From: Candidatus Amesbacteria bacterium | GTDB lineage: Bacteria > Patescibacteriota > Microgenomatia > CAZETR01 > Amesbacteraceae | Direction: 5' to 3' | Assembly (NCBI GenBank): GCA_027371535.1 | Contig: DAHXMV010000005.1 | Span: 1-55,437 of the forward strand | Length of the DNA stretch: 55,437 bases | In this document: piece after piece, positions 1 through 55,437 of the stretch | Numbering within the stretch: the stretch's first letter is position 1 | How the letters are laid out: each line of letters opens with the position of its first letter | Position numbers and translations under genes: made by a program | The notes under the pieces: model-generated | Database searches by the model: none | What the model was told of the DNA's origin: nothing | The model's input: only the letters and a program-made list of their open reading frames with translations

Positions 1-116
1 TCAAACACCACAGATGTATGTTAAAACCTATTTACAGAAAGGAGGTCAACCGTTCTCTATCTAGGTGGCCAGCACATTAAATTTACAATTTACCAGTAAC
101 AATTTACAATTGAAGA

Positions 117-761
117 GTGATAGTCGTAAACTTCAAAACATACAGGGAGGCGACGGGATATAAGGCGGTGAACTTAGCGAGGGTCTGCAAGAGGGTAATG
201 GAGGATACCGGGGTGAGGATTGTTGCGGTACCCCAGGTAGCAGATTTAAGAGACTGTGTGGAAACCGGGGCCGAATGCTGGGTGCAGCATGTGGATCCCG
301 TGGTCCAGGGAAAGAATACGGGATGGATAACCGTTGAGGATGTGGAGGAAGCAGGAGCAATGGGAGCAATACTTAATCATTCAGAACACAAACTGGACCG
401 GAAGATACTCGAGAAGACCATGGCGGTGATTTCCGGAATGGCTTTCCAGGCCTGTGTGTGCGCGGATAGTCCGGAAGAAGCAGTGAATTGTGCTTATCTG
501 AAGCCGAATTATATAGCATATGAGCCGCCGGAATTTATCGGCAGTACGGATAAATCGGTGTCTTCGGAAAGGCCGGAAGTGATTGAAAAAGTGGTCAAAA
601 CGGTAAGTTATCCGGTGTTGGTGGGGGCGGGAGTACATAGCGCGGAAGATGTAAAAACGGCGGTAAGACTGGGGGCAAAAGGAATACTGGTGGCTTCGGA
701 TATAGATCTGGCTGATGTGCCGGAAAGCAATTTAAGAAAACTGGCAGAGGGGTTTATCTGA
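117..761 (+). CDS. tpiA: Triosephosphate isomerase, short archaeal-type (214 aa, GTG start)
   Basis: Full-length resemblance to archaeal TIMs (VNFKTY.EATG, LNHSEH, YEPPEFIG, GAGV.S.EDV). About 35 aa shorter than typical bacterial TIM. Confidence 0.85.
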   Translation: MIVVNFKTYREATGYKAVNLARVCKRVMEDTGVRIVAVPQVADLRDCVETGAECWVQHVDPVVQGKNTGWITVEDVEEAGAMGAILNHSEHKLDRKILEKTMAVISGMAFQACVCADSPEEAVNCAYLKPNYIAYEPPEFIGSTDKSVSSERPEVIEKVVKTVSYPVLVGAGVHSAEDVKTAVRLGAKGILVASDIDLADVPESNLRKLAEGFI

Positions 762-774
762 TATACTTGGGGTT

Positions 775-1242
775 ATGATTTATGTGGCAGCTGATCATCA
801 CGGAGTGGAATTAAAGGCAAAAATTAATGAATGGCTAAAAGGGAGGGAATTTGATTTTGAAGATTTGGGGGCGTATGAGTATAACCCATGGGATGATTAT
901 GTAGATTTTGCGATTGACGCGGCTCAACGGGTAGCCCAGGACGTGGTACATAACAGGGGAATACTGATCTGCGGCAGCGGAGTAGGGATGTGCATGGCTG
1001 CCAACAAAGTCAAAAAGATCAGATCGGGTCTGGGATTTGCCCCGGATCAGGTATATGCAGCCAGAAAAGAGGACAATATAAACATATTATCACTGGCAGC
1101 TGACAGTCTGGATGAAGTAGTGGCCCTGGAAATGGTAGAGAAATTCCTGGAAACAGAATTTATCAAGTCCGACAGTTATTTAAGAAGGGATGAAAAAATC
1201 GCCCGCTATGAACGAGAACCTGCCCAAAATAAGCGTGGCTGA
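775..1242 (+). CDS. rpiB: Ribose-5-phosphate isomerase B (RpiB/LacAB family)
   Basis: MIYVAADHHG..., ILICGSGVGMCMAANK motif; typical 155-aa size. Confidence 0.85.
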   Translation: MIYVAADHHGVELKAKINEWLKGREFDFEDLGAYEYNPWDDYVDFAIDAAQRVAQDVVHNRGILICGSGVGMCMAANKVKKIRSGLGFAPDQVYAARKEDNINILSLAADSLDEVVALEMVEKFLETEFIKSDSYLRRDEKIARYEREPAQNKRG

Positions 1243-2089
1243 TATCGCCGGGAAAAAAGTTTTGGTCCGGGCGGATCTGGAATATACGGACCGGTTATCT
1301 CCGAGAGGTAAGGCAACGGACGGAATTGTTAAATTTTTGAAGGAAAGAAACGCCGGGGCAATTAAACTGATCGGACACAAGGGGATGGCGGAAATGACTT
1401 CATGGTGGGAGGGTGTGGAGGTAAATTTTGATATCCGGGCAGATGAACGGGAGAAAGAAAACAGCCCAGTAATGGCCGCAGAACTGGCAGCCGGATGGGA
1501 TGTATTTGTGAATGAATCGTTTGCCGAATCACACCGGGTGTTTACTTCGGTAAATGCACTGCCGCTCGTGATGAAAAAACAGGGGAGGCCGGTATATATC
1601 GGGATCAGGTTTGAAAAAGAACTTGAAATGCTAAACGGGGTTTTGAACAGACCAGGGAGAAAAGTCCTGGTGATAGGGGGGGCGAAAGCGGGAGATAAGG
1701 CGGTAATGGCTGATAAACTGGCGCCGAAATTTGATGCTGTTTTACGCGGAGGTTTATTGCCGGGAGTGTCGCTGAGGTTTGACGGGCTGGATATTGATGA
1801 TGCAAGCATTGAAAAATATAAACAGGAAATTGCCGGGGCATCAGAAATTGTGGTAGCCGGACCATTGGGAAAATTTGAAGACGACAATGCAATTAAGGGA
1901 ACAAAGGAAGTATATGAGGCAGTGGTGAACTCTCCGGCTTTTAAAATTGCCGGTGGAGGGGATACGGAAAAAGCCCTGGAAAAACTGGGGATAACAGAAA
2001 AATTTGACTGGATTTCCGTCGGGGGCGGAGCAATGCTTGCCTATTTAGCGGATGGGACTTTACCGGGGATTGAGGCCTTGATATTGTAA
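1208..2089 (+). CDS. pgk: Phosphoglycerate kinase, unusually short (~294 aa)
   Basis: GKKVLVRADL N-terminus, IGGAKAGDK, and C-terminal AGGGDT...SVGGGAMLAYLADGTLPGIEAL match PGK landmarks. Start chosen at ATG 1208 (track start is 1190). Overlaps the rpiB 3' end. Confidence 0.7.
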   Translation: MNENLPKISVADIAGKKVLVRADLEYTDRLSPRGKATDGIVKFLKERNAGAIKLIGHKGMAEMTSWWEGVEVNFDIRADEREKENSPVMAAELAAGWDVFVNESFAESHRVFTSVNALPLVMKKQGRPVYIGIRFEKELEMLNGVLNRPGRKVLVIGGAKAGDKAVMADKLAPKFDAVLRGGLLPGVSLRFDGLDIDDASIEKYKQEIAGASEIVVAGPLGKFEDDNAIKGTKEVYEAVVNSPAFKIAGGGDTEKALEKLGITEKFDWISVGGGAMLAYLADGTLPGIEALIL

Positions 2090-2108
2090 GAGTAAGAGTA
2101 AGGGTAAG
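2086..2108. repeat. Left arm of an imperfect inverted repeat (GTAAGAGTAAGAGTAAGGGTAAG) flanking the four-helix-bundle gene
   Basis: Read directly. Pairs with 2473-2495 at 21 of 23 positions. Starts inside the pgk stop codon. Confidence 0.8.
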
Positions 2109-2116
2109 ATAAAATT

Positions 2117-2467
2117 ATGTTTAGGTTTCAGACATTAGATGTGTGGAAAAAATCAGTGGAATTTGCGGATGTCATGATCGATATTGCTGATGGTTTGCCT
2201 CAAAAATATCAATATTCTTTAAGCGACCAGCTTAGAAGGGCGGGGTTGTCTGTGCCGAATAACGTAGCCGAAGGAAATGGAAGAAAATCCGTGAAAGAAT
2301 CTATAAATTTCTATAACATTTCAAAAGGTTCACTTTATGAATGTATTAATATTTTAGTGATAATCAGCCGGAGGAAAGCTATAAATTGGAACAAATATAA
2401 TCGTGAAGATATTTATCGATTAGCGGATGAGATAGCAAGAATGCTATCAGGATTAATTAAGGGTTGA
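2117..2467 (+). CDS. Four-helix-bundle protein of the 23S rRNA intervening-sequence protein family
   Basis: FQTLDVWKKS..., LSDQLRRAGLSVPNNVAEGNGR, and Y.ISKGSL.E are hallmarks of this family (TIGR02436-like, from memory). Confidence 0.8.
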   Translation: MFRFQTLDVWKKSVEFADVMIDIADGLPQKYQYSLSDQLRRAGLSVPNNVAEGNGRKSVKESINFYNISKGSLYECINILVIISRRKAINWNKYNREDIYRLADEIARMLSGLIKG

Positions 2468-2472
2468 ATTAA

Positions 2473-2495
2473 CTTACTCTTACTCTTACACTTAC
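2473..2495. repeat. Right arm of the inverted repeat (CTTACTCTTACTCTTACACTTAC)
   Basis: Reverse complement is GTAAGTGTAAGAGTAAGAGTAAG. Lies 5 nt after the four-helix gene stop and 7 nt before the gap start. Confidence 0.8.
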
Positions 2496-2502
2496 TAGTA
2501 AT

Positions 2503-3618
2503 ATGATAAAGGTTGCCATAAACGGGTTTGGAAGGATCGGGAGGCTGGCTCTCAGAATCGGCCTGTTAAAACACAGCAATGAGATGGAGTTTGTGGCAAT
2601 AAATACTTCCGGGTCGATGGAGGTGGACGGGTGGTGCCACTTGGTGAACCAGGACACAACGTACAGGCATTTTGCCATACCCGTGACATGTGAGAAGGTC
2701 AAGCCGGCCAAAGAAGCGACAGATGAGGATCCGTTAATCGGGTATCTGAAAGTGGAAAGTATGGGATTAAAAATTCCGGTAACGGCACAGAAAGACCCGG
2801 AAAAATTACCGTGGGCGAAATACGGGGTGGAAGTGGTAATGGAATGCACGGGGAAATTTACAGATGAAGCCGGAGCATTAAAACATGCCAAAGCCGGAGC
2901 AAAAAGGGTGGTAATTTCCGCTCCGGCAAAAGGCGGGAATGTGGGAACTTATGTGATGGGAGTAAATCAATACGAGGAAGGGGAGGTGATTTCCAACGCC
3001 TCATGCACAACCAACTGCATTACTCCGGTGGCGGCAGTAATTCACTCTAAATTCGGAATAGCCAAAGCGATGATGACGACAGTCCATGCCTACACGGATG
3101 ACCAGGTACTGCAGGACGCTTCACACCGGGATCTGAGACGGGCGAGGGCGGCGGCGATGAATACAGTACCGACGTCAACCGGGGCGGCGATTGCGACCAC
3201 GGAAGTAATACCGGAACTTAAAGGACTGTTTGACGGGATTTCTCTGCGGGTACCGATTATTACAGGATCGATAACGGATTTTGTGTTTGTAACCAAAGTG
3301 AAAACCACCAGAGAAGATGTGAATAACGCTCTGAAGGAGGCGACTCAAAACCCGATATATAAGGGAATATTGGGAATGTCCGGAGTGGACGGGGTGCCGG
3401 AGCATCTGGTGTCTTCGGATATCGTGGGGTCAGATTATTCAGCGATCGTGGACCCCGAATTTACACAGGTGATTGACGGGGATTTGGTGAAGGTATTGGC
3501 ATGGTATGACAATGAGTGGGGATATACTAACAGATTAGTGGAACAGGTGGTCAGGGTAGGAAGTGTATTGGAAGGCGGACAAGCCCCAAGTGATGAGATA
3601 ACGAACCAGTTTAAGTAG
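2503..3618 (+). CDS. gap: Glyceraldehyde-3-phosphate dehydrogenase, type I
   Basis: INGFGRIGR Rossmann motif, catalytic SNASCTTNC, WYDNEWGY C-terminal motif. Confidence 0.9.
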   Translation: MIKVAINGFGRIGRLALRIGLLKHSNEMEFVAINTSGSMEVDGWCHLVNQDTTYRHFAIPVTCEKVKPAKEATDEDPLIGYLKVESMGLKIPVTAQKDPEKLPWAKYGVEVVMECTGKFTDEAGALKHAKAGAKRVVISAPAKGGNVGTYVMGVNQYEEGEVISNASCTTNCITPVAAVIHSKFGIAKAMMTTVHAYTDDQVLQDASHRDLRRARAAAMNTVPTSTGAAIATTEVIPELKGLFDGISLRVPIITGSITDFVFVTKVKTTREDVNNALKEATQNPIYKGILGMSGVDGVPEHLVSSDIVGSDYSAIVDPEFTQVIDGDLVKVLAWYDNEWGYTNRLVEQVVRVGSVLEGGQAPSDEITNQFK

Positions 3619-3621
3619 AAA

Positions 3622-4215
3622 ATGGAAATCATTCCGGCAATATTAACAGCCGATAAAAGGAAGTTGGAGGAGTGGCTCGGATTAATTTCGGAAAGCGGAA
3701 AATTTGAGCGGGTGCAGATTGATTTTGTGGACGGGGAATATGCGAATAATAAGAGTGTTAATGTGGAAGAGATGGAGAGTATCGGGATTTTAAAATATAG
3801 GCTGATGTATGATGCCCATCTGATGGTGATCGAAAAGAATGTTGGTAAATACCTGACTATGACAAAAAACGTTGGATTTGACCGTATAATAGTTCAATTT
3901 GAAAGCGTATCTAGCCTCCAGGATTTTACGGGATTGGCGCTGGATATGCATTCGCCGGTGGAAGCAATTGAACCTTATTTGAGAAACCTGGAGGTGGTGG
4001 TGGTGATGGGGGTGGAACCGGGTTTCGGAGGACAAAAATTTAATGAGGAAGTTATTAAAAAGATTAAACGTTTGAGCAGCCTGAAGGAGGTAAACAGTTT
4101 TGAGTACAGAATTTGTGTGGACGGAGGAGTGGACCAGGAGCAGCTGCCTGAATTAGAAGCGGCCGGAGCGGATGAAGTGGCGGTAGGTGTCGGGCGGGTG
4201 TTAAAATGGGTTTAA
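3622..4215 (+). CDS. rpe: Ribulose-phosphate 3-epimerase family protein
   Basis: IDFVDG, AHLMV, MGVEPGFGGQKF and VDGGV motifs. The first metal-binding His position looks substituted. Confidence 0.65.
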   Translation: MEIIPAILTADKRKLEEWLGLISESGKFERVQIDFVDGEYANNKSVNVEEMESIGILKYRLMYDAHLMVIEKNVGKYLTMTKNVGFDRIIVQFESVSSLQDFTGLALDMHSPVEAIEPYLRNLEVVVVMGVEPGFGGQKFNEEVIKKIKRLSSLKEVNSFEYRICVDGGVDQEQLPELEAAGADEVAVGVGRVLKWV

Positions 4216-4841
4216 TGCCCCCAGAAAAAAATAATCAGAGGCTGATTCAGACTGTGACGTGTCTGGGTTTTGCAGATGCCCAGCCGTCGGAAAATTTATA
4301 TAAAGGCGCATATGCAGTTGGGAAAATACTGGCGCAGCAGGGTTACGTAATTGCCAACGGCGGGGGACCGGGGGTGATGAGGGCGACATCCGAAGGGGCT
4401 AAGGCTGTGGGAGGTAAAGTGATCGGAGTGACATTTTATCCCAAAGATGTGGCTTTATTTGAGGGCAGGGATAAGAACAATCCGATAGATGAGGAGGTAA
4501 AAACCGCCAATTATCTGGAAAGGACTCTGAAATTACTGGACATCGGGCAGGCTTATGTAATTTTTAAAGGCGGGACGGGAACAATATCCGAATTCGGAAT
4601 GGCGTGGGGATTGGCCAGATTATATTTAGGCCACCATAAACCGCTGATTTTGTACGGAAAATTCTGGGAAAATATTATGGCGGCTTTTATGTCCAATATG
4701 CGGATGCGGCCGGAGGAATTTCAGGTGTATCGGGTTGTGGATAGTCCGGAAGAAGTGGTGAAATCTCTGGAACTGTTTGAACTGATGCTGCAGCATGAGC
4801 CGCATACTTTTAATCCGCCGGAAAAACCATTTGAGTTATAG
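4206..4841 (+). CDS. LOG family / TIGR00730 Rossmann-fold protein
   Basis: GGGPGVMRA and KGGTGTISEF motifs. An alternative start at 4215 overlaps the rpe stop (TAATG). Confidence 0.7.
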   Translation: MGLMPPEKNNQRLIQTVTCLGFADAQPSENLYKGAYAVGKILAQQGYVIANGGGPGVMRATSEGAKAVGGKVIGVTFYPKDVALFEGRDKNNPIDEEVKTANYLERTLKLLDIGQAYVIFKGGTGTISEFGMAWGLARLYLGHHKPLILYGKFWENIMAAFMSNMRMRPEEFQVYRVVDSPEEVVKSLELFELMLQHEPHTFNPPEKPFEL

Positions 4842-4853
4842 ATTCTTATAAAG

Positions 4854-5711
4854 ATGCTGGCTGAAGAGCAAATACAAAAAATTGAACTGAAGGCGGATGA
4901 AATCCGCAAGGATGTCATAAAAATGCTGATGGCAGCCGGTTCGGGGCATAGCGCCGGATCGCTGGGGGCGGCAGATGTATTTGCGACACTATATTTTTCC
5001 GGAGGGTTAAACTGGGACCCGACCGATCCATGGAATCCAGACAGAGACAGAGTGATTGTTTCCAACGGTCATATTTGTCCGGTGTGGTATGCCACTTTGG
5101 CCCATGCCGGGGCGTTTTCGCATGAATTATTGGAAACATTAAGAAAGTTGGGATCACCTTTACAGGGGCATCCACATTACCGGGAACTGCCGGGAATTGA
5201 GAATACGGCCGGGCCTTTAGGTCAGGGGCTGTCCCAGGCAATCGGCCAGGCGCTGGCTGCCAGAATGGATACGTCCGGATACAGGGTATACTGTTTTTTG
5301 TCGGACGGTGAATTACAGGAGGGGCAAAATTGGGAGGCACTCTTATTTGCCGGGGATAATCATCTGCACCACTTAACGGTAATTATCGACCGGAACCAGA
5401 TCCAGATTGACGGATATACGGAAAAAGTAATGCCTGTGGAACCATTGGTGAACAAACTGCAGGCTTTTAATTGGCAGGTGGTAGAGATAGACGGCAATAA
5501 TGTGGCGGAGATAGACAAGGCTTTAAACAAGATAAAAACAACTATAGATTTGCCGACGGTTATAGTGGCGCATACCATACCCGGAAAAGGGGTGGAGTTT
5601 ATGGAGGGGAATTATTTGTGGCACGGCAGAGTGCCAAACCCAATCGAAGGGGCAGTAGCCTTAAGAGAGCTGAGAAGTCTCTGGGGAAAAATTGTGAGTG
5701 AAAGCGATTAA
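4854..5711 (+). CDS. Transketolase, N-terminal (TPP-binding) subunit
   Basis: GSGHSAGSLG, SDGELQEGQNWEA and IIDRN motifs; 285 aa, the size of the split form. Confidence 0.85.
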   Translation: MLAEEQIQKIELKADEIRKDVIKMLMAAGSGHSAGSLGAADVFATLYFSGGLNWDPTDPWNPDRDRVIVSNGHICPVWYATLAHAGAFSHELLETLRKLGSPLQGHPHYRELPGIENTAGPLGQGLSQAIGQALAARMDTSGYRVYCFLSDGELQEGQNWEALLFAGDNHLHHLTVIIDRNQIQIDGYTEKVMPVEPLVNKLQAFNWQVVEIDGNNVAEIDKALNKIKTTIDLPTVIVAHTIPGKGVEFMEGNYLWHGRVPNPIEGAVALRELRSLWGKIVSESD

Positions 5712-5720
5712 GAGTGAGAA

Positions 5721-7229
5721 TCAGAGAACCCGGGAATAATAGGAAATTAGATTATCCAGATTGAGGGTTTTGCCGGTGCATGGGGTTTTCAGAGTATAAA
5801 TGGTTTCGTAGTCAGAATTATACTTATTAGCGATTTTGACAACAGGCATAAAATACTGATTCAAACCAACCTGCTCGTCGTGGCGGGCGACAAAAAAGAC
5901 CGGAACCGAGGCCGAAAAACAGGAAACGGATTTTAAAATGTCACCAAAAATATTGTCGTGCAGGTAGCCGATGTAGGTATCGGGGCGGTGGCGCATATAC
6001 GTTAAAATTGCCTGTTCGGGATTGCCGGCATTGGCGGCGACAGCAACATAAACCGGGGTTTGGGGCAGATGAGATTTGAGGTATTCCAGAGTGGCCTGAA
6101 CCTGGTAGCCGGTGTTGCGACCAGACAGGTATTCAGTAATCTGGGAGAAGCGGGTAAAACGAGACAGGAATTTAAAGTAGTCGGGCGGACTGATGATTAA
6201 AAGTGTGGTGATGGCTAAAGCGGGAATAATGAATACGGAAAGTAATTTAAGCCGTGGGGATAACCAGTCGGCAGCAAAAAGCAGCAGGGGGGCTAAGTAG
6301 GGAGCTAAATAACGGGTTTCGGTGTGCCGTACCAAAAGAGTGGCGATGAGAATAGTCAAGACCGGCCAAAACGCCGGAATCCCGACTTTCTTACGGCCCA
6401 GGAAAACAGCAATAAAAATTAAAGGAGTCAGGTACCAAAATGCCATACTCAGATTAAACCAAAGGTTGGTCAGCCAGGTGCTAACGGGAAACCTGATCAG
6501 TTCGGCGGGGGTTAATGTGAAGAAGGTGATGTCACCAGCATATTTCCAGTAAATATCCTGCATAAGGACAACAGAAGAAGTGAGAATGAACGAACCTAAG
6601 ATATAGACGGACTGAATAGCCAGGGAAAAACGTTTTGCAGGGGATTTCCAAACATAATATAACAGTATTAATGCGGTAGCGGGTACAAATACCAAACCAT
6701 TGGCTTTGATTAAAAAAGCCAAACCCAGAGAGAAACCCAGGAGGGCGGACCATTTGAGATGCGGTTTTTCCACCAGCCGGGTAAGAAAGTAGCAAGCCCA
6801 GATACCGGCTGATCCGAGGGCACTTTCCATAAGTGCCTGGCGATCATAAAAAGCAAAAACGGGAATGATAATATATAAAAATCCTGACGTGAAGGCAGTT
6901 TTGAGATTAAAAACATGACGGGTGAGAAGGAATAGACCCAATAGAGTTAACCATCCGGTGAAGGTGCTAACCAGGCGGCCGGCAAGCAGCGGGTCGGTAA
7001 AGACCGACTGAAAAATCCCAAAAAGCCACATGGAGAGGGGCATTTTGGACCAGACAAGCGGAAAAAAGAACAACCCGGGGATGTGGATTGTACGCCAACC
7101 CCAGTCCAAATAAGTGGCTTCGTCGATAAATATCGGCAGGCGGGTAAAAAAAGGCAGGCGAAACAGAAAATAAAAAAGAGTGAGGAAAAGTACGGGGCGG
7201 CGGAAAAGAAATTTTTTTAAGCGGTCCAT
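5721..7229 (-). CDS. Polytopic membrane glycosyltransferase, GT-C fold (family 39, ArnT/PMT-like)
   Basis: More than 10 hydrophobic segments. DE motif in the first loop (FIDEATYLDWGW). Length 502 aa. Confidence 0.6.
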   Translation of the reverse strand: MDRLKKFLFRRPVLFLTLFYFLFRLPFFTRLPIFIDEATYLDWGWRTIHIPGLFFFPLVWSKMPLSMWLFGIFQSVFTDPLLAGRLVSTFTGWLTLLGLFLLTRHVFNLKTAFTSGFLYIIIPVFAFYDRQALMESALGSAGIWACYFLTRLVEKPHLKWSALLGFSLGLAFLIKANGLVFVPATALILLYYVWKSPAKRFSLAIQSVYILGSFILTSSVVLMQDIYWKYAGDITFFTLTPAELIRFPVSTWLTNLWFNLSMAFWYLTPLIFIAVFLGRKKVGIPAFWPVLTILIATLLVRHTETRYLAPYLAPLLLFAADWLSPRLKLLSVFIIPALAITTLLIISPPDYFKFLSRFTRFSQITEYLSGRNTGYQVQATLEYLKSHLPQTPVYVAVAANAGNPEQAILTYMRHRPDTYIGYLHDNIFGDILKSVSCFSASVPVFFVARHDEQVGLNQYFMPVVKIANKYNSDYETIYTLKTPCTGKTLNLDNLISYYSRVL

Positions 7230-7247
7230 GATGCTATTATATTTTAA

Positions 7248-8228
7248 ATGGGGAACATTATGTTGTCTGATAAATTATTCGGCCGGGCGGAGATGATGGC
7301 GGTCAGAGACGGTTTTGGAGACGGGTTGTTTGAGTTGGGGAGGCGGGATAAACGGGTGGTGGTATTAACAGGCGACGTGAAGGAGTCAACCCGGGTAGAA
7401 AGATTTGCGAATGCTTATCCGGACAGATTTATTGAGTGCGGGGTGGCGGAACAGAACATGATGGGCATCGCTGCCGGGTTAGCAGCAGCCGGAAAAATTC
7501 CGTTTGTGTCAGCATATGCGGTATTTTCGCCGGGCAGGAACTGGGACCAGCTGCGGGTGTCGGTGGCATATTCGAATTTACATGTAATTATCGGCGGGGC
7601 ACATACCGGGGTGTCCGTCGGGCCGGACGGGGCAACGCACCAGGCCCTGGAAGATCTGGCGATAACCAGAGTGATACCCAACCTGACGGTGGTAGTACCG
7701 GCGGATTATTGGGAGGCCAAAAAAGCGACCGAGGAAGCGGCAGAGTTAAAAGGGCCGGTATATATCAGGCTGACAAGGGAAAAAACACCGGTAATCACCA
7801 GAAAAGAATCCCCGTTTAAAATCGGGCGGGCGGAAACGGTCCGGGGAAACGGCCGGGATGCGGTTATAGCGGCCTGCGGGCCGATACTGTATGAAGCGGT
7901 TATGGCAGCCGAGCAATTATCAGCCGAAGGAATAGGGGTCAGAGTGATAAATAACCACACAATTAAACCTTTGGATAGGGAAGTGATACTAACAGCAGCC
8001 AGGGAATGCGGGGCGGTAGTGACAGCAGAAGATCACCAGGTGGCCGGGGGAATGGGGTCGGCAGTGTGCGAACTTTTAGCCCAGCACTGGCCGGTGCCGG
8101 TGGAGATGGTGGGGATAAATGACAGTTTCGGGGAGTCGGGGACACCGGAAGAGCTGGCGGAAAAATACGGATTAAAAGCCAAAAACATTGTCAGAGCAGT
8201 AAAGAAAGTGATAGAAAGAAAAGAATAA
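7248..8228 (+). CDS. Transketolase, C-terminal (pyrimidine-binding) subunit
   Basis: GVAEQNMMGIAAGLA, GPDGATHQALEDLA motifs. Confidence 0.85.
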   Translation: MGNIMLSDKLFGRAEMMAVRDGFGDGLFELGRRDKRVVVLTGDVKESTRVERFANAYPDRFIECGVAEQNMMGIAAGLAAAGKIPFVSAYAVFSPGRNWDQLRVSVAYSNLHVIIGGAHTGVSVGPDGATHQALEDLAITRVIPNLTVVVPADYWEAKKATEEAAELKGPVYIRLTREKTPVITRKESPFKIGRAETVRGNGRDAVIAACGPILYEAVMAAEQLSAEGIGVRVINNHTIKPLDREVILTAARECGAVVTAEDHQVAGGMGSAVCELLAQHWPVPVEMVGINDSFGESGTPEELAEKYGLKAKNIVRAVKKVIERKE

Positions 8229-8229
8229 T

Positions 8230-9345
8230 TTAATTTGTGAATTTGAAGGTGGAGAGGAAACGGTTAAAAACATCCAGATTTCTAAATTCATTTTCTTTGA
8301 GGCCGACGTTGTAAAGGGTGATGCGGTAGGCTGTGTCGCCATTATAAACAAATATGTGACGGCCGATATCCATACAGCAGCCGCCATAGGTTTGGAATGC
8401 TGGCAGACCAGCCACGGTGACCTGTTTTTCAAATTTATAAAATTCATTGTTTTTTTGGGCACAGGTGGTAGGAGTCACGGAGCTGCAATTATTTATAAAA
8501 GAATTAAATTTAGATTGGGAATCGGGAAGATTTCCAGTAGGTTGCCACCAAGCGTCGGTTGAGACCAAAATACCGGTGTCAGAATCCGTGTTTTGTTGGC
8601 CGGGTGCGGAAAAAGAGACATCTGAATCAGATATATTTTTTATGGTCCAGTTTGACGGGAAGGTGACACTAAAGGCCAATTTGGGGTCGGAATAAGTTGT
8701 CCAGACTGAAGAAGTTGGCGGTGGGATCGAAGAAGATTCAAGAAAATGAAAAGTCGAGAGGATTTGATTAATCTGAGCCAGTATATCGTCATTTTGGCCA
8801 CCAAATTCCGAATTATCGGTATAATAATCATAAGAAATACTGAAGACACTGTTTTTATGGGGAAACAGATATTCTTGCCCCACCTCAGCATAGAAACTAT
8901 TGTCTATGACGACTATGCCGGGGATATTTTTGAGGACGTTATCCTTTCTGAGGATGGTAATGAGGCTAGAATATGAAGGACGCCCAGGGTCTTCGGCCAT
9001 CTGTTTGTTTATTTTTCGGACCCAAGCTTCTATGGGCAGAGTAATGTGAGAGCTGTTGGCGGAGTCAATGGTGATGTGAGCTCCACCAAACTGAAGAGAA
9101 ACAATCCCAGGGATGGAGTTGTCTACATGCCATTCTGACGGGTATGAAATCTGATAATTATTTATAGGCTCGGTATAAGTCAGTATTCGGGCAGAGAAAG
9201 GCGTAGGAAAAGAGTTGACAGAAATATGTTTTCTTTCCGGCTGGGTATTCAGAAAGATGAGCAGTGTGGTGGCTATCAGAACAGTTGCGGAGAGAAGAAA
9301 AACAAAAAAGCCGGAGAGGCGGGGAAGAAAATATGATATAGACAT
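8230..9345 (-). CDS. Membrane-anchored secreted protein, paralog 1 (RLSGFF anchor; two modules ending ILSTFHF / FLSTFKF)
   Basis: N-terminal PRLSGFFVFLL TM anchor. Repeated module terminus motif shared with the next two genes. Confidence 0.6.
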   Translation of the reverse strand: MSISYFLPRLSGFFVFLLSATVLIATTLLIFLNTQPERKHISVNSFPTPFSARILTYTEPINNYQISYPSEWHVDNSIPGIVSLQFGGAHITIDSANSSHITLPIEAWVRKINKQMAEDPGRPSYSSLITILRKDNVLKNIPGIVVIDNSFYAEVGQEYLFPHKNSVFSISYDYYTDNSEFGGQNDDILAQINQILSTFHFLESSSIPPPTSSVWTTYSDPKLAFSVTFPSNWTIKNISDSDVSFSAPGQQNTDSDTGILVSTDAWWQPTGNLPDSQSKFNSFINNCSSVTPTTCAQKNNEFYKFEKQVTVAGLPAFQTYGGCCMDIGRHIFVYNGDTAYRITLYNVGLKENEFRNLDVFNRFLSTFKFTN

Positions 9346-9347
9346 AC

Positions 9348-10955
9348 TTATGGTGTGATGGGGGGTAACCCATGGGTTTTATAACAACCGCCAGTTTTTG
9401 TAACTTTAAAAAGAATTGGAGTTCCGTCTTTGGGAGTCGGTTCAGGGGTAATATGAGGATTCATAGGCGGAACCTGTACAAATGGAGTGCCGTCATCATT
9501 GAAGAAAATAACTGTATAAGAATAGGAATCTATGGGAATAATAGTCTGGGATGTAATTTTGAATTTTAAACAGGTGAGATAGCCTTCACAGTATCTTTTG
9601 AGAGTGTCGGAAGTGGAGTTTTCGTGGTTGGAGAGAGAATCGTCAAAAAGGGCCGCAGCAGCTATGTATTGACCTGCATGGAGAAAAGTAAGAAAATTCG
9701 TCAAAGTTTTTTGCGGGTCGGTATAGCAAGTTGAAGAAGTATAAAATTTAAAAGTGGAGAGGATTTGGTTTAATGTATTTTGTTGAAATTTATTATATGC
9801 AGTTTCCATTTTAAAGAGACTTTGGTCATTCCAGTCTGCTGAGTCAATAATATTGGTTTCGACGCTGAAACATTGATGGTTGATCATAGTCCGGTATATA
9901 AGAAGATGGGTATGCATTCCAGCGCCGGCTCCGTTTTCGTCGGCAAAATGATATGTGCTATTATTGATGATAACCCGGTCGGGTATAGGGGAGTGGGTTT
10001 GATCGTTTGTGTAGCATTCTTCAGTGTCCTTAGCATAAGCATAAATAGAAAATTGGGGCCGCTGGGTATAAGAACGATAAGAAATTGTGGGACCAGCGAA
10101 GGAAACTAAAAGGTTATCTGTAAGTCCAAAGTTGTTAGGCGCTTTTTGAAAATTGGGAGGGTATTTAAAAGTATACAAATGGCCGGGATCATCATAAGTA
10201 ATCCAGTCGTACGGAGGCGGAGATGCGGATAGAAGGGATGGAAGAGGAATAATTTGGGGGGTAGGCGTAGGCGCAAAATATTTGAAAGTGGAAAGGATCC
10301 GGTTGTACTGGTCTAAAATCTGAGGATCAACGGAGTCGAATTTCATTTCCAGAAGTTTGTATTTTGAAAAAGGCAGGTATATCCAAACTGCAGTACCGTT
10401 TTTATTATTGTGGTCACTATAATTTAAAGTATATTTAACTCCGTTTAGGCCGCTGGTAATGAATGGTTCTTTTTTGGCGACTTGAGGCTGATAATTACCT
10501 AAACCAGAGGTTGATCCGGAATAATACCTAATCCAATATTCAGCATTTTGACTAAAGATCAGTCCGGGAATAAGATCTTCCGTTCCGATAAAAAAATCTG
10601 ATTTATTATCTGGATCGGTTAAATAGACATATTTAAGATCAGAATTTTCATTAAAGGTTTTAGCCGCCCAACCTGGAGGCAAGGTGAGGGAATAGTGACG
10701 ATAAGTATCCGTAAAAACCGACGGGGAAAGCGTAGTCAGGTCTGTAAGTTTAGCAGAAGAATCTACGTTCGGTTTAGAAGTAGGATATTTTTTAAAGAAG
10801 ATAATGATAATGCTAGAAAGGAAGATAATGAAAATGATGAGAAAAACAAAAAAACCGGAGAGGCGGGGAGTTCCACTTCGCCCCGCAAGAATTTCATGAG
10901 CTTCGGAGGGATGAAGATCGTCGGATTCGTCCACAATTGTTTTAGGGAGATACAA
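9348..10955 (-). CDS. Membrane-anchored secreted protein, paralog 2 (two ILSTFK[YF] modules plus a Cys-containing C-terminal domain)
   Basis: PRLSGFFVFLI anchor, RILSTFKYFAPTPTP and QILSTFKFY module ends. Confidence 0.6.
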   Translation of the reverse strand: MYLPKTIVDESDDLHPSEAHEILAGRSGTPRLSGFFVFLIIFIIFLSSIIIIFFKKYPTSKPNVDSSAKLTDLTTLSPSVFTDTYRHYSLTLPPGWAAKTFNENSDLKYVYLTDPDNKSDFFIGTEDLIPGLIFSQNAEYWIRYYSGSTSGLGNYQPQVAKKEPFITSGLNGVKYTLNYSDHNNKNGTAVWIYLPFSKYKLLEMKFDSVDPQILDQYNRILSTFKYFAPTPTPQIIPLPSLLSASPPPYDWITYDDPGHLYTFKYPPNFQKAPNNFGLTDNLLVSFAGPTISYRSYTQRPQFSIYAYAKDTEECYTNDQTHSPIPDRVIINNSTYHFADENGAGAGMHTHLLIYRTMINHQCFSVETNIIDSADWNDQSLFKMETAYNKFQQNTLNQILSTFKFYTSSTCYTDPQKTLTNFLTFLHAGQYIAAAALFDDSLSNHENSTSDTLKRYCEGYLTCLKFKITSQTIIPIDSYSYTVIFFNDDGTPFVQVPPMNPHITPEPTPKDGTPILFKVTKTGGCYKTHGLPPITP

Positions 10956-12000
10956 TATGGATAATTATAGGATTATCGGGGGAGTTACAAAAGAAGGTGG
11001 AACTGGATGAGGAATAATAACCCAAAGGATATTCCTGATCATTTTTGTTTACGATGCAGATTTTAAAATGGTAGTGGACATCATTAATGGTGGCATTTAA
11101 AGAGTCAGGCTGAAACCAACTGTCAGCAAAAGATCTGACAACGGTCCAATTAAATTGGCCGGGATCGGAAGTTAGGGGAAAAGAAAATATTTGTAACCCG
11201 TTTTTGCTTTCAGCGGCAGCGACATAATCGGATAAGATATTGCCAAGCACCGTCCAGTTTGATTTATCTATGGGAGGGTATTTGATCTGCCATTTGATGA
11301 GGTATTTTTGGTGGAGTTTTAAGGTTTGAGGTTGGAATGGAGAAATAAGCGTTATCGAAGGGAGAGAATTGAGGGGTGCAGGAGTGAGGGAAGGCCCGAT
11401 AAACTGAAAAGTGGATAGGATTTTAACCAAAGTTGGGGGGAGAGAAGATTTATTTTCCAGATCTGAATGAATATAGTCCAGGGTTAAAATTCTGGTAGAA
11501 GTCGGAGAAGCTGCCAAAATAATTAGGGTTTCGAGATGTTTGTTTACCTTGCTGTAAAAGGTAAAACGAGTACCAGTCCAATTACCCAAAGTTATATTTT
11601 CACGGATTACATGGGAATATACAGGTGCGGGAAAAGATTGTTGATTTATAAATTCAGTATAAGTGAGCAGGGGAGGCTGACTGGGATAGAAACGGTCAGA
11701 GATTTCAAATTTGGTAAGGTTGGGTAAATCCGGGCCAGTAAAATCAGTTTTCGAACCAGATCCGATTAAAATTGGTCCAGAGGTATTCCAATCAGGCGGA
11801 TAATCAAAGCTATAAGCATTGTTGGAAAAAGTTTGCCATGAGGATTTCGTTAAGGGTTTTGACGTGACGATTTTTTTTACGGGGTATACAGCTGAATAGC
11901 TAAGAAATATGAATATGGTGGTGATAATTAAGATTAATGAAATGAGGAGAAAAATGAAGAAACCGGAGAGGCGGAAGCGAAAATTTGATTCGGAGGCCAT
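10942..12000 (-). CDS. Membrane-anchored secreted protein, paralog 3 (one ILSTFQF module plus a C-terminal domain)
   Basis: FRLSGFFIFLL anchor, KILSTFQFIGPSLTP. 14-nt overlap with paralog 2. Confidence 0.6.
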   Translation of the reverse strand: MASESNFRFRLSGFFIFLLISLILIITTIFIFLSYSAVYPVKKIVTSKPLTKSSWQTFSNNAYSFDYPPDWNTSGPILIGSGSKTDFTGPDLPNLTKFEISDRFYPSQPPLLTYTEFINQQSFPAPVYSHVIRENITLGNWTGTRFTFYSKVNKHLETLIILAASPTSTRILTLDYIHSDLENKSSLPPTLVKILSTFQFIGPSLTPAPLNSLPSITLISPFQPQTLKLHQKYLIKWQIKYPPIDKSNWTVLGNILSDYVAAAESKNGLQIFSFPLTSDPGQFNWTVVRSFADSWFQPDSLNATINDVHYHFKICIVNKNDQEYPLGYYSSSSSTFFCNSPDNPIIIHIVSP

Positions 12001-12294
12001 TAATAAAATTATACTCTTTGGAAGAGGACGGTGCGGGGAGGCCCATTATCCAGCGCTAACATGATACTGATTGTCGACCAGTGAACTATGAATAAGGCAA
12101 TTGATTTTTTCATAGGCCTAAGTGTGTATTAAAGCACAACAAAATGAGACGACCCTGAGAATGATCCTTGATTAAATCAGAAGTAACAAGTAAATTAAGA
12201 GGAAAGCCCTCCTAACCTTGCCTCAAATCTTTTCAGTACTATTTACATAATTTTGAGGAGCGGTTTTAGACGGGTAAAAAGGCGGGTGAACTAT

Positions 12295-12549
12295 ATGGCA
12301 GTTAAAAAAATCAAATCAAAAGTTTCCGAAAACAAACCCAAGGAAGAACCGGTCAGTATAAAAACAGAAAAAAAGATGAGTAAATGGGCCGGGGCGGGAT
12401 GGGTACTGCTTTTGCTGGGAGGACTGGCTCACATGCTGCCGGAACAGATGTCACCACTTATGAAGTGGTCACTGTTTGGAATTTCGATACAGCTGGCAGT
12501 AGGAGTAGTGTCAGTGATTCTGGCACTGAATTTCTTACTGGAAGAATAG
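12295..12549 (+). CDS. Small membrane protein, function unknown
   Basis: Lys-rich N-terminus followed by two hydrophobic segments. Start chosen at ATG 12295 within track ORF 12253-12549. Confidence 0.4.
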   Translation: MAVKKIKSKVSENKPKEEPVSIKTEKKMSKWAGAGWVLLLLGGLAHMLPEQMSPLMKWSLFGISIQLAVGVVSVILALNFLLEE

Positions 12550-12574
12550 ACCGGAATTGTGTTTTAATGAGTGT

Positions 12575-13579
12575 ATGGAAGAGTTAAGGCAAACGGCCGG
12601 GAGGCTGGTGAGTGGAGGAAAAGGGATATTTGCAGCTGATGCCAGCGTGAAGTCAATTTCCGCCAGACTGGCGAAGTACGGTGTTGCTGAAAGTGAAGAG
12701 GAGAGGAGGAAATACAGACAATTATTGTTTACCACTCCGGGAATCGGGGAATTTGTGTCCGGAGTGATCATGCACGATGAGTCATTCAGGCAAACAGACG
12801 GAAGCGGAAAATTATTCCGGGAGACGCTGGCCGAGGCGGGAATTTTACCGGGAATAAAAGTAGATCGGGGGACGGTTGATCTGGCGAATTTCCCGGGGGA
12901 AAAAGTTACCGAAGGGTTGGATGGACTTCGGGAAAGGCTGGAAGAATACGCGCAAATGGGAGCATGTTTTACCAAATGGAGAGCGGTGATTGTGATCGGT
13001 GAAAAAATCCCCACACGGGAAGCGATAAAAATAAATGCCGATATTCTGGCAAGATATGCAGCACTGTCGCAGGAAGCGGGGATGGTGCCGGTGGTGGAAC
13101 CGGAGGTAGTGATGGAAGGAGGCCATAATGCGGAAAGGTGCGCCGAAGTCACAACCCAAACAGGAAAAATAGTTTTTGAAGTATTGGCGGAGATGAAAGT
13201 GGATTTCGGAGGGATGATTTATAAAGTAAATATGATACTGCCGGGCAGGGAGAACCGGGAGGAAATAAGCGATGAGGATGTAGCCCAAAAGACCTGTGAG
13301 GTATTGGGGAGAATCGTCCCGGTAGATACGGCCGGAGTAGTCTTTTTGTCAGGAGGGCAGGATCCCGTAACGGCAACCAGAAGGCTGAATGCAATAGTGA
13401 AACATGATAAAACCGCGTGGCCGATGACTTTTTCATTTGAGCGGGCGCTGGAACAGGCGGCGATGGAGAAGTGGCTGGGTAAAGATGAAAATATCGAGTT
13501 TGCACAGAAGGAATTACTTTACCGGGCCAGGATGAATTCACTGGCAGCGAGAGGATTCTATTCCGGAGAAGATGTATGA
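12575..13579 (+). CDS. fba: Fructose-bisphosphate aldolase, class I
   Basis: GKGIFAADAS, LPGIKVD, and KVNMILPG (Schiff-base Lys region). Start chosen at ATG 12575 (MEELRQ). Confidence 0.85.
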   Translation: MEELRQTAGRLVSGGKGIFAADASVKSISARLAKYGVAESEEERRKYRQLLFTTPGIGEFVSGVIMHDESFRQTDGSGKLFRETLAEAGILPGIKVDRGTVDLANFPGEKVTEGLDGLRERLEEYAQMGACFTKWRAVIVIGEKIPTREAIKINADILARYAALSQEAGMVPVVEPEVVMEGGHNAERCAEVTTQTGKIVFEVLAEMKVDFGGMIYKVNMILPGRENREEISDEDVAQKTCEVLGRIVPVDTAGVVFLSGGQDPVTATRRLNAIVKHDKTAWPMTFSFERALEQAAMEKWLGKDENIEFAQKELLYRARMNSLAARGFYSGEDV

Positions 13580-14574
13580 AGTTTGATGTTTTAAGCCTGG
13601 GACCATTCCGGATGGATGTGTTTGTGACACTGCCGGATGAGGATGTAGTAGAGGTGTGTTCGGTAGACCGGAAGAGAAGCATGATAGAACTGGGGTTCGG
13701 AGAAAAAATTGCTGTCGACTCGATGAGATTTTCCATCGGCGGAAATGCAGCCAATAATGCGGTAGGAATATCCAGACTGGGTTTAAAGGCGGCGATAGTG
13801 GGCACTATCGGGGATGGCTGGACAGATAAGCAAGCTCTGGATTTGTTGATAAATGAAGGAGTGGAGACAAAGTTTGTTAATATAAATCCAGGACAACAGG
13901 CTTTCGGAGTAATTATCAATTATCAGGGGGAAAGAACTATCCTGTCATATTATTCTGAAACCAGATGCATATGGCCGGGAGATACCGGTTTGGAAGCGAA
14001 CTGGATTTATCTGACTTCAATGGGAGAAGGGTATGAAGACTTTTATAAAAGCGCGGTTTTGTGGGCTAAATATAAAGGATCCAGAATCGCTTTTAATCCC
14101 GGAACCAGACAGCTGAAAGCCGGTCTGGACCATTTAAAATATGCCTATGAGGCTACGGAGTTATTATTTATTAACAAGGAGGAGGCTACCCTGCTTTTAC
14201 AGGGAAATCACAATGATCAAACTCCGATAACCAATATTAAGGAATTATTAATCGGTCTGAAAGATATAGGGCCGAAGACAGTAATCATTACCGATGGGGA
14301 GGAAGGGGCATATTTGTTTGACGGGCAGAAATTTCTGCACATGCCGGTGGTACCTGCAGAGGTGATTCAACGAACCGGGGCAGGTGATGCTTTCGGGTCG
14401 GGGTTTTTGGCAGCGTATATATCCGGAAAACCGGTGGAAGAAGCTCTGAGGTGGGGGACAGTGAACAGTGCTTCTGTTCTGGGACATGTCGGGCCGCAAA
14501 TAGGATTATTGGACCCGGCCAGGATGCAGGAACGGCTGAATAATAATAAGGAAGTAACCGTGGAGCGGTTTTAG
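13576..14574 (+). CDS. PfkB-family carbohydrate kinase
   Basis: GGNAANNAVGISRLG and TGAGDAFGSGFLAA motifs. 4-nt overlap with fba. Confidence 0.75.
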   Translation: MKFDVLSLGPFRMDVFVTLPDEDVVEVCSVDRKRSMIELGFGEKIAVDSMRFSIGGNAANNAVGISRLGLKAAIVGTIGDGWTDKQALDLLINEGVETKFVNINPGQQAFGVIINYQGERTILSYYSETRCIWPGDTGLEANWIYLTSMGEGYEDFYKSAVLWAKYKGSRIAFNPGTRQLKAGLDHLKYAYEATELLFINKEEATLLLQGNHNDQTPITNIKELLIGLKDIGPKTVIITDGEEGAYLFDGQKFLHMPVVPAEVIQRTGAGDAFGSGFLAAYISGKPVEEALRWGTVNSASVLGHVGPQIGLLDPARMQERLNNNKEVTVERF

Positions 14575-14621
14575 GTTGTAGTTCAGGACGGTTGGAATAA
14601 AATGGAGGGTACCCTCAAAAT

Positions 14622-15614
14622 ATGGATAAACTACTTGTAAACAGAATGAAATTTGATGAGGCGGAGAAAAGAAAGAAAGGAAGGAAGTGGCTATTGTTGA
14701 TTTTTTTAATAACAGGGCTGATTTCCCTGGGATTATGGGTTAAAGGAAGGATGGTACACGGTAAAGTGGATCTGGGGAAGCTGACTGATCCATTGGAAAT
14801 CAGCTATGTAGTTGAACCAACAGCGGAACCGGAAAATAAGAATTTTGAAAATCAGAAAAACGGACTTTTAAGCGATCTGAATAATCTGATAAGCACTTCC
14901 GCCGGAGAATATTCGATTTATGTATACAGGTTAAACAGCGGAGAGAGTTACGGAATAAATGAAAATGAAGTGATGCCGGCGGCGTCGATTATGAAAGTGG
15001 CGGTAATGGTAAGGGTGACGGAGGATGTGGCTAACGGCAGAATGAATCTTGGCGATACTTACACAATGGAGGAAGCAGACAGAGCGACGGGGTCCGGGCC
15101 GCTCCAATTTGAGCTGGCAGGAACAAGCTATAAAATTTCGGATCTGTTAAATTACTTGGGCAAGAACTCAGACAATACAGCCTGGCTGATGTTTAACAGG
15201 AGGCTGGGAATAGACACCCTCCAGGATACCCTGAATGAGATGGCGATGACAGAAAGTTCTTACACTAATCTGACGATAACGGCCAAAGATATAGCTCGGA
15301 TGTTCGCGTATATCTACCGGGGGAAAGCAGGCGGGGAAACAGGCAGAGATGCCATCTGGGGTTATTTGTCGGATTCAATCTATGAGGACAGGATATCCTT
15401 AGGAATTCCAGACGGAGTAAATCTGGTGCACAAAGTCGGTACAGATGACGGGGTTTGGGCCGATGCTGGAATTATCCTGCCCCAATCAGGTAAAATTGAA
15501 CCGTTTATACTGGTTATTCTCAATAAGGGAGTAGACCGCAACCAGGCTACCAATATAGTTCCTGAGATTACCAGAAAGATTTGGGATTTTGAAAGCAAAA
15601 CAAGCGGAGTATGA
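14622..15614 (+). CDS. Membrane-anchored class A beta-lactamase-like serine hydrolase
   Basis: N-terminal TM helix. SxxK (SIMK), SDN (KNSDNTAW) and KxG (HKVGTD) triad in class A order. Confidence 0.65.
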   Translation: MDKLLVNRMKFDEAEKRKKGRKWLLLIFLITGLISLGLWVKGRMVHGKVDLGKLTDPLEISYVVEPTAEPENKNFENQKNGLLSDLNNLISTSAGEYSIYVYRLNSGESYGINENEVMPAASIMKVAVMVRVTEDVANGRMNLGDTYTMEEADRATGSGPLQFELAGTSYKISDLLNYLGKNSDNTAWLMFNRRLGIDTLQDTLNEMAMTESSYTNLTITAKDIARMFAYIYRGKAGGETGRDAIWGYLSDSIYEDRISLGIPDGVNLVHKVGTDDGVWADAGIILPQSGKIEPFILVILNKGVDRNQATNIVPEITRKIWDFESKTSGV

Positions 15615-16897
15615 AAATAGCTTTTTTTACAGATTCATTTTTACCCAATGTGAACGGGGTATCATTTGCGGTGGAAACCTTTGCCAAAGAACTTGCGGAT
15701 AAACATAAAGTTGAGATATACGCACCGGCGTGCGGTGAAAAATCGTCATCAGAAAGGAACGGTAACATTACGGTAAAGAAATTCCATTCAGTACCTATTC
15801 CGACATATAAACAGCAGCAAATTGCTTTTCCGGTGCTGGCGACTTTTATCAAGACCGTAGAAAAGTTTGACCCGGACGTGATTCATATTCATACTCCAGG
15901 TACATTGGGACTATTAGGAATATTGATGGCTAAAAGAATGCATAAACCCCTGGTGGGTACGTACCATACTTTAATATCAGAAACGCTGATGTACGCTTCC
16001 CCCAGGTTGTTGTTTGACAAATATCTACAGATGATCGACAGGGTAATTGAAGGTCTGGGGATTGACGTAAAAATTCTCAGAAGCGGGTTTAAAAACCGGA
16101 AGGATGAAGAACCGGAAACAATTCCGCAGAAAGTGGTGTGGTCGCTGGTAAACAGAGTATACGGTTACGCCGACGTAGTGCTGTGTCCTTCGGAAGCGAT
16201 AAAAAAAGAGCTGGTGAAGCGGGGAATGAAAACCAGGGTGGAGGTGTTGTCCAACGGTCTGGACCTGAAAGCATTTCCGTGTAAAAAAGATTACGGGGCA
16301 GGTAGGCGAATGCTGCATGTTGGTCGGATTAGTTTTGAGAAAAATATTGATGAAGTGATAAAAGCAGCTGCCAAAGTAATGGAAAAAGTTCCCGACGCAA
16401 AACTGATTATCGCCGGGGACGGACCCGCAGCCGGGAACTTAAATAACCTGGTAAATTCGTTGGGAATAGCAGAATCCGTAACGTTTTTGGGGATGGTCAA
16501 GAGACAGCAACTGAGTAATTATTACCGGAACTGTGAAGTATTTATAACGGCATCCACAATGGAGACGCAGGGGTTGGTAGTGCTGGAGGCGATGTCATCA
16601 GGATTACCCATAGTAGCGGTAAAAAAGTATGCCCTGGCAGAGTTGGTACATCATGGACAGAACGGGTATCTGGTTAAATCCGGAGATACCGAGGGAATGA
16701 GTATGGGGATTATCAAGCTGTTGTTGGAGCCGGAAGTACAGAAGCAGATGGGGCAGGCATCACGAAAAATGGCAGAATCCCATGCTCTGGAAAAAGTAAT
16801 ACCAAGGTTGGAGCAAATATATTCTGAGCTAAACCGGACGGACAGAAAAACCTGGACGGGAAATTTAAAAACGAGATTAGAAACCTGGCTATCTTGA
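15611..16897 (+). CDS. Glycosyltransferase family 4 (GT-B)
   Basis: MKIAFFTDSFLPNVNGV N-terminus and ETQGLVVLEAMSSGLPIV (EX7E). Confidence 0.8.
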   Translation: MKIAFFTDSFLPNVNGVSFAVETFAKELADKHKVEIYAPACGEKSSSERNGNITVKKFHSVPIPTYKQQQIAFPVLATFIKTVEKFDPDVIHIHTPGTLGLLGILMAKRMHKPLVGTYHTLISETLMYASPRLLFDKYLQMIDRVIEGLGIDVKILRSGFKNRKDEEPETIPQKVVWSLVNRVYGYADVVLCPSEAIKKELVKRGMKTRVEVLSNGLDLKAFPCKKDYGAGRRMLHVGRISFEKNIDEVIKAAAKVMEKVPDAKLIIAGDGPAAGNLNNLVNSLGIAESVTFLGMVKRQQLSNYYRNCEVFITASTMETQGLVVLEAMSSGLPIVAVKKYALAELVHHGQNGYLVKSGDTEGMSMGIIKLLLEPEVQKQMGQASRKMAESHALEKVIPRLEQIYSELNRTDRKTWTGNLKTRLETWLS

Positions 16898-17510
16898 ATG
16901 AAAAATAATCTCTACAATGAACAGGTTAGTTAAAGGACTTACCAGTGTCAGCGAATGAAAAACGTTAGAAAAGATGTTACCGGATTTTAGTGACAAAGCT
17001 GGCATCATCAGTATGCAATAGAACACGGAGCTGCAAAAATTGTCGGTGTAGACATATCAGAAAAAATGCTGAAAGCGGAAAAATGAACATTAAAAAGAAT
17101 CAAGTATATCCGTGAACCATTAAAGATACCAAATTCCCAAATAACGCTTTTGATATAGTTATCAGTCCGTTTACTTTTCACTATTTAGCCTCTTTTGAGA
17201 ATATAGTAAAAAATGTATTTACCTGGCTGATAGGCAAAGGGGACTTTGTATTTTTATTTGAGTATCCAATCTTTACAGCCTATGGTACACAAGACTGGTA
17301 TTACGATGCGAACAAAAATAAGCTGCATTATCCCGTGTATAAACTATTTTTACGAGGGCAGGCAGGAAGCTCACTTTCTGGGTGAAAAAGTTTTGAAATA
17401 CCATAAGACCATGACGACCTACCTGAGTACCTTAATCCGGAACGGTTTTCAAATTACCGGGGTGATGGAGTCTCAGCCAACCGAGGATGCTGATAGTATC
17501 TGCCAGAAAA
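16898..17510 (+). pseudogene. Decayed class I SAM-dependent methyltransferase
   Basis: Pieces lie in three frames: MKNNLYNEQ; GLTSVSE*KTLEKMLPDFSDK; QYAIEHGAAKIVGVDISEKML; NAFDIVISPFTFHYLASFENIV...; YFYEGRQEAHFLGEKVLKYHKTMTTYLSTLIRNGFQI. The SAM motif I (VLDLGCG) is deleted, there are several stops, and the C-terminus is missing. Confidence 0.65.
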
Positions 17511-17524
17511 AAATAATTTATATT

Positions 17525-18220
17525 TCAGCGGATGGGTTTGAAGTCGGAACTGGCGGTACCGGTAAGTTTGTATCTGATATTGTTGAAGAAATGGTGGATA
17601 AAGAACTGCAGTTTTTGGGCTTTAAGACGGCGGTTTGAGGTATAGACCAGGACACCCGGATGATATATTATTTTTCCTTCCGACCGGATACGGTAACCGA
17701 CATCAATATCTTCAGCAGTAGGCAATTTAGGGTTATATCCGCCGATCTTTTCGTAAGCTGTTTTTCTGACTGCAAAATTCATACCCGGGGTCTGATCATT
17801 ATTTAAGAAACGATTTATTAAATTATAATAATCACTCAAACGGCTTAGAAGGACGGAGAAGAAATCTTTTTCCATAAAATGTGTCGGCCCGTAGACACAA
17901 ACTACCCGGGGATCTTTAAAACAGGCGGCAATATTGGCCAACCAAACAGGAGAAGGGGCGGAGTCGGCGTCTGTGGAAGCAATAATTTCTCCGTGAGTTT
18001 GGGCAAAACCTTCCTTTCTGGCCTCTGAAATTCCCGGTAATTTTTGGGTGATAACCTTCCAACCCGCAGAGCGACATAACTGTGGAGTAGTATCGGTACT
18101 CCTGTCTATGGCAATGACTTCAAAATCCCGGAAAGTTTGGCTATTTATAGCCTCAATGCACGGCCGGATATACTTTTCTTCATTGAAAGTCGGAATGACG
18201 ACTGAGATTTTGGGAGTCAT
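17525..18220 (-). CDS. Glycosyltransferase family 2
   Basis: ISVVIPTFNEEKYI and STDADS motifs. Confidence 0.8.
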   Translation of the reverse strand: MTPKISVVIPTFNEEKYIRPCIEAINSQTFRDFEVIAIDRSTDTTPQLCRSAGWKVITQKLPGISEARKEGFAQTHGEIIASTDADSAPSPVWLANIAACFKDPRVVCVYGPTHFMEKDFFSVLLSRLSDYYNLINRFLNNDQTPGMNFAVRKTAYEKIGGYNPKLPTAEDIDVGYRIRSEGKIIYHPGVLVYTSNRRLKAQKLQFFIHHFFNNIRYKLTGTASSDFKPIR

Positions 18221-18327
18221 TTTAAAAGGGGGCGGCCGGTAATTTTGACATAAATAATCAGAAGCAGAAAGACGGCCAATAGACCGATGAGGATAAGGGT
18301 ATTTCTGAAGTTAGGATTTTTGGTCAT
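18217..18327 (-). CDS. 36-aa single-TM micro-protein (below the ORF-track cutoff)
   Basis: MTKNPNFRNTLILIGLLAVFLLLIIYVKITGRPLLK. Its TGA overlaps the GT2 ATG (ATGA), suggesting translational coupling. Confidence 0.3.
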   Translation of the reverse strand: MTKNPNFRNTLILIGLLAVFLLLIIYVKITGRPLLK

Positions 18328-18337
18328 AGATTTCAGT

Positions 18338-20479
18338 TTAACGCTGTGTCTTTACACCTTCAAGCAGACGATCCGGGCCGGGATTGCCGGAGCAGGCCGT
18401 TTGGGGTTGAGTTCCGGGGATGAAATACTCAAGCTTTCCGGGGCAGGAGGCGCAGGCTAATTGACCGGTAGCCGGACAGACAGCAATTTTCAGAAGGTCA
18501 GGAGGAGCAGTAAAGCCCGGTGAAGGATAAAGCTTTAAAAGCCGGTCAATGATTTTACGCCATATGGGTGAGGCACCGGTAACCCCGGAGGCGACATAGC
18601 TCATGGGAGAATTGTCGTTGTTGCCTACCCAAACAGCAGCCAAAAAATCGCGGGTGAAACCGATGGTCCAATTATCGCGGAGATTATTGGTAGTACCGGT
18701 TTTGACAGCCACCGGCGAGCCGGGAATATAAAGCTGAGAGGCAGGACCAAAAGTGGGAGTCCGGGCGGAATTGTCGGATAAAATATCAGAAATTAAAAAG
18801 GCGATTTTAGGGTCTATGACCGGATCGGGATTGCAGTCAGTAGTTTCGGTGGTAAAGGCGGAGGCGGCAAAAACCGCCGGGATGAGAGAGAGAGGGGTCC
18901 GGCTGCATTTATATTGTTCCAGAATGGAACCATTATGATCCCTGACTTCCAATATGGGGGACAATTCGACTTTACTACCGGAATTGGCAAAGACACCGTA
19001 AGCTGTGGCCATGTCGGTCATTTTGACTTCACCCCCACCCAAAGTGAGCGACAATCCGAAACGACCCGGATCATTCCAGGTGGTAATGCCCATGGTTTTA
19101 GCAAAATCCACAAGATTATTAACCCCGACAGTGTTTAAAACTTTCACAGCAGGGATATTATAGGAAGAGGCAAGGGCGGTTCTGATAGTGACCTGGCCAT
19201 GATAACGGTGATCATAATTTGTGGGAATGTATGGCGGCTGGCCCGGGATATTGAAAGTGACAGGTGAGTCATCAATGACCGTGGCGGGGGTAAGACCCTT
19301 TCTAAAGGCCAGAGCGTAGTTGAGAGGTTTGATGGAGGATCCGGGCTGACGGGGCATTAAGGTCACATTGACGTTACCGTCGTGATTAATGTCAAAATAG
19401 TCTTTTGATCCCACCATGGCCAGAATTTCTCCTGTTCCCGGCCGGGTAACCAGGGCCGCACCGTTGGTGATATGCAGAAAACTGACTTTAGCCAGTTCGT
19501 CGCTGACGATTTTCTCAATCTGGGCCTGGAGTCCAAGATCCAGACTGGTGGTGACTTCCAGCCCTCCCTGTTCCACTACATCATTCCCATATTTCTGAGC
19601 CAGGAGATCTTTGATATACATGACAAAATGCGGAGCCTTGATGTCTGTAGAAGGCGGACGGAAGACTAAATTAACGGCAGCTGCGTCTTCAGCCTGCTGC
19701 CAGGTAATAAAACCTGCAGAAACCATCTGGCGCAGGACTTCTTTTTGTCTGGCCTTGGCCAATTCCGGGTGTGTGCCATAAGGAGAGTAGGTAGTAGGCG
19801 AAGCCGGTAATCCGGCTAAAAAGGAAGCCTGGGCAAGATTCAGGCCAGAAGCCGGGATACCGAAATAAGTCTGGGATGCTTCTTCAAGACCATAGGCTGC
19901 CCCTCCGAAACCGACGCGGTTTAAATACATTTCCAATATCCGGTCTTTGGAATATATAGCTTCAACAGCGATTGACAGAACCAACTCGCGAAGTTTCCGT
20001 TGAATAGTGCGGTCCGGGGTAAGAAGTGAAGTTTTTACCAACTGCTGGGTAATAGTTGAACCGCCCTCGATACGCTGGTTGGTAATGATATGCCATAAGG
20101 CTCTTAAGGTGCCGGTGACTGAAAAGCCCTGGTGATGGTAAAAATTCTTATCTTCAATTGCTAAAACAGCCTGGCGGGCGTATAAGGGCAGGCTACTCAG
20201 TTTAATTAAAGTCCGGTTTTGGTTAAGGTAGATTTTATAAAGCTCGTTACCGTAGCGGTCTTTGATATGGGTAGTGAGCGGTATGGGTATTGTGGCAAGA
20301 CCAGTGGGGGAGGGCAAGTCTCTGAGGACAAAGATATAAAAAGAGATCAGGGAAATGAATATACCGATAAAAATGGCAATAACCGTGATACGGGACGGGC
20401 GACCGAATTTAATTGATTGAAGTAGATAAATAGCAGGATATAAAGCCTTTAATGTTTGTTTTAGAGTAACTTTAGCCAT
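18338..20479 (-). CDS. Penicillin-binding protein 1A family (transglycosylase/transpeptidase)
   Basis: AIEDKNFYHHQG, GGSTITQQL (GT51); GSSIKP (SxxK); KTGTT. Confidence 0.9.
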   Translation of the reverse strand: MAKVTLKQTLKALYPAIYLLQSIKFGRPSRITVIAIFIGIFISLISFYIFVLRDLPSPTGLATIPIPLTTHIKDRYGNELYKIYLNQNRTLIKLSSLPLYARQAVLAIEDKNFYHHQGFSVTGTLRALWHIITNQRIEGGSTITQQLVKTSLLTPDRTIQRKLRELVLSIAVEAIYSKDRILEMYLNRVGFGGAAYGLEEASQTYFGIPASGLNLAQASFLAGLPASPTTYSPYGTHPELAKARQKEVLRQMVSAGFITWQQAEDAAAVNLVFRPPSTDIKAPHFVMYIKDLLAQKYGNDVVEQGGLEVTTSLDLGLQAQIEKIVSDELAKVSFLHITNGAALVTRPGTGEILAMVGSKDYFDINHDGNVNVTLMPRQPGSSIKPLNYALAFRKGLTPATVIDDSPVTFNIPGQPPYIPTNYDHRYHGQVTIRTALASSYNIPAVKVLNTVGVNNLVDFAKTMGITTWNDPGRFGLSLTLGGGEVKMTDMATAYGVFANSGSKVELSPILEVRDHNGSILEQYKCSRTPLSLIPAVFAASAFTTETTDCNPDPVIDPKIAFLISDILSDNSARTPTFGPASQLYIPGSPVAVKTGTTNNLRDNWTIGFTRDFLAAVWVGNNDNSPMSYVASGVTGASPIWRKIIDRLLKLYPSPGFTAPPDLLKIAVCPATGQLACASCPGKLEYFIPGTQPQTACSGNPGPDRLLEGVKTQR

Positions 20480-20549
20480 GCAATATTACCTGCGGATTTG
20501 AGAGGGATTATATGAACTAAATGGTGAGGCGACAAGAAGAAGATGAAGC

Positions 20550-22874
20550 TTATCGGATAGCGCGACCGGTGCGGTCGATCTGTATTTGGTCCGGGTTTCC
20601 AAAACCGCCGGCGCAGTCCAGACAGAGCACGGTGTTTAAGGGATCAATAAGGGCAGCGTGATTCTGGGTTTCAATCTGATCGGGCTGTTCGGAAATTTGT
20701 CGGGCAGTAGCCGGTGCCTGGGTGGGTTTAAAAATGGGAATATCCCGTCTTAGGTCGGTGTCCGGGGGGGGAATTGTACCGGTGAGAAAATATTCAAAAC
20801 GGGGCTGACAATCAGGGGACGGGGAGTCCGGGACGCGCAACCCGGATATCTGGCAGACGTTGGCTCCTTCCACTTCTGCGGGTTTGATGGGCCAGTGCTG
20901 GGGATACCCTTTAAGAGCCTGGGTAATAATTTTATTCCAGATCGGTGAAGCCCCGGTAACGCCGGAGGCAATGTTACTCATGGGATCATTATTGTTGTTA
21001 CCTACCCAGACAGAAACTAAAATGTCCGGGTTATAACCGATGGTCCAGTTGTCACGCTTGTCATTGGTCGTACCGGTTTTGACAGAGACTTCGGGATGGC
21101 CGGAGACATTTAAGTAGGAGACCGGGCCGAAAGTGGCAGAACGGGCGTTGTTATCCAGTAGGATGTGGGTGACCAGATAGGCGCTGCCGGCAGAAATGAC
21201 CCGGATATTAGCAGGCGGGGTTTCCTGATAAAAATTGTTGCCGATGACGAAGTAACTGTCGGGGGAGGACTTTTGAAGTTTGGCGACCGTTGCGGGATCA
21301 ATTTTTTTGGACTGAACATTTTCCAAAACTTTACCGTTACGATCCTGAACTTCCAAAATGGGATTTAAATCAACACGCTCCCCCTGGTTATCCAGGACCC
21401 CGTAGGCAGTACTTAACTCCAGCATGGTGACCTCACCGCCACCCAGAGTCAGAGAAGGCCCGTAATGGATCGGATTGTCCCAGGTAGTAATTCCAAAAGC
21501 TGATGACGAAGCGATGAAATCATTTAAACCGTTGATAACCAGGGCTTTGACGGCGGGAATATTGAAAGAATTCCCGAGGGCAAAACGCACCTGGGTGGGG
21601 CCATGGAATTTGTTGTCATAATTATCCGGGCAGTAGGGTTTCTGGTCCGGCTGGTCAAAACAAGTGGGTTTGTCGGCGAGGACGGTAGCAGGGGTTAACA
21701 GGTGACGCTCGAAAGCTATGGCGTAATTGACAGGCTTGATGGATGAACCGGGTTGGCGAAGGGCCAGAACTACATTAACATTACCATCATGGGCAGTATC
21801 AAAGTAATCACGTGAACCGACCATACCCAGAATTTCCCCGGTACCGGGCCTGGTAATTAAAACCGCACCATTGCCGACATTTTCCTTTTTCAACTTAGCA
21901 GTTTCAGAGGCAACGGTGTCCTGGGCATACTGTTGTAAGTCCAGATCTAAAGATGTGGTGACGGTCAATCCCCCCTGCTCGACGGTTTGTAAGCCGTACT
22001 TTTTGACCAGCAGATCTTTAACCCAGAGAGAAAAGTGGGGAGCATTTAAGGAAGGCGGGGGGGCATAATGAAGAGGGGTGTTAATTGCCTGATTGTACTG
22101 GTCTTTAGTGATAAATTTATCTTCCAACATCTGATCCAAAACGTATTTTTGGCGGGTTTTGGCCATTTCGGGATGGGATCCCAAAGGTGAATAGTAACTG
22201 GGAGCCTGGGGTAAACCAGCCAGCAGGGCGGCTTCGGCCAGGTTTAAGTCTTTGGCAGATTTACCAAAGTAGGTTTGGGTGGCTGCTTCCAAACCATAAG
22301 CCGTACCACCATAGGGAACCTGGTTTAAGTAAAGTTCCAAAATCTGGTCTTTGGTATACATAGCTTCCACTTCGGCAGAAAGAGTAAATTCACGGATTTT
22401 CCTTCTCAAAGTCCGGTTGTCGTTTAAAAGGGCTTTTTTAACCAGCTGTTGGGTAATCGTGGAACCTCCCTGGACCTGACCTCTGATGAAAGTACTGAAG
22501 AAGGCCCGGAGAATGCCGGTAACGGAAAACCCCCCATGCTGATAAAAGTCTTTGTCTTCAGCAGCAAGAGTAGCCTGCCAGACATATTTCGGGAGAGTAG
22601 ACAAGGCGATGGGGGTGCGGCGTTCAGAGGCATAGATTTCGTAGATTAACTTGCCATAGCGATCCAGAAGTCTGGTGGAGGCGGCCGCCGGGTGGGCAGT
22701 AAGATTTTTGGGACTGGGCAGATCCCAGAAGGTATAAATAGTTAAAACAGCAAAGATGGTAATCAGAGAGACGGCACTAATAACTTTGACTTTGAGGGGT
22801 AAATTTTGGACATGTTCAAATATCCGGCGACGTAGCCGGGAAACGCGATGGTGAGGGGATTCGTCAGACATCAT
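20550..22874 (-). CDS. Penicillin-binding protein 1A family, second tandem copy
   Basis: AAEDKDFYQHGG, GGSTITQQL, GSSIKP, KTGTT, plus a longer C-terminal extension. Confidence 0.9.
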   Translation of the reverse strand: MMSDESPHHRVSRLRRRIFEHVQNLPLKVKVISAVSLITIFAVLTIYTFWDLPSPKNLTAHPAAASTRLLDRYGKLIYEIYASERRTPIALSTLPKYVWQATLAAEDKDFYQHGGFSVTGILRAFFSTFIRGQVQGGSTITQQLVKKALLNDNRTLRRKIREFTLSAEVEAMYTKDQILELYLNQVPYGGTAYGLEAATQTYFGKSAKDLNLAEAALLAGLPQAPSYYSPLGSHPEMAKTRQKYVLDQMLEDKFITKDQYNQAINTPLHYAPPPSLNAPHFSLWVKDLLVKKYGLQTVEQGGLTVTTSLDLDLQQYAQDTVASETAKLKKENVGNGAVLITRPGTGEILGMVGSRDYFDTAHDGNVNVVLALRQPGSSIKPVNYAIAFERHLLTPATVLADKPTCFDQPDQKPYCPDNYDNKFHGPTQVRFALGNSFNIPAVKALVINGLNDFIASSSAFGITTWDNPIHYGPSLTLGGGEVTMLELSTAYGVLDNQGERVDLNPILEVQDRNGKVLENVQSKKIDPATVAKLQKSSPDSYFVIGNNFYQETPPANIRVISAGSAYLVTHILLDNNARSATFGPVSYLNVSGHPEVSVKTGTTNDKRDNWTIGYNPDILVSVWVGNNNNDPMSNIASGVTGASPIWNKIITQALKGYPQHWPIKPAEVEGANVCQISGLRVPDSPSPDCQPRFEYFLTGTIPPPDTDLRRDIPIFKPTQAPATARQISEQPDQIETQNHAALIDPLNTVLCLDCAGGFGNPDQIQIDRTGRAIR

Positions 22875-22912
22875 GTTGAATTATATACGCAAGGGCGGTA
22901 TATTTATAAAGT

Positions 22913-23161
22913 ATGGTCGCAAGAAGTTCCAAATTACGGGCTCCAAAATCCAAGAAAGCGGTACCGGAGCCGGTGGCAGAGAAGACGCAAGAAATAGTCA
23001 AGCCATCCTGGCATAAGGAGGAAGAAGAGGAAGGCAAGTTGGATCCGCAGGAAGAGAAGATTTTAGACTGGATCCTGAAAGCGGTGGTGGCGTTTATTTT
23101 GGGGTGGCTTTTGTTGTCAATTCTCATGGTAATCGGCGGATATTTCGGGATCTGGAAGTAA
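22913..23161 (+). CDS. Small protein with a charged N-terminus and a C-terminal TM anchor
   Basis: KEEEEEGKLDPQEEK followed by AVVAFILGWLLLSILMVIGGYFGIW. Ends 3 nt before the next gene. Confidence 0.4.
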   Translation: MVARSSKLRAPKSKKAVPEPVAEKTQEIVKPSWHKEEEEEGKLDPQEEKILDWILKAVVAFILGWLLLSILMVIGGYFGIWK

Positions 23162-23164
23162 GTA

Positions 23165-23665
23165 ATGGATAAGGATTACAGGCAAACCAACTGGTGGAAC
23201 TACGTGGATGATTCCCTGAGGGACTTGATGAAAGAGAGCTTTGATCTTGTCGGCCAGGAGACGGCGAGAGTTGAGGAACAGGGGCAGATACCCTATCACG
23301 ATTATGCCTACCTGGTATTTCCGGCAGCCAAGGCCTATGAAGGGTTTTTAAAAAAAGTCTTTTTAGAGCTGAAGCTTTTGACCGTACAGCAGTATTACAG
23401 CGATCATTTCCGGATAGGGAGGGCCTTATCTCCGACGTTGCCTAAAATGTACAGATCGGGCTGGGTATTCGGTAAATTGAATAATTACTGCGGCGGGGAA
23501 AAACTGCCCCTATCAATGTGGAATGTGTGGAAAGAGGCCAGAAACAGGACTTTTCATTTTTTCCCCCAGCATCGGGAATGTGTGACTCTGGAGCAGGCAA
23601 AACAATTAGTTATAAGGATAACGGAAATGATGGAAGAGGTGCTGACCGGGTGTCGTGTGATATAG
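23165..23665 (+). CDS. HEPN-like protein (resembles the RnlA/LsoA toxin domain)
   Basis: Rx4H motif RNRTFH (R126-H131, nt 23540-23557). Upstream helix pattern VFPAAKAYEGFLKK recalls RnlA-type HEPN domains. Assignment from memory only. Confidence 0.4.
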   Translation: MDKDYRQTNWWNYVDDSLRDLMKESFDLVGQETARVEEQGQIPYHDYAYLVFPAAKAYEGFLKKVFLELKLLTVQQYYSDHFRIGRALSPTLPKMYRSGWVFGKLNNYCGGEKLPLSMWNVWKEARNRTFHFFPQHRECVTLEQAKQLVIRITEMMEEVLTGCRVI

Positions 23666-23700
23666 ATTGATATATTAGGCTTGATAAATGTTGCGCCGGT

Positions 23701-24414
23701 ATGGCATACTTACAGGATATTATGGTACAAGGCCAGAAGACCAATATAATTGGGGAAGGGAGTGTGTTCGGAAATGAAGAAAAAATCGGGTCCGGCTGGA
23801 GAAAATTCAAAGCCAGAATTATTGCCAGTTCGGCAGGAATGATATTCGGGGGGGGAGTGCTGTTATTGTCCGGACTGGCGATTACCAATCCGGCAGTGGT
23901 GCACCCGAACATGGAACCGACACCCGGGGTGGTGGCGGATGTGGCAGCTTCACAGGCGAGTATGGCGAGAATCGAATACTATTTGCCATACCCCGGGATA
24001 TTACCTGACAGTCCGTTATATAAAATTAAGGCTTTAAGGGATAGGATAGCTTTGTGGCTGACATTTGATCCGGCGGAGAAATCAAAGAAAGAACTCCTGT
24101 ATGCTGATAAGAGAATTAACGCCGCTATCTTTCTGATGCAGGGGGGGAAAGGCGGCTTGGCAGTGTCTACGGCCACCAAAGCGGAAAAATACCTGGAATC
24201 GGCAGCCGGAGTGGCTGTGGGTGAGGAAAAGAGCGGTAAGGATGAGAAAAGCTTATTGTTAAATCTGGATAAATCAGGGAAAAAACATTTGGAAGTACTA
24301 AAGGATTTGGAAGTTAATGTCAGCGGGGAAGATTTGAAAGCGCTACAAGTGGCAGAAGCTACCACCCAATCGGTAATCAATAAAGTGGAGCAAGCTGTTC
24401 TGGAGAGTAAGTGA
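23701..24414 (+). CDS. DUF5667-like membrane-anchored protein
   Basis: TM segment followed by YYLPYPGILPDSPLYKIKALRDRI and helical repeats, as in CPR DUF5667 proteins (from memory). Confidence 0.55.
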   Translation: MAYLQDIMVQGQKTNIIGEGSVFGNEEKIGSGWRKFKARIIASSAGMIFGGGVLLLSGLAITNPAVVHPNMEPTPGVVADVAASQASMARIEYYLPYPGILPDSPLYKIKALRDRIALWLTFDPAEKSKKELLYADKRINAAIFLMQGGKGGLAVSTATKAEKYLESAAGVAVGEEKSGKDEKSLLLNLDKSGKKHLEVLKDLEVNVSGEDLKALQVAEATTQSVINKVEQAVLESK

Positions 24415-24450
24415 TTTGCAATTGATAGCATTTGATATGGTTATTAATAG

Positions 24451-24479
24451 TTGACGGGGAGATAATAGTGTTCTAATGT
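24451..24479 (+). promoter_or_regulatory. Candidate sigma70-type promoter for nrdR-nrdJ (TTGACG-17 nt-TAATGT)
   Basis: Hexamers and 17-nt spacing read directly, about 70 nt upstream of nrdR. Confidence 0.35.
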
Positions 24480-24488
24480 GATCCGTAC

Positions 24489-24502
24489 CACTACATACAG
24501 GG
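24489..24502 (+). promoter_or_regulatory. Candidate NrdR box (CACTACATACAGGG)
   Basis: 11 of 14 matches to the remembered core CACTATATATAGTG. Sits just downstream of the candidate -10. No convincing second box found. Confidence 0.25.
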
Positions 24503-24547
24503 TCTCTTCGTGTAAGTTACGGGAGCCCCGGGAATTTTTAAACGAAA

Positions 24548-24997
24548 ATGAAATGTCCGTTTTGCGCCAATGATGACACATCAGTTTTAGAATCCAGGAT
24601 AGCGGAAGACGGACAGTCGCTGAGAAGGAGGAGAGAGTGCGGTAAATGCAATAAAAGATTTACCACCTTTGAAAGGATTGAGGGACCAACGATGTTTGTA
24701 ATTAAAAGGGACGGCAGCAGACAGCCGTTTGACAGGGAGAAGATTGTCAGAGGGGTGATCAGATCCTTTGACAAGCGGCCGGTGTCGATTGACCTCATCA
24801 GGGAATTGGCTGACGATGTGGAAAGGGAAGTGAGAAGGAAGGAAGTGACTGAAATTCCGACAAAAGCGATTGGAAAAATGGTGTTGAAAAGGCTGAAAAA
24901 TATTGATAAGGTGGCCTGGCTCAGATTTGCCAGTGTCTATTTGGAACTGTCGGATGTGACGGATTTTGAAAAATTATTTGAAAAAGTTACCAATTAA
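24548..24997 (+). CDS. nrdR: Transcriptional repressor NrdR
   Basis: MKCPFC...CGKC zinc ribbon plus ATP-cone; 149 aa. Confidence 0.9.
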   Translation: MKCPFCANDDTSVLESRIAEDGQSLRRRRECGKCNKRFTTFERIEGPTMFVIKRDGSRQPFDREKIVRGVIRSFDKRPVSIDLIRELADDVEREVRRKEVTEIPTKAIGKMVLKRLKNIDKVAWLRFASVYLELSDVTDFEKLFEKVTN

Positions 24998-25000
24998 AAT

Positions 25001-27496
25001 ATGCCGAATTTGCGTCTTACAAAAAGGATTTACCAGGGATCGAAACAGGTAAGCTCCGGGAAGAAGAACAGTCATGCGACCATTGGCTGGGAGGCTATGC
25101 CGTATAAAGAGATGACGGAGCTTTTAGAGAAACTAGCCGGACCCAGACCTGAAGTTCCCCGGGATATCAAGGCCGAGAAATGGTCGGAACAAGCGGTCAG
25201 AATTCTGAATGAGAGGTATTTTGCCAAAAACCAGGAAGGTGAACCTGCTGAGAATGTGGAACAGATGTGCTGGAGGGTAGCCTGGGAAATGGCCAGGGCG
25301 GAAGTAAAATACGGATACAGCCGGGAGGAATTAATTGAAAAAGCGCGGAATTATTATACCCAGTTGCTAAACAGGTGGTTTATTTTTAATTCCCCCACGA
25401 TGATGAATGCCGGCAAGGGGAACGGATTGCAGTACAGTGCCTGTTATGTGCTGCCAGTGCCGGACAGCCTGGAAGGGATTTTTGACGGGGTAAAATACCA
25501 GGGAATCGTACACCAGTCAGGCGGCGGGACGGGTTTTTCATTTTCAAGACTGAGACCCAAGGGGTCACGGGTAAAATCGACCATGGGAGTGGCGTCGGGG
25601 CCGGTGTCTTTTATGAGGATTTACAATGAGGCAACCCAGCAGATTAAACAGGGGGGAATGCGCAGGGGGGCAAACATGGGGATATTGAGAGTAGATCACC
25701 CGGATATTATGGAGTTTATACACTGCAAAGAAGACGGGGGAATTACCAATTTCAATATTTCAGTGACTATTACGGACAAATTTATGAAGGCATTACTGAA
25801 TGATGAGGAATATGAACTGGTGTCACCGCATAACAATGAAGTGGTAGGGAAGATGCAGGCCAGAAAAGTATGGGATGAGATTGCCTTGGGTGCCTGGAGG
25901 ACAGGAGATCCGGGCCTGGTATTTATAGACAGGATTAACGATAGTTCTGCAAATCCTATCAGAGCCCGGGGATGGGAAGTGGAGAGCACCAACCCTTGCG
26001 GCGAACAGCCATTGTATCCGTTTGATGCCTGCAATTTGGGCAGTATTTTTTTAAATTATTTTGCCAAAGACGGTAAGGTAGACTGGGAAGCGTTGAAGGA
26101 GACCGTTCATCTGGCTGTCCGGATGCTGGACGATGTAATTGAGGTTAATCCTTTTCCGTTGCCACAAATTGCCGAAACTGTTCGAAAAATCAGGAGGATT
26201 GGTTTGGGTATCGGAGGCTGGGCGGATATGCTGATAGAACTTTCAATCCCTTACGACAGCCAGGAAGCTTTGGATCTGGCGGAAAAAGTAATGAAATTTA
26301 TCAATGACGAAGGGCATAAGGAGAGCCGGCTGCTGGCCAAGGAGAGGGGGGCGTTTCCGATGTGGAAGGAGAGTATTTATGCAGATGATAAACCGATCAG
26401 AAACAGCACAGTGACAACGATTGCTCCGACAGGTTCCATCGGGATATTGGCGAATACTTCCGGAGGGTGCGAGCCCTTATTTGCAATTGCCTACCAGCAT
26501 GTGGTGAAAAGCGAGAACAGGACACTGACTTTTGTTAATCCGTTATTTGAAAAAGCAGCCCGGGAGAGAGGCTTTTATAGCGAGGAGCTGATGAAAAAGG
26601 TGGCGGAGCACGGGACCGTGAGACAGATGGAGGAGATTCCTGAAGATGTCAGGAAAGTATTCGGGACGGCACATGAAATAGAGCCCATATGGCATGTAAA
26701 GATGCAGGCGGCATTTCAGAAATATACGGATAACGGGGTGTCCAAGACCATTAATCTGAGGAACGAGGTGACAGTGAACGACATAAAAAATGCCTACATG
26801 ATGGCTTGGGACACGGGCTGCAGGGGGATTACGGTGTTTCGGGACGGGTGTAAGGGAGAACAGGTGCTCAATTTGGGAACTAATTCCCAAATTCCAAGTC
26901 CCAATCCACAAACAAATTCCAATATACAAGTTCCGATTAAAGAGGGACCGGCAGTCAAACCCAGGCCGGTAAGAGTGGAAGGGGCAACTTACAGAATTGA
27001 AACCCCAATGGGGACGGCATTTATCACAGTCAATCATGACGACGACGGCAATCCGTTTGAAGTATTTGTGATAATCGGAAAAGCCGGGAGTGAAGTGGCG
27101 GCTATGGCGGAAGCATTGGGAAGACTGATTTCGACCACTCTGAGATTTGGCAATCATATACCGGCCAAGGAGCGGGCAAAAGAACTGATGGAACAGTTGT
27201 CGGGTATCGGAGGCGGCAGGTCGGTGGGATTCGGGATTACCAAAGTGAGGAGTCTGCCGGATGCTGTGGCCAAGGCCATAGGTATGCATTTCGGGTTACT
27301 AGGATTTAGTGATGACGGGAAAAAAGTCAAAGAACCAGAACCGGTACAACAGACGATAGAGGCAGTTACGGACGGGCATATGCAAATGGCGCTGTTTAAG
27401 AAAAAAGCCGATCTCTGCCCGAAATGCGGCGAGACTTCGCTGGTATTTGAGGAGGGATGTAAGAAGTGCTATAGCTGCGGATATTCTGAGTGTTAA
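25001..27496 (+). CDS. nrdJ: Adenosylcobalamin-dependent ribonucleotide reductase (class II)
   Basis: TNPCGEQPL active site. C-terminal CPKCG...CKKCYSCGYSEC zinc ribbon. An alternative start at 25097 is possible. Confidence 0.9.
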   Translation: MPNLRLTKRIYQGSKQVSSGKKNSHATIGWEAMPYKEMTELLEKLAGPRPEVPRDIKAEKWSEQAVRILNERYFAKNQEGEPAENVEQMCWRVAWEMARAEVKYGYSREELIEKARNYYTQLLNRWFIFNSPTMMNAGKGNGLQYSACYVLPVPDSLEGIFDGVKYQGIVHQSGGGTGFSFSRLRPKGSRVKSTMGVASGPVSFMRIYNEATQQIKQGGMRRGANMGILRVDHPDIMEFIHCKEDGGITNFNISVTITDKFMKALLNDEEYELVSPHNNEVVGKMQARKVWDEIALGAWRTGDPGLVFIDRINDSSANPIRARGWEVESTNPCGEQPLYPFDACNLGSIFLNYFAKDGKVDWEALKETVHLAVRMLDDVIEVNPFPLPQIAETVRKIRRIGLGIGGWADMLIELSIPYDSQEALDLAEKVMKFINDEGHKESRLLAKERGAFPMWKESIYADDKPIRNSTVTTIAPTGSIGILANTSGGCEPLFAIAYQHVVKSENRTLTFVNPLFEKAARERGFYSEELMKKVAEHGTVRQMEEIPEDVRKVFGTAHEIEPIWHVKMQAAFQKYTDNGVSKTINLRNEVTVNDIKNAYMMAWDTGCRGITVFRDGCKGEQVLNLGTNSQIPSPNPQTNSNIQVPIKEGPAVKPRPVRVEGATYRIETPMGTAFITVNHDDDGNPFEVFVIIGKAGSEVAAMAEALGRLISTTLRFGNHIPAKERAKELMEQLSGIGGGRSVGFGITKVRSLPDAVAKAIGMHFGLLGFSDDGKKVKEPEPVQQTIEAVTDGHMQMALFKKKADLCPKCGETSLVFEEGCKKCYSCGYSEC

Positions 27497-27660
27497 ATCA
27501 AAAATCACAAATTACAAGATATAAACAATTAACAATAAAATAACCCCAAAAATTAAAAAGGGAATATACAGGCATTTTAAAGGACATGGGTACCGGGTTT
27601 TGGGTTTGGTTGGACACATTGAGACTTTGGAATGGTGCCCGGACCTAAATACTTAAGGGA

Positions 27661-28182
27661 TTAATCCAGAGGTGTGGGAGGGACGGAAAAGGGACTGCCG
27701 ACGGTCTTTTCTTTGAGATAAATGAGCGTGTGGGAGAGGATGCCGGCACCTAAAAATTCCTCAGAGGAAAGTTTGGAATGGGAAAGATAATTCTGAAATG
27801 CCAAACCATAGCCCTCATCGGGGAATGGATAATGGGGATGATCGGCAGCGTCTATCCATAGAAAACGGTTTTTTTTATCCTCAGAAATATTACCCTGGGC
27901 GACGCAGAGATAAGTGATACGGACAACCTGAACAGAGCGGTCAATCAGATCCAGATAGGTGGTGGCATTTAGGGGGATGGAAACGGTAGATATTGTCAGT
28001 CCGGTTTCAGACTGGACTTTGGAAATCAGGCTGTCTCTCAAACTCTGGCCAAATCTGAGATGGCCGCCGGGAAGATCCCACAAAGTCTGAGCGTCACTGC
28101 TTAACGGGTGTTTGGTAATTAAAACCTGCCAACGGGAGTTGGCAATAAAAGCCTTTTGAATGATGGAGAAACTCTCTGCCAT
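27661..28182 (-). CDS. NUDIX-family protein with a degenerate Nudix box
   Basis: GGHLRFGQSLRDSLISKVQSETGL aligns to GX5EX7REUXEEXGU but lacks most of the acidic residues. Confidence 0.5.
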   Translation of the reverse strand: MAESFSIIQKAFIANSRWQVLITKHPLSSDAQTLWDLPGGHLRFGQSLRDSLISKVQSETGLTISTVSIPLNATTYLDLIDRSVQVVRITYLCVAQGNISEDKKNRFLWIDAADHPHYPFPDEGYGLAFQNYLSHSKLSSEEFLGAGILSHTLIYLKEKTVGSPFSVPPTPLD

Positions 28183-28233
28183 GAATATAGTTTATACGGT
28201 ATTACAAACTAGTACCAGCGGTATAATCCGGGT

Positions 28234-28788
28234 ATGGCAAAGATTTATACCAAGACCGGGGATGACGGAACAACAGGAACTTTTTTGGGGAGAATAGGAA
28301 AAGGGGAGGAATTGGCAGAAGTATTGGGGACAATAGACGAATTGAATTCGATAATCGGAGTATGCAGGGACGATATCAAGCTAAAATTACAAATCAAAAA
28401 TAACAAATTACAAAAGATAAATTTAGAAACAGAGCTAAAAAGAATACAAACCAATCTAATGGGAATTGCTGCGGGGTTTGCGGGAGCAGAAGTTAAAAGT
28501 TCAAAAATCAAGATTCAGGAAGTAGATCACTTAGAAAAATTAATTGATAATTTGTCTGAGAATTTACCGGAAATAAAAAATTTCATTTATCCAGTAGGGA
28601 ATTTGCAATATACCAGGGCAGTCGCCAGAAGAACGGAAAGAAATATCATGAGATTTATGAATCAAGAAATACGATTTATGAATAAGACGATTCTGATGTA
28701 TCTGAACCGCCTTTCGGATGCACTGTTTGTAATGGGAAGGTGGGTAAATAAGCAGCAGAAAATTGAAGAGGAAATCTGGAAGGGATAG
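28234..28788 (+). CDS. ATP:cob(I)alamin adenosyltransferase, PduO type
   Basis: MAKIYTKTGDDGTTG N-terminus, R..ER and LNRLSD motifs. Contains an in-frame QIKNNKLQK low-complexity insert. Confidence 0.85.
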   Translation: MAKIYTKTGDDGTTGTFLGRIGKGEELAEVLGTIDELNSIIGVCRDDIKLKLQIKNNKLQKINLETELKRIQTNLMGIAAGFAGAEVKSSKIKIQEVDHLEKLIDNLSENLPEIKNFIYPVGNLQYTRAVARRTERNIMRFMNQEIRFMNKTILMYLNRLSDALFVMGRWVNKQQKIEEEIWKG

Positions 28789-28811
28789 CGAATTGCTGCT
28801 AGTATTACAGT

Positions 28812-29393
28812 ATGGCGGATACACAAACAACAAATGGTAACCAAAATACAAATTCCAATGATTTGAGTACTATGGCGGCAGCTATCGCAGACCTGGCAAA
28901 ACTAACTGCCAAACCGACGGAATCGATGCAGGATATAGTGGAGGATTATGAGGAGAACCAGGATGATTTTCAGGCGATGTACAATGCCGGGGGAAGTTTT
29001 AAACAGAAACTCGAGGCGATAGCCAGCAGCTGGCAAAAGGGAGGGGTGGAACATGAGCCCGGAGGCAGGAAAGAAAGACCGGTACAAGCAGTTGAGGAAA
29101 TTCCGGCATCACCTGAAATTGAAAATAAACCGGAACTGGCGGGATATATGGAAAAGGTGGAAAAGGAGGCAGAACTGTCGAAACCAATTGTAGATGATTA
29201 CACCCAGCAGGTATTATTAAAGCCGGCAGCCAACCAAAATCCCAAAGTGATTCTGCCATTAACACTGGAAGAGGAGCAAGCGGGCTTAAAATCGGGTATC
29301 TGGGAAAGTCTGAGGTGGCTGGCTGAATGGTGTGCCAGGCAATTTAAAGCCCTAAAAGGCAGGGCAGAATTTAAAAACAGGACTACCGTCTGA
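28812..29393 (+). CDS. Acidic hypothetical protein
   Basis: LAGYMEKVEKEAEL and LPLTLEEEQAGLKSGIWESLRWLAEWCARQ. Remembered as commonly seen upstream of TraD-like ATPases in CPR genomes. Confidence 0.5.
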   Translation: MADTQTTNGNQNTNSNDLSTMAAAIADLAKLTAKPTESMQDIVEDYEENQDDFQAMYNAGGSFKQKLEAIASSWQKGGVEHEPGGRKERPVQAVEEIPASPEIENKPELAGYMEKVEKEAELSKPIVDDYTQQVLLKPAANQNPKVILPLTLEEEQAGLKSGIWESLRWLAEWCARQFKALKGRAEFKNRTTV

Positions 29394-29429
29394 TAGGCAG
29401 ATAATAGTTATTCGTTGTAAGATAAAAGG

Positions 29430-31781
29430 ATGATAAACGGAGTTGATCCTGTAAGGGTGTTGTGGGAACTGGTGGGTATCGTATTGTTAATACTGTCGCC
29501 ATTTCTGGTAATAGCGGCGGCAATATATGCCTGGATTTTGTGGTACCGGCATAAAGACAGGGAAGAGGCATCGCTTAAAATGGTGTGTCTCTCAGTGGCC
29601 GTGCCCCGGGATAATGAAATTAAAATTGATGCCATGGACCAGATTTTTTCCAGCATCTATTCGATTAAAAAAGGGAGCAGGGGATGGTTTGGAATGCTGA
29701 ATTTTCTGCAGGTGCAGCCGCATATCAGTTTCGAGATTGTGGCCAGGAAAGAAGACATCAGATTTTATATTGTGGTACCGGAAAAGCTGCGGGATCTGGT
29801 GGAGAAAGCCGTCAACGGGGGATATCCGGGGGCGGAAATTACGGTGACAGATGAACCGACAATTTTTTCGGAGACCGGTAAAGTGCAGTTTGCCTGGCTG
29901 GTCTTAAGAAATGCAGCCTACAATCCGGTCCAGACTTACAAAAACCTGGCTACGGATCCCATGTCCGGCCTGACATCCGCCCTGGCTAAAATGGGGGATG
30001 ATGAAGGTGCACACATTCAGATATTGGTGACTCCGGCTGATGCCAAGTGGAAGAGCAAGGGCCGGGCATGGATCGGGAAAACCAAAAGGAATGAAGCGAA
30101 TCCGGAAAAAGCCAGCTACAAAGTGGATCCGAAAGTAATGGAATCGGTGGAAAGCAAGGTCAGTAAGTCGGGTTACTGGACTACCATCAGGGTGGTGGTG
30201 TCGGCAGCTGATAAAGACGTAGCCAAAATGCACATCGACAACATTAAGGCTTCCTTTGAGCAATATAACGGAGACCTGAACGGGTTTAAAGGAAAGAAAG
30301 TGCGACTCAAAGGCTTGTTCATGCAGGATTTTATTTACCGATATCAGCCGGTAATCAGGTGGGGAGACTGGACAGTGTTAAATACGGAAGAACTGGCAAC
30401 AATCTATCATTTTCCGAATAAGACGGTGGAAACACCGCATATCCACTGGCTGTCGGCCAAAAGGGCACCGGCACCGCAGGGAATTGCGACTTCAGGCCTG
30501 TATATAGGTAAGTCGGTTTTTCGCGGAATAACCAGGCCGGTATATATTACAGACCCGGACAGGGAAAGACATATGTATATCATCGGGAGAACGGGGACAG
30601 GAAAAACAGAATTAATGAAAACAATGATTTTGCAGGACCTGAGGGCCGGAAAAGGAATTTGTGTCATTGACCCCCATGACCTGGCTGAAGATTTGCTGGG
30701 TTATATTCCGCCTGAAAGAGCCGAAGATGTAATCTTTTTTGATCCGTCGGATGAAGATTGGCCGATGGGACTGAACCTTTTAGAGACACATTCGGAGGGG
30801 GAACGGCATATGGCGACCAATGCAGTCATCGGGATGATGTACAAACTATACGATCCGCATAAAACGGGGATTATCGGGCCCCGGTTTGAACATGCTATCA
30901 GAAATGCCATGCTGACGGTTATGGATGCCATTCCCGGAGGGACGTTCATAGAAGTTGTGCAGGCACTGCAACGGCCGGAATTTGTGCAGGAAATGCTGCC
31001 CCGGGTCCGCGATCCGTTGGTCCGGAGGTATTGGACGGACCAGATTGCCCAGACCTCGGATTTTCATAAATCGGAAGTATTGGACTATATTGTGTCCAAA
31101 TTCGGACGGTTTGTGACCAATAAAACCATCAGAAATATTATCGGGCAGAATGTATCGGCGTTTGATTTCCGGAGGGTGATGGATGAGGGTAAAATCCTGA
31201 TAATAAATCTGGCCAAGGGGAAGTTGGGGGAGGAAAACAGTAATTTCCTGGGTTTGGTGCTGGTACCGAGGCTAGTGGCGGCCGCCATGAGCAGGGCGAA
31301 TATCCCAGAGAGCCAGAGGCGGCCATTTTACCTGTATGTGGATGAGTTTCAGAATTTTGCCACACCGGATTTTGCGACTATTTTGTCCGAAGCCAGAAAG
31401 TACAAGCTGGATCTGATTGTGGCCAACCAATTCACTTCCCAAATGGAAGATGAGGTAAAGAATGCGGTTTTCGGCAACGTAGGAACACTGATGTCATTTC
31501 GGACCGGAGTAGCCGATGCGAACTTTTTACAGCATGAATTTACGCCCACATTTAACGAAGCGGACCTATTAAATATTGAGAGATTTCATGTATATATTAA
31601 AACGATTGTGAATAACGAGCCGGTGGTGCCGTTTTCGATGGATGTGACCAAAGATATCAAGGCCGAGAGAGGGATGTACAATGAGAAACTGGCTGCCGCC
31701 ATAAAACAACTTTCCAGGCTGAAATTCGGCAGGGATGTGAAGCTGGTGGAGCATGAAATAGCAGAGAGATCAAAGTTATGA
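29430..31781 (+). CDS. Membrane-anchored TraD/VirD4/HerA-like P-loop ATPase
   Basis: N-terminal TM segment. Walker A GRTGTGKTE, Walker B YLYVDEFQNF. TraD/TraG-type C-terminal region. Confidence 0.7.
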   Translation: MINGVDPVRVLWELVGIVLLILSPFLVIAAAIYAWILWYRHKDREEASLKMVCLSVAVPRDNEIKIDAMDQIFSSIYSIKKGSRGWFGMLNFLQVQPHISFEIVARKEDIRFYIVVPEKLRDLVEKAVNGGYPGAEITVTDEPTIFSETGKVQFAWLVLRNAAYNPVQTYKNLATDPMSGLTSALAKMGDDEGAHIQILVTPADAKWKSKGRAWIGKTKRNEANPEKASYKVDPKVMESVESKVSKSGYWTTIRVVVSAADKDVAKMHIDNIKASFEQYNGDLNGFKGKKVRLKGLFMQDFIYRYQPVIRWGDWTVLNTEELATIYHFPNKTVETPHIHWLSAKRAPAPQGIATSGLYIGKSVFRGITRPVYITDPDRERHMYIIGRTGTGKTELMKTMILQDLRAGKGICVIDPHDLAEDLLGYIPPERAEDVIFFDPSDEDWPMGLNLLETHSEGERHMATNAVIGMMYKLYDPHKTGIIGPRFEHAIRNAMLTVMDAIPGGTFIEVVQALQRPEFVQEMLPRVRDPLVRRYWTDQIAQTSDFHKSEVLDYIVSKFGRFVTNKTIRNIIGQNVSAFDFRRVMDEGKILIINLAKGKLGEENSNFLGLVLVPRLVAAAMSRANIPESQRRPFYLYVDEFQNFATPDFATILSEARKYKLDLIVANQFTSQMEDEVKNAVFGNVGTLMSFRTGVADANFLQHEFTPTFNEADLLNIERFHVYIKTIVNNEPVVPFSMDVTKDIKAERGMYNEKLAAAIKQLSRLKFGRDVKLVEHEIAERSKL

Positions 31782-32761
31782 TGGAGCAGGAGAACAAAAT
31801 TGCCGGACATAAAAAGACATTAATAATCATAGCAATGTTAATCGGGGGGCTGGGGCTTTTGGTACTGGTGGGTGCGGGGGGATATTTTTGGGGTGTGAAG
31901 AGTGCGGTTTGGCCATGTCCGAAAATAAATAATGTGATGCAAAGCCAGGTGGCACCGACACCTAAACCGCCTGAGGTGGTGATCATAGATGAACAAAAAC
32001 CATCATTTTCATATTTGTCTCTGGACAGGAAGTATGAACTGCGATTATACGGGGTACCGGATCGGGATTTTCCGACAATGTTTTCCGAATGCAAGGCGAA
32101 AATTTTTGACCAAAAAGGCGAGGAGGTGTTTTGGAATAAAAATTTGGTAAGTGATTTGGTGACATGTTCCAATACCGGGGGGGAAGGGGGGAATGAATGG
32201 CAAGACAATTTTAGGGGGTGGGGGGAAGGAGAAAAGCTGGTTTTTGAAAACGGAGAAGGGTTTTTGATCTATGATTTTCCGAATAATCAAACGGAACCGG
32301 TACAATTTGCAAAGGAGACGGGGAGATTTGTAGCCAGAAATAATGCACTAGATAAGTGGATGCTGAGAAAAGACATGAGCAATAAGACGGAATTCATACT
32401 GGCAGATAAAGAAGGAAAAACGATAGGGGTATGGGATTATCCCAAGTTTGTAGACGGATACTGGGTGGTGATATATGACAAGGTAAATGACGGATTTTGG
32501 ATAGTAACCGAATTTCCAAATGAAGAAGCAAACAGCGGATTATTTGTTACCAGATTTGACTTTTTGAATGCCAAGACCCTGGAACTGAAAATTATTGATG
32601 AAACGGGAGGTTATGAACTGTACGGGAGGGGGTGCGGGGGAGATTCGGGGACAGAGTTTTTTAAGGGAGGGATTGTGATTAAAAACTCCTGCATTACAGT
32701 TCCGGATGATTATAAAAACAAAAATCAGAGGGGGTGGATTACTCTGAATTTAGGGAAGTAA
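31778..32761 (+). CDS. Membrane-anchored hypothetical protein
   Basis: TM anchor followed by a Pro-rich linker. ATGA overlap with the ATPase gene. Confidence 0.5.
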   Translation: MMEQENKIAGHKKTLIIIAMLIGGLGLLVLVGAGGYFWGVKSAVWPCPKINNVMQSQVAPTPKPPEVVIIDEQKPSFSYLSLDRKYELRLYGVPDRDFPTMFSECKAKIFDQKGEEVFWNKNLVSDLVTCSNTGGEGGNEWQDNFRGWGEGEKLVFENGEGFLIYDFPNNQTEPVQFAKETGRFVARNNALDKWMLRKDMSNKTEFILADKEGKTIGVWDYPKFVDGYWVVIYDKVNDGFWIVTEFPNEEANSGLFVTRFDFLNAKTLELKIIDETGGYELYGRGCGGDSGTEFFKGGIVIKNSCITVPDDYKNKNQRGWITLNLGK

Positions 32762-32795
32762 TATTTAGCCTGACAGGTGGTAAAATCGGTGCATT

Positions 32796-32866
32796 GGATC
32801 CATCGTTCACTGGTAGGACGGAACTCTTATAAAGTTCAGAACTTGGTCCGATTCCAAGTGGATCCA
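32796..32866 (+). tRNA. tRNA-Ile(UAU)-like, 71 nt, atypical T loop
   Basis: Hand-folded cloverleaf. Acceptor GGATCCA/TGGATCC, D arm GTTC-ACTGGTA-GGAC, anticodon arm GAACT-CTTATAA-AGTTC, variable loop AGAA, T arm CTTGG-TCCGATT-CCAAG, discriminator A. No encoded CCA. Confidence 0.6.
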
Positions 32867-32922
32867 CTATCTTGTTTATATTTGGTCTGACTCTTGTGTT
32901 AAAAGATAGAGGTAAAAATGGG

Positions 32923-33234
32923 CTAATGTGTTTGGATGGCTAAAGCGTTATGGATAACCAAAAAACTATTAAAGCCAATCGCTGCAATAGCAGCAAATGT
33001 GAGCATTTTTCTCATAGCTGGCGTTGATTTTTCATTAACAATTGTATATAAGAGTGTCCCAAATCCCAAGGTTAAAAATTTAACTGTTTCCGGTGACGCA
33101 GCCATAAGAGGGTTTGCTTCTTTAAGACCAGAATTCAAACCGATTCTTGTTAAAGCCAAATCGGTTAAACTCAATCCTACAGTTACAGCCCAAAGGGCAT
33201 AATTTGCTACTTTGTGGGATGTTTCCAATTTCAT
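32923..33234 (-). CDS. Small polytopic membrane protein (DUF5658-like)
   Basis: Three hydrophobic segments and a KEANPLM motif (from memory). Confidence 0.45.
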   Translation of the reverse strand: MKLETSHKVANYALWAVTVGLSLTDLALTRIGLNSGLKEANPLMAASPETVKFLTLGFGTLLYTIVNEKSTPAMRKMLTFAAIAAIGFNSFLVIHNALAIQTH

Positions 33235-33239
33235 GGTAA

Positions 33240-34115
33240 CTATAGTTCAACAATTCGGGTAAGGGTGAGTTCGTCTTTTATTTCGAGATATTCAAGATAT
33301 TTTTGGGTGCTGGAGAGGCGCTTATGGCCGACGTGCTTGTGGATGACTTCCGGCTGAACTCCGTTCTTCAATTGGTGGGCGATAAAAGTGTGACGCAGGT
33401 CATTAACCTTAACGTCTTTCAAACCGGCCTTTTTGAAGTAGCGGTCAATGCTGGTCCTGATATTTCTGATTAATAGGGGGTGGCCGGTTTTGGTGACAAA
33501 CAGGTGGTCGTCTTTGACCTGGGGGCGGACGGCCAGGTAGTTGGAAACGGCGGTAGAGGCTGATTTGGAGACAGTGATAGTGCGGGCGGGGTTATTTTCT
33601 ATGGATCTGATAAACAACTCGTTTTTTTTGACGTCTTCGGTTCTCAGGTTGGCCAGTTCGGAAATGCGCATCCCGGTTTGGAGCAGGAGTTCAATGACGG
33701 CGCTGATCCGGATATCCAGACGGGAAACATCCCGTAAGGCTTTGTATTCATCAGGGGAAAGGATACGGGGCGGTTTGACTTCATATTTGGGGTGGGGAAG
33801 GTTTCTGGCCGGATTGTCGGTAACCATTTTTTCATCGCTTAAGTAGCGAAAGAAGGTTTTCAGGGAGTTGATCTTGCGGCTGATAGATTTGGCGGTGTAT
33901 TTTTGGGAGAAGAGGTGATTAACGTAATCCTGGAGATGCTCAGTCTGGATAGTAGTGGCCTGGGTAATCCGGCGGGTGGCCATATGATCCTTTAACTGCT
34001 CCAGGTCACTGGAATAGGCAATCCGGGTGGCCGAGGAACGGCTATGGGATTCCAGGTGTTTGAGAAACTTCTCCAGGGCGGTATCGAAGCTGACTGGTTC
34101 GGGTAAATCTTGCAT
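33240..34115 (-). CDS. Tyrosine recombinase, XerC/XerD family
   Basis: N-terminal SAM-like domain. GMRISEL, LRHTFIAH, HVGHKRLSSTQKY catalytic motifs. Confidence 0.85.
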   Translation of the reverse strand: MQDLPEPVSFDTALEKFLKHLESHSRSSATRIAYSSDLEQLKDHMATRRITQATTIQTEHLQDYVNHLFSQKYTAKSISRKINSLKTFFRYLSDEKMVTDNPARNLPHPKYEVKPPRILSPDEYKALRDVSRLDIRISAVIELLLQTGMRISELANLRTEDVKKNELFIRSIENNPARTITVSKSASTAVSNYLAVRPQVKDDHLFVTKTGHPLLIRNIRTSIDRYFKKAGLKDVKVNDLRHTFIAHQLKNGVQPEVIHKHVGHKRLSSTQKYLEYLEIKDELTLTRIVEL

Positions 34116-34198
34116 ACTACAGGTCGTATTTTACCTCACCGATTCTACTCTGTAAAATGGGGAATTGCAACGGGGTGAGTAAGGAAAAGAATTTGGAC

Positions 34199-35542
34199 TT
34201 ACGGGTTGAGGCGGATTTCGCCGCCGCATTCCCAACTCCAGCCGAGGCTATTATAGAGTTTGGTACAAACTTTTTTAATGCCGGTTCCGGGTGATAAGGT
34301 CCAGGTAGCACTGGGCCTGTATGGTTGTGGCGAACTCCAGCCAGATTCGTTTCCGGATAACGAAGTGCAGTAGGCATTAGGATCGGGCATATTATAAAAC
34401 TTCATTTTGGTGGGGACGTTTAAACCGTAAACATGCAAGGTGACAACCGCTGACCTGGTGTTACAGTTTGGGGCGTTATTGTTGAAATCGGTGAACGAGT
34501 CACAACTGTTAATATAAAAGTCGGTCCATGAATTGCAAGATGGAGCAGAGATAGTTATATATGACCAGTTGGGATCTTCGGCGTAACCAATATGGGGGAT
34601 ATTATTGAAAAAGGCTGAGTACCAGACTCTGAAGCGGGTACCGTCGATGATAAATGCGGAGCGGTAGATGTTTGTACTATCCCAGCCTGTGGCAGAGGGT
34701 GAGAGGATCTGACCACCCAAGGTCCAATTAAGCATATTTTCGCTGTAGAAATAATAGAGAGAGGATTTGTTGGTGGGCTTTTTTTCAACCATAAGCATAA
34801 GGTAGTGATTTTGGTAGGGAATGATGTTAACGTGCCAAGCATATGGAAATGAGAGGACGACGGTGTCACCGGCCCAGTTGCCCGTGCCGGTAGCACTGGA
34901 AAGACGATGTACTGTCTGGGCGATGGTATCAACATAAAAAAGATAAAAGAACCCGTTTTGATAAACAACTGACGGGGAGGCAAAATAATTACCGTTCTGG
35001 GTGATTCCGGCAGACTGAGGGGCAGTCCAGTTGCGCCCATCAACCGAGGTGATGTAGTTTAGAGTGGTCTGATTTGAGGATTTGATACTGGTTCGGTAAT
35101 AGATATACATCCTATTGTTTACCAATAACATGTCCGGGTCGCTTTGAAAATAAGCAGTTGATGATGTGTTCGGGTTAGGGGCTACCGGGTTATGACCCGG
35201 GTCAGTCCAGTTTAGGCCGTTGGTGGAAACCAAAACGCTGGGGTTTTCCAACTGGTCGTTTGAATAAGGGTACGGGGTCATAACCATCCAATAACTGTAA
35301 CCCTGCCAACCTCCCGGAATATAAACCACATCCAGATGGACCGCCTGGCCTGAATTGTCGTAGGTCGGGGTGGTCAGATAATTTATGGCGTTTTGGAGAA
35401 GAGGAGGATTGTTGATTCCGGTGGAAGCATGGGGTGAGAGATAAGTACGGTATTGAACAACGATAACCGCTATAAGCAAACTTATACAGAAAAAAAGCAA
35501 TAAACTGAAATGGGGTATGAGGTTGGAAGCGGCTTTTCTCAT
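34199..35542 (-). CDS. Secreted protein, beta-propeller glycoside-hydrolase-like N-domain plus Cys-rich C-domain
   Basis: Signal anchor. YWMVMTPYPYSNDQLENPSVLVSTNGLNW resembles GH43/GH130-type propellers. Weak assignment. Confidence 0.35.
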   Translation of the reverse strand: MRKAASNLIPHFSLLLFFCISLLIAVIVVQYRTYLSPHASTGINNPPLLQNAINYLTTPTYDNSGQAVHLDVVYIPGGWQGYSYWMVMTPYPYSNDQLENPSVLVSTNGLNWTDPGHNPVAPNPNTSSTAYFQSDPDMLLVNNRMYIYYRTSIKSSNQTTLNYITSVDGRNWTAPQSAGITQNGNYFASPSVVYQNGFFYLFYVDTIAQTVHRLSSATGTGNWAGDTVVLSFPYAWHVNIIPYQNHYLMLMVEKKPTNKSSLYYFYSENMLNWTLGGQILSPSATGWDSTNIYRSAFIIDGTRFRVWYSAFFNNIPHIGYAEDPNWSYITISAPSCNSWTDFYINSCDSFTDFNNNAPNCNTRSAVVTLHVYGLNVPTKMKFYNMPDPNAYCTSLSGNESGWSSPQPYRPSATWTLSPGTGIKKVCTKLYNSLGWSWECGGEIRLNP

Positions 35543-35621
35543 TATCCTAACCTAAGTATATTTAAAATAAAATGTCCCAGTCAAGTGGACAAGCTTGGCG
35601 AGCGGGCTTATATTTTTCAAT

Positions 35622-35972
35622 ATGAACAGCAGAATTGTGAGATGGGCGGTGTTGATTATCGGGGTGGTACTGTTTGTCAGGCTGGCCGGTAATGTCCTGA
35701 GACTGGTTAATGCCGGGGGGAGGGTGGCGGATGAGGAAAAAAAGCTAAAGGCTGCCCAGGCCTTAACACAACAATTAAAGGGTCAACTGGCCCAGGTGCA
35801 GACTCCGGAGTATATGGAGAGGGAGGCCAGGGAGAAACTGGGGTACGGGAAACCAGGAGAGGTGGTACTGGTAATGCCACCACAAGATCAAATTACAAAC
35901 AACAAATTACAAATTACAAACCAGGATCAGCAAAACTGGGTTAAATGGAGGAAGTTGTATTTGGGATTTTAA
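35622..35972 (+). CDS. Septum formation initiator (FtsB/DivIC family)
   Basis: TM segment, coiled coil, and PEYMEREAREKLGYGKPGEVV. Start chosen at ATG 35622. C-terminal QITNNKLQITNQ low-complexity insert. Confidence 0.7.
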   Translation: MNSRIVRWAVLIIGVVLFVRLAGNVLRLVNAGGRVADEEKKLKAAQALTQQLKGQLAQVQTPEYMEREAREKLGYGKPGEVVLVMPPQDQITNNKLQITNQDQQNWVKWRKLYLGF

Positions 35973-35975
35973 TTG

Positions 35976-36047
35976 TGGCTACGACAGGATTCGGACCTGT
36001 GACCATGGCCTTATGAAGACCCCGCTCTACCACTGAGCTACGTAGCC
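35976..36047 (-). tRNA. tRNA with CAU anticodon (elongator Met or Ile2), 72 nt
   Basis: Hand fold. GGCTACG/CGTAGCC, D arm GCTC-AGTGGTA-GAGC, anticodon loop TTCATAA, T arm ACAGG-TCCGAAT-CCTGT, discriminator A. Confidence 0.8.
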
Positions 36048-36123
36048 GTGGATCAATTTTAGCAAAAAAACCCATTCCCGGCGGGATTTGAATTTAGCTG
36101 CAGGCACATTTTACAATTAAATA

Positions 36124-36857
36124 GTGAGCAAGAAAAAGGTAACTTTCATTTTAGGGATAATATTAATCTTTGGTTTTATTCTGATTATCCGGAAATACGG
36201 GCAGTAAGTGAAAAAGCCGTTTTACGATGCCGATACGGGCATGATTATTGTGATACCGACCTTTATGCCGACACTGACATTGACACCCAGGTTGAAGAAT
36301 TGGACTACTTATTCCGGCAAGATGAATGGGTGAATTTCAGTTTTAATTACCCGGCAAGCTTAAATTTGGTTCCGGTGAAGTATCCTCATCCGGAGGCGGA
36401 AGGAATGGCTTTGTTTCACAACACTCCAACCAAGAGGGAATATCCCCGTACCTGCGATATGGAGCCAACGGGGTTAAAAGTGGATTCGATACAAGATTTT
36501 GGCCTGGATTTATATTTGGTTTCCGGAAATTTACCGAATATTTATTTAAATTACTGGGGAGGGAATATTTATGACCCAAAACAGGCAATGGCAATCAGCT
36601 GGCCGGATAACAAACCTACTGGGTATAAATTGATAGATGAATACCAGGAGATGCTGCAAGGTTGTGCCAAAGACATGTATTTTATCCGGATGGGTCAGGA
36701 CAAAACACTGATCATTGAAAGAAATATTCAATTAAACAGACTGGCAAAGTGGTTACCGGAATTTGCCCGGGTACTATCACAGACTGATGTGATTACCGAT
36801 GCCGAAGCGGAAAATACATTTAACCGGGTGGTAACAAGTTTCCAGGTGATGAAGTAG
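36124..36857 (+). pseudogene. Disrupted member of the ILSTFKF-type secreted protein family
   Basis: GTG start plus signal anchor (VSKKKVTFILGIILIFGFILII), in-frame TAA at 36205-36207, then a frame change near 36310-36330 (NWTTYS in one frame, DEWVNFSFNYP in another). Ends with the family-like FNRVVTSFQVMK. Confidence 0.5.
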
Positions 36858-36902
36858 TTTTTTTTGGGAAGCCTGATTTAATTTGCGTATTTCTACAGCG
36901 AT

Positions 36903-37595
36903 TCAGGGAGCTTCTTCACGGCAAAAGAAGAAGGTTTGACTGATGAAGTTTTTCCAACCGGCATAGCTGATAAAACCGTCAAACATTCTGAGACCTCTTT
37001 TCAGGCCGGTAAATAAGCCCCATTTTTGGAATTTAGACCGGTTATGGATGGAAAACGGCATCCAGTAAACAATCTTGTGGTTTGTCTGCATATAGGTGTT
37101 GATGGCAACTTCAATGTCGTAACCGGAGATGTTATTTTTATAGACATTTTTCAAATCGATTCTCCTTAGTATTCTCTGACCGCTGTATATAATGTCATGC
37201 CTGATCCAATGACTCAGAACCACAGTTTTATCCTGTACCCGACGCATAATAATCATACCGATTTTTGGGTTTTGGTTTATTTTTTGGACAGCGTTTTCGA
37301 TTTCTTCAGGCTTAATATTATCCAGGTCTCCATCCAAGAGAAATATATAATGGGCTTTGGCTGTTTTAAGACCGGTTCTAACGGCTTCAGCTTTGCCTCT
37401 ATTCTTAACTAACCTGATAATGGTAATTTGGGGAAATTGAGATTTGAGCTGATGATAGGCGGATTGGTCATGTGAACCATCATCCACCACAATTATTCTG
37501 GAGAAACTTTTGACCCCGAGCACGGATTTGACTACACCAATAGGACGCAGACCTTCATCGAAATATGGGATTATGCAATCACAACTGCCACTCAC
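36903..37595 (-). CDS. Glycosyltransferase family 2
   Basis: VVDDGSHDQS and LLDGDLD motifs. Confidence 0.7.
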   Translation of the reverse strand: MSGSCDCIIPYFDEGLRPIGVVKSVLGVKSFSRIIVVDDGSHDQSAYHQLKSQFPQITIIRLVKNRGKAEAVRTGLKTAKAHYIFLLDGDLDNIKPEEIENAVQKINQNPKIGMIIMRRVQDKTVVLSHWIRHDIIYSGQRILRRIDLKNVYKNNISGYDIEVAINTYMQTNHKIVYWMPFSIHNRSKFQKWGLFTGLKRGLRMFDGFISYAGWKNFISQTFFFCREEAP

Positions 37596-37637
37596 TGACG
37601 AAATTATAAACTACAAGATATGAAAGTTATTTATTCA

Positions 37638-37665
37638 GTTGCTTTAATGAAATCAGAATTTCAGA
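37638..37665 (+). repeat. att-like repeat copy z (degenerate)
   Basis: GTTGC-5 nt-TGAAATCAGAA. Shares GTTGC and the 11-mer with copy e. Overlaps the GIY-YIG#1 3' end. Confidence 0.5.
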
Positions 37666-37898
37666 TGGAGGGTACTTATTTTCTTTTGCCGACTCCAACT
37701 TTTTATCTGAAATTCCCGTTTCAGGGCAGAGGATTTATCCGCAAGCTCTTCGGTATAGATAGGTTTTATAGGTTTATGAGAACGGGTATATGCACCACCC
37801 TTGCCATTTATGTGATCGAGAAAACGCTGTTTGGGATTGTTTGAACTGCCGGTATAAAAACTGCCATCTGAACAGAGGAGTAGATAAACAGAGTACAT
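37653..37898 (-). CDS. GIY-YIG nuclease family protein (81 aa)
   Basis: YSVYLLLCSDGSFYTGSS...R...H motif pattern. Confidence 0.8.
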   Translation of the reverse strand: MYSVYLLLCSDGSFYTGSSNNPKQRFLDHINGKGGAYTRSHKPIKPIYTEELADKSSALKREFQIKSWSRQKKISTLHLKF

Positions 37899-37986
37899 GA
37901 GATTATTATGCGCTTCGACTACGCTCAGGGCTGCGGATTTTGCCCTTCGACAAGCCCAGGGCTGCGAAAATGCTTCGCATTTTCTT

Positions 37987-38019
37987 GTTGCGGGGACTCC
38001 AGGAAATCAGAACCTGGTT
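37987..38019 (+). repeat. att-like repeat copy a
   Basis: GTTGCGGGGACTCCAGGAAATCAGAACCTGGTT. 32 of 33 identical to copy e. Confidence 0.8.
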
Positions 38020-38026
38020 CTTGGAC

Positions 38027-38278
38027 TCAAGGACTATCGGGGCCGCCTCTTTTAATACAATCCTGAACCAAACTTTCTGAAGCTGTTTGTAATTGTATAT
38101 CTTTTAACCCACTACCACCGGCTCCTAACATTGTACCTAAATTTTGAACATACCTTTTGCATTTAGACTCAACGGAATTAGAGTTAACGAGATAAATTAC
38201 TCCTATAATAACGGCCAAAATTGAGACAATAATCAGAAAGTATTTGTTCTTAAATAAATCGTCCCTAAGCACGTCCAT
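38027..38278 (-). CDS. Small single-TM protein
   Basis: One clear TM helix (YFLIIVSILAVIIGVIYLV). No recognised family. Confidence 0.4.
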   Translation of the reverse strand: MDVLRDDLFKNKYFLIIVSILAVIIGVIYLVNSNSVESKCKRYVQNLGTMLGAGGSGLKDIQLQTASESLVQDCIKRGGPDSP

Positions 38279-38393
38279 TTTTATTTTTTTCCGATTTCCA
38301 AATAAACCTCATATAAATCATGACAATTTAAGTATAACATATACAAGTGCACGATAAAAAAAAGACGGCATTCAAGGCGTATTTTTGATTTGC

Positions 38394-38420
38394 TGCGGGG
38401 ACTTCAGGAACTCCGAACCT
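38394..38420 (+). repeat. att-like repeat copy b (degenerate)
   Basis: TGCGGGGACTTCAGGAACTCCGAACCT. Three mismatches to copy a over the aligned part. Confidence 0.65.
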
Positions 38421-38504
38421 ATTAGCCTATAAAAACCCTTCCGTATAAACTGAATTTGTGATTAATCTGAGATGGTTGCATATAGTGGTTATAGATAATT
38501 TCGC

Positions 38505-38756
38505 TTGGAAAAGAAAATTAAATTTAGGTTAATTGGACTAGTTTTAGCTATTGCAATTATCCTGAGAAGTTTAATTTATGGCTTATCGGATATTGATCCT
38601 TTTTGGCGAATTCCAATACTAATAACCGAAGGTGGATGGGGGATAAAGTTAAGCCAAGGGCTTAGGGACTTTATGGTCTTGGTTGGGATTCAGTTTGTTG
38701 ATGTACAGTTGGGCGCGAGTTGGTGTGTAGTAGAACCTAAAAAATCCGCCTATTAA
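38505..38756 (+). CDS. Small membrane protein (TTG start)
   Basis: Two hydrophobic segments, followed by an intrinsic terminator. Confidence 0.35.
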   Translation: MEKKIKFRLIGLVLAIAIILRSLIYGLSDIDPFWRIPILITEGGWGIKLSQGLRDFMVLVGIQFVDVQLGASWCVVEPKKSAY

Positions 38757-38773
38757 AGCGGATTTATTTTGTT
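38742..38773 (+). terminator. Rho-independent terminator
   Basis: AAATCCGC-8 nt-GCGGATTT stem followed by a T-rich run. The stop codon lies in the loop. Confidence 0.6.
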
Positions 38774-38784
38774 TAATAACCTGT

Positions 38785-38810
38785 GTTGCGGGGGCCAAAA
38801 GAAATAAGAA
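38785..38810 (+). repeat. att-like repeat copy c (degenerate)
   Basis: GTTGCGGGG core plus GAAATAAGAA (9 of 10 to GAAATCAGAA). Confidence 0.55.
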
Positions 38811-38909
38811 ATTATTTCCTGTCATTAACCACGCCTATTTTTATTACGAATTTGTAGATATCTGAAGCGGGTTTATATTTGGAGTAAAAGGCGATAGAAT
38901 AGGCATATT

Positions 38910-39674
38910 ATGAAAATTGAGACCTTGCAGTGGAATATTGGGGGAGGAAAAATTAGGGAGCAAAGCAGTGACCCTGGGGCAGAAAGCTCTTATGTCCTGG
39001 ATGGTATGGGATACATGGCGGACTTAATTAAGAAGCTTTCTCCAGCCATTATTACCCTGGTTGAGACTCATGCGAATAATAAGACGGTTCAAGCTGAAGA
39101 AATTGCAAATGCATTGGGTTACGGGTATTGGGTCAACGATGTTTATGACCAGTCACACATTGAAGCGGGCATGGGTCTTGGGCAGGCAATAGTTTCCCGT
39201 TTTCCGATATCATCACATGACTTTAGTTTGTTTTATAACCCCAAATTTGAAACGGTCAGGCCTAACGGCGAAAAGTGGGTTTCTCACAATAAGGGTTTAA
39301 CGACTGGAATTTTGGATATGGAAGGTAAGGAGTTGGCGGTAATGACATTACATTTAATTCCCTTTAGGAAGTTTGGAGTTCCGCTGGATGACCAAAGGGT
39401 TGAATCGGCAAGAAAAAGTATAGTGGAGAAGATAAAAACTGATCCTGGCCACTTACTATTGCAGGGTGACTTTAATGTGGACGACCAAAGCTTGAAGGGT
39501 TTTTTGCCTGAGGTGATGGGTAAATGCCAGGAGGTTTTATCAGATAAACCTACAACTCCAAAAGGCAGAAGATATGATCATGTGGTTTACAAAGGCATGA
39601 TGCACATTAAGTCGGAAGTTATCGAGACCCTTACTGATCATTTTCCGGTTTATTCAGAATTTGAGGTAAATTAA
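38910..39674 (+). CDS. Endonuclease/exonuclease/phosphatase (EEP) family protein
   Basis: LQWNIGGG, LVETH and DHFPVYSEF motifs. Confidence 0.7.
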   Translation: MKIETLQWNIGGGKIREQSSDPGAESSYVLDGMGYMADLIKKLSPAIITLVETHANNKTVQAEEIANALGYGYWVNDVYDQSHIEAGMGLGQAIVSRFPISSHDFSLFYNPKFETVRPNGEKWVSHNKGLTTGILDMEGKELAVMTLHLIPFRKFGVPLDDQRVESARKSIVEKIKTDPGHLLLQGDFNVDDQSLKGFLPEVMGKCQEVLSDKPTTPKGRRYDHVVYKGMMHIKSEVIETLTDHFPVYSEFEVN

Positions 39675-39783
39675 ATATGGACGTGACCGTACCCCCTAAA
39701 CTGAACACGGTTTTTGTGTAATCCATTCAGTTTGGGGGAGGTGAATTCGCATTAAAAATCCAAGGAATAGCAATGGCGGACTG

Positions 39784-39995
39784 ATGGGCGACGAAGAATT
39801 TAAGGATAGAAAGTTAGCTTTAGAGAGGGAGCTTAAAGTAATAGAAAAGCAGCTGACGGGAATGGACGGGGAGATACTAAAAACTAATAATGATGCTCCG
39901 ATAACAGCTAAACGGGTTGCACCTGAAGAAAATGGCTTAGATATCACAAAAACGGCCGCTTTTTCAGCGGCCATTCCTACTCTGTTCCGGGGACT
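39784..39995 (+). pseudogene. C-terminal remnant of a large serine recombinase
   Basis: DEEFKDRKLALERELKVIEKQLTGMD aligns to DEKFREEKLEIETEVKSLENQLANTD of the intact recombinase (47820-49637). VAPEENGLDITKTAAFSAAIPTLFRG aligns to PAPENYALESTKMEAYWASIPTLLRG. There is no catalytic domain. Confidence 0.6.
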
Positions 39996-40007
39996 CCAGG
40001 AAATCAG
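39984..40007 (+). repeat. att-like repeat copy d
   Basis: GTTCCGGGGACTCCAGGAAATCAG. The preceding CCATTCCTACTCT matches the flank of the tRNA copy (CCATTCCTACTTT at 49518-49528). Confidence 0.75.
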
Positions 40008-40015
40008 TGGGGATA

Positions 40016-40297
40016 TCAGGCAAGCTTCGCTTGCTCCATCCCCACGGACTTCAGATAATTAGTGAGTTGTTTACGGATAACTCTCCTTCCCATACTTGTT
40101 TTCAGATATTTTTCCCTAGCTTCGGCGTCTTGCTTTAACAAATAGGCTTCGTAGTAAATAAGCTTAAAAGGTCTTCGGGGAGCAGTAGAGAAATTTTTTC
40201 CGTTATTGTGTTCTTGGATTCGACGTTTTAGGTCTGAAGTTGTGCCCGTGTAGAAATTATTATCTTTTTCAGATTGGAGAATATAAAGGTAGTGCAC
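40016..40297 (-). CDS. GIY-YIG nuclease family protein (93 aa)
   Basis: HYLYILQSEKDNNFYTGTTSDLKRRIQEHN pattern. Confidence 0.8.
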   Translation of the reverse strand: MHYLYILQSEKDNNFYTGTTSDLKRRIQEHNNGKNFSTAPRRPFKLIYYEAYLLKQDAEAREKYLKTSMGRRVIRKQLTNYLKSVGMEQAKLA

Positions 40298-40376
40298 TGG
40301 AAAAATTGTAGTACGTTGGGGGTATTATGTCTCGCTTCGCGATACACCACTCCCATGAGGCTGGAGCAAAAAGAGA

Positions 40377-40410
40377 ACAAAAAAATCCCGCCTTTGGCGG
40401 GACTCTTTTT
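40377..40410 (-). terminator. Hairpin with U-runs on both strands (bidirectional terminator candidate)
   Basis: TCCCGCC-TTT-GGCGGGA flanked by an A-run and a T-run. Downstream of the 40474-41620 minus-strand operon. Confidence 0.55.
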
Positions 40411-40424
40411 GCTTAATAGCCTCA

Positions 40425-40457
40425 GTTGCGGGGACTCCATGAAATCAGAACCTGGTT
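40425..40457 (+). repeat. att-like repeat copy e
   Basis: GTTGCGGGGACTCCATGAAATCAGAACCTGGTT. Confidence 0.8.
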
Positions 40458-40473
40458 TTTCAATCAAGTGGCC

Positions 40474-40929
40474 TTAGCCCCAGTGAAATTTGCCTAAAGT
40501 AAGAAGTATATTAACTACCACGATAACTCCCAAATCGACTACTTGTATCCCCCAATGATGCGCTGCTGAGTATTTTCTAATTTGCCCCTTCCAAACTGGC
40601 CATAAAAAAGGCGTGGCCAAATCAGTATGCAAAAAGGCGTCTTGAATCACGTGCCAGAAATATCCTAACCCTAAGATTCCCAGTTTCGGAGAAAATGTAC
40701 CAAGAACAATTGTCACTGCAACCGCCACCCACCAGTTATGCAGAAACCAATATGTCCTAAGCATCCAAAGTGGTGACTTAACCAACTCATTTTTGAGTCC
40801 ATATTTCGAGACGGCAAGCAGGGGCACACTTACTATATCCGGAATCGAAGCTACAACTGCCCCCTCAATGGGTAAACCTACTGTTCTCCCAATAGTAGTT
40901 CCCCAAAGAAGATGGTTTGCGGTATTCAT
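40474..40929 (-). CDS. Polytopic membrane protein, possibly a YdjM/DUF457-like metal-dependent hydrolase
   Basis: Four to five hydrophobic segments with conserved-looking His (HNWW, HVIQDAFLH). Weak assignment. Confidence 0.35.
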   Translation of the reverse strand: MNTANHLLWGTTIGRTVGLPIEGAVVASIPDIVSVPLLAVSKYGLKNELVKSPLWMLRTYWFLHNWWVAVAVTIVLGTFSPKLGILGLGYFWHVIQDAFLHTDLATPFLWPVWKGQIRKYSAAHHWGIQVVDLGVIVVVNILLTLGKFHWG

Positions 40930-40964
40930 AAAATTGAGTATAAATCGTTCGCCTCACGGAATTA

Positions 40965-41279
40965 TTACCCACCATAACCCTTTTTAGCTCTGGGGTTTAT
41001 GTAAATAAATCTACCAACGCCTTTCAGGCCGGGTTCTGACACCTCGTGATGTACTATGAAGCCAAGCCCCATTGAAATTGCTACCACAGAAAGCCTCGAT
41101 GACTTTGACAAAGCAATTACGCCTATGAGTATCAAGAGTACCCCGTAGGTGCTGTGATGAATATGAAAGTGGCCTTTCTTCAAATCCGGTACAGGTAAAC
41201 GAAATAGTTTTTGAAAATAAAATAGCACTGGGAATGATTCCAAACCAACTAAAAAAGCTAATATTGCAATCACCATCAT
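40965..41279 (-). CDS. Small His-rich membrane protein
   Basis: Three hydrophobic segments; HFHIHHSTYG and IVHHE motifs. Confidence 0.4.
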   Translation of the reverse strand: MMVIAILAFLVGLESFPVLFYFQKLFRLPVPDLKKGHFHIHHSTYGVLLILIGVIALSKSSRLSVVAISMGLGFIVHHEVSEPGLKGVGRFIYINPRAKKGYGG

Positions 41280-41620
41280 TAGTTCAGAGTTTCCCCTTTA
41301 ACTATTTTTTTAACTACTGCTCCTACAAATAACCTAAATGCTAACCTTTTTTCCTTCTCATAAATCATCGGGGTTCCCAGAAGTTCCTTACAAGCTGGGC
41401 AAGTAAATTTAGGTACTTCAGAAAACGTCTTATGCTCCAACTCTTGATAACTTGACCCGACTATACGATCTAGGTACATCCGCTTTAGTATTCCAGGGCC
41501 ATCTTTTTGGTAATAACATATATGGTTTGCGCACTTAGAGCAAGTTATATCAAGGAATCTCGAGGCTCCCCTTGCTCTACTAAAACTGTCCTTTTTGAAA
41601 GTCATCTTAGCTTTTCCCAT
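41279..41620 (-). CDS. Zinc-ribbon protein (CxxC...CxxC)
   Basis: SRFLDITCSKCANH ... FTCPACKELLG. The first knuckle resembles ribosomal S27e-type ribbons, but about 40 aa are inserted between the knuckles. Confidence 0.45.
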   Translation of the reverse strand: MGKAKMTFKKDSFSRARGASRFLDITCSKCANHICYYQKDGPGILKRMYLDRIVGSSYQELEHKTFSEVPKFTCPACKELLGTPMIYEKEKRLAFRLFVGAVVKKIVKGETLN

Positions 41621-41664
41621 TATTTCAATTTTACCAATTCCTCCGAACAGTATACAATCGGCTG

Positions 41665-42168
41665 GTGGAAAAAGTCACAACTTTGGATGGTTCTGCAAAA
41701 TTCTCTCGACGGTCACAAAAGCTGGGCAAAACAGTCGGTTTGGTGGTTGGAAGTTTTGACATCATTCATTTGGGTCACATCAACCTCTTCCGTCTGGCAA
41801 AAAGACATTCAGATGTGGTTATTGTTGGCTTAGACAACGATCAAACAATCAAACTTGTTAAAGGACAAAATCGACCTATTAACGACTTCAAACGCCGCAG
41901 TCAAATTCTTGCTGACTTAATTACCATAGACAAGATATTTTTGATTGACAAAACTTCATACCACGGTAGCGAGGAAGCACTTGATTCATACAGATTGCTA
42001 ATTGAAAAAATCAGTCCTACCCATATTTTTACCCACAAGATTTGTGATAGGCACTGGCAAGACAAGAAAAAAATCGCTCTGGAAAAAGGAATAACCTTTG
42101 TTCTGGATAGCAGTCCGAAGATAACTAGTTCTGGATCAATTCTGGAAAAGATACTGGGCGAAAATTAG
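41665..42168 (+). CDS. Cytidylyltransferase-fold nucleotidyltransferase (HxGH class; RfaE-II/TagD-like)
   Basis: GSFDIIHLGHINLF (HxGH). Size 167 aa. Confidence 0.7.
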   Translation: MEKVTTLDGSAKFSRRSQKLGKTVGLVVGSFDIIHLGHINLFRLAKRHSDVVIVGLDNDQTIKLVKGQNRPINDFKRRSQILADLITIDKIFLIDKTSYHGSEEALDSYRLLIEKISPTHIFTHKICDRHWQDKKKIALEKGITFVLDSSPKITSSGSILEKILGEN

Positions 42169-42257
42169 TACATACCTAGATTAAGCTCCGGAGCGGAACA
42201 AAATATAACCGTAGAGCATCATCGATTTTGTGGGTAAAAATGCTAAAATGTCGTGAA

Positions 42258-42941
42258 ATGACAATTTGTATTGCGGCTCTTGCTGAAAATGGATCCAAAC
42301 TGGTTATTGCGGCGGATCAGATGATAACGGCTAACATACCAATTTCTTACGAGTTTGAAACTGACGACGTACAGAAGATTTATAACATCACTGATAAATG
42401 TTACGTGCTCACGGCGGGAAACGCCTTGTTTGCCTGTGAGATTGTAAAATCTGCAAAAATGAAAATTGACGCGATTCAGGGAAACCACACCGTCCAGTCG
42501 ATTGCGGATATTGTCAGGCAAGAGTTTGTTAAATTCCGTAATACCGTTATCACCAGGAACGTGCTGGAACCTAGAGGTATAACATTGGCAGATTATTACA
42601 AAGTTCAACAGCAACTCGTTCCGGGAGTAATACAGGAAATTGAAAACGCCTTGGTAAACTCAAACATCGGCGTTGAATTGATTGTTGCTGGTCAGAACGA
42701 TGGTGGCGATTGCCATATTTTTACAATAACCCACCCGGGGCAGTTGTTAAGCCATGATGCAATTGGACACGTAAGTGTGGGAAGCGGTGCTCCGCATGCG
42801 ACCTATTATCTGATAGGTTCCACCTACAAAAAATCTCTTAGTGTAGGCCAGGTGAGAAGAATGGTTTTGAATGCAAAGAAGAAAAGTGAAGTAGCTCCCG
42901 GAGTTGGAAAAGCTACCACCGACAAAGTAATAGGTGCATAA
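42258..42941 (+). CDS. Proteasome beta-subunit/HslV-like Ntn hydrolase
   Basis: MTICIAALAENGSKLVIAADQMIT (Thr right after Met, Asp about 18 residues later), QKIYNITDKCYVLTAG (Lys33 context), VSVGSGAPHA (GSG loop). The track ORF starts at 42228, which would add a 10-aa propeptide. Confidence 0.6.
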   Translation: MTICIAALAENGSKLVIAADQMITANIPISYEFETDDVQKIYNITDKCYVLTAGNALFACEIVKSAKMKIDAIQGNHTVQSIADIVRQEFVKFRNTVITRNVLEPRGITLADYYKVQQQLVPGVIQEIENALVNSNIGVELIVAGQNDGGDCHIFTITHPGQLLSHDAIGHVSVGSGAPHATYYLIGSTYKKSLSVGQVRRMVLNAKKKSEVAPGVGKATTDKVIGA

Positions 42942-42949
42942 TACTAAGC

Positions 42950-43141
42950 ATGATGCTCGCAGACTATAATAACCAAAATCAAACTTTCAATTTTGCCAAG
43001 TCAGATTTTGAGGCTTACAAGAGATGGGGTTTGTATGCTGGTGTGAACTTGCCCAAAAAAACCAGTACAGTTCCTGAAGCTAATAAGGATAGCGAGAAGA
43101 AAAATCAGAACGTTGTAGATAAACTGACGCTAGAAAAGTAA
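42950..43141 (+). CDS. 63-aa hypothetical protein
   Basis: Starts 8 nt after the proteasome-like gene stop. No recognised family. Confidence 0.35.
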   Translation: MMLADYNNQNQTFNFAKSDFEAYKRWGLYAGVNLPKKTSTVPEANKDSEKKNQNVVDKLTLEK

Positions 43142-43276
43142 GAAGCAATAGAAAACAACCTTGAACCTAATACAATAACCTGAACAACTGTGAAACCTGA
43201 CCGAGGTTGATCTTAGTGTCTTGCACCAAATACCTTGTCCAAGTTTGGACTTTATTATCTCTAGATGAGCAAGTCT

Positions 43277-43807
43277 TTATTGGACCACTTCGCACTGGCT
43301 GAGGTCAATGACACCTATGGTTTGTGCTCCGACAACGCCCCGGACGGTAATGGTCTGGCCATTTTTGAGTGGCATGAGCTGGCTCTTATCCTTTATCTGA
43401 CAGCTAATTTGAGTCATTGAGAACTGTTTGGATGCAACATCAGTAAAGGAAATTCCGGAATCCGTAATGTTGGATACTGTGGCGGAAAACTCAACCAGTT
43501 TGTCCTTCCATTTACTTTCGGCGGCAACTTGGTTGGCATCAAAGTCATCTGCTAGCTCCTTGGCTGTAATTTTTTGAGCCGAAGCTGGTGTAGGAGAGGC
43601 AGAAGCCTGTTGGTTAGCCTGTGTAGCGCTGCTAGAGCCACCTTTATTACCCCCGATAGCTGAACCTACCATAGCTAATAGGACCAGAATCAGAATCCCG
43701 GTAATAATCGGGTGGCGGGCAAACCAATTCCGTTGGTCTGCTTGGCAGTGCGGGCATTTCTTGGCTTTGGCGTCAATCTCGGTCTGACAACTTTTACATT
43801 TCTTCAT
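43277..43807 (-). CDS. Zinc-ribbon, TM and OB-fold (tRNA_anti-like) protein
   Basis: CKSCQ...CPHCQ, a TM helix, a Ser/Ala/Gln linker, then ELADDFDANQVAAESKWKDKLVEF, typical of OB-fold 'tRNA_anti-like' domains (from memory). Confidence 0.5.
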   Translation of the reverse strand: MKKCKSCQTEIDAKAKKCPHCQADQRNWFARHPIITGILILVLLAMVGSAIGGNKGGSSSATQANQQASASPTPASAQKITAKELADDFDANQVAAESKWKDKLVEFSATVSNITDSGISFTDVASKQFSMTQISCQIKDKSQLMPLKNGQTITVRGVVGAQTIGVIDLSQCEVVQ

Positions 43808-43933
43808 TCAATTTCACCTCCGATCTTCCCTGTAGGGTTATTTCCATAACTAGGCTAATTATAGACATTAATTCTGTAAAGTACACACTCTGGAGTTGCG
43901 GTAAATGGGGCGTAACTAGCCGAGAATCAGGTT

Positions 43934-44149
43934 ATGCTGTCAAAACAACAACTTCTGAAAAAACTGGGTGAAAGAATTCGGTATGCCAGAATGGACGCCG
44001 GATTAAAATCTCAAGAGGCGTTGTCCGATAAGACGGGACTGCACCGGAACTACATCGGTAAGCTGGAACGGGGTTTGAGTAATCCGCCGGTTTATACTCT
44101 GTACCGGATCTCTGCGGCTTTGGGAAGGAAAGATCTGTTGGATTTTTAA
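43934..44149 (+). CDS. XRE-family helix-turn-helix regulator
   Basis: LGERIRYARMDAGLKSQEALSDKTGLHRNYIGKLERG. Confidence 0.8.
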   Translation: MLSKQQLLKKLGERIRYARMDAGLKSQEALSDKTGLHRNYIGKLERGLSNPPVYTLYRISAALGRKDLLDF

Positions 44150-44602
44150 TCGTGGATTAAGGCTAATTATTGTTAAGTAGCAACGCCCCGGGCGAAGTGT
44201 GGTTACCATAATGGTAAGGGAATTGTGTTGTGAGGATAACAACGAAAAGATTTAGTTACGGGGATAGGGGGTACAATAGTCATATTTTTGATGACAAATT
44301 TATCTTGGTCAGCCTCAAATAGGGTTAAAAAGGGTATGGTAACTCTCAAAAAGAGACAGTGTTTTGCTAAAAAACAGAGCTTTTTGATGAAATCTGAAGC
44401 TGGATTAAGTCTAAATTTGGTATTTTAACCGCCGCATTTAGTACTGTTTTTGGATCATCGTGAGCTTTGATAGGCTACCCCCCAGGGTTAGGAATCCGGG
44501 GTGCCTCCGACGGGAAGAATACGGTAGGCACCTTTAAAATACGCCGGAAAAAATTCGAAAATTGATAGGTGGTCCTAAAGTGGTAGACTTTTTACGATAA
44601 GT

Positions 44603-45349
44603 ATGAATATAAAAACAACATCGGCATATTTGCCGTTCTACGACCAAAATAAACAGCTAACACAGGAAGAGAATAGCTTTGTTACTCTCTTGGCCGAGGA
44701 TAAGGAGTTCGAAAATACGGTCGTTCAGCTTAGAAAAGTTTATGGCATTCCAAAAGAAGGATACCCAGACATAAATATGCATGGCAATCCGGACAGTGAA
44801 ATCGATAGGTTATTCAAAGAATCCCGCCGCGTTTATGACCATGAACCTAAACCTGAACAACTCAAGTTAGCCGGGATAAAAGATGACCTCGGACTTCTAT
44901 ATCGCGATGCAGAATCAATCTGCCGTGAATATGGTTTAACCCCGAGCTGGAAAACTCCCTTGGCTACATTCATAACTTTCGGCGTGCTCCCCGTCCCCTC
45001 CAAACCTTATCCTATTGCCGTCTACCCCCGAAGGGGTACTCACAGGTGGTATGCAGAGACCTCGGATAGTATTTTAATTGCAATTGAGCAACCCATATCC
45101 AAGGCGCAATTTAAAAAGTGGATCGATGCCAACTGGGAGAGTCTTAAACCTGAAATTAATAGCCTACCTAAACATCCTCGTTCCCAAGTCAGGAATCTAA
45201 AAGTCTACCAACGTATCGCACAGCTGGAGAACCAAAAACTTTCATTGAAAGAAATTGCCGGAAAATTATATTCGGAAGGGTTAATTAATCTCTACGATTC
45301 TGGAGTGGGAACTTACGCCAAACGAGGAAAGGCAATTCTTAAAAAGTGA
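44603..45349 (+). CDS. Hypothetical protein with a possible C-terminal HTH
   Basis: No recognised family. LSLKEIAGKL near the C-terminus. Confidence 0.45.
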   Translation: MNIKTTSAYLPFYDQNKQLTQEENSFVTLLAEDKEFENTVVQLRKVYGIPKEGYPDINMHGNPDSEIDRLFKESRRVYDHEPKPEQLKLAGIKDDLGLLYRDAESICREYGLTPSWKTPLATFITFGVLPVPSKPYPIAVYPRRGTHRWYAETSDSILIAIEQPISKAQFKKWIDANWESLKPEINSLPKHPRSQVRNLKVYQRIAQLENQKLSLKEIAGKLYSEGLINLYDSGVGTYAKRGKAILKK

Positions 45350-45464
45350 CTGATACGATAAAATTCCATCAATAAGGGATAAAACACTTCTTTGAACATC
45401 CTCATGTGGAATACTTCTAGACTCTTCTGAGCTATCCTCGGTCTAATTAAAACTAAATATTAAT

Positions 45465-45725
45465 ATGAGCCGAAACAACAATCAGCTGTTCGAAACCCAA
45501 GATTTCAACCTGTCTTGTTTCCTGCTGGCAAGTGAAATTCATCTCCTCAGTTTAAAACCCACAAACGACCCCCGCAAAGTTATTTTTGTCTTTGAGAAAC
45601 ACCCATCCCTAGAGCAACTAGTACAGGGATTCTGGTCAAACTCACAAAGAATCGAGCCCCTCAAACTTCTAAATGCACAGCGAGTGCTTAAACAACGTTT
45701 ACATTCCTATCTCCTATTCAAATAA
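45465..45725 (+). CDS. DUF5659-like small protein
   Basis: FETQDFNLSCFLLASEIHLLSL...VIFVFEK pattern (from memory). Confidence 0.45.
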   Translation: MSRNNNQLFETQDFNLSCFLLASEIHLLSLKPTNDPRKVIFVFEKHPSLEQLVQGFWSNSQRIEPLKLLNAQRVLKQRLHSYLLFK

Positions 45726-45736
45726 ATGACAATACT

Positions 45737-47359
45737 ATGAATAAGTCATCTGACCAATATACCAATCACGAATTAGGGGATGTATATTTCGCCCAACACA
45801 CAATCTCGACCGAGTTTGCTGTTCAACAGGGAATAACTTGGGACGAAAAAGAAGTGCACATCCCTGTTAGGGATGAAGAAGGTAATGTAATTTTTTCGAA
45901 ACACCGAAACCTTCACTTCACTCCCCACGATACCAACTCCCCACCTAAATACCGCTACGATGCGGGTTCCAAAGCCGCCCTGTTTAATTTCCACGCAGTC
46001 AAGGCGAAGGCCTACATTGTCATCTCGGAGGGTGAGGTGGATTGCCTGAAATTAAGTCAGGAAGACATACCCTCCGTGTCTTCTACCGGCGGAGCTAACA
46101 CTTTCCTGCCTGAGTGGGCTGAACTACTGAAAGACAAGTCGGTGTTTATCTGCCTGGATAACGACAAAGCTGGCCGGGATGGCACAGCCAAAATCACCGC
46201 TTTGCTTCCCGACGCCAAAATAGTCCAATTACCAGAAAACAACAAGGATATTTGTGAATATTTCGCAGATAACCACTCAAAAGAGGATTTCATTGCTTTA
46301 CTTCAAGAGGCTCTGACAATCCCTGAATGGTTACAAAAAAATGAACCGCCGGATTTCAAATGGGTCAGTGCTGAAGAACTAGTCGCCAAAGAGTTTCCGG
46401 AGGAACAGTGGCTGATCGACAAAATCCTATATATGGAAGGCTTTTGTTTTATTTACGGCGCCGAAGGTGTGGGGAAAAGTTTTATCACCTTATCCATGGC
46501 TCAGGCAATAGCTACGGGAACGCCTTGGCTAGGACACTTTCGGGTTCCCCGACCCGGTAGGGTGTTGTTTATCGATAAGGAGAATCCTCTACCTATTCTG
46601 GCAAAGCGCCTGAATGGCATGAAAATTACCGGCGAAAACATTTTCTGGTTGGAACGACCTGAACTCCTAGCTCTCGTCAATATCAAGGGCGAGCTCACTG
46701 ACTTTTTCAAATCGTTATCTCAAAAAGTCCAGAACGAAAAGATCGACCTGATTATTGTCGACTCCTTTGTTGACTTAATGGTTGGTTCCGAAAATTCAGC
46801 AGAAGATACCCAAGGTTTTTTCGAAACTATGCGGACAAACTTCCCGCATAAAACTATTCTACTTATCCACCATGAGAGTAAACCGATACAGGGAGCTTTC
46901 CGAACTGACGCCCAACGCACCCGGGGTTCCACCAATATCAACGCTCAAGCAATTACCCAATTCCGGCTTGAGTCGGTAGCTAAGTCCAAGACAGATCTTA
47001 CTCTCAAGCAAACCAAAGCCCGGAATAGCGAGAAGTTGGATAAGTTCGTGATGAAAATGGTAGTGGAGCAGATTGATGAAAACAATTCTCAAATCACCGG
47101 TTTTGAATATTTAGGTGAAGTGGTAGGAGATGAATCTAAATTTGAGGAAACTAAGCAAATGATACTTGACTTATTTGCCGATAAAATAGTTGTCTCAAGA
47201 GTGGAAGTTGACCAACATTGCGAAGCTAACAATATATCCCCGAGAACTATCGCATCTGTTATTAAAGAAATGATAGATAAAAAAGAACTTTTGGAGTTTC
47301 CGAATGAACAAGATAGAAGAAAAAGAGATTATTCACTCCCAGACAATGAAGAGTCCTAA
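45737..47359 (+). CDS. Toprim-domain primase fused to a RepA/AAA_25-like ATPase
   Basis: EGEVDCLKL and LDNDKAGRDG (Toprim). Walker A GAEGVGKSF, Walker B LIIVDSF. Confidence 0.75.
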   Translation: MNKSSDQYTNHELGDVYFAQHTISTEFAVQQGITWDEKEVHIPVRDEEGNVIFSKHRNLHFTPHDTNSPPKYRYDAGSKAALFNFHAVKAKAYIVISEGEVDCLKLSQEDIPSVSSTGGANTFLPEWAELLKDKSVFICLDNDKAGRDGTAKITALLPDAKIVQLPENNKDICEYFADNHSKEDFIALLQEALTIPEWLQKNEPPDFKWVSAEELVAKEFPEEQWLIDKILYMEGFCFIYGAEGVGKSFITLSMAQAIATGTPWLGHFRVPRPGRVLFIDKENPLPILAKRLNGMKITGENIFWLERPELLALVNIKGELTDFFKSLSQKVQNEKIDLIIVDSFVDLMVGSENSAEDTQGFFETMRTNFPHKTILLIHHESKPIQGAFRTDAQRTRGSTNINAQAITQFRLESVAKSKTDLTLKQTKARNSEKLDKFVMKMVVEQIDENNSQITGFEYLGEVVGDESKFEETKQMILDLFADKIVVSRVEVDQHCEANNISPRTIASVIKEMIDKKELLEFPNEQDRRKRDYSLPDNEES

Positions 47360-47407
47360 CAATCCAACAATATGCAAGTCAACCCACCTCATGCAAAAGA
47401 ATACCTG

Positions 47408-47428
47408 CAAATATGCAAAGCATATTTG
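47408..47428. repeat. Perfect 9-bp inverted repeat CAAATATGC-AAA-GCATATTTG within an ATGCAA-rich tract
   Basis: Read directly. ATGCAA hexamers at 47372, 47391 and 47413. Confidence 0.7.
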
Positions 47429-47540
47429 AATGTATTCTGCATGCATCTATTTTTCAGTAAAACCATACCTACATATTTTAATCCTGGTTCGACATTGATT
47501 GAACTTGACGGAAAGGGGCGGCTGATAGCTGCTTACCGGC

Positions 47541-47699
47541 ATGATAAATAATGAGGCAGATATTGAAGAGTTTCGGAGGTTATATTTTCAAGTGTTTGGC
47601 TTGGAAATTGACTTCCAAACGGCGGCAGAATTGGCAAACCGGTTGATAAGTATTGTTAGGATAGTTTACTTCCCGGACTTGAAAGCTAAAAATGATTGA
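47541..47699 (+). CDS. 52-aa hypothetical ORF (below the ORF-track cutoff)
   Basis: MINNEADIEEFRRLYFQVFGLEIDFQTAAELANRLISIVRIVYFPDLKAKND. No family recognised. Confidence 0.25.
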   Translation: MINNEADIEEFRRLYFQVFGLEIDFQTAAELANRLISIVRIVYFPDLKAKND

Positions 47700-47730
47700 C
47701 ATTCGTAGCCAAAGTGCAAGAATTATAGGT

Positions 47731-47795
47731 GAGCTCAATTTTACCCTTCGGCTTTTTAGTGGCCGTCTCAGTCAAATCCGAAGGGGTTTGAGCTC
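47731..47795 (+). promoter_or_regulatory. Long imperfect hairpin upstream of the serine recombinase gene
   Basis: GAGCTCAATTTTACCCTTCGG ... CCGAAGGGGTTTGAGCTC. Ends 24 nt before ATG 47820. Confidence 0.5.
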
Positions 47796-47819
47796 AAACT
47801 GGGGCGGCCGCTTGAATTT

Positions 47820-49637
47820 ATGAATCAATTTCCAGACCAGTCTCAATTGAAATGTATTGGTTATGCTCGGAAATCGTCTGAGGACAACAAGGAGCGCCAA
47901 GCTGCTAGCCTACCGGAGCAACTTTACATACTTGAGGGGATGAAATCTCGCCTTAAACTTCGGATTGTGGGAATATTGGAAGAATCAAAATCAGCTCACC
48001 AAAAAGGTAGGGAGGTTTTTGAATCAATGTTGGCTAGAGTTGAAGCGGGTGGCGCGAATGCTATCGTAACCTGGCATCCAAATCGTCTGGCTCGAAATAT
48101 GACTGACGGCGGAAGAATTATTGATCTAATGGACTCAGGGAAGCTAATTGAGGTGATAACGCCTTCTAGGGCTTATCTCAACACTCCGGAGGATAAATTT
48201 ATGCTGACTCTGGAGTTTGGATTATCTAAAAAGGACTCTGACGATAAAGCAATCGTTGTAACCAGGGGTTTGGAGAAGAAGTGCCGGGATGGTTGGCGGC
48301 CGGGGGTAGCACCACAAGGCTACCTGAACGACAAAGCGACGGAAAGTGGTTTCCGGCAGGTACTGAAGGACCCGGAAAGGTTTGAGCAGGTTAAAAAGCT
48401 GCTACTCATGTTTTTAGAAGGCGAATCCGTAAATAATTTGCATAGGATAGCTAAAGACGAGTGGGGTTATCGGACAAACCAAAAGAAACGTTCCGGCGGT
48501 GTACCCTTATCTATTTCTATGATTTACAAAATGTTGACAAACCCATTTTACTGTAAAAAATTTGAGTATCCGGAGGGCAGTGGTATTTGGTATCCGGGAA
48601 AACATGAGGCAATGATCACGGAAGATCAATTCAAACAAATTCAGGTGCGGTTGGGGAAGAGAGGTAAATACACATTACAAAACCATGAGTACTCCTTTAC
48701 ATCACTTATAAAGTGTGGCGAATGTAATTCGGTTATCACTGCCGAACAAAAACACCAGGCAATCTGTACAAAATGCAGATACAAATTTTCTCTGACCAAG
48801 AAAAATAAGGACCACTGCACCAAATGCGGAACTAGGATAGAGGAGATGAAGAAACCGACTATTTTGGACTATACATATTACCGCTGCACCAGAAGTCAAC
48901 GCCCCGGGTGCATGCAGAAGGGGCTGAGGCTAGATAAATTGGAAGAGCAGGTAGATTACGAGCTGAGCCAAGTGGAAATCCACCCTCTGTTTGCTCAATG
49001 GGCGTTAAAGCAAATTGAAAAGATGAATCAGGATGAAATCAAGTTGAGAGAAGACAACATCAATAACATTAAAAGGGCTCATGATGCAGCAAGAGCCAAA
49101 CTGGACAACTTGTTACATCTTAAAATCTCTCCGGCTAATTCGGATGGGAGTTTACTGTCGGATGAGAAATTTAGGGAGGAGAAACTAGAGATAGAGACAG
49201 AGGTTAAGAGTTTGGAGAATCAGCTGGCTAATACTGACCAGAGAATGTTGCAGGTGGCTCATGACATTAACGAGACCTTTGAGTTTGCGACGCTGGCCCA
49301 GCAGCGGTTTGCCGCGGCGGATTTAAAGACCAAACGAAAAATGGCCATGGACCTCGGGACGCACCTAATTTTGAAGGACAAAAAAGTCCTGTTTGATAAT
49401 CCATTTCCGATTTTCAAACTTAAAGAGATCAAAAAGGAAGTTCCGTCAGTTGCAATTACACCCGCACCTGAAAATTATGCCTTAGAATCAACAAAAATGG
49501 AGGCTTATTGGGCCTCCATTCCTACTTTGTTGCGGGGCCGGGAATCGCACCCGGTCTGGAAGATTATGAGCCTTCCGTGCGGCTTTACACTACCCCGCAT
49601 ATCAAGGAACCTATTTATTATAACATCGGAATATTAG
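47820..49637 (+). CDS. Large serine recombinase
   Basis: IGYARKSSEDNKERQAASLPEQ catalytic region, recombinase domain, Cys-rich zinc ribbon (CGECNS...CTKCG...YYRC), coiled coil. The last ~36 codons are antisense to a tRNA, so the true stop/tail is uncertain. Confidence 0.85.
   Translation: MNQFPDQSQLKCIGYARKSSEDNKERQAASLPEQLYILEGMKSRLKLRIVGILEESKSAHQKGREVFESMLARVEAGGANAIVTWHPNRLARNMTDGGRIIDLMDSGKLIEVITPSRAYLNTPEDKFMLTLEFGLSKKDSDDKAIVVTRGLEKKCRDGWRPGVAPQGYLNDKATESGFRQVLKDPERFEQVKKLLLMFLEGESVNNLHRIAKDEWGYRTNQKKRSGGVPLSISMIYKMLTNPFYCKKFEYPEGSGIWYPGKHEAMITEDQFKQIQVRLGKRGKYTLQNHEYSFTSLIKCGECNSVITAEQKHQAICTKCRYKFSLTKKNKDHCTKCGTRIEEMKKPTILDYTYYRCTRSQRPGCMQKGLRLDKLEEQVDYELSQVEIHPLFAQWALKQIEKMNQDEIKLREDNINNIKRAHDAARAKLDNLLHLKISPANSDGSLLSDEKFREEKLEIETEVKSLENQLANTDQRMLQVAHDINETFEFATLAQQRFAAADLKTKRKMAMDLGTHLILKDKKVLFDNPFPIFKLKEIKKEVPSVAITPAPENYALESTKMEAYWASIPTLLRGRESHPVWKIMSLPCGFTLPRISRNLFIITSEY
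49530..49599 (-). tRNA. Atypical tRNA-like gene, CAU anticodon, initiator-like acceptor stem
   Basis: Hand fold. TGCGGGG/CCCCGCA, TA, D arm GTGT-AAAGCC-GCAC (no GG), anticodon arm GAAGG-CTCATAA-TCTTC, variable loop CAGA, T arm CCGGG-TGCGATT-CCCGG, discriminator A, then CAA rather than CCA. Confidence 0.5.
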
Positions 49638-49678
49638 TATTGGCTTTCGGAAGTGATATACTGAATATCGGCTGAAAT

Positions 49679-50023
49679 ATGTTTAAGACGCTGACAGATT
49701 TGGGAATGAAAAGGACAGGGAAGCAGGCTTTGGGATTCTATCTGGCTTATCTGCTGCTGTTTATGGTGGTAGGGGGGCTTCTGGGGGGCGTAGCAGGACT
49801 TTCCGGGGTGAATTCGGGGAGCGGGGGGTTTGATACGGGAATGAGGCTGGGGGTGACAGTTTCGGTAATTTTGAGCCTGGGGCTGTCAATTCTGATCCTC
49901 AGGGCTAAAAAGAAACAAAACAGTTTCGGATTGATCCTGATAGCGTTGCTCTCCGGGTTGTTGGCAATCTTAGGCGGCGGACTCTTAGGACTCATACCGG
50001 TAGCGTTTCTGACTACGAAATAG
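49679..50023 (+). CDS. Gly-rich polytopic membrane protein
   Basis: Three to four hydrophobic segments. No recognised family. Confidence 0.45.
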   Translation: MFKTLTDLGMKRTGKQALGFYLAYLLLFMVVGGLLGGVAGLSGVNSGSGGFDTGMRLGVTVSVILSLGLSILILRAKKKQNSFGLILIALLSGLLAILGGGLLGLIPVAFLTTK

Positions 50024-50262
50024 GAATTACACAGGTTATCCACAGAGTATTTTGGGGCTTTAAACAGGATTATATTAAGTGCTTAACCTATAGTATTAGG
50101 GAATGGGAAAAGATGAGACGAGGAATGACTTATAAGCAATACCGGGAACGCAGCTAATGGCAGCAGACCGGGCGTCAAATGAATCACCCCAGGTCATCAA
50201 GCAGAAGATATAAGGATGCTCCGGATTATGAATGATACCGTAGTCGCGGATAGGGTAGCACT

Positions 50263-51039
50263 TTACTGACCCAGAATGAGGTGAACAAAATAGGAGAGCA
50301 AAAAAAGGACAATACTGGCTAAAACTACCAGGGGACCGGAAGACAGGTGGTAGGAGGTGGAGACGAGCGAACCCAGGATGGCGGACAGGATGCCGAAGAA
50401 AGCCGACCAAAAATAATAACTTTTAATGCCCCGGCTGATATTTTTAGCGCTGGCTGCCGGAATAATGACCAGAGCACCCATCAACAGGGTACCCACAAAC
50501 TTAACCCCCAGGGCTACGACGATACCGACTAAAAGAAGGTAGACGAAGTTAACCATTTTGGTGCGGATCTGCAGAGATCTGGCCATCTCCTCCGAGATGA
50601 TACCCAGCATCAGCTGCTTGGAGATAAGATTGGTGACCACAATGATCAGAATTGAAATGCCGACGGCGATCAGACCTTCATAGGGACCCAGGTTTTGAAT
50701 ATTGCCAAAAAGGGCTTCCAGAAGGTCAGGCTGGGGAGTGATGAGGACACCGATTGCCAGGGCGGTAGTAAAGAAGACACCAACCAGGGCCTCAGTGTAG
50801 AGAGCAGTGGTTTCCTGAAAATACCAGATGCCGATGACGGCCAGGGTAAGGGCGATAAAAGCTCCCAAAATCGGGGACTGGTGCAGGGCGATGGCAATAG
50901 CCAGACCGGGAAGGGCGACGTGGGACAGGGCATCTCCGACCAAAGACATGCGTTTTAGGACCATAAAAGAGCCCAAGAAACCGGCCGCGGCGCCGACAAA
51001 GGCACTGGTAGCCAAAAGCAGGATAACGGGAGTAATCAT
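50263..51039 (-). CDS. Metal (Zn/Mn) ABC transporter permease, ABC-3 family
   Basis: LVGDALSHVALPG motif, about 8 TM segments. Start chosen at ATG 51039, giving an ATGA overlap with the ATPase gene. Confidence 0.8.
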   Translation of the reverse strand: MITPVILLLATSAFVGAAAGFLGSFMVLKRMSLVGDALSHVALPGLAIAIALHQSPILGAFIALTLAVIGIWYFQETTALYTEALVGVFFTTALAIGVLITPQPDLLEALFGNIQNLGPYEGLIAVGISILIIVVTNLISKQLMLGIISEEMARSLQIRTKMVNFVYLLLVGIVVALGVKFVGTLLMGALVIIPAASAKNISRGIKSYYFWSAFFGILSAILGSLVSTSYHLSSGPLVVLASIVLFLLSYFVHLILGQ

Positions 51040-51737
51040 GTAGCGTGCTGGTGATGATAGATAGCCGAATTTTGGCCAAACAGCTGTTTTAAGGTGGCCG
51101 GAGTCAGGGCTTTGTCGGGGGGACCGAAACACAAACCCTCTTTGTTTAAACAGAGAACATGAGTGGCGTAGCGGTAGACAACCTGGAGCTCGTGGGAAAT
51201 CAGCAGAATGGTGAGATTTTCCTGATCCTGGAGACGGTGAAGCAGGGAGTAGATAGATTCCTCGGCGGCAATATCCACTCCGGTGGTGGGCTCATCAAAA
51301 AGCAACACCTGGGGGTGGCCGATCAAAGCCCAGGCGATCAGCACCCGCTGCAGTTGTCCGCCGGAGAGAGTCCCCAATTTCAACCTGAGTAAAGCATCGA
51401 CTGAATTTTCAAAGCCGACTGAAGCCAAGACCCGGTGGATTTCGTGAGGATGAGCGTTTTTTAAATCGAAGAATTCCGCCGTGGTCAGCGGCAAGTCGGA
51501 ACCGACGTAAAGTTTTTGCGGGACATAGCCCAATTTGACCAGCGGACCCCATTTTATTTCCCCGGAATAGGGAATCAGACCCAACAGGGTTCTGAAGAGG
51601 ACGGTTTTACCGGCACCATTGGGGCCGATAATGGCCAATGTTTCACCTTTTTGGACGTCAAAGCTAATGTCATCCAAAATCAGATTTTTATTGAACTCAA
51701 CTTTTAAACGGGAGACGTGCAGAATGAAATCGGACAT
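51036..51737 (-). CDS. Metal ABC transporter ATP-binding protein (ZnuC-like)
   Basis: GPNGAGKT, LSGGQLQR, LLFDEPTTGVD. Confidence 0.85.
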   Translation of the reverse strand: MSDFILHVSRLKVEFNKNLILDDISFDVQKGETLAIIGPNGAGKTVLFRTLLGLIPYSGEIKWGPLVKLGYVPQKLYVGSDLPLTTAEFFDLKNAHPHEIHRVLASVGFENSVDALLRLKLGTLSGGQLQRVLIAWALIGHPQVLLFDEPTTGVDIAAEESIYSLLHRLQDQENLTILLISHELQVVYRYATHVLCLNKEGLCFGPPDKALTPATLKQLFGQNSAIYHHQHAT

Positions 51738-51758
51738 AAGAACATTATATGGGATTTA

Positions 51759-51767
51759 TGTTATAAT
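51759..51767 (+). promoter_or_regulatory. Extended -10 promoter element TGTTATAAT
   Basis: TG-N-TATAAT read directly. Divergent from the ABC operon. Confidence 0.45.
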
Positions 51768-51791
51768 TTACGAACAATTTATGAACCTGAC

Positions 51792-51836
51792 GGTGCGGAG
51801 GGTTGGAACCGCGCCTGACGCGGGATTTTTTGTTTT
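51792..51836 (+). promoter_or_regulatory. Candidate transcription attenuator (mutually exclusive hairpins plus U-run)
   Basis: GGTGCGG (51792-98) pairs with CCGCGCC (51809-15). CCGCG (51809-13) alternatively pairs with CGCGG (51819-23), followed by GATTTTTTGTTTT. Confidence 0.45.
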
Positions 51837-51972
51837 ATGAAAAAAGATAACGAAATAATGTATGAAACCGAGGCCGCGTACCGGACGGTACACGGTTTAG
51901 TTTGGGTGCTTTGAGGAAAAAGATTGTAAAGTATACAAGGTATTAGTTTTAGAGCGGAAACTGGAAGAGCAA

Positions 51973-52539
51973 ATGTTTGCAGCGGCTTGTGAAGGATTCA
52001 GAAGAGTACCAACAGAGGATTTCCGAAAAGATGTGGCAGAGCATGTCCGGGACGGAGTACTGTATGTGATTATTAAGGATAGTAAGGCGGTGGGCTTTGC
52101 AGTTTTTAAGGATTATCCGGAACTGAAAACGACATATATATCCGGGATTGTAAAAGGATCCGGAACTCCGTCAGGGATTGTGGAAAAGATAGTGGCCAGG
52201 CACGTTAGTAATTTTGAAACTGCGGTGGTGAGAACCCAAAATGACCGGGTGGTGGAAATAATGAAAGGAGTATGCAGAGAAGTGATACCGATCAGACGGG
52301 AAGCCGATGAAAAAGACCTGGATATATTGAAACAAACTAAATTATTTTCTCCGAAAATGAGCTCTGATTTGGTAGTACACGGACATTACAGTGGCAGTCC
52401 AATGATCGGGGAGGGCGAAAGAAGACGCAGTCAGGACGAAGAAGTAAGAAAAACCACCGACCGCCTGGATTACGAAAAAGGCGATGCGCTCATACTGATT
52501 GGGTTTATTGGGTGTTACAATAATGAAGTCACAACCTAA
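51973..52539 (+). CDS. Hypothetical protein, possibly GNAT-fold
   Basis: VLYVIIKDSKAVGFAVF...ISGIVKGSGTPSGIVEKIV loosely fits the GNAT beta4-alpha3 pattern. Weak assignment. Confidence 0.3.
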   Translation: MFAAACEGFRRVPTEDFRKDVAEHVRDGVLYVIIKDSKAVGFAVFKDYPELKTTYISGIVKGSGTPSGIVEKIVARHVSNFETAVVRTQNDRVVEIMKGVCREVIPIRREADEKDLDILKQTKLFSPKMSSDLVVHGHYSGSPMIGEGERRRSQDEEVRKTTDRLDYEKGDALILIGFIGCYNNEVTT

Positions 52540-52545
52540 AAATTT

Positions 52546-54003
52546 ATGATTGATGAACAGGTACAAAAATACAGTGAAGAATTAAAAAAACTGGGGATTG
52601 AGCACCGGGTGATGGAGCACCCGGATATGGTGGAAGCGGAAAAAGTACAGGCCTATTTAAATGACGATTTATCCGGCAGCTGCCCGACGCTGATTTTTAA
52701 AGCCGGGGACAATTTCGTAGCCCTGGTTAAAAGAGGCGATGTCAGGCTGGACAACGGAAAAATGAAAAAGGCGCTGGGGGTGACCAATCTGAGAATGGCC
52801 AATAAAGAGGAATTTGAAAATCTGACCGGGGTGCCGGTCGGGGCGGCCAGAGTTTTCAATTCCGGGCTGAAAACTTACCTGGATAAAAGCATATTTGAAA
52901 AGGAATATTTAAACGGCGGGACGGGGAGTTTTGAAGTAACATTTAAATATAAAACGGCGGATTTGAAAAAAATTCCGGGGGCGGCGGTAGTGGAAGTAAC
53001 GGACGGCGGGAAAGCGCGAATCTTTGCCGGGATGAGACCAACGGGAAGGCTCCATTTGGGAAATTATCTGGGGTCGGCCAAGGGGATGCTGGCATTACAA
53101 AATATGCCGGAATACGAGACCATTTTTATGGTAGTAGACCTGCACGGAATTACCACACCATACGACAGGGCGGGTTACCGGGAAAATATCAGACAGGTGA
53201 TGCTGGATTATTTAGCCATCGGGCTGGATCCGGAAAAGTCGATACTGACCGTCCAGTCCAGAGTCCCGGAACATATAGAACTGGCATATCTATTTTCGAC
53301 GGTGACCACAATAGCCAAAATGTCCCATTTACCGACGTTTAAGGAGAAAGTGAAACAGTATCCGGAGCATGTGACGATGGCCCTACTTAATTATCCGGTG
53401 CTGATGGCAGCGGATATCCTGGTTTATAAAGCGGAAAAGGTACCGGTGGGGATCGACCAGGAGCCGCATCTGGAAGTAGCCAGAGAAATTGCCAGGAGAA
53501 TGAATCAGGAATACGGAACGGATTTTCCGGCACCTACCAGATTTGCAACCAAAGGGGAATATGTGCCGTCGCTCTCCGGAGAAGGCAAGATGAGCAAGTC
53601 GGTGGAAGGCAGCTATATCAATCTGACCGATGACCTGAAAACCGTGACGGTAAAAATAGCCAGGATGCCGACGGATATGGGCGGGCCCGGGGAGGTACCC
53701 AAGGAGGGGCCGGTGGCAAATATTTTTAAATTTATGGAATTGTTTAAACCGGATAAACTGGAATATTATGCGGGGCTTTATGTCCAGGGAAAATTAAGGT
53801 ATGCGGAGATGAAGGATGATTTGGCCAGGGCTATTTTTGATGAGATCAGACCGATACAGGAGCGGAGAACGGAGATCGAAGCCAGATCCGGATATGCGGA
53901 AAAAGTGATTGAAGAAGGGGCGGTAAAAGCCCGTGACATAGCACAAATTACATTAAAAGAAGTTAGGGAGAAAATGGGATTAAATGGGATTTTGGGAACT
54001 TGA
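52546..54003 (+). CDS. trpS: Tryptophanyl-tRNA synthetase with an N-terminal YbaK/ProX-like (aminoacyl-tRNA deacylase) domain
   Basis: Residues ~1-165 follow the YbaK pattern (PTLIFKAGDNFVALVKRGDVRLDNGKMKKALGV..LRMA..EEFENLTGVPVGAA). The remainder is TrpRS with HIGH (RLHLGNY) and KMSKS. Confidence 0.8.
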   Translation: MIDEQVQKYSEELKKLGIEHRVMEHPDMVEAEKVQAYLNDDLSGSCPTLIFKAGDNFVALVKRGDVRLDNGKMKKALGVTNLRMANKEEFENLTGVPVGAARVFNSGLKTYLDKSIFEKEYLNGGTGSFEVTFKYKTADLKKIPGAAVVEVTDGGKARIFAGMRPTGRLHLGNYLGSAKGMLALQNMPEYETIFMVVDLHGITTPYDRAGYRENIRQVMLDYLAIGLDPEKSILTVQSRVPEHIELAYLFSTVTTIAKMSHLPTFKEKVKQYPEHVTMALLNYPVLMAADILVYKAEKVPVGIDQEPHLEVAREIARRMNQEYGTDFPAPTRFATKGEYVPSLSGEGKMSKSVEGSYINLTDDLKTVTVKIARMPTDMGGPGEVPKEGPVANIFKFMELFKPDKLEYYAGLYVQGKLRYAEMKDDLARAIFDEIRPIQERRTEIEARSGYAEKVIEEGAVKARDIAQITLKEVREKMGLNGILGT

Positions 54004-54009
54004 TTAAAG

Positions 54010-55437
54010 ATGGATGAACCGGTGGAACAATTGACTGTAGACCAAGTAAAAAATGCTTATCATAGTTTCAGAGTTGAGGTAAATTCGAAAGAGGGAGTAG
54101 TCCAAAGAGCGGCAAGTGCAGTCGGCAGCTTACGGCCGAGATCCAGTGAAGAGGAAATCAAAACACGGCAACAATCCCTGGATGAAAAGAAAGAGAGGAT
54201 AGATAATCAGCGGAGAATTTCCGGTTTACAATTAGGTCCATCAATACAAGTTTCGGATAGGAAAGTTTCAGAGCAACTGGATGCGGAAAAGTTCATTTTA
54301 TTCAGGTTATTAACCACCGGTGAATATAGGCGCCTAATAACACCGGCAGCTGCGGCCAAGGTTGTGGGTCTAAGATGGGCACGGGAAGTTTTTCCTGACG
54401 GGGTTAATGGTCCGAACTTACAGGTAAAAGATTTTGACGGAAATTTGTTACCGGAAGGGTTTATTCAGGAAGTAGGGAATAATCAAAACTTAAGAGACCA
54501 AACGGGCAGGAGGCGGGAATTTTACCTGCGGGTAGCCAAAGACCCAAAGTTATTTAAGTTGAGAGAGCAGGTATATAGGACGGAAATATTTCATTTAGAA
54601 CCGGAAGAATATGAGGATCTGGTGGCTGAAGCAGTACTAAAGAAAATTAGTGACCTCAGAAATAGGGATTTGGGTTACGGGGAGAATGAGGCTGCGAGCA
54701 AGGGACTGGAAATGGAAATATACAAAAAGGATAATTTGACTCAACCGGGAGTGAGAATAAACCTTGAAGCAATGCAGGAGTTAGGAGTACCGGTGACATA
54801 TGACGGATGTAGGGAATTGCCATTACCCTGGTCGGTATCCATGCGGGATCAGCTGAGAGCTTTGTATGAAATGATAAAAGCCGGGGTAATACCTGTTGAG
54901 TACAGCATAAATTTTCATCTGAATTTCGGAGGCGCGGATTGGCATGAAGGTTTGGAGGATGCATTTGTGCTGCAACAAATAATCGATGCTTCAGGGATGA
55001 TGAATGCTGCCTCTTTAAGACCTGTGAAGCTAAACAACGGATCTGACATAGGAATATATTTACAGGGTTATGGGGAAAAGGAATTAATTGAGAGAGTAGT
55101 GTCTCCCCGGGGACAACCGGTTAGGATACGGATGAACGGGGTCCTGGAATTGAGACATTTTCAACAAAGATGGGCAGATTCCCAGATTACAGTAATTAAT
55201 AGCGAATTGCCGGAAGAAGATAAGAATTGGGCATACAAGAGGGAATTATGGTCGATGTTCCGGGATCTGAATAACATCGGAGCAATGGTAGAAGCGGCTA
55301 CTGCCAGCATTAGACTAAAGACGGGGAAAAGTTCGGATCCGGAAAGAGACACAGAATTAGCTCGGGTATGGGAAATTGCTAAATTGAGAAATCTGGAACT
55401 GGCGGATAAATTTAAAATTGACGATGCAAAAGCTCTT
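54010..55437 (+). CDS. Large hypothetical protein, 3'-truncated by the window end (476 codons seen). The C-terminal half has glutamine-synthetase-like amidoligase-type motifs.
   Basis: Hand translation from ATG 54010 found no stop to the window end. Absent from the ORF track because it has no stop. Motifs: GLEMEI (E234, E236), INFHLNFGG (H303), LELRHF (E380, R382). Confidence 0.7.
   Translation, partial: MDEPVEQLTVDQVKNAYHSFRVEVNSKEGVVQRAASAVGSLRPRSSEEEIKTRQQSLDEKKERIDNQRRISGLQLGPSIQVSDRKVSEQLDAEKFILFRLLTTGEYRRLITPAAAAKVVGLRWAREVFPDGVNGPNLQVKDFDGNLLPEGFIQEVGNNQNLRDQTGRRREFYLRVAKDPKLFKLREQVYRTEIFHLEPEEYEDLVAEAVLKKISDLRNRDLGYGENEAASKGLEMEIYKKDNLTQPGVRINLEAMQELGVPVTYDGCRELPLPWSVSMRDQLRALYEMIKAGVIPVEYSINFHLNFGGADWHEGLEDAFVLQQIIDASGMMNAASLRPVKLNNGSDIGIYLQGYGEKELIERVVSPRGQPVRIRMNGVLELRHFQQRWADSQITVINSELPEEDKNWAYKRELWSMFRDLNNIGAMVEAATASIRLKTGKSSDPERDTELARVWEIAKLRNLELADKFKIDDAKAL

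Follow-up and report, generated by a model that had tools for sequence, protein, structure and literature searches.

The window, by which we mean the whole 55,437-nt stretch of DNA analysed, carries an array of short same-orientation repeats that ends at an initiator-like tRNA(CAU) gene. The host is a tiny groundwater bacterium. Two repeat-bounded elements (c-d and e-f) carry large serine recombinase (LSR) sequence, and the features along the locus are as follows.

35975-36047, minus strand: elongator tRNA-Met (ARAGORN; Rfam 64.2 bits), the conserved left landmark of the locus
36048-37637, no strand: low-GC, low-skew segment (GC 0.402, skew 0.08) with a 185-aa ORF and a GT2 glycosyltransferase (Pfam)
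37638-37665, plus strand: copy z, decayed core and tail with a 5-nt deletion, left boundary of the GIY-YIG-1 module
37653-37898, minus strand: GIY-YIG gene 1, 81 aa (PF01541, E 1.7e-18), its stop codon within the tail arm of copy z
37987-38022, plus strand: copy a, putative attL-type scar, core GTTGCGGGG plus LSR tail codons LRGLQEIRTWF
38027-38278, minus strand: small transmembrane ORF, 83 aa, cargo of unit a-b
38392-38427, plus strand: copy b, putative diverged scar, LRGLQELRTY* (translated from sequence), with synonymous and conservative changes
38505-38756, plus strand: small transmembrane ORF, 83 aa, cargo of unit b-c
38785-38820, plus strand: copy c, putative diverged scar, LRGPKEIRNYF, preceded by a terminator and a TTTAATAACCTGT flank
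38910-39674, plus strand: EEP (endonuclease/exonuclease/phosphatase) family gene, 254 aa (PF03372, E 3.4e-11), cargo of the decayed element c-d
39745-40011, plus strand: LSR remnant, about residues 429-577 of relatives (tblastn E 6e-15; DNA profile E 1.2e-33)
39984-40007, plus strand: copy d, putative attP-type junction of LSR 3' end, core and a tail arm cut after GAAATCAG
40016-40297, minus strand: GIY-YIG gene 2, 93 aa (Pfam E 1.1e-17), flanked by two copies of a covarying hairpin
40425-40460, plus strand: copy e, putative attL of the intact element, with native-type flank TTAATAGCCTCA, core and LSR tail LRGLHEIRTWF...
40425-49537, plus strand: integrative element e-f, 9.1 kb (Pfam; GC 0.425, skew 0.024)
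45737-47359, plus strand: Toprim + AAA_25 primase/helicase (Pfam), replication module of the 9.1-kb element
47820-49637, plus strand: LSR gene, 605-aa integrated form (Pfam Resolvase, Recombinase and Zn_ribbon)
49529-49537, plus strand: core at attR, equivalent to the final 7 acceptor-stem nt plus discriminator A and one nt from the 3' end of the tRNA
49529-49599, minus strand: initiator-like tRNA(CAU) (ARAGORN; Rfam 48.3 bits), intact and intron-less, the target (attB right arm)

To establish the repeats statistically, we searched the window with a profile HMM of 32 copies, all from outside it, which recovered copies e (E 2.3e-11), a (8.6e-11), b (6.2e-5), d (2.7e-4) and c (1.9e-3), all in the same orientation and where the original prediction had placed them, save that b (38392) had been started at 38394. 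The array is real and copy z is marginal, being non-significant alone (E 0.35) while aligning in position with the left boundary copies of the GIY-YIG-1 module in loci L089 and L030. A search for core+N7+GAAATCAG with at most three mismatches gave 5 matches versus 0.17 expected from shuffles, a single mismatch in 33 nt separates copies a and e, as claimed, and copy e is 100% identical over 35 nt to a copy in Amesbacteria L001/L006. Neither further significant copies in the 55-kb window (HMM) nor an Rfam family matching the repeats was found. Terminator-like hairpins lie 5' of copies a (immediately left of it), c and e, and an LSR-like left flank of copy b has no statistical support (E 1.1). 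The region at 37638-49528 is an AT-rich compositional island that has lost strand skew (GC 0.42, skew 0.05, against 0.457/0.249 in the left flank and 0.466/0.237 in the right), so that the AT-richness first judged by eye holds when computed. The segment to its left (36048-37637), in which the HMM found no core copy, is probably older inserted DNA; in relatives, 0.1-0.6 kb separate the elongator tRNA-Met from the first core copy, with synteny in L006, L013 and L016.

Evaluating what the repeats delimit, we found one intact 9.1-kb element, one decayed element and four short LSR-less single-gene units, with the predicted contents (GIY-YIG, two small transmembrane ORFs, EEP nuclease, GIY-YIG), recombinase remnant and serine recombinase all in place. 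Element e-f combines cargo (transmembrane proteins, a cytidylyltransferase, a proteasome-like protein and an OB-fold protein) with maintenance genes (HTH, DUF5659, the primase/helicase and the LSR; all Pfam), and its LSR has PDB matches to the SPbeta and A118 integrases. Unit c-d appears to be an element decayed to its cargo gene and LSR remnant; the remnant reads ...IPTLFRG across copy d and shares a 74-nt direct repeat (D2, 76% identity) with the 3' end of the intact LSR gene. The short units z-a, a-b, b-c and d-e look comparable to CIME ('cis-mobilizable element') remnants of tandem accretions. Homologs of GIY-YIG-1 lie directly downstream of tRNA(CAU) in many genomes, a 38%-identical homolog of the a-b transmembrane protein sits between two GIY-YIG genes in L056, and the GIY-YIG-2 module, bounded on the left by copy d, is 81% identical to that of L073, with an identical breakpoint in L073 and L132.

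The original prediction described the repeats as resembling a tRNA 3' end, with copies a and e keeping a CCAGG/CCTGG hairpin where the tRNA has its T arm, a view that did not survive. The tRNA, proposed as copy f, scores E 29 against the repeat HMM and has in common with the repeat only the 9-nt core GTTGCGGGG; the hairpin pairs fully in 1 of 36 copies, most of which end in CCTAT. Judged by its reading frame, the arm right of the core is instead LSR coding sequence and not tRNA-like. The LSR gene reads ...IPTLLRG across the core and the arm continues the frame as L-x-E-I-R-T-Y/W-F, the 36 copies translating as LRGL(H/Q/D/E/K/R)EIRT(Y/W)F with synonymous changes at Leu (CTC/TTA/TTG/CTA/CTT), Gly (GGN) and Arg (AGA/CGC). 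Entropy by codon position is 0.96 at third, 0.47 at first and 0.43 at second positions, and in the unconstrained 7-nt stretch the second codon positions hold T in 32/35 copies and A in 32/35. Among the 120 LSR homologs listed, most of those reaching ...LRG end there or enter tRNA-antisense tails, and about six continue as (E/D)(I/V)RT(Y/W/F) with further residues; these would be the unsplit form, and the C-termini fit the model set out below. The antisense tRNA sequence makes up the last 33 codons of the integrated LSR gene, and the reconstructed free LSR has 593 aa, ending ...LLRGLHEIRTWFFNQVALAPVKFA. The P arms show dyad symmetry, with GGAATGGAGGCC and GAAATCAGAACC equidistant from the core, and the faint likeness of arm and T arm (GAAATCAGAACC versus GGGAATCGCACC) is best read as a recombinase-binding motif that P-type and B-type half-sites presumably share, with an offset of about 4 bp.

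The tRNA itself, which had been called atypical, is not aberrant: its 3' half is conserved at 102 genome loci (more than 100 Patescibacteria genomes), and relatives' tRNA(CAU) genes have C1xA72 and a classical fMet group I intron. Repeat copies are tied to this gene rather than dispersed independently of it, since across 105 loci 29 like-oriented copies sit downstream of the 3' end of the tRNA, against 0 copies of that orientation on its opposite side; the 3 inverted copies all fall within one locus. A scan without the tRNA anchor found the full core in all CPR (Candidate Phyla Radiation) matches except two, with the tRNA 0.5-3.1 kb rightward in 7/12 new loci and the remaining loci truncated. 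Relatives with an empty site or other unit content also exist: splicing together the sequence outside e with that outside f reproduces the uninterrupted L073 site (130/147 identical, with no break at the junction), which matches the predicted attB, and sites elsewhere are empty, hold a single unit or carry differently filled arrays. In the window and in five Microgenomates relatives (L009, L013, L016, L055 and L106), the LSR frame runs on past the core into antisense tRNA sequence, and in the first three of these relatives a core+arm copy lies at the opposite end, 6.2-9.2 kb off. Short LSR 3'-end remnants adjoin cores in L089, L022, L043, L114 and L085. In the window's own genome, neither circular junctions, the excision products that had been suggested as a check, nor strain-level polymorphism was found.

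Building on what is shown above (the anatomy, an arm made of coding sequence, the tRNA linkage, the empty site and the variation among relatives), we consider that the array was produced by LSR elements integrating serially and site-specifically at the 3' end of the gene for initiator-like tRNA(CAU), with a probability of roughly 0.8. The crossover would fall within the 9 bp of identity, GTTGCGGGG (CCCCGCAAC when read on the strand of the tRNA), and attP would lie inside the element's own recombinase gene, its left arm encoding ...ASIPTLLRG and its right arm the L-x-E-I-R-T-Y/W-F tail. Because attP is inside the LSR gene, integration would split off the LSR tail, leaving core and tail codons stranded at the element's far end as attL, while the tRNA would stay intact and gain a new downstream hairpin and the LSR ORF would be fused to antisense tRNA, acquiring a new, non-conserved protein tail that may alter how the enzyme behaves. 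Every repeat copy would then be either an attL stranded in this way or a junction of attP type where two elements adjoin, formed in an order that we infer. Of the repeated-integration reading first proposed, the array at a tRNA 3' end, the intact element beside the tRNA with a decayed one further out, and the variable relatives are retained; the displaced piece is not a tRNA fragment and would be 9 nt of tRNA plus a severed LSR C-terminal tail.

Some observations count against this explanation. Canonical LSRs recombine only attP with attB; with the tRNA already occupied, attR would have to serve for a second integration beside it. Copies c, e and probably a, plus two in L009, have left flanks of the native tRNA-adjoining kind and not LSR 3' ends, which simple integration at the tRNA with displacement of the older element does not yield at internal positions. 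The short units are intact single genes mostly without recombinase debris, which is odd for random decay. A second process is suggested by the fixed positions at which both GIY-YIG modules interrupt the arm, in arm variants that differ from each other.

One rival explanation is an LSR-driven, integron-like gene-capture array, possible although rather unlikely, in which the short units would be mobile cassettes with att arms and without a recombinase, moved in trans by a resident or visiting LSR or in cis via an upstream attL, the tRNA-proximal site being regenerated for new captures. An attB-like site regenerated on integration would explain the native-type left flanks at internal cores, and units of 0.3-2 kb bounded by core+arm occur at no fewer than 21 loci (at least 21), most without a tRNA-adjoining LSR. 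Their cargo is intact and diverse (Fic in four genomes; elsewhere GNAT, NYN, 2-hydroxyacid dehydrogenase, LRR, EEP and GIY-YIG), the GIY-YIG-2 module is core-bounded exactly in two contexts and the GIY-YIG-1 module is found in four, and in a unit of L022 all that is left of the LSR gene, its final ~51 nt, combines with the right arm into a complete attP enclosing a single gene. Against capture, no circular cassette junctions were seen, and most circularised units would bear an attL-like rather than attP-like site, through which LSRs normally do not integrate. Gene orientation is mixed with no common promoter, L056 has the order GIY-YIG, small transmembrane protein, GIY-YIG without internal cores, and the ~45-nt LSR end may instead be kept as the tRNA's terminator. 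The integron-like reading originally offered holds descriptively (short intact single-gene units, diverse cargo, one bounding site, many genomes) and lacks support in its original form, given the unconserved hairpin, the lack of an integron integrase and the mixed orientations.

A doubtful, slightly less probable contributor is homing of selfish GIY-YIG genes into the invariant GAAATCAGAACC of the att arm or recombinase tail, or into the tRNA downstream region, which would build part of the array by duplicating or reshuffling core-bearing flanks and possibly displacing LSR elements. Such a gene lies directly downstream of the tRNA in at least 30 of ~105 loci, the genes are multi-copy around these loci, GIY-YIG-2 breaks the arm at one base (GAAATCAG^) in three arm variants (window, L073, L132) with GIY-YIG-1 breaking it 2-3 nt beyond, and a covarying hairpin, sometimes duplicated, brackets both genes. 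However, the proteins (81-93 aa) are a bare domain without the DNA-binding extension of known homing enzymes, homing does not normally produce flanking direct repeats, and the non-GIY units and LSR-coding arm would be left unexplained. That tyrosine-integrase elements, each with a copy of the tRNA 3' end, built a classical island of displaced tRNA fragments is very improbable: the array does share the tRNA's orientation downstream of its 3' end and a tyrosine recombinase gene lies at 33240-34115, but this gene is outside the island, Xer-like and syntenic beside DivIC in relatives, no unit contains a tyrosine integrase, and the 9-nt limit of tRNA identity and the LSR-coding arm contradict the idea. 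Least probable of all is that the repeat has nothing to do with recombination and is a generic REP/MITE-like dispersed element or a terminator-associated motif; the terminator-like hairpins before a, c and e would suit this idea, yet it is contradicted by the distribution of copies, which in more than 100 genomes keep strictly to one flank of a single tRNA gene and to one orientation, as well as by the codon-periodic variation of the arm and by the Rfam and window-wide searches above.

Tandem accretion at a tRNA gene, leaving decayed att-flanked remnants, is of a known kind (PMC5704250; 10.1101/2020.12.28.424599); what is unusual under serial LSR integration is the serine integrase, an attP inside its own gene and the cassette-like short units. 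CIMEs beside ICEs/IMEs in streptococci and tycheposon arrays in Prochlorococcus islands likewise arise by successive site-specific insertions at one tRNA 3' end, with an intact element adjoining degraded ones, single-orientation att repeats marking old boundaries, and accessory cargo that differs between relatives (same sources). They differ in using tyrosine integrases (a minority of tycheposons have LSRs) and in displacing a 20-45-nt tRNA fragment where we see 9 nt of tRNA plus recombinase coding sequence, and many remnants here, 0.3-2 kb long, consist of one intact gene. Integrase genes spanning attP are known (PMC4383910, PMC6070905): in Myxococcus phage Mx8 (intP to intX) and SSV-type archaeal integrases the attP core likewise lies in the integrase ORF, a tRNA is the target and integration gives the gene a new 3' end (PMC6070905; PMC4383910; PMC7253208). 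Those are tyrosine recombinases, and the SSV gene is split in two, whereas here only the last ~10-20 codons of an LSR would be exchanged, leaving the catalytic and DNA-binding domains intact. Integron cassette arrays resemble this one in their ordered, mostly single-gene units, one bounding site, fixed chromosomal neighbour and variable cargo, and differ in that we find no IntI-type tyrosine integrase, no attC hairpin (given the 1/36 pairing above), mixed gene orientation without a common promoter, and a site that is half tRNA end and half recombinase codons. A 2015 survey knew of no serine integrases that target tRNA genes (PMC4383910). The enzyme shares with SPbeta SprA, Listeria A118/LI Int, phiC31 and Bxb1 the order Resolvase, Recombinase, zinc ribbon and coiled coil, and with phage large serine integrases short att sites of imperfect dyad symmetry; unlike them, it targets a tRNA gene and has attP within its own gene, it belongs to a Microgenomates (CPR) host, and the elements are small and plasmid-like (6-9 kb, with primase/helicase and no virion genes). 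In line with the published model (PMC3783163), the P-type half-site has its distal motif at a greater distance from the centre than the B-type half-site does.

The analysis rests on the following features of the window, in which letters denote copies of the repeat (a 9-nt core common to the tRNA 3' end plus an arm to its right) and units are named by the copies that bound them.

32796-32867, + strand: tRNA-Ile (UAU), one of three tRNA genes in the window
33240-34115: tyrosine recombinase gene
35975-36047, - strand: elongator tRNA-Met gene
37638: start of copy z
37987: start of copy a
38392: start of copy b
38785: start of copy c
39984: start of copy d
40425: start of copy e
39745-40011: remnant of a large serine recombinase gene
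40425-49537: 9.1-kb element, e-f
47820-49637, + strand: large serine recombinase (LSR) gene, 605 aa in the integrated form and 593 aa in the reconstructed free form
49529-49599, - strand: second CAU tRNA gene, f

Base composition shifts between the two CAU tRNAs, with GC 0.42 and skew 0.05 over 37638-49528 compared with GC 0.457 and skew 0.249 in the left flank and 0.466 and 0.237 in the right, as the original prediction of an AT-rich region had it. Outside the island (1-35974 and 49600-55437) GC skew on the + strand is uniform and very strong, near +0.24 across >40 kb, such that foreign DNA is easily spotted by its loss of skew. The stretch from the elongator tRNA-Met to copy z (36048-37637; a 185-aa ORF and a GT2 glycosyltransferase) is likewise island-like (GC 0.402, skew 0.08); no att copy bounding this stretch was found, and the corresponding interval in relatives is 0.1-0.6 kb long.

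A repeat finder revealed a single family of five same-strand copies (a to e), and a pattern of core, N7 and GAAATCAG with up to 3 mismatches returned these five matches against 0.17 expected. A profile HMM trained solely on 32 copies from other genomes recovered all five as well (E-values of 2.3e-11 for e, 8.6e-11 for a, 6.2e-5 for b, 2.7e-4 for d and 1.9e-3 for c), with copy z reaching an E-value of only 0.35 and the tRNA scoring through the 9-nt core alone. The seven-copy array first described is thus better counted as five solid copies, a marginal z and a tRNA that has only the core in common, while the unit contents listed with it agree with our ORF and Pfam analysis. No copy of the repeat was seen in viral contigs.

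Evaluating the arm further, we compared it with the LSR, which carries Resolvase (PF00239, 6.7e-16), Recombinase (PF07508, 9.9e-9) and zinc ribbon (PF13408, 8.4e-6) domains and matches structures of the SPbeta and A118 integrases by phmmer. The LSR ORF extends across the core and into tRNA-antisense sequence, and the 74-nt stretch terminating at copy d, part of the LSR remnant (E 6e-15), has 76% identity to the LSR 3' end. Read in the LSR frame, the core gives L-R-G and the right arm of every copy goes on as L-x-E-I-R-T-Y/W-F, a translation that is the same in all 36 copies (window plus about 25 other loci) despite varied Leu, Gly, Arg and Ile codons. Entropy within the arm is twice as high at third codon positions as at first and second positions, a periodicity that shows cleanly in the 7 nt left free by the search pattern. 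Copies b (LRGLQELRTY*) and c (LRGPKEIRNYF) differ by synonymous and conservative changes, which argues that both derive from other LSR lineages. In the list of 120 LSR homologs, most of those reaching the LRG end there or enter tRNA-antisense tails, and about 6 read on as (E/D)(I/V)RT(Y/W/F) plus more residues. Together, the in-frame arm, its codon periodicity and these homolog C-termini indicate that the arm encodes the natural C-terminus of the recombinase and that attP lies inside the gene. As expected of an integrase gene spanning attP, the ORF crosses the core in six loci, with a free-form tail conserved at the protein level and integrated-form tails that are tRNA-antisense and variable. 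Reconstruction of the free form joins two segments of the window into a chimeric protein, and unsplit homologs are few.

The description of the repeats as hairpins resembling a tRNA 3' end, by comparison, did not survive, as the proposed stem pairs completely in just 1 of the 36 copies. A manual fit of the arm to a T arm plus acceptor calls for a loop of 9 nt and a spacer of 3 nt, the copies do not conserve the stem, and an Rfam search at the repeats gave no match. A candidate LSR remnant left of copy b looked suggestive by eye (RIFDLLRG), yet was dropped at an E-value of 1.1. One LSR relative, P0052 at locus L119 (6300-6362), has an unsplit tail ..IPSLCRHLEEIRTYFLTSP.., in which GTGCCGACA replaces the GTTGCGGGG of others. 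This relative may represent either a free element or a lineage aimed at a different target; a circular free form was rejected, the contig having no terminal overlap and a differing core sequence.

When the sequence on the left side of copy e is spliced directly to the tRNA, the result matches an uninterrupted site in a relative (L073), continuously across the junction and with 130 of 147 positions identical. This makes e and f the attL and attR of the 9.1-kb element and supplies the empty site that the original prediction had called for, in that L073 matches the reconstructed attB. The element encodes an HTH regulator, DUF5659, a Toprim/AAA_25 primase-helicase, the LSR and cargo, and the same attL/attR architecture is found in L009, L013 and L016. 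No candidate directionality factor was recognised. We predict from sequence that the attP junction of the circular element would read LSR 3' end, core, ACTCCATGAAATCAG, and the empty-site junction TTAATAGCCTCA, core, CCGGGAATCGC. By eye in four elements, and counting from an assumed centre, both P arms carry G(G/A)AAT..AG..CC at positions 11-23 outward from the core and the tRNA arm carries GGGAATCGCACC at positions 7-18, about 4 bp nearer the core. Such an offset would fit the published picture in which the motif of the zinc ribbon domain lies farther out in attP than in attB (PMC3783163). Judging from these four elements, the half-site motif is also the likely reason that the repeat was taken to resemble a T arm.

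With 614 proteins at E<=1e-20, the LSR family is a large one, and matches with a named source belong to Microgenomates or other Patescibacteria with the exception of one partial Nitrospirota match. The LSR genes of L009, L013 and L016 overlap this same tRNA at their 3' ends, with a copy of core and arm 9.2, 6.2 and 8.0 kb distant, respectively, and L009 holds two additional copies. Locus L006, from Amesbacteria, shares synteny with the window yet has only one unit of about 480 bp, whose arm is 100% identical to copy e whereas housekeeping genes are just ~70% identical; a 2.1-kb groundwater contig (L003) has three copies. Scanning for the tRNA 3' half with one genome per species yielded 102 loci. 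Among 105 non-redundant loci, 29 copies of core and arm lie downstream of the tRNA 3' end in a single orientation, with none in that orientation on the other side, and scar copies adjoin the tRNA in 21 of the 105. Three inverted copies all belong to one locus (L060, contig CAYVAR010000029.1), 376-5388 nt from the tRNA on its 5' side, which suggests an inversion or a second target. An arm-only scan with no tRNA anchor found the full core in all Candidate Phyla Radiation (CPR) copies except two. Of 12 new loci, 7 have the tRNA on the right at a distance of 0.5-3.1 kb, the others being too short to tell; about 10 non-CPR matches without the core compare with a rough chance expectation of about 17. 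Linkage to the tRNA, orientation and the unanchored scan all show that the repeat is not a dispersed element, the outcome that would have undone the original prediction. The profile search it proposed recovered window copies a to e, and arrays in relatives differ in content. A search for strain variants of the window genome turned up identical contigs only. Four matches in Acidobacteriaceae/Terriglobia (L123, L125, L131, L134; GCGGGG-N7-GAAATCAGAACCTG(C/T)TC) fall in apparently one conserved gene and, being without the GTTG of the core, were treated as unrelated.

The units between consecutive cores span 0.3-2 kb across loci and usually hold one intact gene: Fic in four genomes, elsewhere GNAT, NYN, 2-hydroxyacid dehydrogenase or an LRR protein, as well as the EEP nuclease of the window and GIY-YIG genes. 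Some units (in L022, L089, L043, L114 and L085) terminate with only the last 38-60 nt of an LSR gene, and the L022 mini-unit consists of a right arm, one gene and the final 51 nt of the LSR. Two core-bounded GIY-YIG modules recur, GIY-YIG-1 in window unit z-a, L089, L030 and L016, and GIY-YIG-2 in window unit d-e, L073 (81% identical) and L132, the latter with its arm cut at the same base in 3 of 3. A GIY-YIG gene also lies directly downstream of tRNA(CAU) in at least 30 loci (e.g., L073, L056, L030 and L053), or roughly one in three of the genomes examined. The two types differ in their conserved flanks (TTTAATAGCCTCA or ...CGCTTCGCTCCTT), and these flanks are also found on the left side of three internal copies (c, e and a). 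The tRNA-downstream genes encode 81-93 aa, come in two types and are multi-copy nearby (window 37653-37898 and 40016-40297). GIY-YIG genes are flanked by an element of about 45 nt, GGGGnTATTATG..stem-TTCG-stem..CCCC (window 40306-40365 and 40008-40045), both stems of which covary across genomes in a 14-locus alignment and which is tandemly duplicated in L058, L082 and L110.

Serial integration of LSR elements is well supported as the origin of the array: elements would integrate one after another at the tRNA, each event stranding a core and an LSR tail as a scar. In the window, one element is intact, one is decayed and four units have no LSR. Repeated integration into the tRNA gene was one of two original readings and is right in outline, except that the displaced piece is not a tRNA fragment, only 9 nt being common. 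The other, an integron-like cassette array, is unsupported as stated: a Pfam scan of the main island ORFs >70 aa and two short ORFs found no IntI integrase, and, in place of attC hairpins that preserve structure over sequence, the copies vary with codon periodicity and without compensatory changes. It nevertheless marks a real, unexplained regularity. Tidy single-gene units, added insertions beside an attR, native-type flanks at internal copies and fixed GIY-YIG points could reflect decay with selection, cassette mobilisation by LSRs in cis or trans, and GIY-YIG homing, which are non-exclusive; weighing LSR capture, homing and deletion, we found no single cause that explains both ends of the GIY-YIG modules. 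Should the short units be mobile, they would represent a second, independent invention of cassette arrays. An extended version, which we consider improbable, would be a Microgenomates gene-capture platform at the initiator tRNA, in which LSRs in cis or trans capture, stack and reshuffle att-armed single-gene units, the tail swap on integration acts as a switch of activity or directionality, and GIY-YIG genes parasitise the invariant att arm.

In form, the intact element agrees with an LSR integrative element, with catalytic resolvase, recombinase and zinc ribbon domains in order, attL and attR, and an uninterrupted attB in a relative. As in accretion of cis-mobilizable elements (CIMEs), att-flanked units lacking recombination genes stand in tandem beside a co-resident element: z-a, a-b, b-c and d-e have no recombinase and adjoin e-f, and c-d holds the LSR remnant. 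The window matches this scheme (PMC5704250) and that of tycheposon-type islands (10.1101/2020.12.28.424599); its enzyme, however, is a serine recombinase. An intact tRNA at one end recalls Islander-type islands, but the same-orientation tRNA fragment typical of those (>=17 nt, T or anticodon arm to 3' end) is here 9 nt only, and in place of a tyrosine integrase the sole island recombinase is the LSR. The tyrosine recombinase at 33240-34115 is a chromosomal gene located beyond the island, with conserved synteny in relatives, so a Xer/dif mechanism was rejected; by eye, the core is also unlike dif. Integrase genes spanning attP are known from Mx8 and SSV (PMC6070905, PMC7253208), which the LSR resembles in arrangement, with the core inside the ORF, but not in family, lacking their tyrosine chemistry. 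It is thus a serine-recombinase counterpart in which free and integrated enzymes would differ by a short tail only.

To our knowledge, few mobile elements have been described for the CPR, and the locus represents a new integration hot spot with a large LSR family and a precise, conserved site in an essential gene. A 2015 survey knew of no serine integrase that targets tRNA genes (PMC4383910). The att sites are short and defined by natural variation, providing attP/attB predictions for a new LSR clade that are of use for integrase tools, and the repeat is a marker that delimits islands in these genomes and accounts for the erratic C-termini of annotated recombinase ORFs.

The target, tRNA(CAU), is a conserved gene and no oddity; its 3' end, CCCCGCAAC, is that of E. 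coli tRNA-fMet, and the L009 tRNA carries C1xA72. In 39 of 102 loci (~38%) an interruption follows U33 of the anticodon loop, the window copy being intron-less, and 13 of 17 interruptions tested passed the Rfam gathering score for group I introns. This position is the classical fMet.2Ug site (10.1101/2020.01.27.920355). These introns are ORF-less and about 190-260 nt long (e.g., L001 1297-1506; L006 6583-6794; L084 6666-6892; L075 4245-4435). For L001, the 121-aa ORF between arm and tRNA had suggested a split tRNA or a second intron; this was rejected, as L006 has an intact intron-containing tRNA and one ordinary unit. Compared with L006 6795-6860, L001 (~1515-1535) and L002 have a 48-nt deletion that takes the T arm and 3' acceptor strand out of the intron-containing tRNA, which is intact in a third assembly of the same Amesbacteria genome; the loss in the two assemblies is either a true loss-of-function allele or an assembly artefact. 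In the same neighbourhood, the 1075-aa FtsH homolog of L016 (15604-18831) has intein-splicing matches and a faint LAGLIDADG match, a further case of selfish DNA inserted into a conserved gene. The tRNA-Ile (UAU) gene is syntenic near two CAU tRNAs in L001, L009, L016, L130 and L136.

Follow-up and report, generated by a model that had tools for sequence, protein, structure and literature searches.

Does a gene for a proteasome-like protease, lying between a nucleotidyltransferase gene and a 63-aa open reading frame, form a single undescribed system with these two neighbors, and what might such a system do? The question was raised by a first-pass annotation of the window, as the whole analyzed stretch of DNA (55,437 nucleotides) is called here. 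The three open reading frames were found as described there, at 41665-42168, 42228/42258-42941 (two proposed starts) and 42950-43141, all on the forward strand, and their location inside a mobile island was correctly recognized. The protease gene and the 63-aa frame (orf63) sit in an element of approximately 9 kb, which carries a serine recombinase and is located at a tRNA-Met gene, and they lie beside a gene for a Sie-like product. The features of this region are as follows:

40425-40460, forward strand: tRNA-3'-end-like repeat, innermost of five 36-nt relics, likely left boundary of the element
41665-42168, forward strand: nucleotidyltransferase of the cytidylyltransferase fold, HxGH, RfaE-domain-II-like, 167 aa (Pfam, NCBIfam)
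42258-42941, forward strand: predicted proteasome-fold Thr protease, short form, 227 aa (Pfam PF00227, AF2, Foldseek, profile search, residue conservation)
42950-43141, forward strand: orf63, small partner of type A, 63 aa (conserved motif, AF2, type A family search)
43237-43250, forward strand: terminator-like hairpin with T-run 3' of orf63, facing the convergent gene (consensus scan only)
43277-43807, reverse strand: convergent gene for a 176-aa protein, Zn-ribbon at the N-terminus and OB fold of tRNA_anti-like type (Pfam PF12869, 3.5e-16)
43934-44149, forward strand: repressor-like Xre-type HTH protein of the element (Pfam HTH_3, 8e-12)
45737-47359, forward strand: Toprim and AAA_25 primase-helicase of the element (domain matches)
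47820-49637, forward strand: large serine recombinase of the element (Pfam Resolvase, Recombinase, Zn_ribbon_recom)
49530-49599, reverse strand: tRNA-Met, right boundary and attachment site (ARAGORN; Rfam tRNA, 48.3 bits)

The reading frame of the serine recombinase overruns into the tRNA-Met gene. The relic at the likely left boundary shares 94% identity with the copy at 37987, which served as reference, and the further copies lie at 38392, 38785 and 39984; a 74-nt repeat was also found, at 39919-39992 and 49464-49537. Two tRNA-Met genes, considered as a duplicated attachment site, were rejected because they are different genes; the repeated sequences are instead the relics of 36 and 74 nt. 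No structured RNA besides the tRNA was found in the element. The product of the convergent gene matched PHROG 8545 ('superinfection exclusion Sie-like') at 6.2e-15, and a hydrophobic stretch in it is read as a putative membrane segment.

Fold, catalytic residues and start of the protease

The open reading frame ends at 42941 and encodes 237 aa when read from 42228 and 227 aa when read from 42258. A catalytic layout of the proteasome-beta/HslV type had been noticed in its sequence, and Pfam, AF2 and Foldseek all placed the protein in the proteasome fold. Pfam Proteasome (PF00227) scored 31.8 bits for the 237-aa frame, against a gathering cutoff of 22.4. The AF2 model had a pLDDT of 84.4 and a pTM of 0.82, and its comparison with the PDB by Foldseek yielded 1,215 matches at E<=0.001. 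The best 50 matches listed were all 20S proteasome subunits, with TMq values of 0.55-0.67, and the top matches were 20S beta subunits at E ~3e-11.

When PDB sequences were searched with the single protease sequence, only spurious weak matches to Vps4 were obtained, and a profile search was therefore needed. The family profile matched the Thermoplasma acidophilum beta subunit at 2.6e-5, and archaeal beta and alpha models and chains were both matched by the protease family. No specific family match was found in NCBIfam for the protease or orf63.

The following residues of the protease, numbered from the start at 42258, were mapped on the forward strand:

42261-42263: Thr2, catalytic
42315-42317: Asp20, catalytic
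42375-42377: Lys40, catalytic
42417-42419: Gly54, oxyanion glycine
42780-42788: Gly-Ser-Gly, residues 175-177
42885-42908: invariant SEVAPGVG, residues 210-217

The Thr, Asp, Lys and Gly-Ser-Gly residues originally picked out from the sequence are the conserved ones. Among 77 full-length relatives, with identities down to ~24%, Asp20, Lys40 and Gly175 were conserved in all 77, Gly177 in 76 and Gly54 in 75. Thr2 was likewise present in 77/77, a figure partly forced by the choice of start codon made for the alignment.

Independent evidence on the start came from 26 database homologues that were called independently and aligned with the protein of the window. As 25 of them begin directly with Met-Thr, the start is placed at ATG 42258, and the protein is predicted to have no propeptide. 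The other start proposed in the first-pass annotation, TTG 42228 with a 10-aa propeptide, was rejected on the same grounds. With a Met-Thr start, the Thr nucleophile would become free once the initiator Met is cleaved off, and a propeptide would not be needed.

In the AF2 model, two extra helices follow H2 (residues 110-134; 120-129 and 132-144 in the numbering of the 237-aa frame), and the loop between H3 and H4 is short. On sequence and model together, the protein is a predicted proteasome-fold N-terminal-threonine hydrolase with the full conserved catalytic set.

The small partner and the two forms of the protease

The orf63 frame begins 8 nt past the stop codon of the protease gene. An F-x-A-Y-[KR]-[RK]-W-G motif lies on a helix formed by residues 15-27 (42992-43030), which is the sole helix in the AF2 model (mean pLDDT 57.8). 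The remainder was modeled with low confidence and is probably disordered, and the tail is rich in Lys, Glu and Asn. The partner carries a short conserved motif followed by a hypervariable tail.

The type A motif was found 3' of the protease gene at L083, L084/85, L082/L091, L001/L089, L004, L080/L090 and L093 (L numbers denote protease loci). The type A family is rare, with just 11 members among 5.8 billion proteins; on informative contigs, with one exception, these adjoin a protease gene or its remnant. Conserved partners of three types were distinguished, with type B at 28 loci, type A at 7 and type C at 2. Homology between types A and B was not detected by hhalign (probability 0.1%), and the type B HMM failed to reach orf63.

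A translationally coupled small open reading frame follows 58 of 68 protease genes, compared with 40 of 149 control genes (odds ratio 15.8, p=3e-16). Divergence of the orf63-type partner tracks that of the protease (Mantel r=0.78, p<=0.0002), and dN/dS values of 0.11-0.35 in the eight pairs with estimable dS indicate purifying selection on the small frame. The 63-aa frame is a genuine, conserved and co-evolving partner of the protease.

The presence of a partner depended on the form of the protease. Long proteases, which are the commoner form, carry a fused C-terminal tail that is helical, disordered and of low complexity, and that resembles the partner in size and composition. A conserved partner was found with 37 of 45 short forms and with none of 24 long forms (p=5e-12). 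It is absent in one short-form lineage (L002, L003, L086 and L005), and the long form L047 may have a partner. In a neighbor-joining tree, midpoint-rooted and without support values, the short forms make up one clade nested within the long forms, with the exception of L062, an outlying short form whose gene stops within ~25 bp of a contig end. Disorder-promoting residues account for 57% of the partners, 63% of the long-form tails and 47% of the cores.

The complementary distribution, the single origin and the similar composition are the three observations that lead to the idea of the partner as a tail in trans. In profile-profile comparisons of long-form tails with partners, no homology was detected (probabilities of 0.1% and 0.4%). 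Simple gene fission as a proven event was set aside for lack of sequence support; as a hypothesis, it is suggested by the complementary distribution and the single origin.

Genomic contexts and competing explanations

The protease family comprises 440 or more clusters. Protease loci were found in more than 20 bacterial phyla, including CPR, and in Methanosarcinales and Thermoprotei, with a patchy distribution; all genome matches but one were MAGs, and a single-protein metagenome scan added 3 loci only. The pair also occurs inside a 2305-bp element of the IS1 family, which has inverted repeats of 20 nt and target duplications of 7 bp. This element was found in three intact copies (99.96-100% identity), in one that is truncated by a contig end and in one that is disrupted, and the IS-borne protease is present in multiple copies per genome. 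Other mobile neighbors were a tyrosine integrase, IS1595 transposases, NinG and Phage_rep_org_N, and one context was an island of HNH, Fic, NmeDI, Vsr and methylase genes. Many members have ordinary chromosomal surroundings, and truncated or disrupted protease copies were observed in ~11 of 88 loci. The pair of protease and orf63 is cargo of mobile elements.

The 149 nearest large neighbors fell into 125 families, led by transposases, methylases and Mrr, as raw counts without a genome-wide baseline. HslU or other AAA+, ATP-grasp, transglutaminase-like and alpha-subunit families were not among the 25 commonest Pfam families, nor was a second proteasome-family gene found nearby. In the window, the early observation that HslU, ATP-grasp and alpha-subunit genes are missing near the protease was upheld, and AAA+ unfoldase (HslU), ATP-grasp, transglutaminase-like and alpha-subunit genes were all absent from the element. 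Searches of PADLOC-DB 2.0 gave no match for the protease, orf63, the nucleotidyltransferase or two neighbors, and tblastn of sequenced plasmids gave no specific family match for the protease or orf63.

It is the context that suggests a role of the protease in defence or protein modification, as first proposed. The reading preferred here, considered about as likely to hold as to fail, is that of a two-gene cassette with the nucleotidyltransferase as unrelated cargo, in which the partner is a tail in trans and the cassette has a conflict or maintenance role. The partner would supply in trans what long forms hold in cis; its accessory helix and tail would dock on the peptidase and control assembly, substrate access or activity, and the partner may stand in for an ATPase cap. 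The cassette would be of use to the mobile elements that carry it, and conflict or maintenance is its most likely role, as suggested by guilt by association; the fast-evolving partner would keep protease activity in check until infection or loss of the element sets it free. Seen from this context, the protease would probably be regulated by its partner and act in genetic conflict or element maintenance. A bolder version, which is doubtful, supposes a two-component proteolytic conflict system, so far unrecognized and spread horizontally. Here a co-translated, disordered mini-subunit, the detached tail of the long forms, would silence an ATP-independent protease until infection or element loss; once the partner is lost or titrated, the released protease would kill or arrest the cell or destroy proteins of the invader.

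When considering alternatives, the original proposal of one system of three genes, with nucleotide transfer (AMPylation or a nucleotide signal, for example) coupled to proteolysis, must be weighed against the distribution of the nucleotidyltransferase. The enzyme had been correctly identified as an HxGH cytidylyltransferase-fold protein preceding the protease: it matched Pfam CTP_transf_like at 1.4e-10, its nearest NCBIfam model was RfaE domain II (1.2e-19, far under the model cutoff), and the HxGH motif is retained. The three genes share a strand, with gaps of 89 nt (to ATG 42258) and 8 nt; a promoter-like site lies 5' of the first gene, and a consensus scan found no terminator-like site between the nucleotidyltransferase and protease genes, nor before the end of orf63; co-transcription with the protease pair is possible. 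However, none of 79 related loci had a tblastn match to the nucleotidyltransferase at a distance of up to 6 kb from the protease gene. It is also missing from the gene tables of further loci, including that of the closest relative (71% identity), and was found together with the protease only at L087 and L088, two copies of the window's own element. In the closest relatives, the gene upstream of the protease encodes a 236-aa protein of unknown type, NinG, HNH, DUF1189 or Phage_rep_org_N. The trio was thus never encountered outside this element, whereas the pair of protease and small frame recurs, and a conserved three-gene system was rejected. The nucleotidyltransferase is local cargo outside the conserved module, and its functional coupling to the pair is highly improbable.

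A role of the small frame as dedicated substrate is unlikely, although several features suit it. According to this explanation, the protease would be a sequence-specific peptidase or transpeptidase that recognizes the motif and cleaves or ligates the partner, freeing the tail as a peptide. The motif looks recognition-like and is followed by a variable tail, and connectase, a monomeric proteasome homologue and specific ligase for MtrA (PMC7980362, as summarised in PMC8665760), provides a precedent for ligases among proteasome homologues. The insertion after H2 might also hinder ring formation, as has been discussed for the insertion after H1/H2 of the subfamily PHI (PMC8665760), but it does not lie at the S3/S4 site used by connectase. 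The tails are of low complexity and show no core-peptide features that recur, the linked genes include none for modification or export, and the fusion of an equivalent tail to the enzyme in long forms fits a subunit better. An ordinary ATP-independent, self-compartmentalising proteostasis protease that clears unfolded proteins, with mobile neighbors as incidental, was rated as quite unlikely. Many loci do lie among housekeeping genes (RNase HII, tRNA synthetases, HisG), and such roles were suggested for orphan homologues by Fuchs et al. (PMC8665760). Against this stand the patchy spread, largely in MAGs, the IS carriage in multiple copies, the frequent pseudogenes, the recurrent neighborhood of integrase, transposase and restriction-modification genes, and the fast-evolving dedicated partner. 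The repressor-like HTH_3 gene ~0.8 kb from the pair, with which it shares a regulatory region in the window, raises the thought of an analogue of ImmA/ImmR of ICEBs1, in which the protease would cleave the Xre-type repressor or another element protein and so switch the element on. This is very unlikely, as a similar Xre-type HTH gene was found near the protease gene in just 5 of 79 loci, and such a partner is missing from the IS-borne and chromosomal copies. The role of a phage head-maturation (prohead) protease, which is hardly credible, was considered since a Phage_portal gene (E ~1e-64) lies directly upstream in the Phototrophicaceae loci L008, L027, L031 and L067. The portals examined in detail (L008, L031) are orphans among housekeeping genes and are not followed by capsid, scaffold or terminase genes, and the head-maturation role was rejected on this basis; a portal is absent in the remaining ~80 loci, tblastn of 50,697 phage genomes with the protease gave no match, and PHROGs contained no match for the protease or orf63.

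With the conserved pair, an orphan branch of the proteasome family gains its first conserved partner and a genomic context. Apart from HslV, Anbu, BPH and connectase, the catalogued proteasome homologues are functionally blank. Three handles on the family are now available, namely the co-evolving small partner, the split and fused architectures, which predict where the partner binds, and the lifestyle as cargo of mobile elements and defence-type islands. With two small genes, the function of an orphan homologue becomes directly testable. If the conflict-system version were true, it would be the first function for an orphan proteasome homologue and the first system of toxin-antitoxin or abortive-infection type on the proteasome fold, and would extend bacterial immunity or addiction modules by a novel enzymatic principle.

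Comparison with known proteasome relatives and other systems

None of the partners known for HslV, Anbu or the 20S proteasome accompanies the protease, as initially stated. The archaeal 20S beta subunit (Thermoplasma acidophilum, 1pma_B) was the best match in both sequence and structure, with identical catalytic residues, and 'AKKRSEVAPGVG' of the protease aligns with 'AKQRDSASGG' of 1pma_B, which forms the Asp166/Ser169/Gly170 loop. In contrast to 20S beta, the protease is spaced Thr1/Asp19/Lys39 instead of 1/17/33, has two extra helices after H2, occurs without alpha subunit, predicted propeptide or unfoldase, and is carried by mobile DNA together with its 63-aa partner.

HslV starts with Met-Thr and has no propeptide. 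The protease resembles HslV (ClpQ) as a bacterial single-gene catalytic subunit with a Met-Thr start, but at 227 aa it is ~50 residues longer than HslV (~175 aa) and has no HslU gene nearby. No HslV or Anbu chain was found among the 60 profile matches to PDB sequences listed. With Anbu, it shares the condition of a proteasome homologue without ATPase. The operon partners of Anbu are ATP-grasp and transglutaminase-like genes, which are not among the commonest neighbor families here. Anbu assemblies are stabilised by their C-terminal helix H5 (PMC5666114, as summarised in PMC8665760), a precedent for what the long-form tail and the partner are proposed to do.

To call the protease family undescribed was probably an overstatement. 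In 2021, a survey by Fuchs, Alva and Lupas listed 22 new proteasome homologues, PHI (representative WP_012956871.1) among them, and gave no genomic context or co-occurrence pattern for any subfamily (PMC8665760). The family resembles PHI, a comparison made on the published description of that subfamily. Common traits are the proteasome fold with Thr, Asp and Lys, the lack of propeptide and AAA+ partner, a long helical insertion after H1/H2 with no other insertion, and closeness to both archaeal alpha and beta subunits. The scatter over Proteobacteria, Firmicutes, PVC and other bacteria, Euryarchaeota, Crenarchaeota and other archaea is also alike (Table 1, PMC8665760), as is the lack of an ATPase partner, which among the commonest neighbor families here agrees with the survey. 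A C-terminal helix, predicted to hold the assembly in some PHI proteins (PMC8665760), is present in some members of the family of the window. In PMI-3 (OGZ26396.1) and PMI-4 (HDY66466.1), an insertion after H2 is likewise present, but it is accompanied by another one between H3 and H4, which is absent here. No RefSeq or named member appeared among the family matches; cluster look-ups returned metagenomic singletons, and an archaeal-seeded search brought up no named member. What distinguishes the present family from PHI as published is the small partner, the dichotomy of short and long forms and the carriage by mobile elements.

To our knowledge, no toxin-antitoxin or defence family is built on a proteasome-fold protease, and none was found in a literature search. 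As a functional analogy only, the pair resembles reverse-order type II toxin-antitoxin or abortive-infection pairs: its two genes are translationally coupled, and the second one is small, fast-evolving and probably encodes a partly disordered product. The likeness extends to the patchy horizontal spread, the carriage by IS, integrative elements and restriction-modification islands and the frequent decay, a resemblance of architecture and genomic context.

The protease and its catalytic residues

The first-pass annotation had proposed an undescribed three-gene system, and all three of its ORFs were present exactly as described:

41665-42168, forward strand, 167-aa nucleotidyltransferase with a cytidylyltransferase fold (Pfam CTP_transf_like, 1.4e-10)
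42258-42941, forward strand, 227-aa protease
42950-43141, forward strand, 63-aa ORF (orf63)

The nearest NCBIfam model for the nucleotidyltransferase was RfaE domain II (1.2e-19, far under the model cutoff), and the protein also matched PHROG 7878.

The protease is a peptidase of the proteasome fold whose catalytic set is intact. The ORF scored 31.8 bits against Pfam Proteasome (gathering threshold 22.4), and the AlphaFold2 model, with 27 homologues as input, was confident (pLDDT 84.4, pTM 0.82). The best PDB matches to this model were 20S beta subunits (E ~3e-11, TM 0.64-0.67), in agreement with Pfam and with the fold suggested earlier. Compared with canonical beta subunits, the model contains two extra helices after H2. 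When the family profile was compared with PDB sequences, the Thermoplasma beta subunit ranked top (2.6e-5) and an archaeal alpha subunit second, and no HslV, Anbu or BPH chain was found among the 60 matches listed.

The residues previously picked as a proteasome-type catalytic layout proved to be the conserved ones in 77 full-length relatives. Asp20 and Lys40 were invariant at identities down to ~24%, Gly54 was retained in 75 of the 77, and the two glycines of the Gly-x-Gly loop in 77 and 76. Translation was assigned to ATG 42258, without a propeptide, since 25 of 26 aligned database homologues open directly with Met-Thr; this argues against the alternative start at 42228. The C-terminal motif SEVAPGVG was invariant and aligned with the proteasome segment RDSASGG, which in the 20S proteasome is the loop of Asp166, Ser169 and Gly170 backing the active site. 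The protease thus lacks a propeptide, and it is also without an alpha subunit and an ATPase.

Association with a small downstream protein

Neighbouring genes were compared at 79 loci with protease relatives, of which one-genome-per-species contigs supplied 77 and viral contigs 2, and additional loci were later taken from metagenomes and assemblies. Only two copies of the window's own element had the nucleotidyltransferase; all the other loci lacked it, and the gene upstream of the closest protease relative (71% identity) was an unrelated one of 236 aa. The three genes are thus not conserved as a system; what stood of it was the pairing of the protease with the small ORF.

A coupled small ORF (same strand, 40-115 aa, start -40 to +30 nt from the stop codon) followed 58 of 68 protease genes, compared with 40 of 149 neighbouring control genes (odds ratio 15.8, p = 3e-16). 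Type B (K-W-L-E-A-E-R-E-L-A...) was found at 28 non-redundant loci, type A (F-E-A-Y-K-R-W-G), to which orf63 belongs, at 7, and type C at 2. A search with the type-A alignment yielded just 11 proteins among 5.8 billion, and those on informative contigs adjoined a protease gene or its remnant, with locus L092 as the single exception. Distances of the protease and its type-B partner were strongly correlated (Mantel r = 0.78, p ≤ 0.0002), the partner being the faster-evolving of the two (mean identity 30% in the core versus 52% for the protease). The dN/dS values of the small ORFs, 0.11-0.35 in eight pairs with estimable dS, indicate that they are translated genes. For orf63, AlphaFold predicted a single helix (residues 15-27) coinciding exactly with the conserved motif, and a low-confidence, probably disordered remainder. 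The protease is thus tightly and reciprocally linked to a small protein predicted as a helix plus a disordered tail.

Two decay products of the module were observed. At L094 (3-173), the small ORF follows a protease remnant ('MTICIAALAEKEKK*'), and at L092 (1281-1469) a solitary type-A ORF lies downstream of genes for a CBM96 protein and a 116-aa protein that has a hydrophobic stretch.

An exhaustive profile search gave 440 protease clusters (50% identity, E ≤ 1e-30), the majority of 260-300 aa. Long forms, with at least 49 residues beyond the APGVG motif, carry an extension made up of one strand, one helix that has a conserved aromatic residue, and a tail of low complexity. A conserved partner accompanied 37 of 45 short forms, which are without this tail, and 0 of 24 long forms (p = 5e-12). 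In the neighbour-joining tree, short forms made up one clade nested among long forms, with types A and C in one subclade and type B in the other; the exception was L062, whose protease gene ends within ~25 bp of the contig end. In size and composition, the tails of long forms resemble the partners. As hhalign detected no homology between tails and partners, nor between types A and B, we keep as a hypothesis, favoured by distribution and not by sequence, that the partner is a detached tail.

Locus L047 (Saccharibacteria MAG) encodes a long-form protease from the sister group of the short-form clade, with an overlapping small ORF (2948-3163) bearing a type-B-like motif ('DYLEAANR'), and may be intermediate between the fused and split architectures. 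Among long-form loci, coupled downstream ORFs share the ending '...SPLG...' in three actinobacterial MAGs (L051, L055, L060) and '...GPPPGRDxLVK' at L053 and L073. BLAST clustering left these ungrouped, so further partner types may exist.

Mobile DNA carrying the pair

The protease and its partner travel on mobile DNA. As the first-pass annotation had held, the pair in the window is mobile-element cargo, lying inside a ~9-kb element. Features in and around this element are:

40016-40297, minus strand, GIY-YIG gene between two relic 36-nt copies
40425-40460, 36-nt relic resembling a tRNA 3' end, innermost of five, likely left boundary of the element
43277-43807, minus strand, 176-aa protein combining Zn-ribbon, hydrophobic stretch and tRNA_anti-like OB-fold, convergent on orf63
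49530-49599, tRNA-Met, right boundary of the element

Degenerate 36-nt copies resembling the tRNA-Met 3' end occur at 37987, 38392, 38785, 39984 and 40425. A 74-nt repeat (39919-39992 and 49464-49537, 76% identical) extends into tRNA-Met in the same pattern, and together they look like stacked relic attachment sites of successive integrations. A collapse of GC skew spans the ~9-kb element. Its genes include those for a large serine recombinase, a primase-helicase of Toprim/AAA_25 type, a DUF5659 protein and an Xre-type HTH protein; the 43277-43807 gene, positioned between the protease pair and the HTH gene, matched the PHROG family 'superinfection exclusion Sie-like' (6e-15).

The 605-aa recombinase ORF (47820-49637) overruns the tRNA-Met gene on the opposite strand. 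A 92-aa ORF (39784-40062) resembles its C-terminal end, which suggests a remnant of an earlier element's recombinase. A gathering-threshold Rfam scan of 36000-50000 gave zero matches; in an E-value search of a 500-nt stretch, tRNA-Met scored 48.3 bits (gathering score 29), and the fast filters had evidently lost it. Upstream of the island, tRNA-Ile (anticodon UAU) has a tyrosine recombinase gene as well as a DUF5658 gene beside it, and this region (32796-32867 and 33240-34115) may be a second integration hotspot.

In the Acidobacteriota MAG CBDCBX01, three passenger ORFs ride on a 2305-bp IS1-family element, namely the protease, the partner and one of 73 aa (motif GGxARAxxLxxERRxEIAxxAAxxRW; cluster median length 79 aa). 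At least five copies of the element exist (L028 5557-7861, L029, L054, L043 and L058), with 20-nt inverted repeats and 7-bp target duplications that differ at each of three insertion sites. Three copies are intact and 99.96-100% identical, a contig end truncates the fourth, and in a fifth the protease gene is split by another IS. Type-A relatives adjoin, at one locus each, a tyrosine integrase, NinG with IS1595, IS1595, and a phage replication-organiser gene; another lies within an island of HNH, Fic, NmeDI-type restriction enzyme, Vsr and methylase genes.

Across all loci, the nearest large neighbours fell into 125 Pfam families, led by IS1 and IS1595 transposases, DNA methylases and Mrr nucleases; the 25 most frequent included no AAA+ unfoldase, ATP-grasp or second proteasome gene. 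Protease copies were truncated or disrupted at ~11 of 88 loci. All genome matches but one were MAGs, and there were zero matches in 50,697 phage records, 72,556 plasmid records, PHROGs and PADLOC.

At L008, L027, L031 and L067 (Phototrophicaceae and Aggregatilineales), the gene immediately upstream of the pair encodes a phage portal. Detailed annotation of two of these loci, L008 and L031, showed it with housekeeping or methylase-Mrr fusion neighbours and no other head genes. The archaeal label of the homologue at L089 (= L001; NJBH01000039.1, 'Promethearchaeota archaeon Loki_b32') is doubtful, since it shares its contig with genes for a penicillin-binding transpeptidase, a Mur ligase and FemAB; a bacterial (CPR-like) origin of the contig, with mis-binning into an Asgard MAG, is probable.

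Proposed role and known proteasome homologues

We propose that the partner binds the peptidase and would perform in trans what the long-form tail performs in cis, most likely controlling assembly or active-site access. The C-terminal helix of Anbu offers a precedent, and a similar helix is predicted for some PHI proteins (PMC8665760). Judged from its context, the cassette may act in genetic conflict or element maintenance. We give this composite reading about an even chance; the structural statements are much more certain, and the biological role is less so.

The partner could instead be the dedicated substrate of a connectase-like specific enzyme, which we consider unlikely, and a housekeeping protease is less likely again. 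An ImmA-like protease regulating the element appears improbable. The nucleotidyltransferase-coupled system, missing its first gene beyond copies of the window's element, is very improbable. A prohead protease was rejected since, where annotated in detail, the portal genes stand as orphans amid housekeeping genes, and we give it almost no credence.

The survey by Fuchs, Alva and Lupas (2021) lists 22 new proteasome homologues and reports that neither genomic context nor co-occurrence hinted at their function (PMC8665760). Like their PHI subfamily, the window protease family has a helical insertion after H1/H2, is tightly tied to alpha and beta subunits alike, is scattered over bacteria and archaea, and has a C-terminal helix in some members. 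By this published description, and not by sequence, it probably belongs to PHI. Our literature search found no functional follow-up of the catalogued orphan families, and no defence or toxin-antitoxin system based on a proteasome homologue. The protease thus most probably falls into a subfamily already catalogued but still uncharacterised, which narrows the earlier claim of an undescribed system; its dedicated partner, the division into split and fused architectures and the carriage as mobile cargo appear to be new.

What the first reader, a model, noticed from the sequence alone, without database searches (positions are those of the whole stretch)
52546..54003. TrpRS fused to an N-terminal YbaK/ProX-type deacylase domain
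Residues ~1-165 follow the YbaK/aminoacyl-tRNA deacylase pattern (…PTLIFKAGDNFVALVKRGDVRLDNGKMKKALGV.NLRMA..EEFENLTGVPVGAA…GGTGSFEV). They are joined directly to a complete class I TrpRS (HIGH = RLHLGNY; KMSKS present). TrpRS is not known to me to carry any editing domain, and YbaK-type modules normally act in trans or in ProRS. The fusion implies either proofreading of a mischarged tRNA-Trp or recruitment of the domain for tRNA binding.
Basis: partly seen in the sequence, partly recalled or inferred. Interest (0 to 1): 0.65.

Follow-up and report, generated by a model that had tools for sequence, protein, structure and literature searches.

The report
Tryptophan tRNA synthetase with unusual proofreading-like domain
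An uncultured candidate-phyla-radiation (CPR) bacterium from mine drainage makes its tryptophan-charging enzyme fused to a conserved but rewired copy of a tRNA-proofreading domain, and gene neighbours suggest, without proving, that it strips wrongly attached (possibly mirror-image D-) tryptophan from tRNA.

Summary
ORF 52546..54003 (+, 485 aa) is one uninterrupted gene. Residues 25-142 match PF04073 (tRNA_edit, 70 bits). Residues 157-485 are a complete bacterial TrpRS (TIGR00233 282 bits, HLGN, KMSKS, TM 0.92 to solved TrpRS).

It is not an artefact. 117 of the 120 best database homologs share the architecture, and an independent assembly covers the junction without differences.

The domain is not a canonical YbaK/ProX deacylase. 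The Lys described as strictly conserved in this superfamily is absent in 112 of 112 fused and 46 of 46 free-standing relatives. The GXXXP loop has lost its Pro. A dibasic pair (K62-R63) appears on the neighbouring strand.

This Lys-less clade occurs N-terminal, C-terminal, tandem, split and free-standing relative to trpS. It sits in trp operons. In 7 of about 22 loci it lies directly behind an amino-acid racemase gene, which is itself often preceded by a TrpR-like gene. In Anaerolineae, canonical dtd directly follows trpS.

Best reading: a TrpRS-dedicated aminoacyl-tRNA quality-control module, plausibly clearing D-Trp-tRNATrp. The main rival is a non-catalytic tRNA-binding appendage. I found no description of this fusion in the searchable literature.

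The parts
52546..54003 (+). Whole fused gene: Lys-less INS/YbaK-like domain joined to bacterial-type TrpRS (485 aa plus stop)
52546..53013 (+). N-terminal module, residues 1-156. The Pfam PF04073 match covers residues 25-142 (nt 52618-52971). The AF2 model gives pLDDT 88-98 here with an alpha/beta secondary structure
52684..52686 (+). Codon for P47, the position of the superfamily's conserved catalytic Lys (K45 in ProXp-ala, K279 in E. coli ProRS, K46 in YbaK). The fused family reads A62/P23/S19/Q4/V3/T1 here, with no Lys
   Evidence: PMC10164551
52699..52701 (+). Codon for K52 (K or R in 109 of 112). It lies five residues after the Lys position, the same spacing as K45 to K50 in ProXp-ala, where K50 contacts the first acceptor-stem base pair. 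The equivalence is inferred from spacing only
   Evidence: PMC10164551
52729..52734 (+). Codons for K62-R63, a clade-specific dibasic pair on the strand paired with the strand that starts at residue 47. Canonical members have a hydrophobic residue followed by Pro, Arg or Ser here
52840..52854 (+). G99-A-A-R-V, the loop that replaces the GXXXP motif. G99 is invariant, A100 and A101 are 89-97% conserved, position 102 is R or H in 93 of 112, and Pro is at position 103 in only 3 of 112
   Evidence: PMC11286415
52915..52929 (+). G124-G-T-G-S, a glycine-rich pocket loop retained from the superfamily (G125 invariant, G127 in 111 of 112)
52972..53013 (+). Short linker, about residues 143-156 (IPGAAVVEVTDGGK), between the two domains. 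It is variable in length and sequence across the family
53014..54000 (+). TrpRS catalytic and anticodon-binding body, residues 157-485
53053..53064 (+). HIGH-type signature HLGN (residues 170-173)
   Evidence: invariant in the family
53587..53601 (+). KMSKS loop (residues 348-352)
   Evidence: conserved in the family
51973..52539 (+). Upstream co-oriented ORF (188 aa) that ends 6 nt before the trpS start, so it is probably co-transcribed. It has no significant family match (weak GNAT hit, E 0.08). A 32%-identical homolog also sits directly upstream of the N-domain in metagenome locus L107

Best explanation
The gene encodes the organism's TrpRS carrying an appended module from a previously uncharacterised, Lys-less clade of the INS/YbaK editing-domain superfamily.

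Shown here:
- The fusion is real and under purifying selection.
- The module keeps the fold and the glycine-rich pocket loops.
- It has lost the canonical Lys and the Pro of the GXXXP loop.
- It has gained a conserved dibasic pair (K/R62-K/R63) on the neighbouring beta-strand and a conserved R/H102 in the loop.
- The same module is found N-terminal, C-terminal, duplicated, split from, or free of trpS.
- It is embedded in tryptophan operons and is frequently placed directly downstream of an amino-acid racemase gene.

Inferred:
- The module still binds the aminoacylated 3' end of tRNA. The relocated basic residues would replace the lost Lys in steering the C75-A76 phosphate.
- It acts as a post-transfer quality-control hydrolase for tRNATrp, in cis when fused and in trans when free.

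Most specific proposal, with the least support: its substrate is D-Trp-tRNATrp. TrpRS would make this when D-tryptophan is present, for example through the neighbouring racemase. On this reading the module does for TrpRS what DTD does elsewhere.

My graded belief is about 0.75 that it is a tRNATrp 3'-end-directed accessory module, about 0.5 that it is hydrolytic, and about 0.3 that it is D-specific.
For: Fold and family: PF04073 at 70 bits. A family profile hits the ProRS INS domain 5znj at E 1.7e-13 and the free-standing homologs 3op6, 1wdv and 2cx5.

Selection: mean identity to the query is 52% for the N-domain and 61% for the TrpRS body across 111 homologs. Y9, H25, G99, D113 and G125 are invariant.

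Relocated charge: position 62 is K/R in 0 of 88 Lys-containing homologs and in 31 of 55 Lys-less homologs. It is K/R in 111 of 112 fused proteins. Position 63 is K/R in 111 of 112 fused and 45 of 46 free-standing proteins. The AF2 model (pLDDT 92.6) places residues 48-53 and 56-61 as a hairpin, so residue 62 faces residue 47.

Rosetta-stone pattern with TrpRS:
- N-terminal fusions in 117 of the 120 best homologs.
- A C-terminal fusion, P0132.
- Tandem copies, P0040 and P0135.
- A split gene pair in L104.
- The same module on a second TrpRS lineage. In fused L090, L092, L096 and L108 the N-domain is 55-60% identical to the window's but the TrpRS body only 30-33%. Split L104 is similar, at 50% and 35%.

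Trp context: trpF-trpB-trpA, trpD-trpC or TrpB2 genes are adjacent.

D-amino-acid context:
- An amino-acid racemase (TIGR00035 138-142 bits) lies immediately upstream in L089, L090, L099, L100, L104, L105 and P0015.
- A TrpR-family gene lies directly upstream of that racemase in L105, L113, L115 and L116.
- Canonical dtd (TIGR00256 161-175 bits in the two tested) lies downstream of trpS in 5 of 6 Anaerolineae loci. The gap is 3 nt in Leptolinea tardivitalis and about 390 nt in L022.
- E. coli DTD acts on D-Trp-tRNATrp, and dtd mutants are sensitive to D-Trp (PMC1807948).
Against: - The Lys is described as strictly conserved, and its mutation impairs deacylation in every INS member tested (PMC10164551). 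All characterised members use the Lys plus GXXXP (PMC11286415). Loss of both is the classic signature of a pseudo-enzyme.
- The claimed compensation by K62/R63 rests on secondary structure and covariation. It is not based on a 3D superposition, and the Fisher test ignores phylogeny.
- Close relatives (79-83% identical TrpRS, P0039 and P0089) lack the domain entirely, so it is dispensable.
- The window itself has neither a racemase nor trp genes next to the gene.
- No INS-family protein is known to be D-specific.
- I could not determine whether these genomes also carry dtd.
- No full racemase-edit fusion appeared among the 120 best racemase homologs.
Confidence: 0.5

Rival explanations
1. The module is a catalytically dead appendage. 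It helps TrpRS bind or retain tRNATrp at the acceptor stem or CCA end, or it protects or hands off Trp-tRNATrp. This would parallel the AlaX-like N-terminal domain of Plasmodium falciparum TrpRS.
For: Both hallmark catalytic motifs are lost (PMC10164551 and PMC11286415). K52 is retained at the spacing of ProXp-ala K50, which contacts the acceptor stem, and the domain is rich in conserved basic residues: K52, K/R62-63, K72, K74, K75, R83 and K142. There is a precedent. Plasmodium TrpRS has an AlaX-like domain that lost its editing residues and is needed for activity and tRNA binding (PMC4828885). A free-standing tRNA_bind (Trbp111/CsaA-like) gene lies directly downstream of trpS in many of these loci, which suggests that this TrpRS recruits extra tRNA-binding modules.
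Against: About 50 clusters of free-standing 153-aa versions exist. Most are not next to trpS, and several sit in a tight operon with a racemase. That is hard to explain for a mere TrpRS tRNA handle. The glycine-rich loops that line the aminoacyl pocket in the superfamily are the most conserved part (G99 and G125 invariant, G127 in 111 of 112). The pattern of a lost Lys with a gained neighbouring dibasic pair looks like compensation rather than decay. The module works at either end of TrpRS.
Confidence: 0.3
2. The module is an ordinary ProX/YbaK-type trans-editing factor for Ala- or Cys-tRNAPro, or for Abu-, Ser- or Thr-tRNAs, that merely happens to be fused to TrpRS.
For: The best sequence matches among solved structures are the ProRS INS domain and ProX-like proteins. 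Public annotations of the free-standing forms read 'prolyl-tRNA editing enzyme YbaK/EbsC'.
Against: The canonical Lys and the GXXXP Pro are absent. TIGR00011 YbaK scores 22-25 bits against a cutoff of 153. Every recurrent genomic link is to tryptophan genes (trpS, trpFBA, trpDC, TrpB2, TrpR-like) and none is to proS. The public names are family-level transfers, not tests.
Confidence: 0.05
3. The module binds a free small molecule, such as D- or L-tryptophan or an analogue, and regulates TrpRS or the racemase. It would be a sensor rather than a tRNA-directed module.
For: The pocket loops are conserved while the phosphate-steering Lys is lost. The module is linked to a racemase and a TrpR-like regulator.
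Against: No INS-superfamily member is known to act as a ligand sensor. Conserved surface basic residues and the link to a tRNA-charging enzyme point to an RNA substrate. No test here supports it directly.
Confidence: 0.1
4. The fusion is an assembly, frameshift or gene-calling artefact that joins two separate genes.
For: Split (L104) and unfused (P0039, P0089, P0119) arrangements exist in relatives.
Against: The window has one continuous ORF. An independent contig is identical across the junction. 117 of the 120 best homologs from many samples and sources have the same architecture, with a conserved start (M-x-D-x-K-V-x-x-Y-S) and an in-frame linker.
Confidence: 0.01

Closest known systems
INS editing domain of bacterial ProRS (for example PDB 5znj and 2j3l; E. 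coli K279)
   Same: It is the best sequence match among solved structures (profile E 1.7e-13). It shares the PF04073 fold and is likewise an editing-type domain built into a synthetase polypeptide.
   Different: INS is inserted inside class II ProRS and uses the conserved Lys plus the GXXXP loop to hydrolyse Ala-tRNAPro. Here the domain is appended to the N-terminus of class I TrpRS and lacks both motifs.
Free-standing INS-superfamily trans-editing factors: YbaK, ProXp-ala, ProXp-x (TTHA1699, 2cx5), APE2540 (1wdv), ProXp-ST1/2
   Same: They share the fold, the size (about 150-160 aa) and the Gly-rich pocket loops. The Lys-less clade also has free-standing members.
   Different: All characterised members keep the Lys and the GXXXP loop (PMC11286415). 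The Lys-less clade has A/P/S at that site and a dibasic pair on the adjacent strand. Its gene context is tryptophan and racemase genes, not proline. YbaK equivalog membership was tested and failed. Whether the clade corresponds to the uncharacterised ProXp-8 or ProXp-9 clusters could not be checked.
ProXp-ala fused to the N-terminus of ProRS in lower eukaryotes (Plasmodium, Trypanosoma)
   Same: An INS-superfamily domain is fused to the N-terminus of a synthetase (PMC11295145 and PMC11286415).
   Different: That partner is ProRS, the synthetase whose errors the domain corrects, and the domain is a canonical Lys-containing Ala-tRNAPro deacylase.
AlaX-like N-terminal domain of Plasmodium falciparum cytosolic TrpRS
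   Same: It is the only TrpRS with an appended editing-type domain that I found in the literature. That domain has also lost the canonical editing residues (PMC4828885).
   Different: It has an unrelated fold (AlaX/tRNA_SAD, not PF04073), the enzyme is a eukaryotic-type TrpRS, and the domain is reported to be required for activity. Here close relatives do without the domain.
D-aminoacyl-tRNA deacylase (DTD1, TIGR00256)
   Same: The similarity is a proposed functional analogy only. DTD clears D-Trp-tRNATrp (PMC1807948). dtd lies downstream of trpS in 5 of 6 Anaerolineae loci, directly adjacent in Leptolinea tardivitalis, much as the Lys-less module adjoins or fuses to trpS in CPR bacteria.
   Different: The fold and motifs are unrelated, and DTD family models do not hit this protein. 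D-specificity of the module is untested.

Membership tests
Bacterial-type tryptophanyl-tRNA synthetase (TIGR00233 trpS, class Ic) | Score above the curated equivalog cutoff | tested here: met
   281.6 bits against a cutoff of 176.75, residues 156-479 covering the full model
Bacterial-type tryptophanyl-tRNA synthetase (TIGR00233 trpS, class Ic) | HIGH-type and KMSKS class I signature motifs | tested here: met
   HLGN at residues 170-173 and KMSKS at 348-352. Both are conserved across the family
Bacterial-type tryptophanyl-tRNA synthetase (TIGR00233 trpS, class Ic) | Fold matches solved TrpRS structures | tested here: met
   AF2 model pLDDT 92.6. Foldseek target-normalised TM 0.92, rmsd 2.1 A to B. 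stearothermophilus TrpRS 5dk4. All top 50 hits are TrpRS
Bacterial-type tryptophanyl-tRNA synthetase (TIGR00233 trpS, class Ic) | Trp-specific aminoacylation of tRNATrp | not testable with these tools
   Needs an enzyme assay
INS / YbaK / ProX editing-domain superfamily (Pfam PF04073 tRNA_edit) | Sequence match to the family model above the gathering score | tested here: met
   70.3 bits (73.5 for residues 1-165 alone) against 25.5, covering profile positions 1-122 of 123
INS / YbaK / ProX editing-domain superfamily (Pfam PF04073 tRNA_edit) | Conserved Lys that positions A76 (K45 ProXp-ala, K279 ProRS, K46 YbaK), described as strictly conserved | tested here: not met
   P47 in the window. 0 of 112 fused and 0 of 46 free-standing clade members have Lys. 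Five independent alignments to solved structures place the canonical K opposite this position
INS / YbaK / ProX editing-domain superfamily (Pfam PF04073 tRNA_edit) | GXXXP loop | tested here: not met
   The loop is G99-A-A-R-V. Pro is at the fifth position in 3 of 112 fused members, whereas canonical homologs read G-x-V-P-P
INS / YbaK / ProX editing-domain superfamily (Pfam PF04073 tRNA_edit) | Hydrolysis of a mischarged aminoacyl-tRNA | not testable with these tools
   Needs deacylation assays
YbaK proper (Cys-tRNAPro deacylase, TIGR00011) | Score above the equivalog cutoff | tested here: not met
   21.7 to 25.1 bits against a cutoff of 153.25
D-aminoacyl-tRNA deacylase DTD1 (TIGR00256 / PF02580) | DTD fold or family-model match | tested here: not met
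   Pfam and NCBIfam scans of the protein gave no DTD hit at E up to 1. The resemblance proposed is functional only
Non-catalytic appended editing-like domain of Plasmodium TrpRS (AlaX-like) | AlaX / tRNA_SAD fold | tested here: not met
   Only PF04073 is detected in residues 1-165. The fold is different, so this is an analogue, not a relative

The most novel reading that the evidence does not exclude
The Lys-less INS-like clade is a new, fold-independent class of chiral proofreading enzyme, a D-aminoacyl-tRNA deacylase dedicated to TrpRS. It would form part of a CPR-specific module (TrpR-like regulator, amino-acid racemase, deacylase, TrpRS, tRNA-binding protein). The module would let these auxotrophic episymbionts use D-tryptophan or racemised amino-acid pools without putting D-Trp into protein. 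The catalytic Lys of the superfamily would have migrated to the neighbouring strand while the pocket was rebuilt for a bulky indole side chain.
Probability: 0.27. Interest if true: 0.88.

Novelty: new variant of a known kind. Interest (0 to 1): 0.7.

Why it matters
TrpRS is regarded as a synthetase that needs no editing, and I found no described TrpRS fused to an INS/YbaK-type domain.

This family shows three things. An entire radiation of uncultured bacteria has attached such a module to TrpRS, at either end and on two diverged TrpRS lineages. The residue treated as the defining catalytic feature of the superfamily can be lost family-wide while the domain stays under strong selection. And the module travels with tryptophan genes and an amino-acid racemase.

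If it is an active deacylase, it extends proofreading to a new synthetase, shows a migrated catalytic residue, and may reveal a further solution to D-amino-acid exclusion from translation. If it is inactive, it is a second, independent case after Plasmodium of TrpRS recruiting a dead editing fold.

Either result also corrects a widespread annotation. The free-standing forms are labelled Cys-tRNA(Pro) deacylase, and the fused forms simply tryptophan--tRNA ligase.

Tried and rejected
- The single-sequence AlphaFold run was useless (pLDDT 36.8) and used one of two jobs. The run with a 112-sequence alignment was good.
- Foldseek of the full-length model returned only TrpRS chains in the 50 rows shown. 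There is therefore no structural ranking of the N-domain and no 3D check of the K62/R63 relocation.
- The search for related loci with the 22-sequence N-domain alignment failed because no conserved stretch was found.
It returned only unfused TrpRS loci, none with the N-domain within 6 kb. I therefore have no GTDB-wide taxonomic count of the fusion. Those loci did later reveal the trpS-dtd pairing.
- The listing of cluster members returned no organism names.
- The search for racemase-edit fusion proteins found none among the 120 best racemase homologs. P0015 is a read-through of a truncated racemase.
- TrpB2, SerK-like, tRNA_bind, racemase and TrpR-like genes were all sought in the window and not found.
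- The upstream ORF188 and the downstream ORF have no family match.
- The canonical trans-editing (ProX/YbaK) reading and the artefact reading were considered and rejected, as set out under the rival explanations.
Its hits were verified with TIGR00256. The absence of hits in the CPR loci means nothing, because they cover a tiny part of each genome.
Full report
**Observation.** The window holds a single ORF at 52546..54003 on the + strand, 485 aa with an ATG start.
- Pfam places PF04073 (aminoacyl-tRNA editing domain) at residues 25-142 (70.3 bits against a gathering score of 25.5).
- Pfam places PF00579 (class I W/Y synthetase) at residues 155-430.
- NCBIfam TIGR00233 trpS scores 281.6 bits against a cutoff of 176.75.
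- HLGN (170-173) and KMSKS (348-352) are present.
- With a 112-sequence alignment, AlphaFold gives pLDDT 92.6. Foldseek matches the C-terminal two thirds to solved bacterial TrpRS at TM 0.92.

**Not an artefact.**
- Of the 120 best homologs among 5.8 billion clustered proteins, 117 carry both domains in one chain at 53-80% identity. Where sources name them, they are called only tryptophan--tRNA ligase from Patescibacteria or Roizmanbacteria.
- The family shares the same N-terminus and an in-frame linker.
- The window derives from a mine-drainage metagenome. An independently assembled contig of a public run covers 51900-54100 with no differences.

**What the N-domain is.** It belongs to the INS/YbaK/ProX fold family. 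A family profile hits the ProRS INS domain (5znj, E 1.7e-13) and free-standing homologs (3op6, 1wdv, 2cx5). It is not a canonical member.
- In every alignment to a solved structure, the conserved Lys (KTLIV, KTMIF, KSLVF) faces P47 of the query.
- Across 112 full-length relatives that position reads A62/P23/S19/Q4/V3/T1. Across 46 free-standing relatives it reads P/S/A/Q/R. It is never Lys.
- The GXXXP loop reads G99-A-A-(R/H)-(V/I/Y).
- The YbaK equivalog model scores 22-25 bits against a cutoff of 153.

The literature is explicit on these motifs. [quoted passage not shown] All characterised members use the Lys and the GXXXP loop (PMC11286415).

**The domain is not decaying.**
- Its mean identity to the query is 52%, against 61% for the synthetase body.
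- Y9, H25, G99, D113 and G125 are invariant.
- An exhaustive profile search of 1.84 billion representatives shows that the top-scoring group (above 100 bits) is uniformly Lys-less. Canonical Lys/GxVPP proteins begin below about 90 bits.
- In that set, position 62 is K/R in 0 of 88 Lys-containing proteins and in 31 of 55 Lys-less proteins. Position 63 is K/R in 18 of 91 against 39 of 55.
- In the fused family, positions 62-63 are basic in 111 of 112 each.
- The model places residues 48-53 and 56-61 as a two-residue-turn hairpin, so residue 62 is the cross-strand neighbour of residue 47.

I read this as relocation of the phosphate-steering positive charge. It is an inference. I could not superpose coordinates, and the statistics ignore shared ancestry. 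K52 keeps the +5 spacing of ProXp-ala K50, which contacts the first acceptor-stem base pair.

**Distribution of the module.**
- C-terminal to a TrpRS: P0132 (TIGR00233 275 bits).
- Tandem copies: P0040 and P0135.
- With an extra B3/4 editing-type domain between it and TrpRS: P0010.
- As a separate gene whose stop codon abuts the trpS start: L104.
- As about 50 clusters of free-standing 153-aa proteins on contigs of up to 1.2 Mb, one of them named from Saccharimonadales.

In fused L090, L092, L096 and L108 the module is 55-60% identical to the window's, but the attached TrpRS is only 30-33% identical while still being a bona fide trpS. Split L104 is similar, at 50% and 35%. The same module therefore sits on two diverged TrpRS lineages.

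Conversely, TrpRS proteins 77-83% identical to the window's lack it. P0039 lies in a syntenic ABC-transporter context. P0039, P0089 and P0119 nest inside the fused clade in a crude NJ tree. The module is a mobile, dispensable accessory that is specifically tied to TrpRS.

**Gene context**.
- Fused genes sit directly after trpF-trpB-trpA (L092, L108), after trpB-trpA (L096), after TrpB2 plus a SerK-like fragment (L081), or before trpD-trpC (L111).
- A small tRNA_bind (Trbp111/CsaA-like) gene often follows trpS.
- In 7 of about 22 independent loci, an amino-acid racemase of the Asp-racemase subfamily (TIGR00035 138-142 bits, cutoff 93) lies immediately upstream of the module. This holds whether the module is free (L089, L099, L100, L105), split (L104) or fused (L090, with a 4-nt overlap, and P0015, a read-through seen in two assemblies).
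- Sampling the racemase from the other side, a TrpR-family gene (PF01371; TIGR01321 53-56 bits, below the cutoff) sits about 10 nt upstream in 3 of 4 Microgenomates contigs. In L105 the order is TrpR-like, racemase, module.
- In 5 of the 6 Anaerolineae loci retrieved, canonical dtd lies downstream of trpS. It scores TIGR00256 161-175 bits in the two that were tested. The gap is 3 nt in Leptolinea tardivitalis and about 390 nt in L022.
- E. coli DTD is active on D-Trp-tRNATrp, and dtd mutants are sensitive to D-Trp (PMC1807948).

The window itself has none of these neighbours. Its upstream gene is an unannotatable 188-aa ORF with a homolog in the same position in L107.

**Mechanism.** I commit to this reading: the module is an aminoacyl-tRNA 3'-end-directed quality-control domain dedicated to tRNATrp. 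It acts in cis when fused and in trans when free. Relocated basic residues substitute for the lost Lys, and the pocket has been rebuilt. The most specific version is that it removes D-Trp from tRNATrp in organisms that racemise or scavenge tryptophan.

The fusion, the conservation, the motif changes and the gene linkages are shown. Substrate binding, hydrolysis and D-specificity are inferred.

The main rival, at about 0.3, is a catalytically dead tRNA-binding appendage like the AlaX-like domain of Plasmodium TrpRS (PMC4828885). Canonical ProX/YbaK trans-editing and artefact are essentially excluded.

**Novelty.** Full-text searches found no description of a TrpRS-INS/YbaK fusion or of a Lys-less INS clade. 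[quoted passage not shown] I cannot exclude that the clade corresponds to one of those clusters. I classify it as a new variant of a known kind.

Noticed in passing
L030:5992-7422 (Leptolinea tardivitalis YMTK-2); also L022, L026, L039, L059: In 5 of the 6 Anaerolineae genomes sampled, canonical D-aminoacyl-tRNA deacylase (dtd) lies downstream of trpS. The gap is 3 nt in L030 and about 390 nt in L022. I have not seen this trpS-dtd pairing described.
   Followed up: partly
L113:3236-4202, L115:3236-4205, L116:3241-4208, L105:4005-4981: In Microgenomates (Roizman-, Shapiro- and Pacebacteria), an 83-84-aa TrpR-family gene sits about 10 nt upstream of an Asp-racemase-subfamily amino-acid racemase. 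This suggests a tryptophan-linked racemase operon.
   Followed up: partly
P0186; P0236, P0259; P0210 (proteins, not in the window): Canonical, Lys-containing PF04073 domains are also fused to an archaeal-type TyrRS (P0186), to the C-terminus of AspRS/AsnRS-type class II synthetases (P0236, P0259) and to RuvX (P0210). TyrRS, AspRS and TrpRS are the three synthetases whose D-aminoacyl products DTD is known to clear.
   Followed up: partly
P0010 (722 aa, 11 member sequences; not in the window): A relative with 72% identity carries a B3/4 domain (PF03483, the PheRS-beta / CtdA editing fold) inserted between the Lys-less module and TrpRS. That gives two editing-type folds on one TrpRS.
   Followed up: partly
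L081:8213-9942 (GCA_040961665.1, 1.03-Mb contig): A TrpB2-type PLP enzyme (NF009057 694 bits) and a 133-aa fragment resembling ADP-dependent serine kinase SerK lie directly upstream of the fused trpS. This hints at indole plus phosphoserine salvage feeding TrpRS.
   Followed up: partly
window 45737-49637 and 29430-31781: A Toprim/AAA_25 primase-helicase-like gene, a large serine recombinase (Resolvase + Recombinase + Zn ribbon) and a T4SS coupling-protein-like ATPase lie a few kb upstream of trpS. Together they suggest an integrated mobile element. A similar serine recombinase lies just downstream of the free-standing module in L095.
   Followed up: no
window 49529-49599 (-): ARAGORN calls a third tRNA here (Met, CAT) that Rfam does not confirm. 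It lies inside the serine-recombinase ORF (47820..49637) and is probably a false positive.
   Followed up: no
window 32796-32867 (+): A tRNA-Ile with anticodon TAT (UAU), confirmed as a tRNA by Rfam. This is an uncommon way for bacteria to read AUA.
   Followed up: no
window 1-36000: GC skew on the + strand is very strong and sustained (0.2-0.33 per 2-kb bin, with a monotonic cumulative curve). It drops to about 0 around 36-48 kb, the region holding the putative mobile element.
   Followed up: no
window 54010-55437 (+): A long ORF starts 7 nt after the trpS stop and runs off the window end (more than 476 aa). It has no Pfam match and no homolog in any related locus fetched.
   Followed up: partly
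L099:439-1155, L089:5289-5996, L104, L105 versus L090:7267-8004: The racemases next to free-standing modules have Ser in place of the first of the two catalytic Cys (SNTVH instead of CNTVH). The one next to the fused gene in L090 keeps both Cys. The Ser forms may be unidirectional or altered racemases.
   Followed up: no
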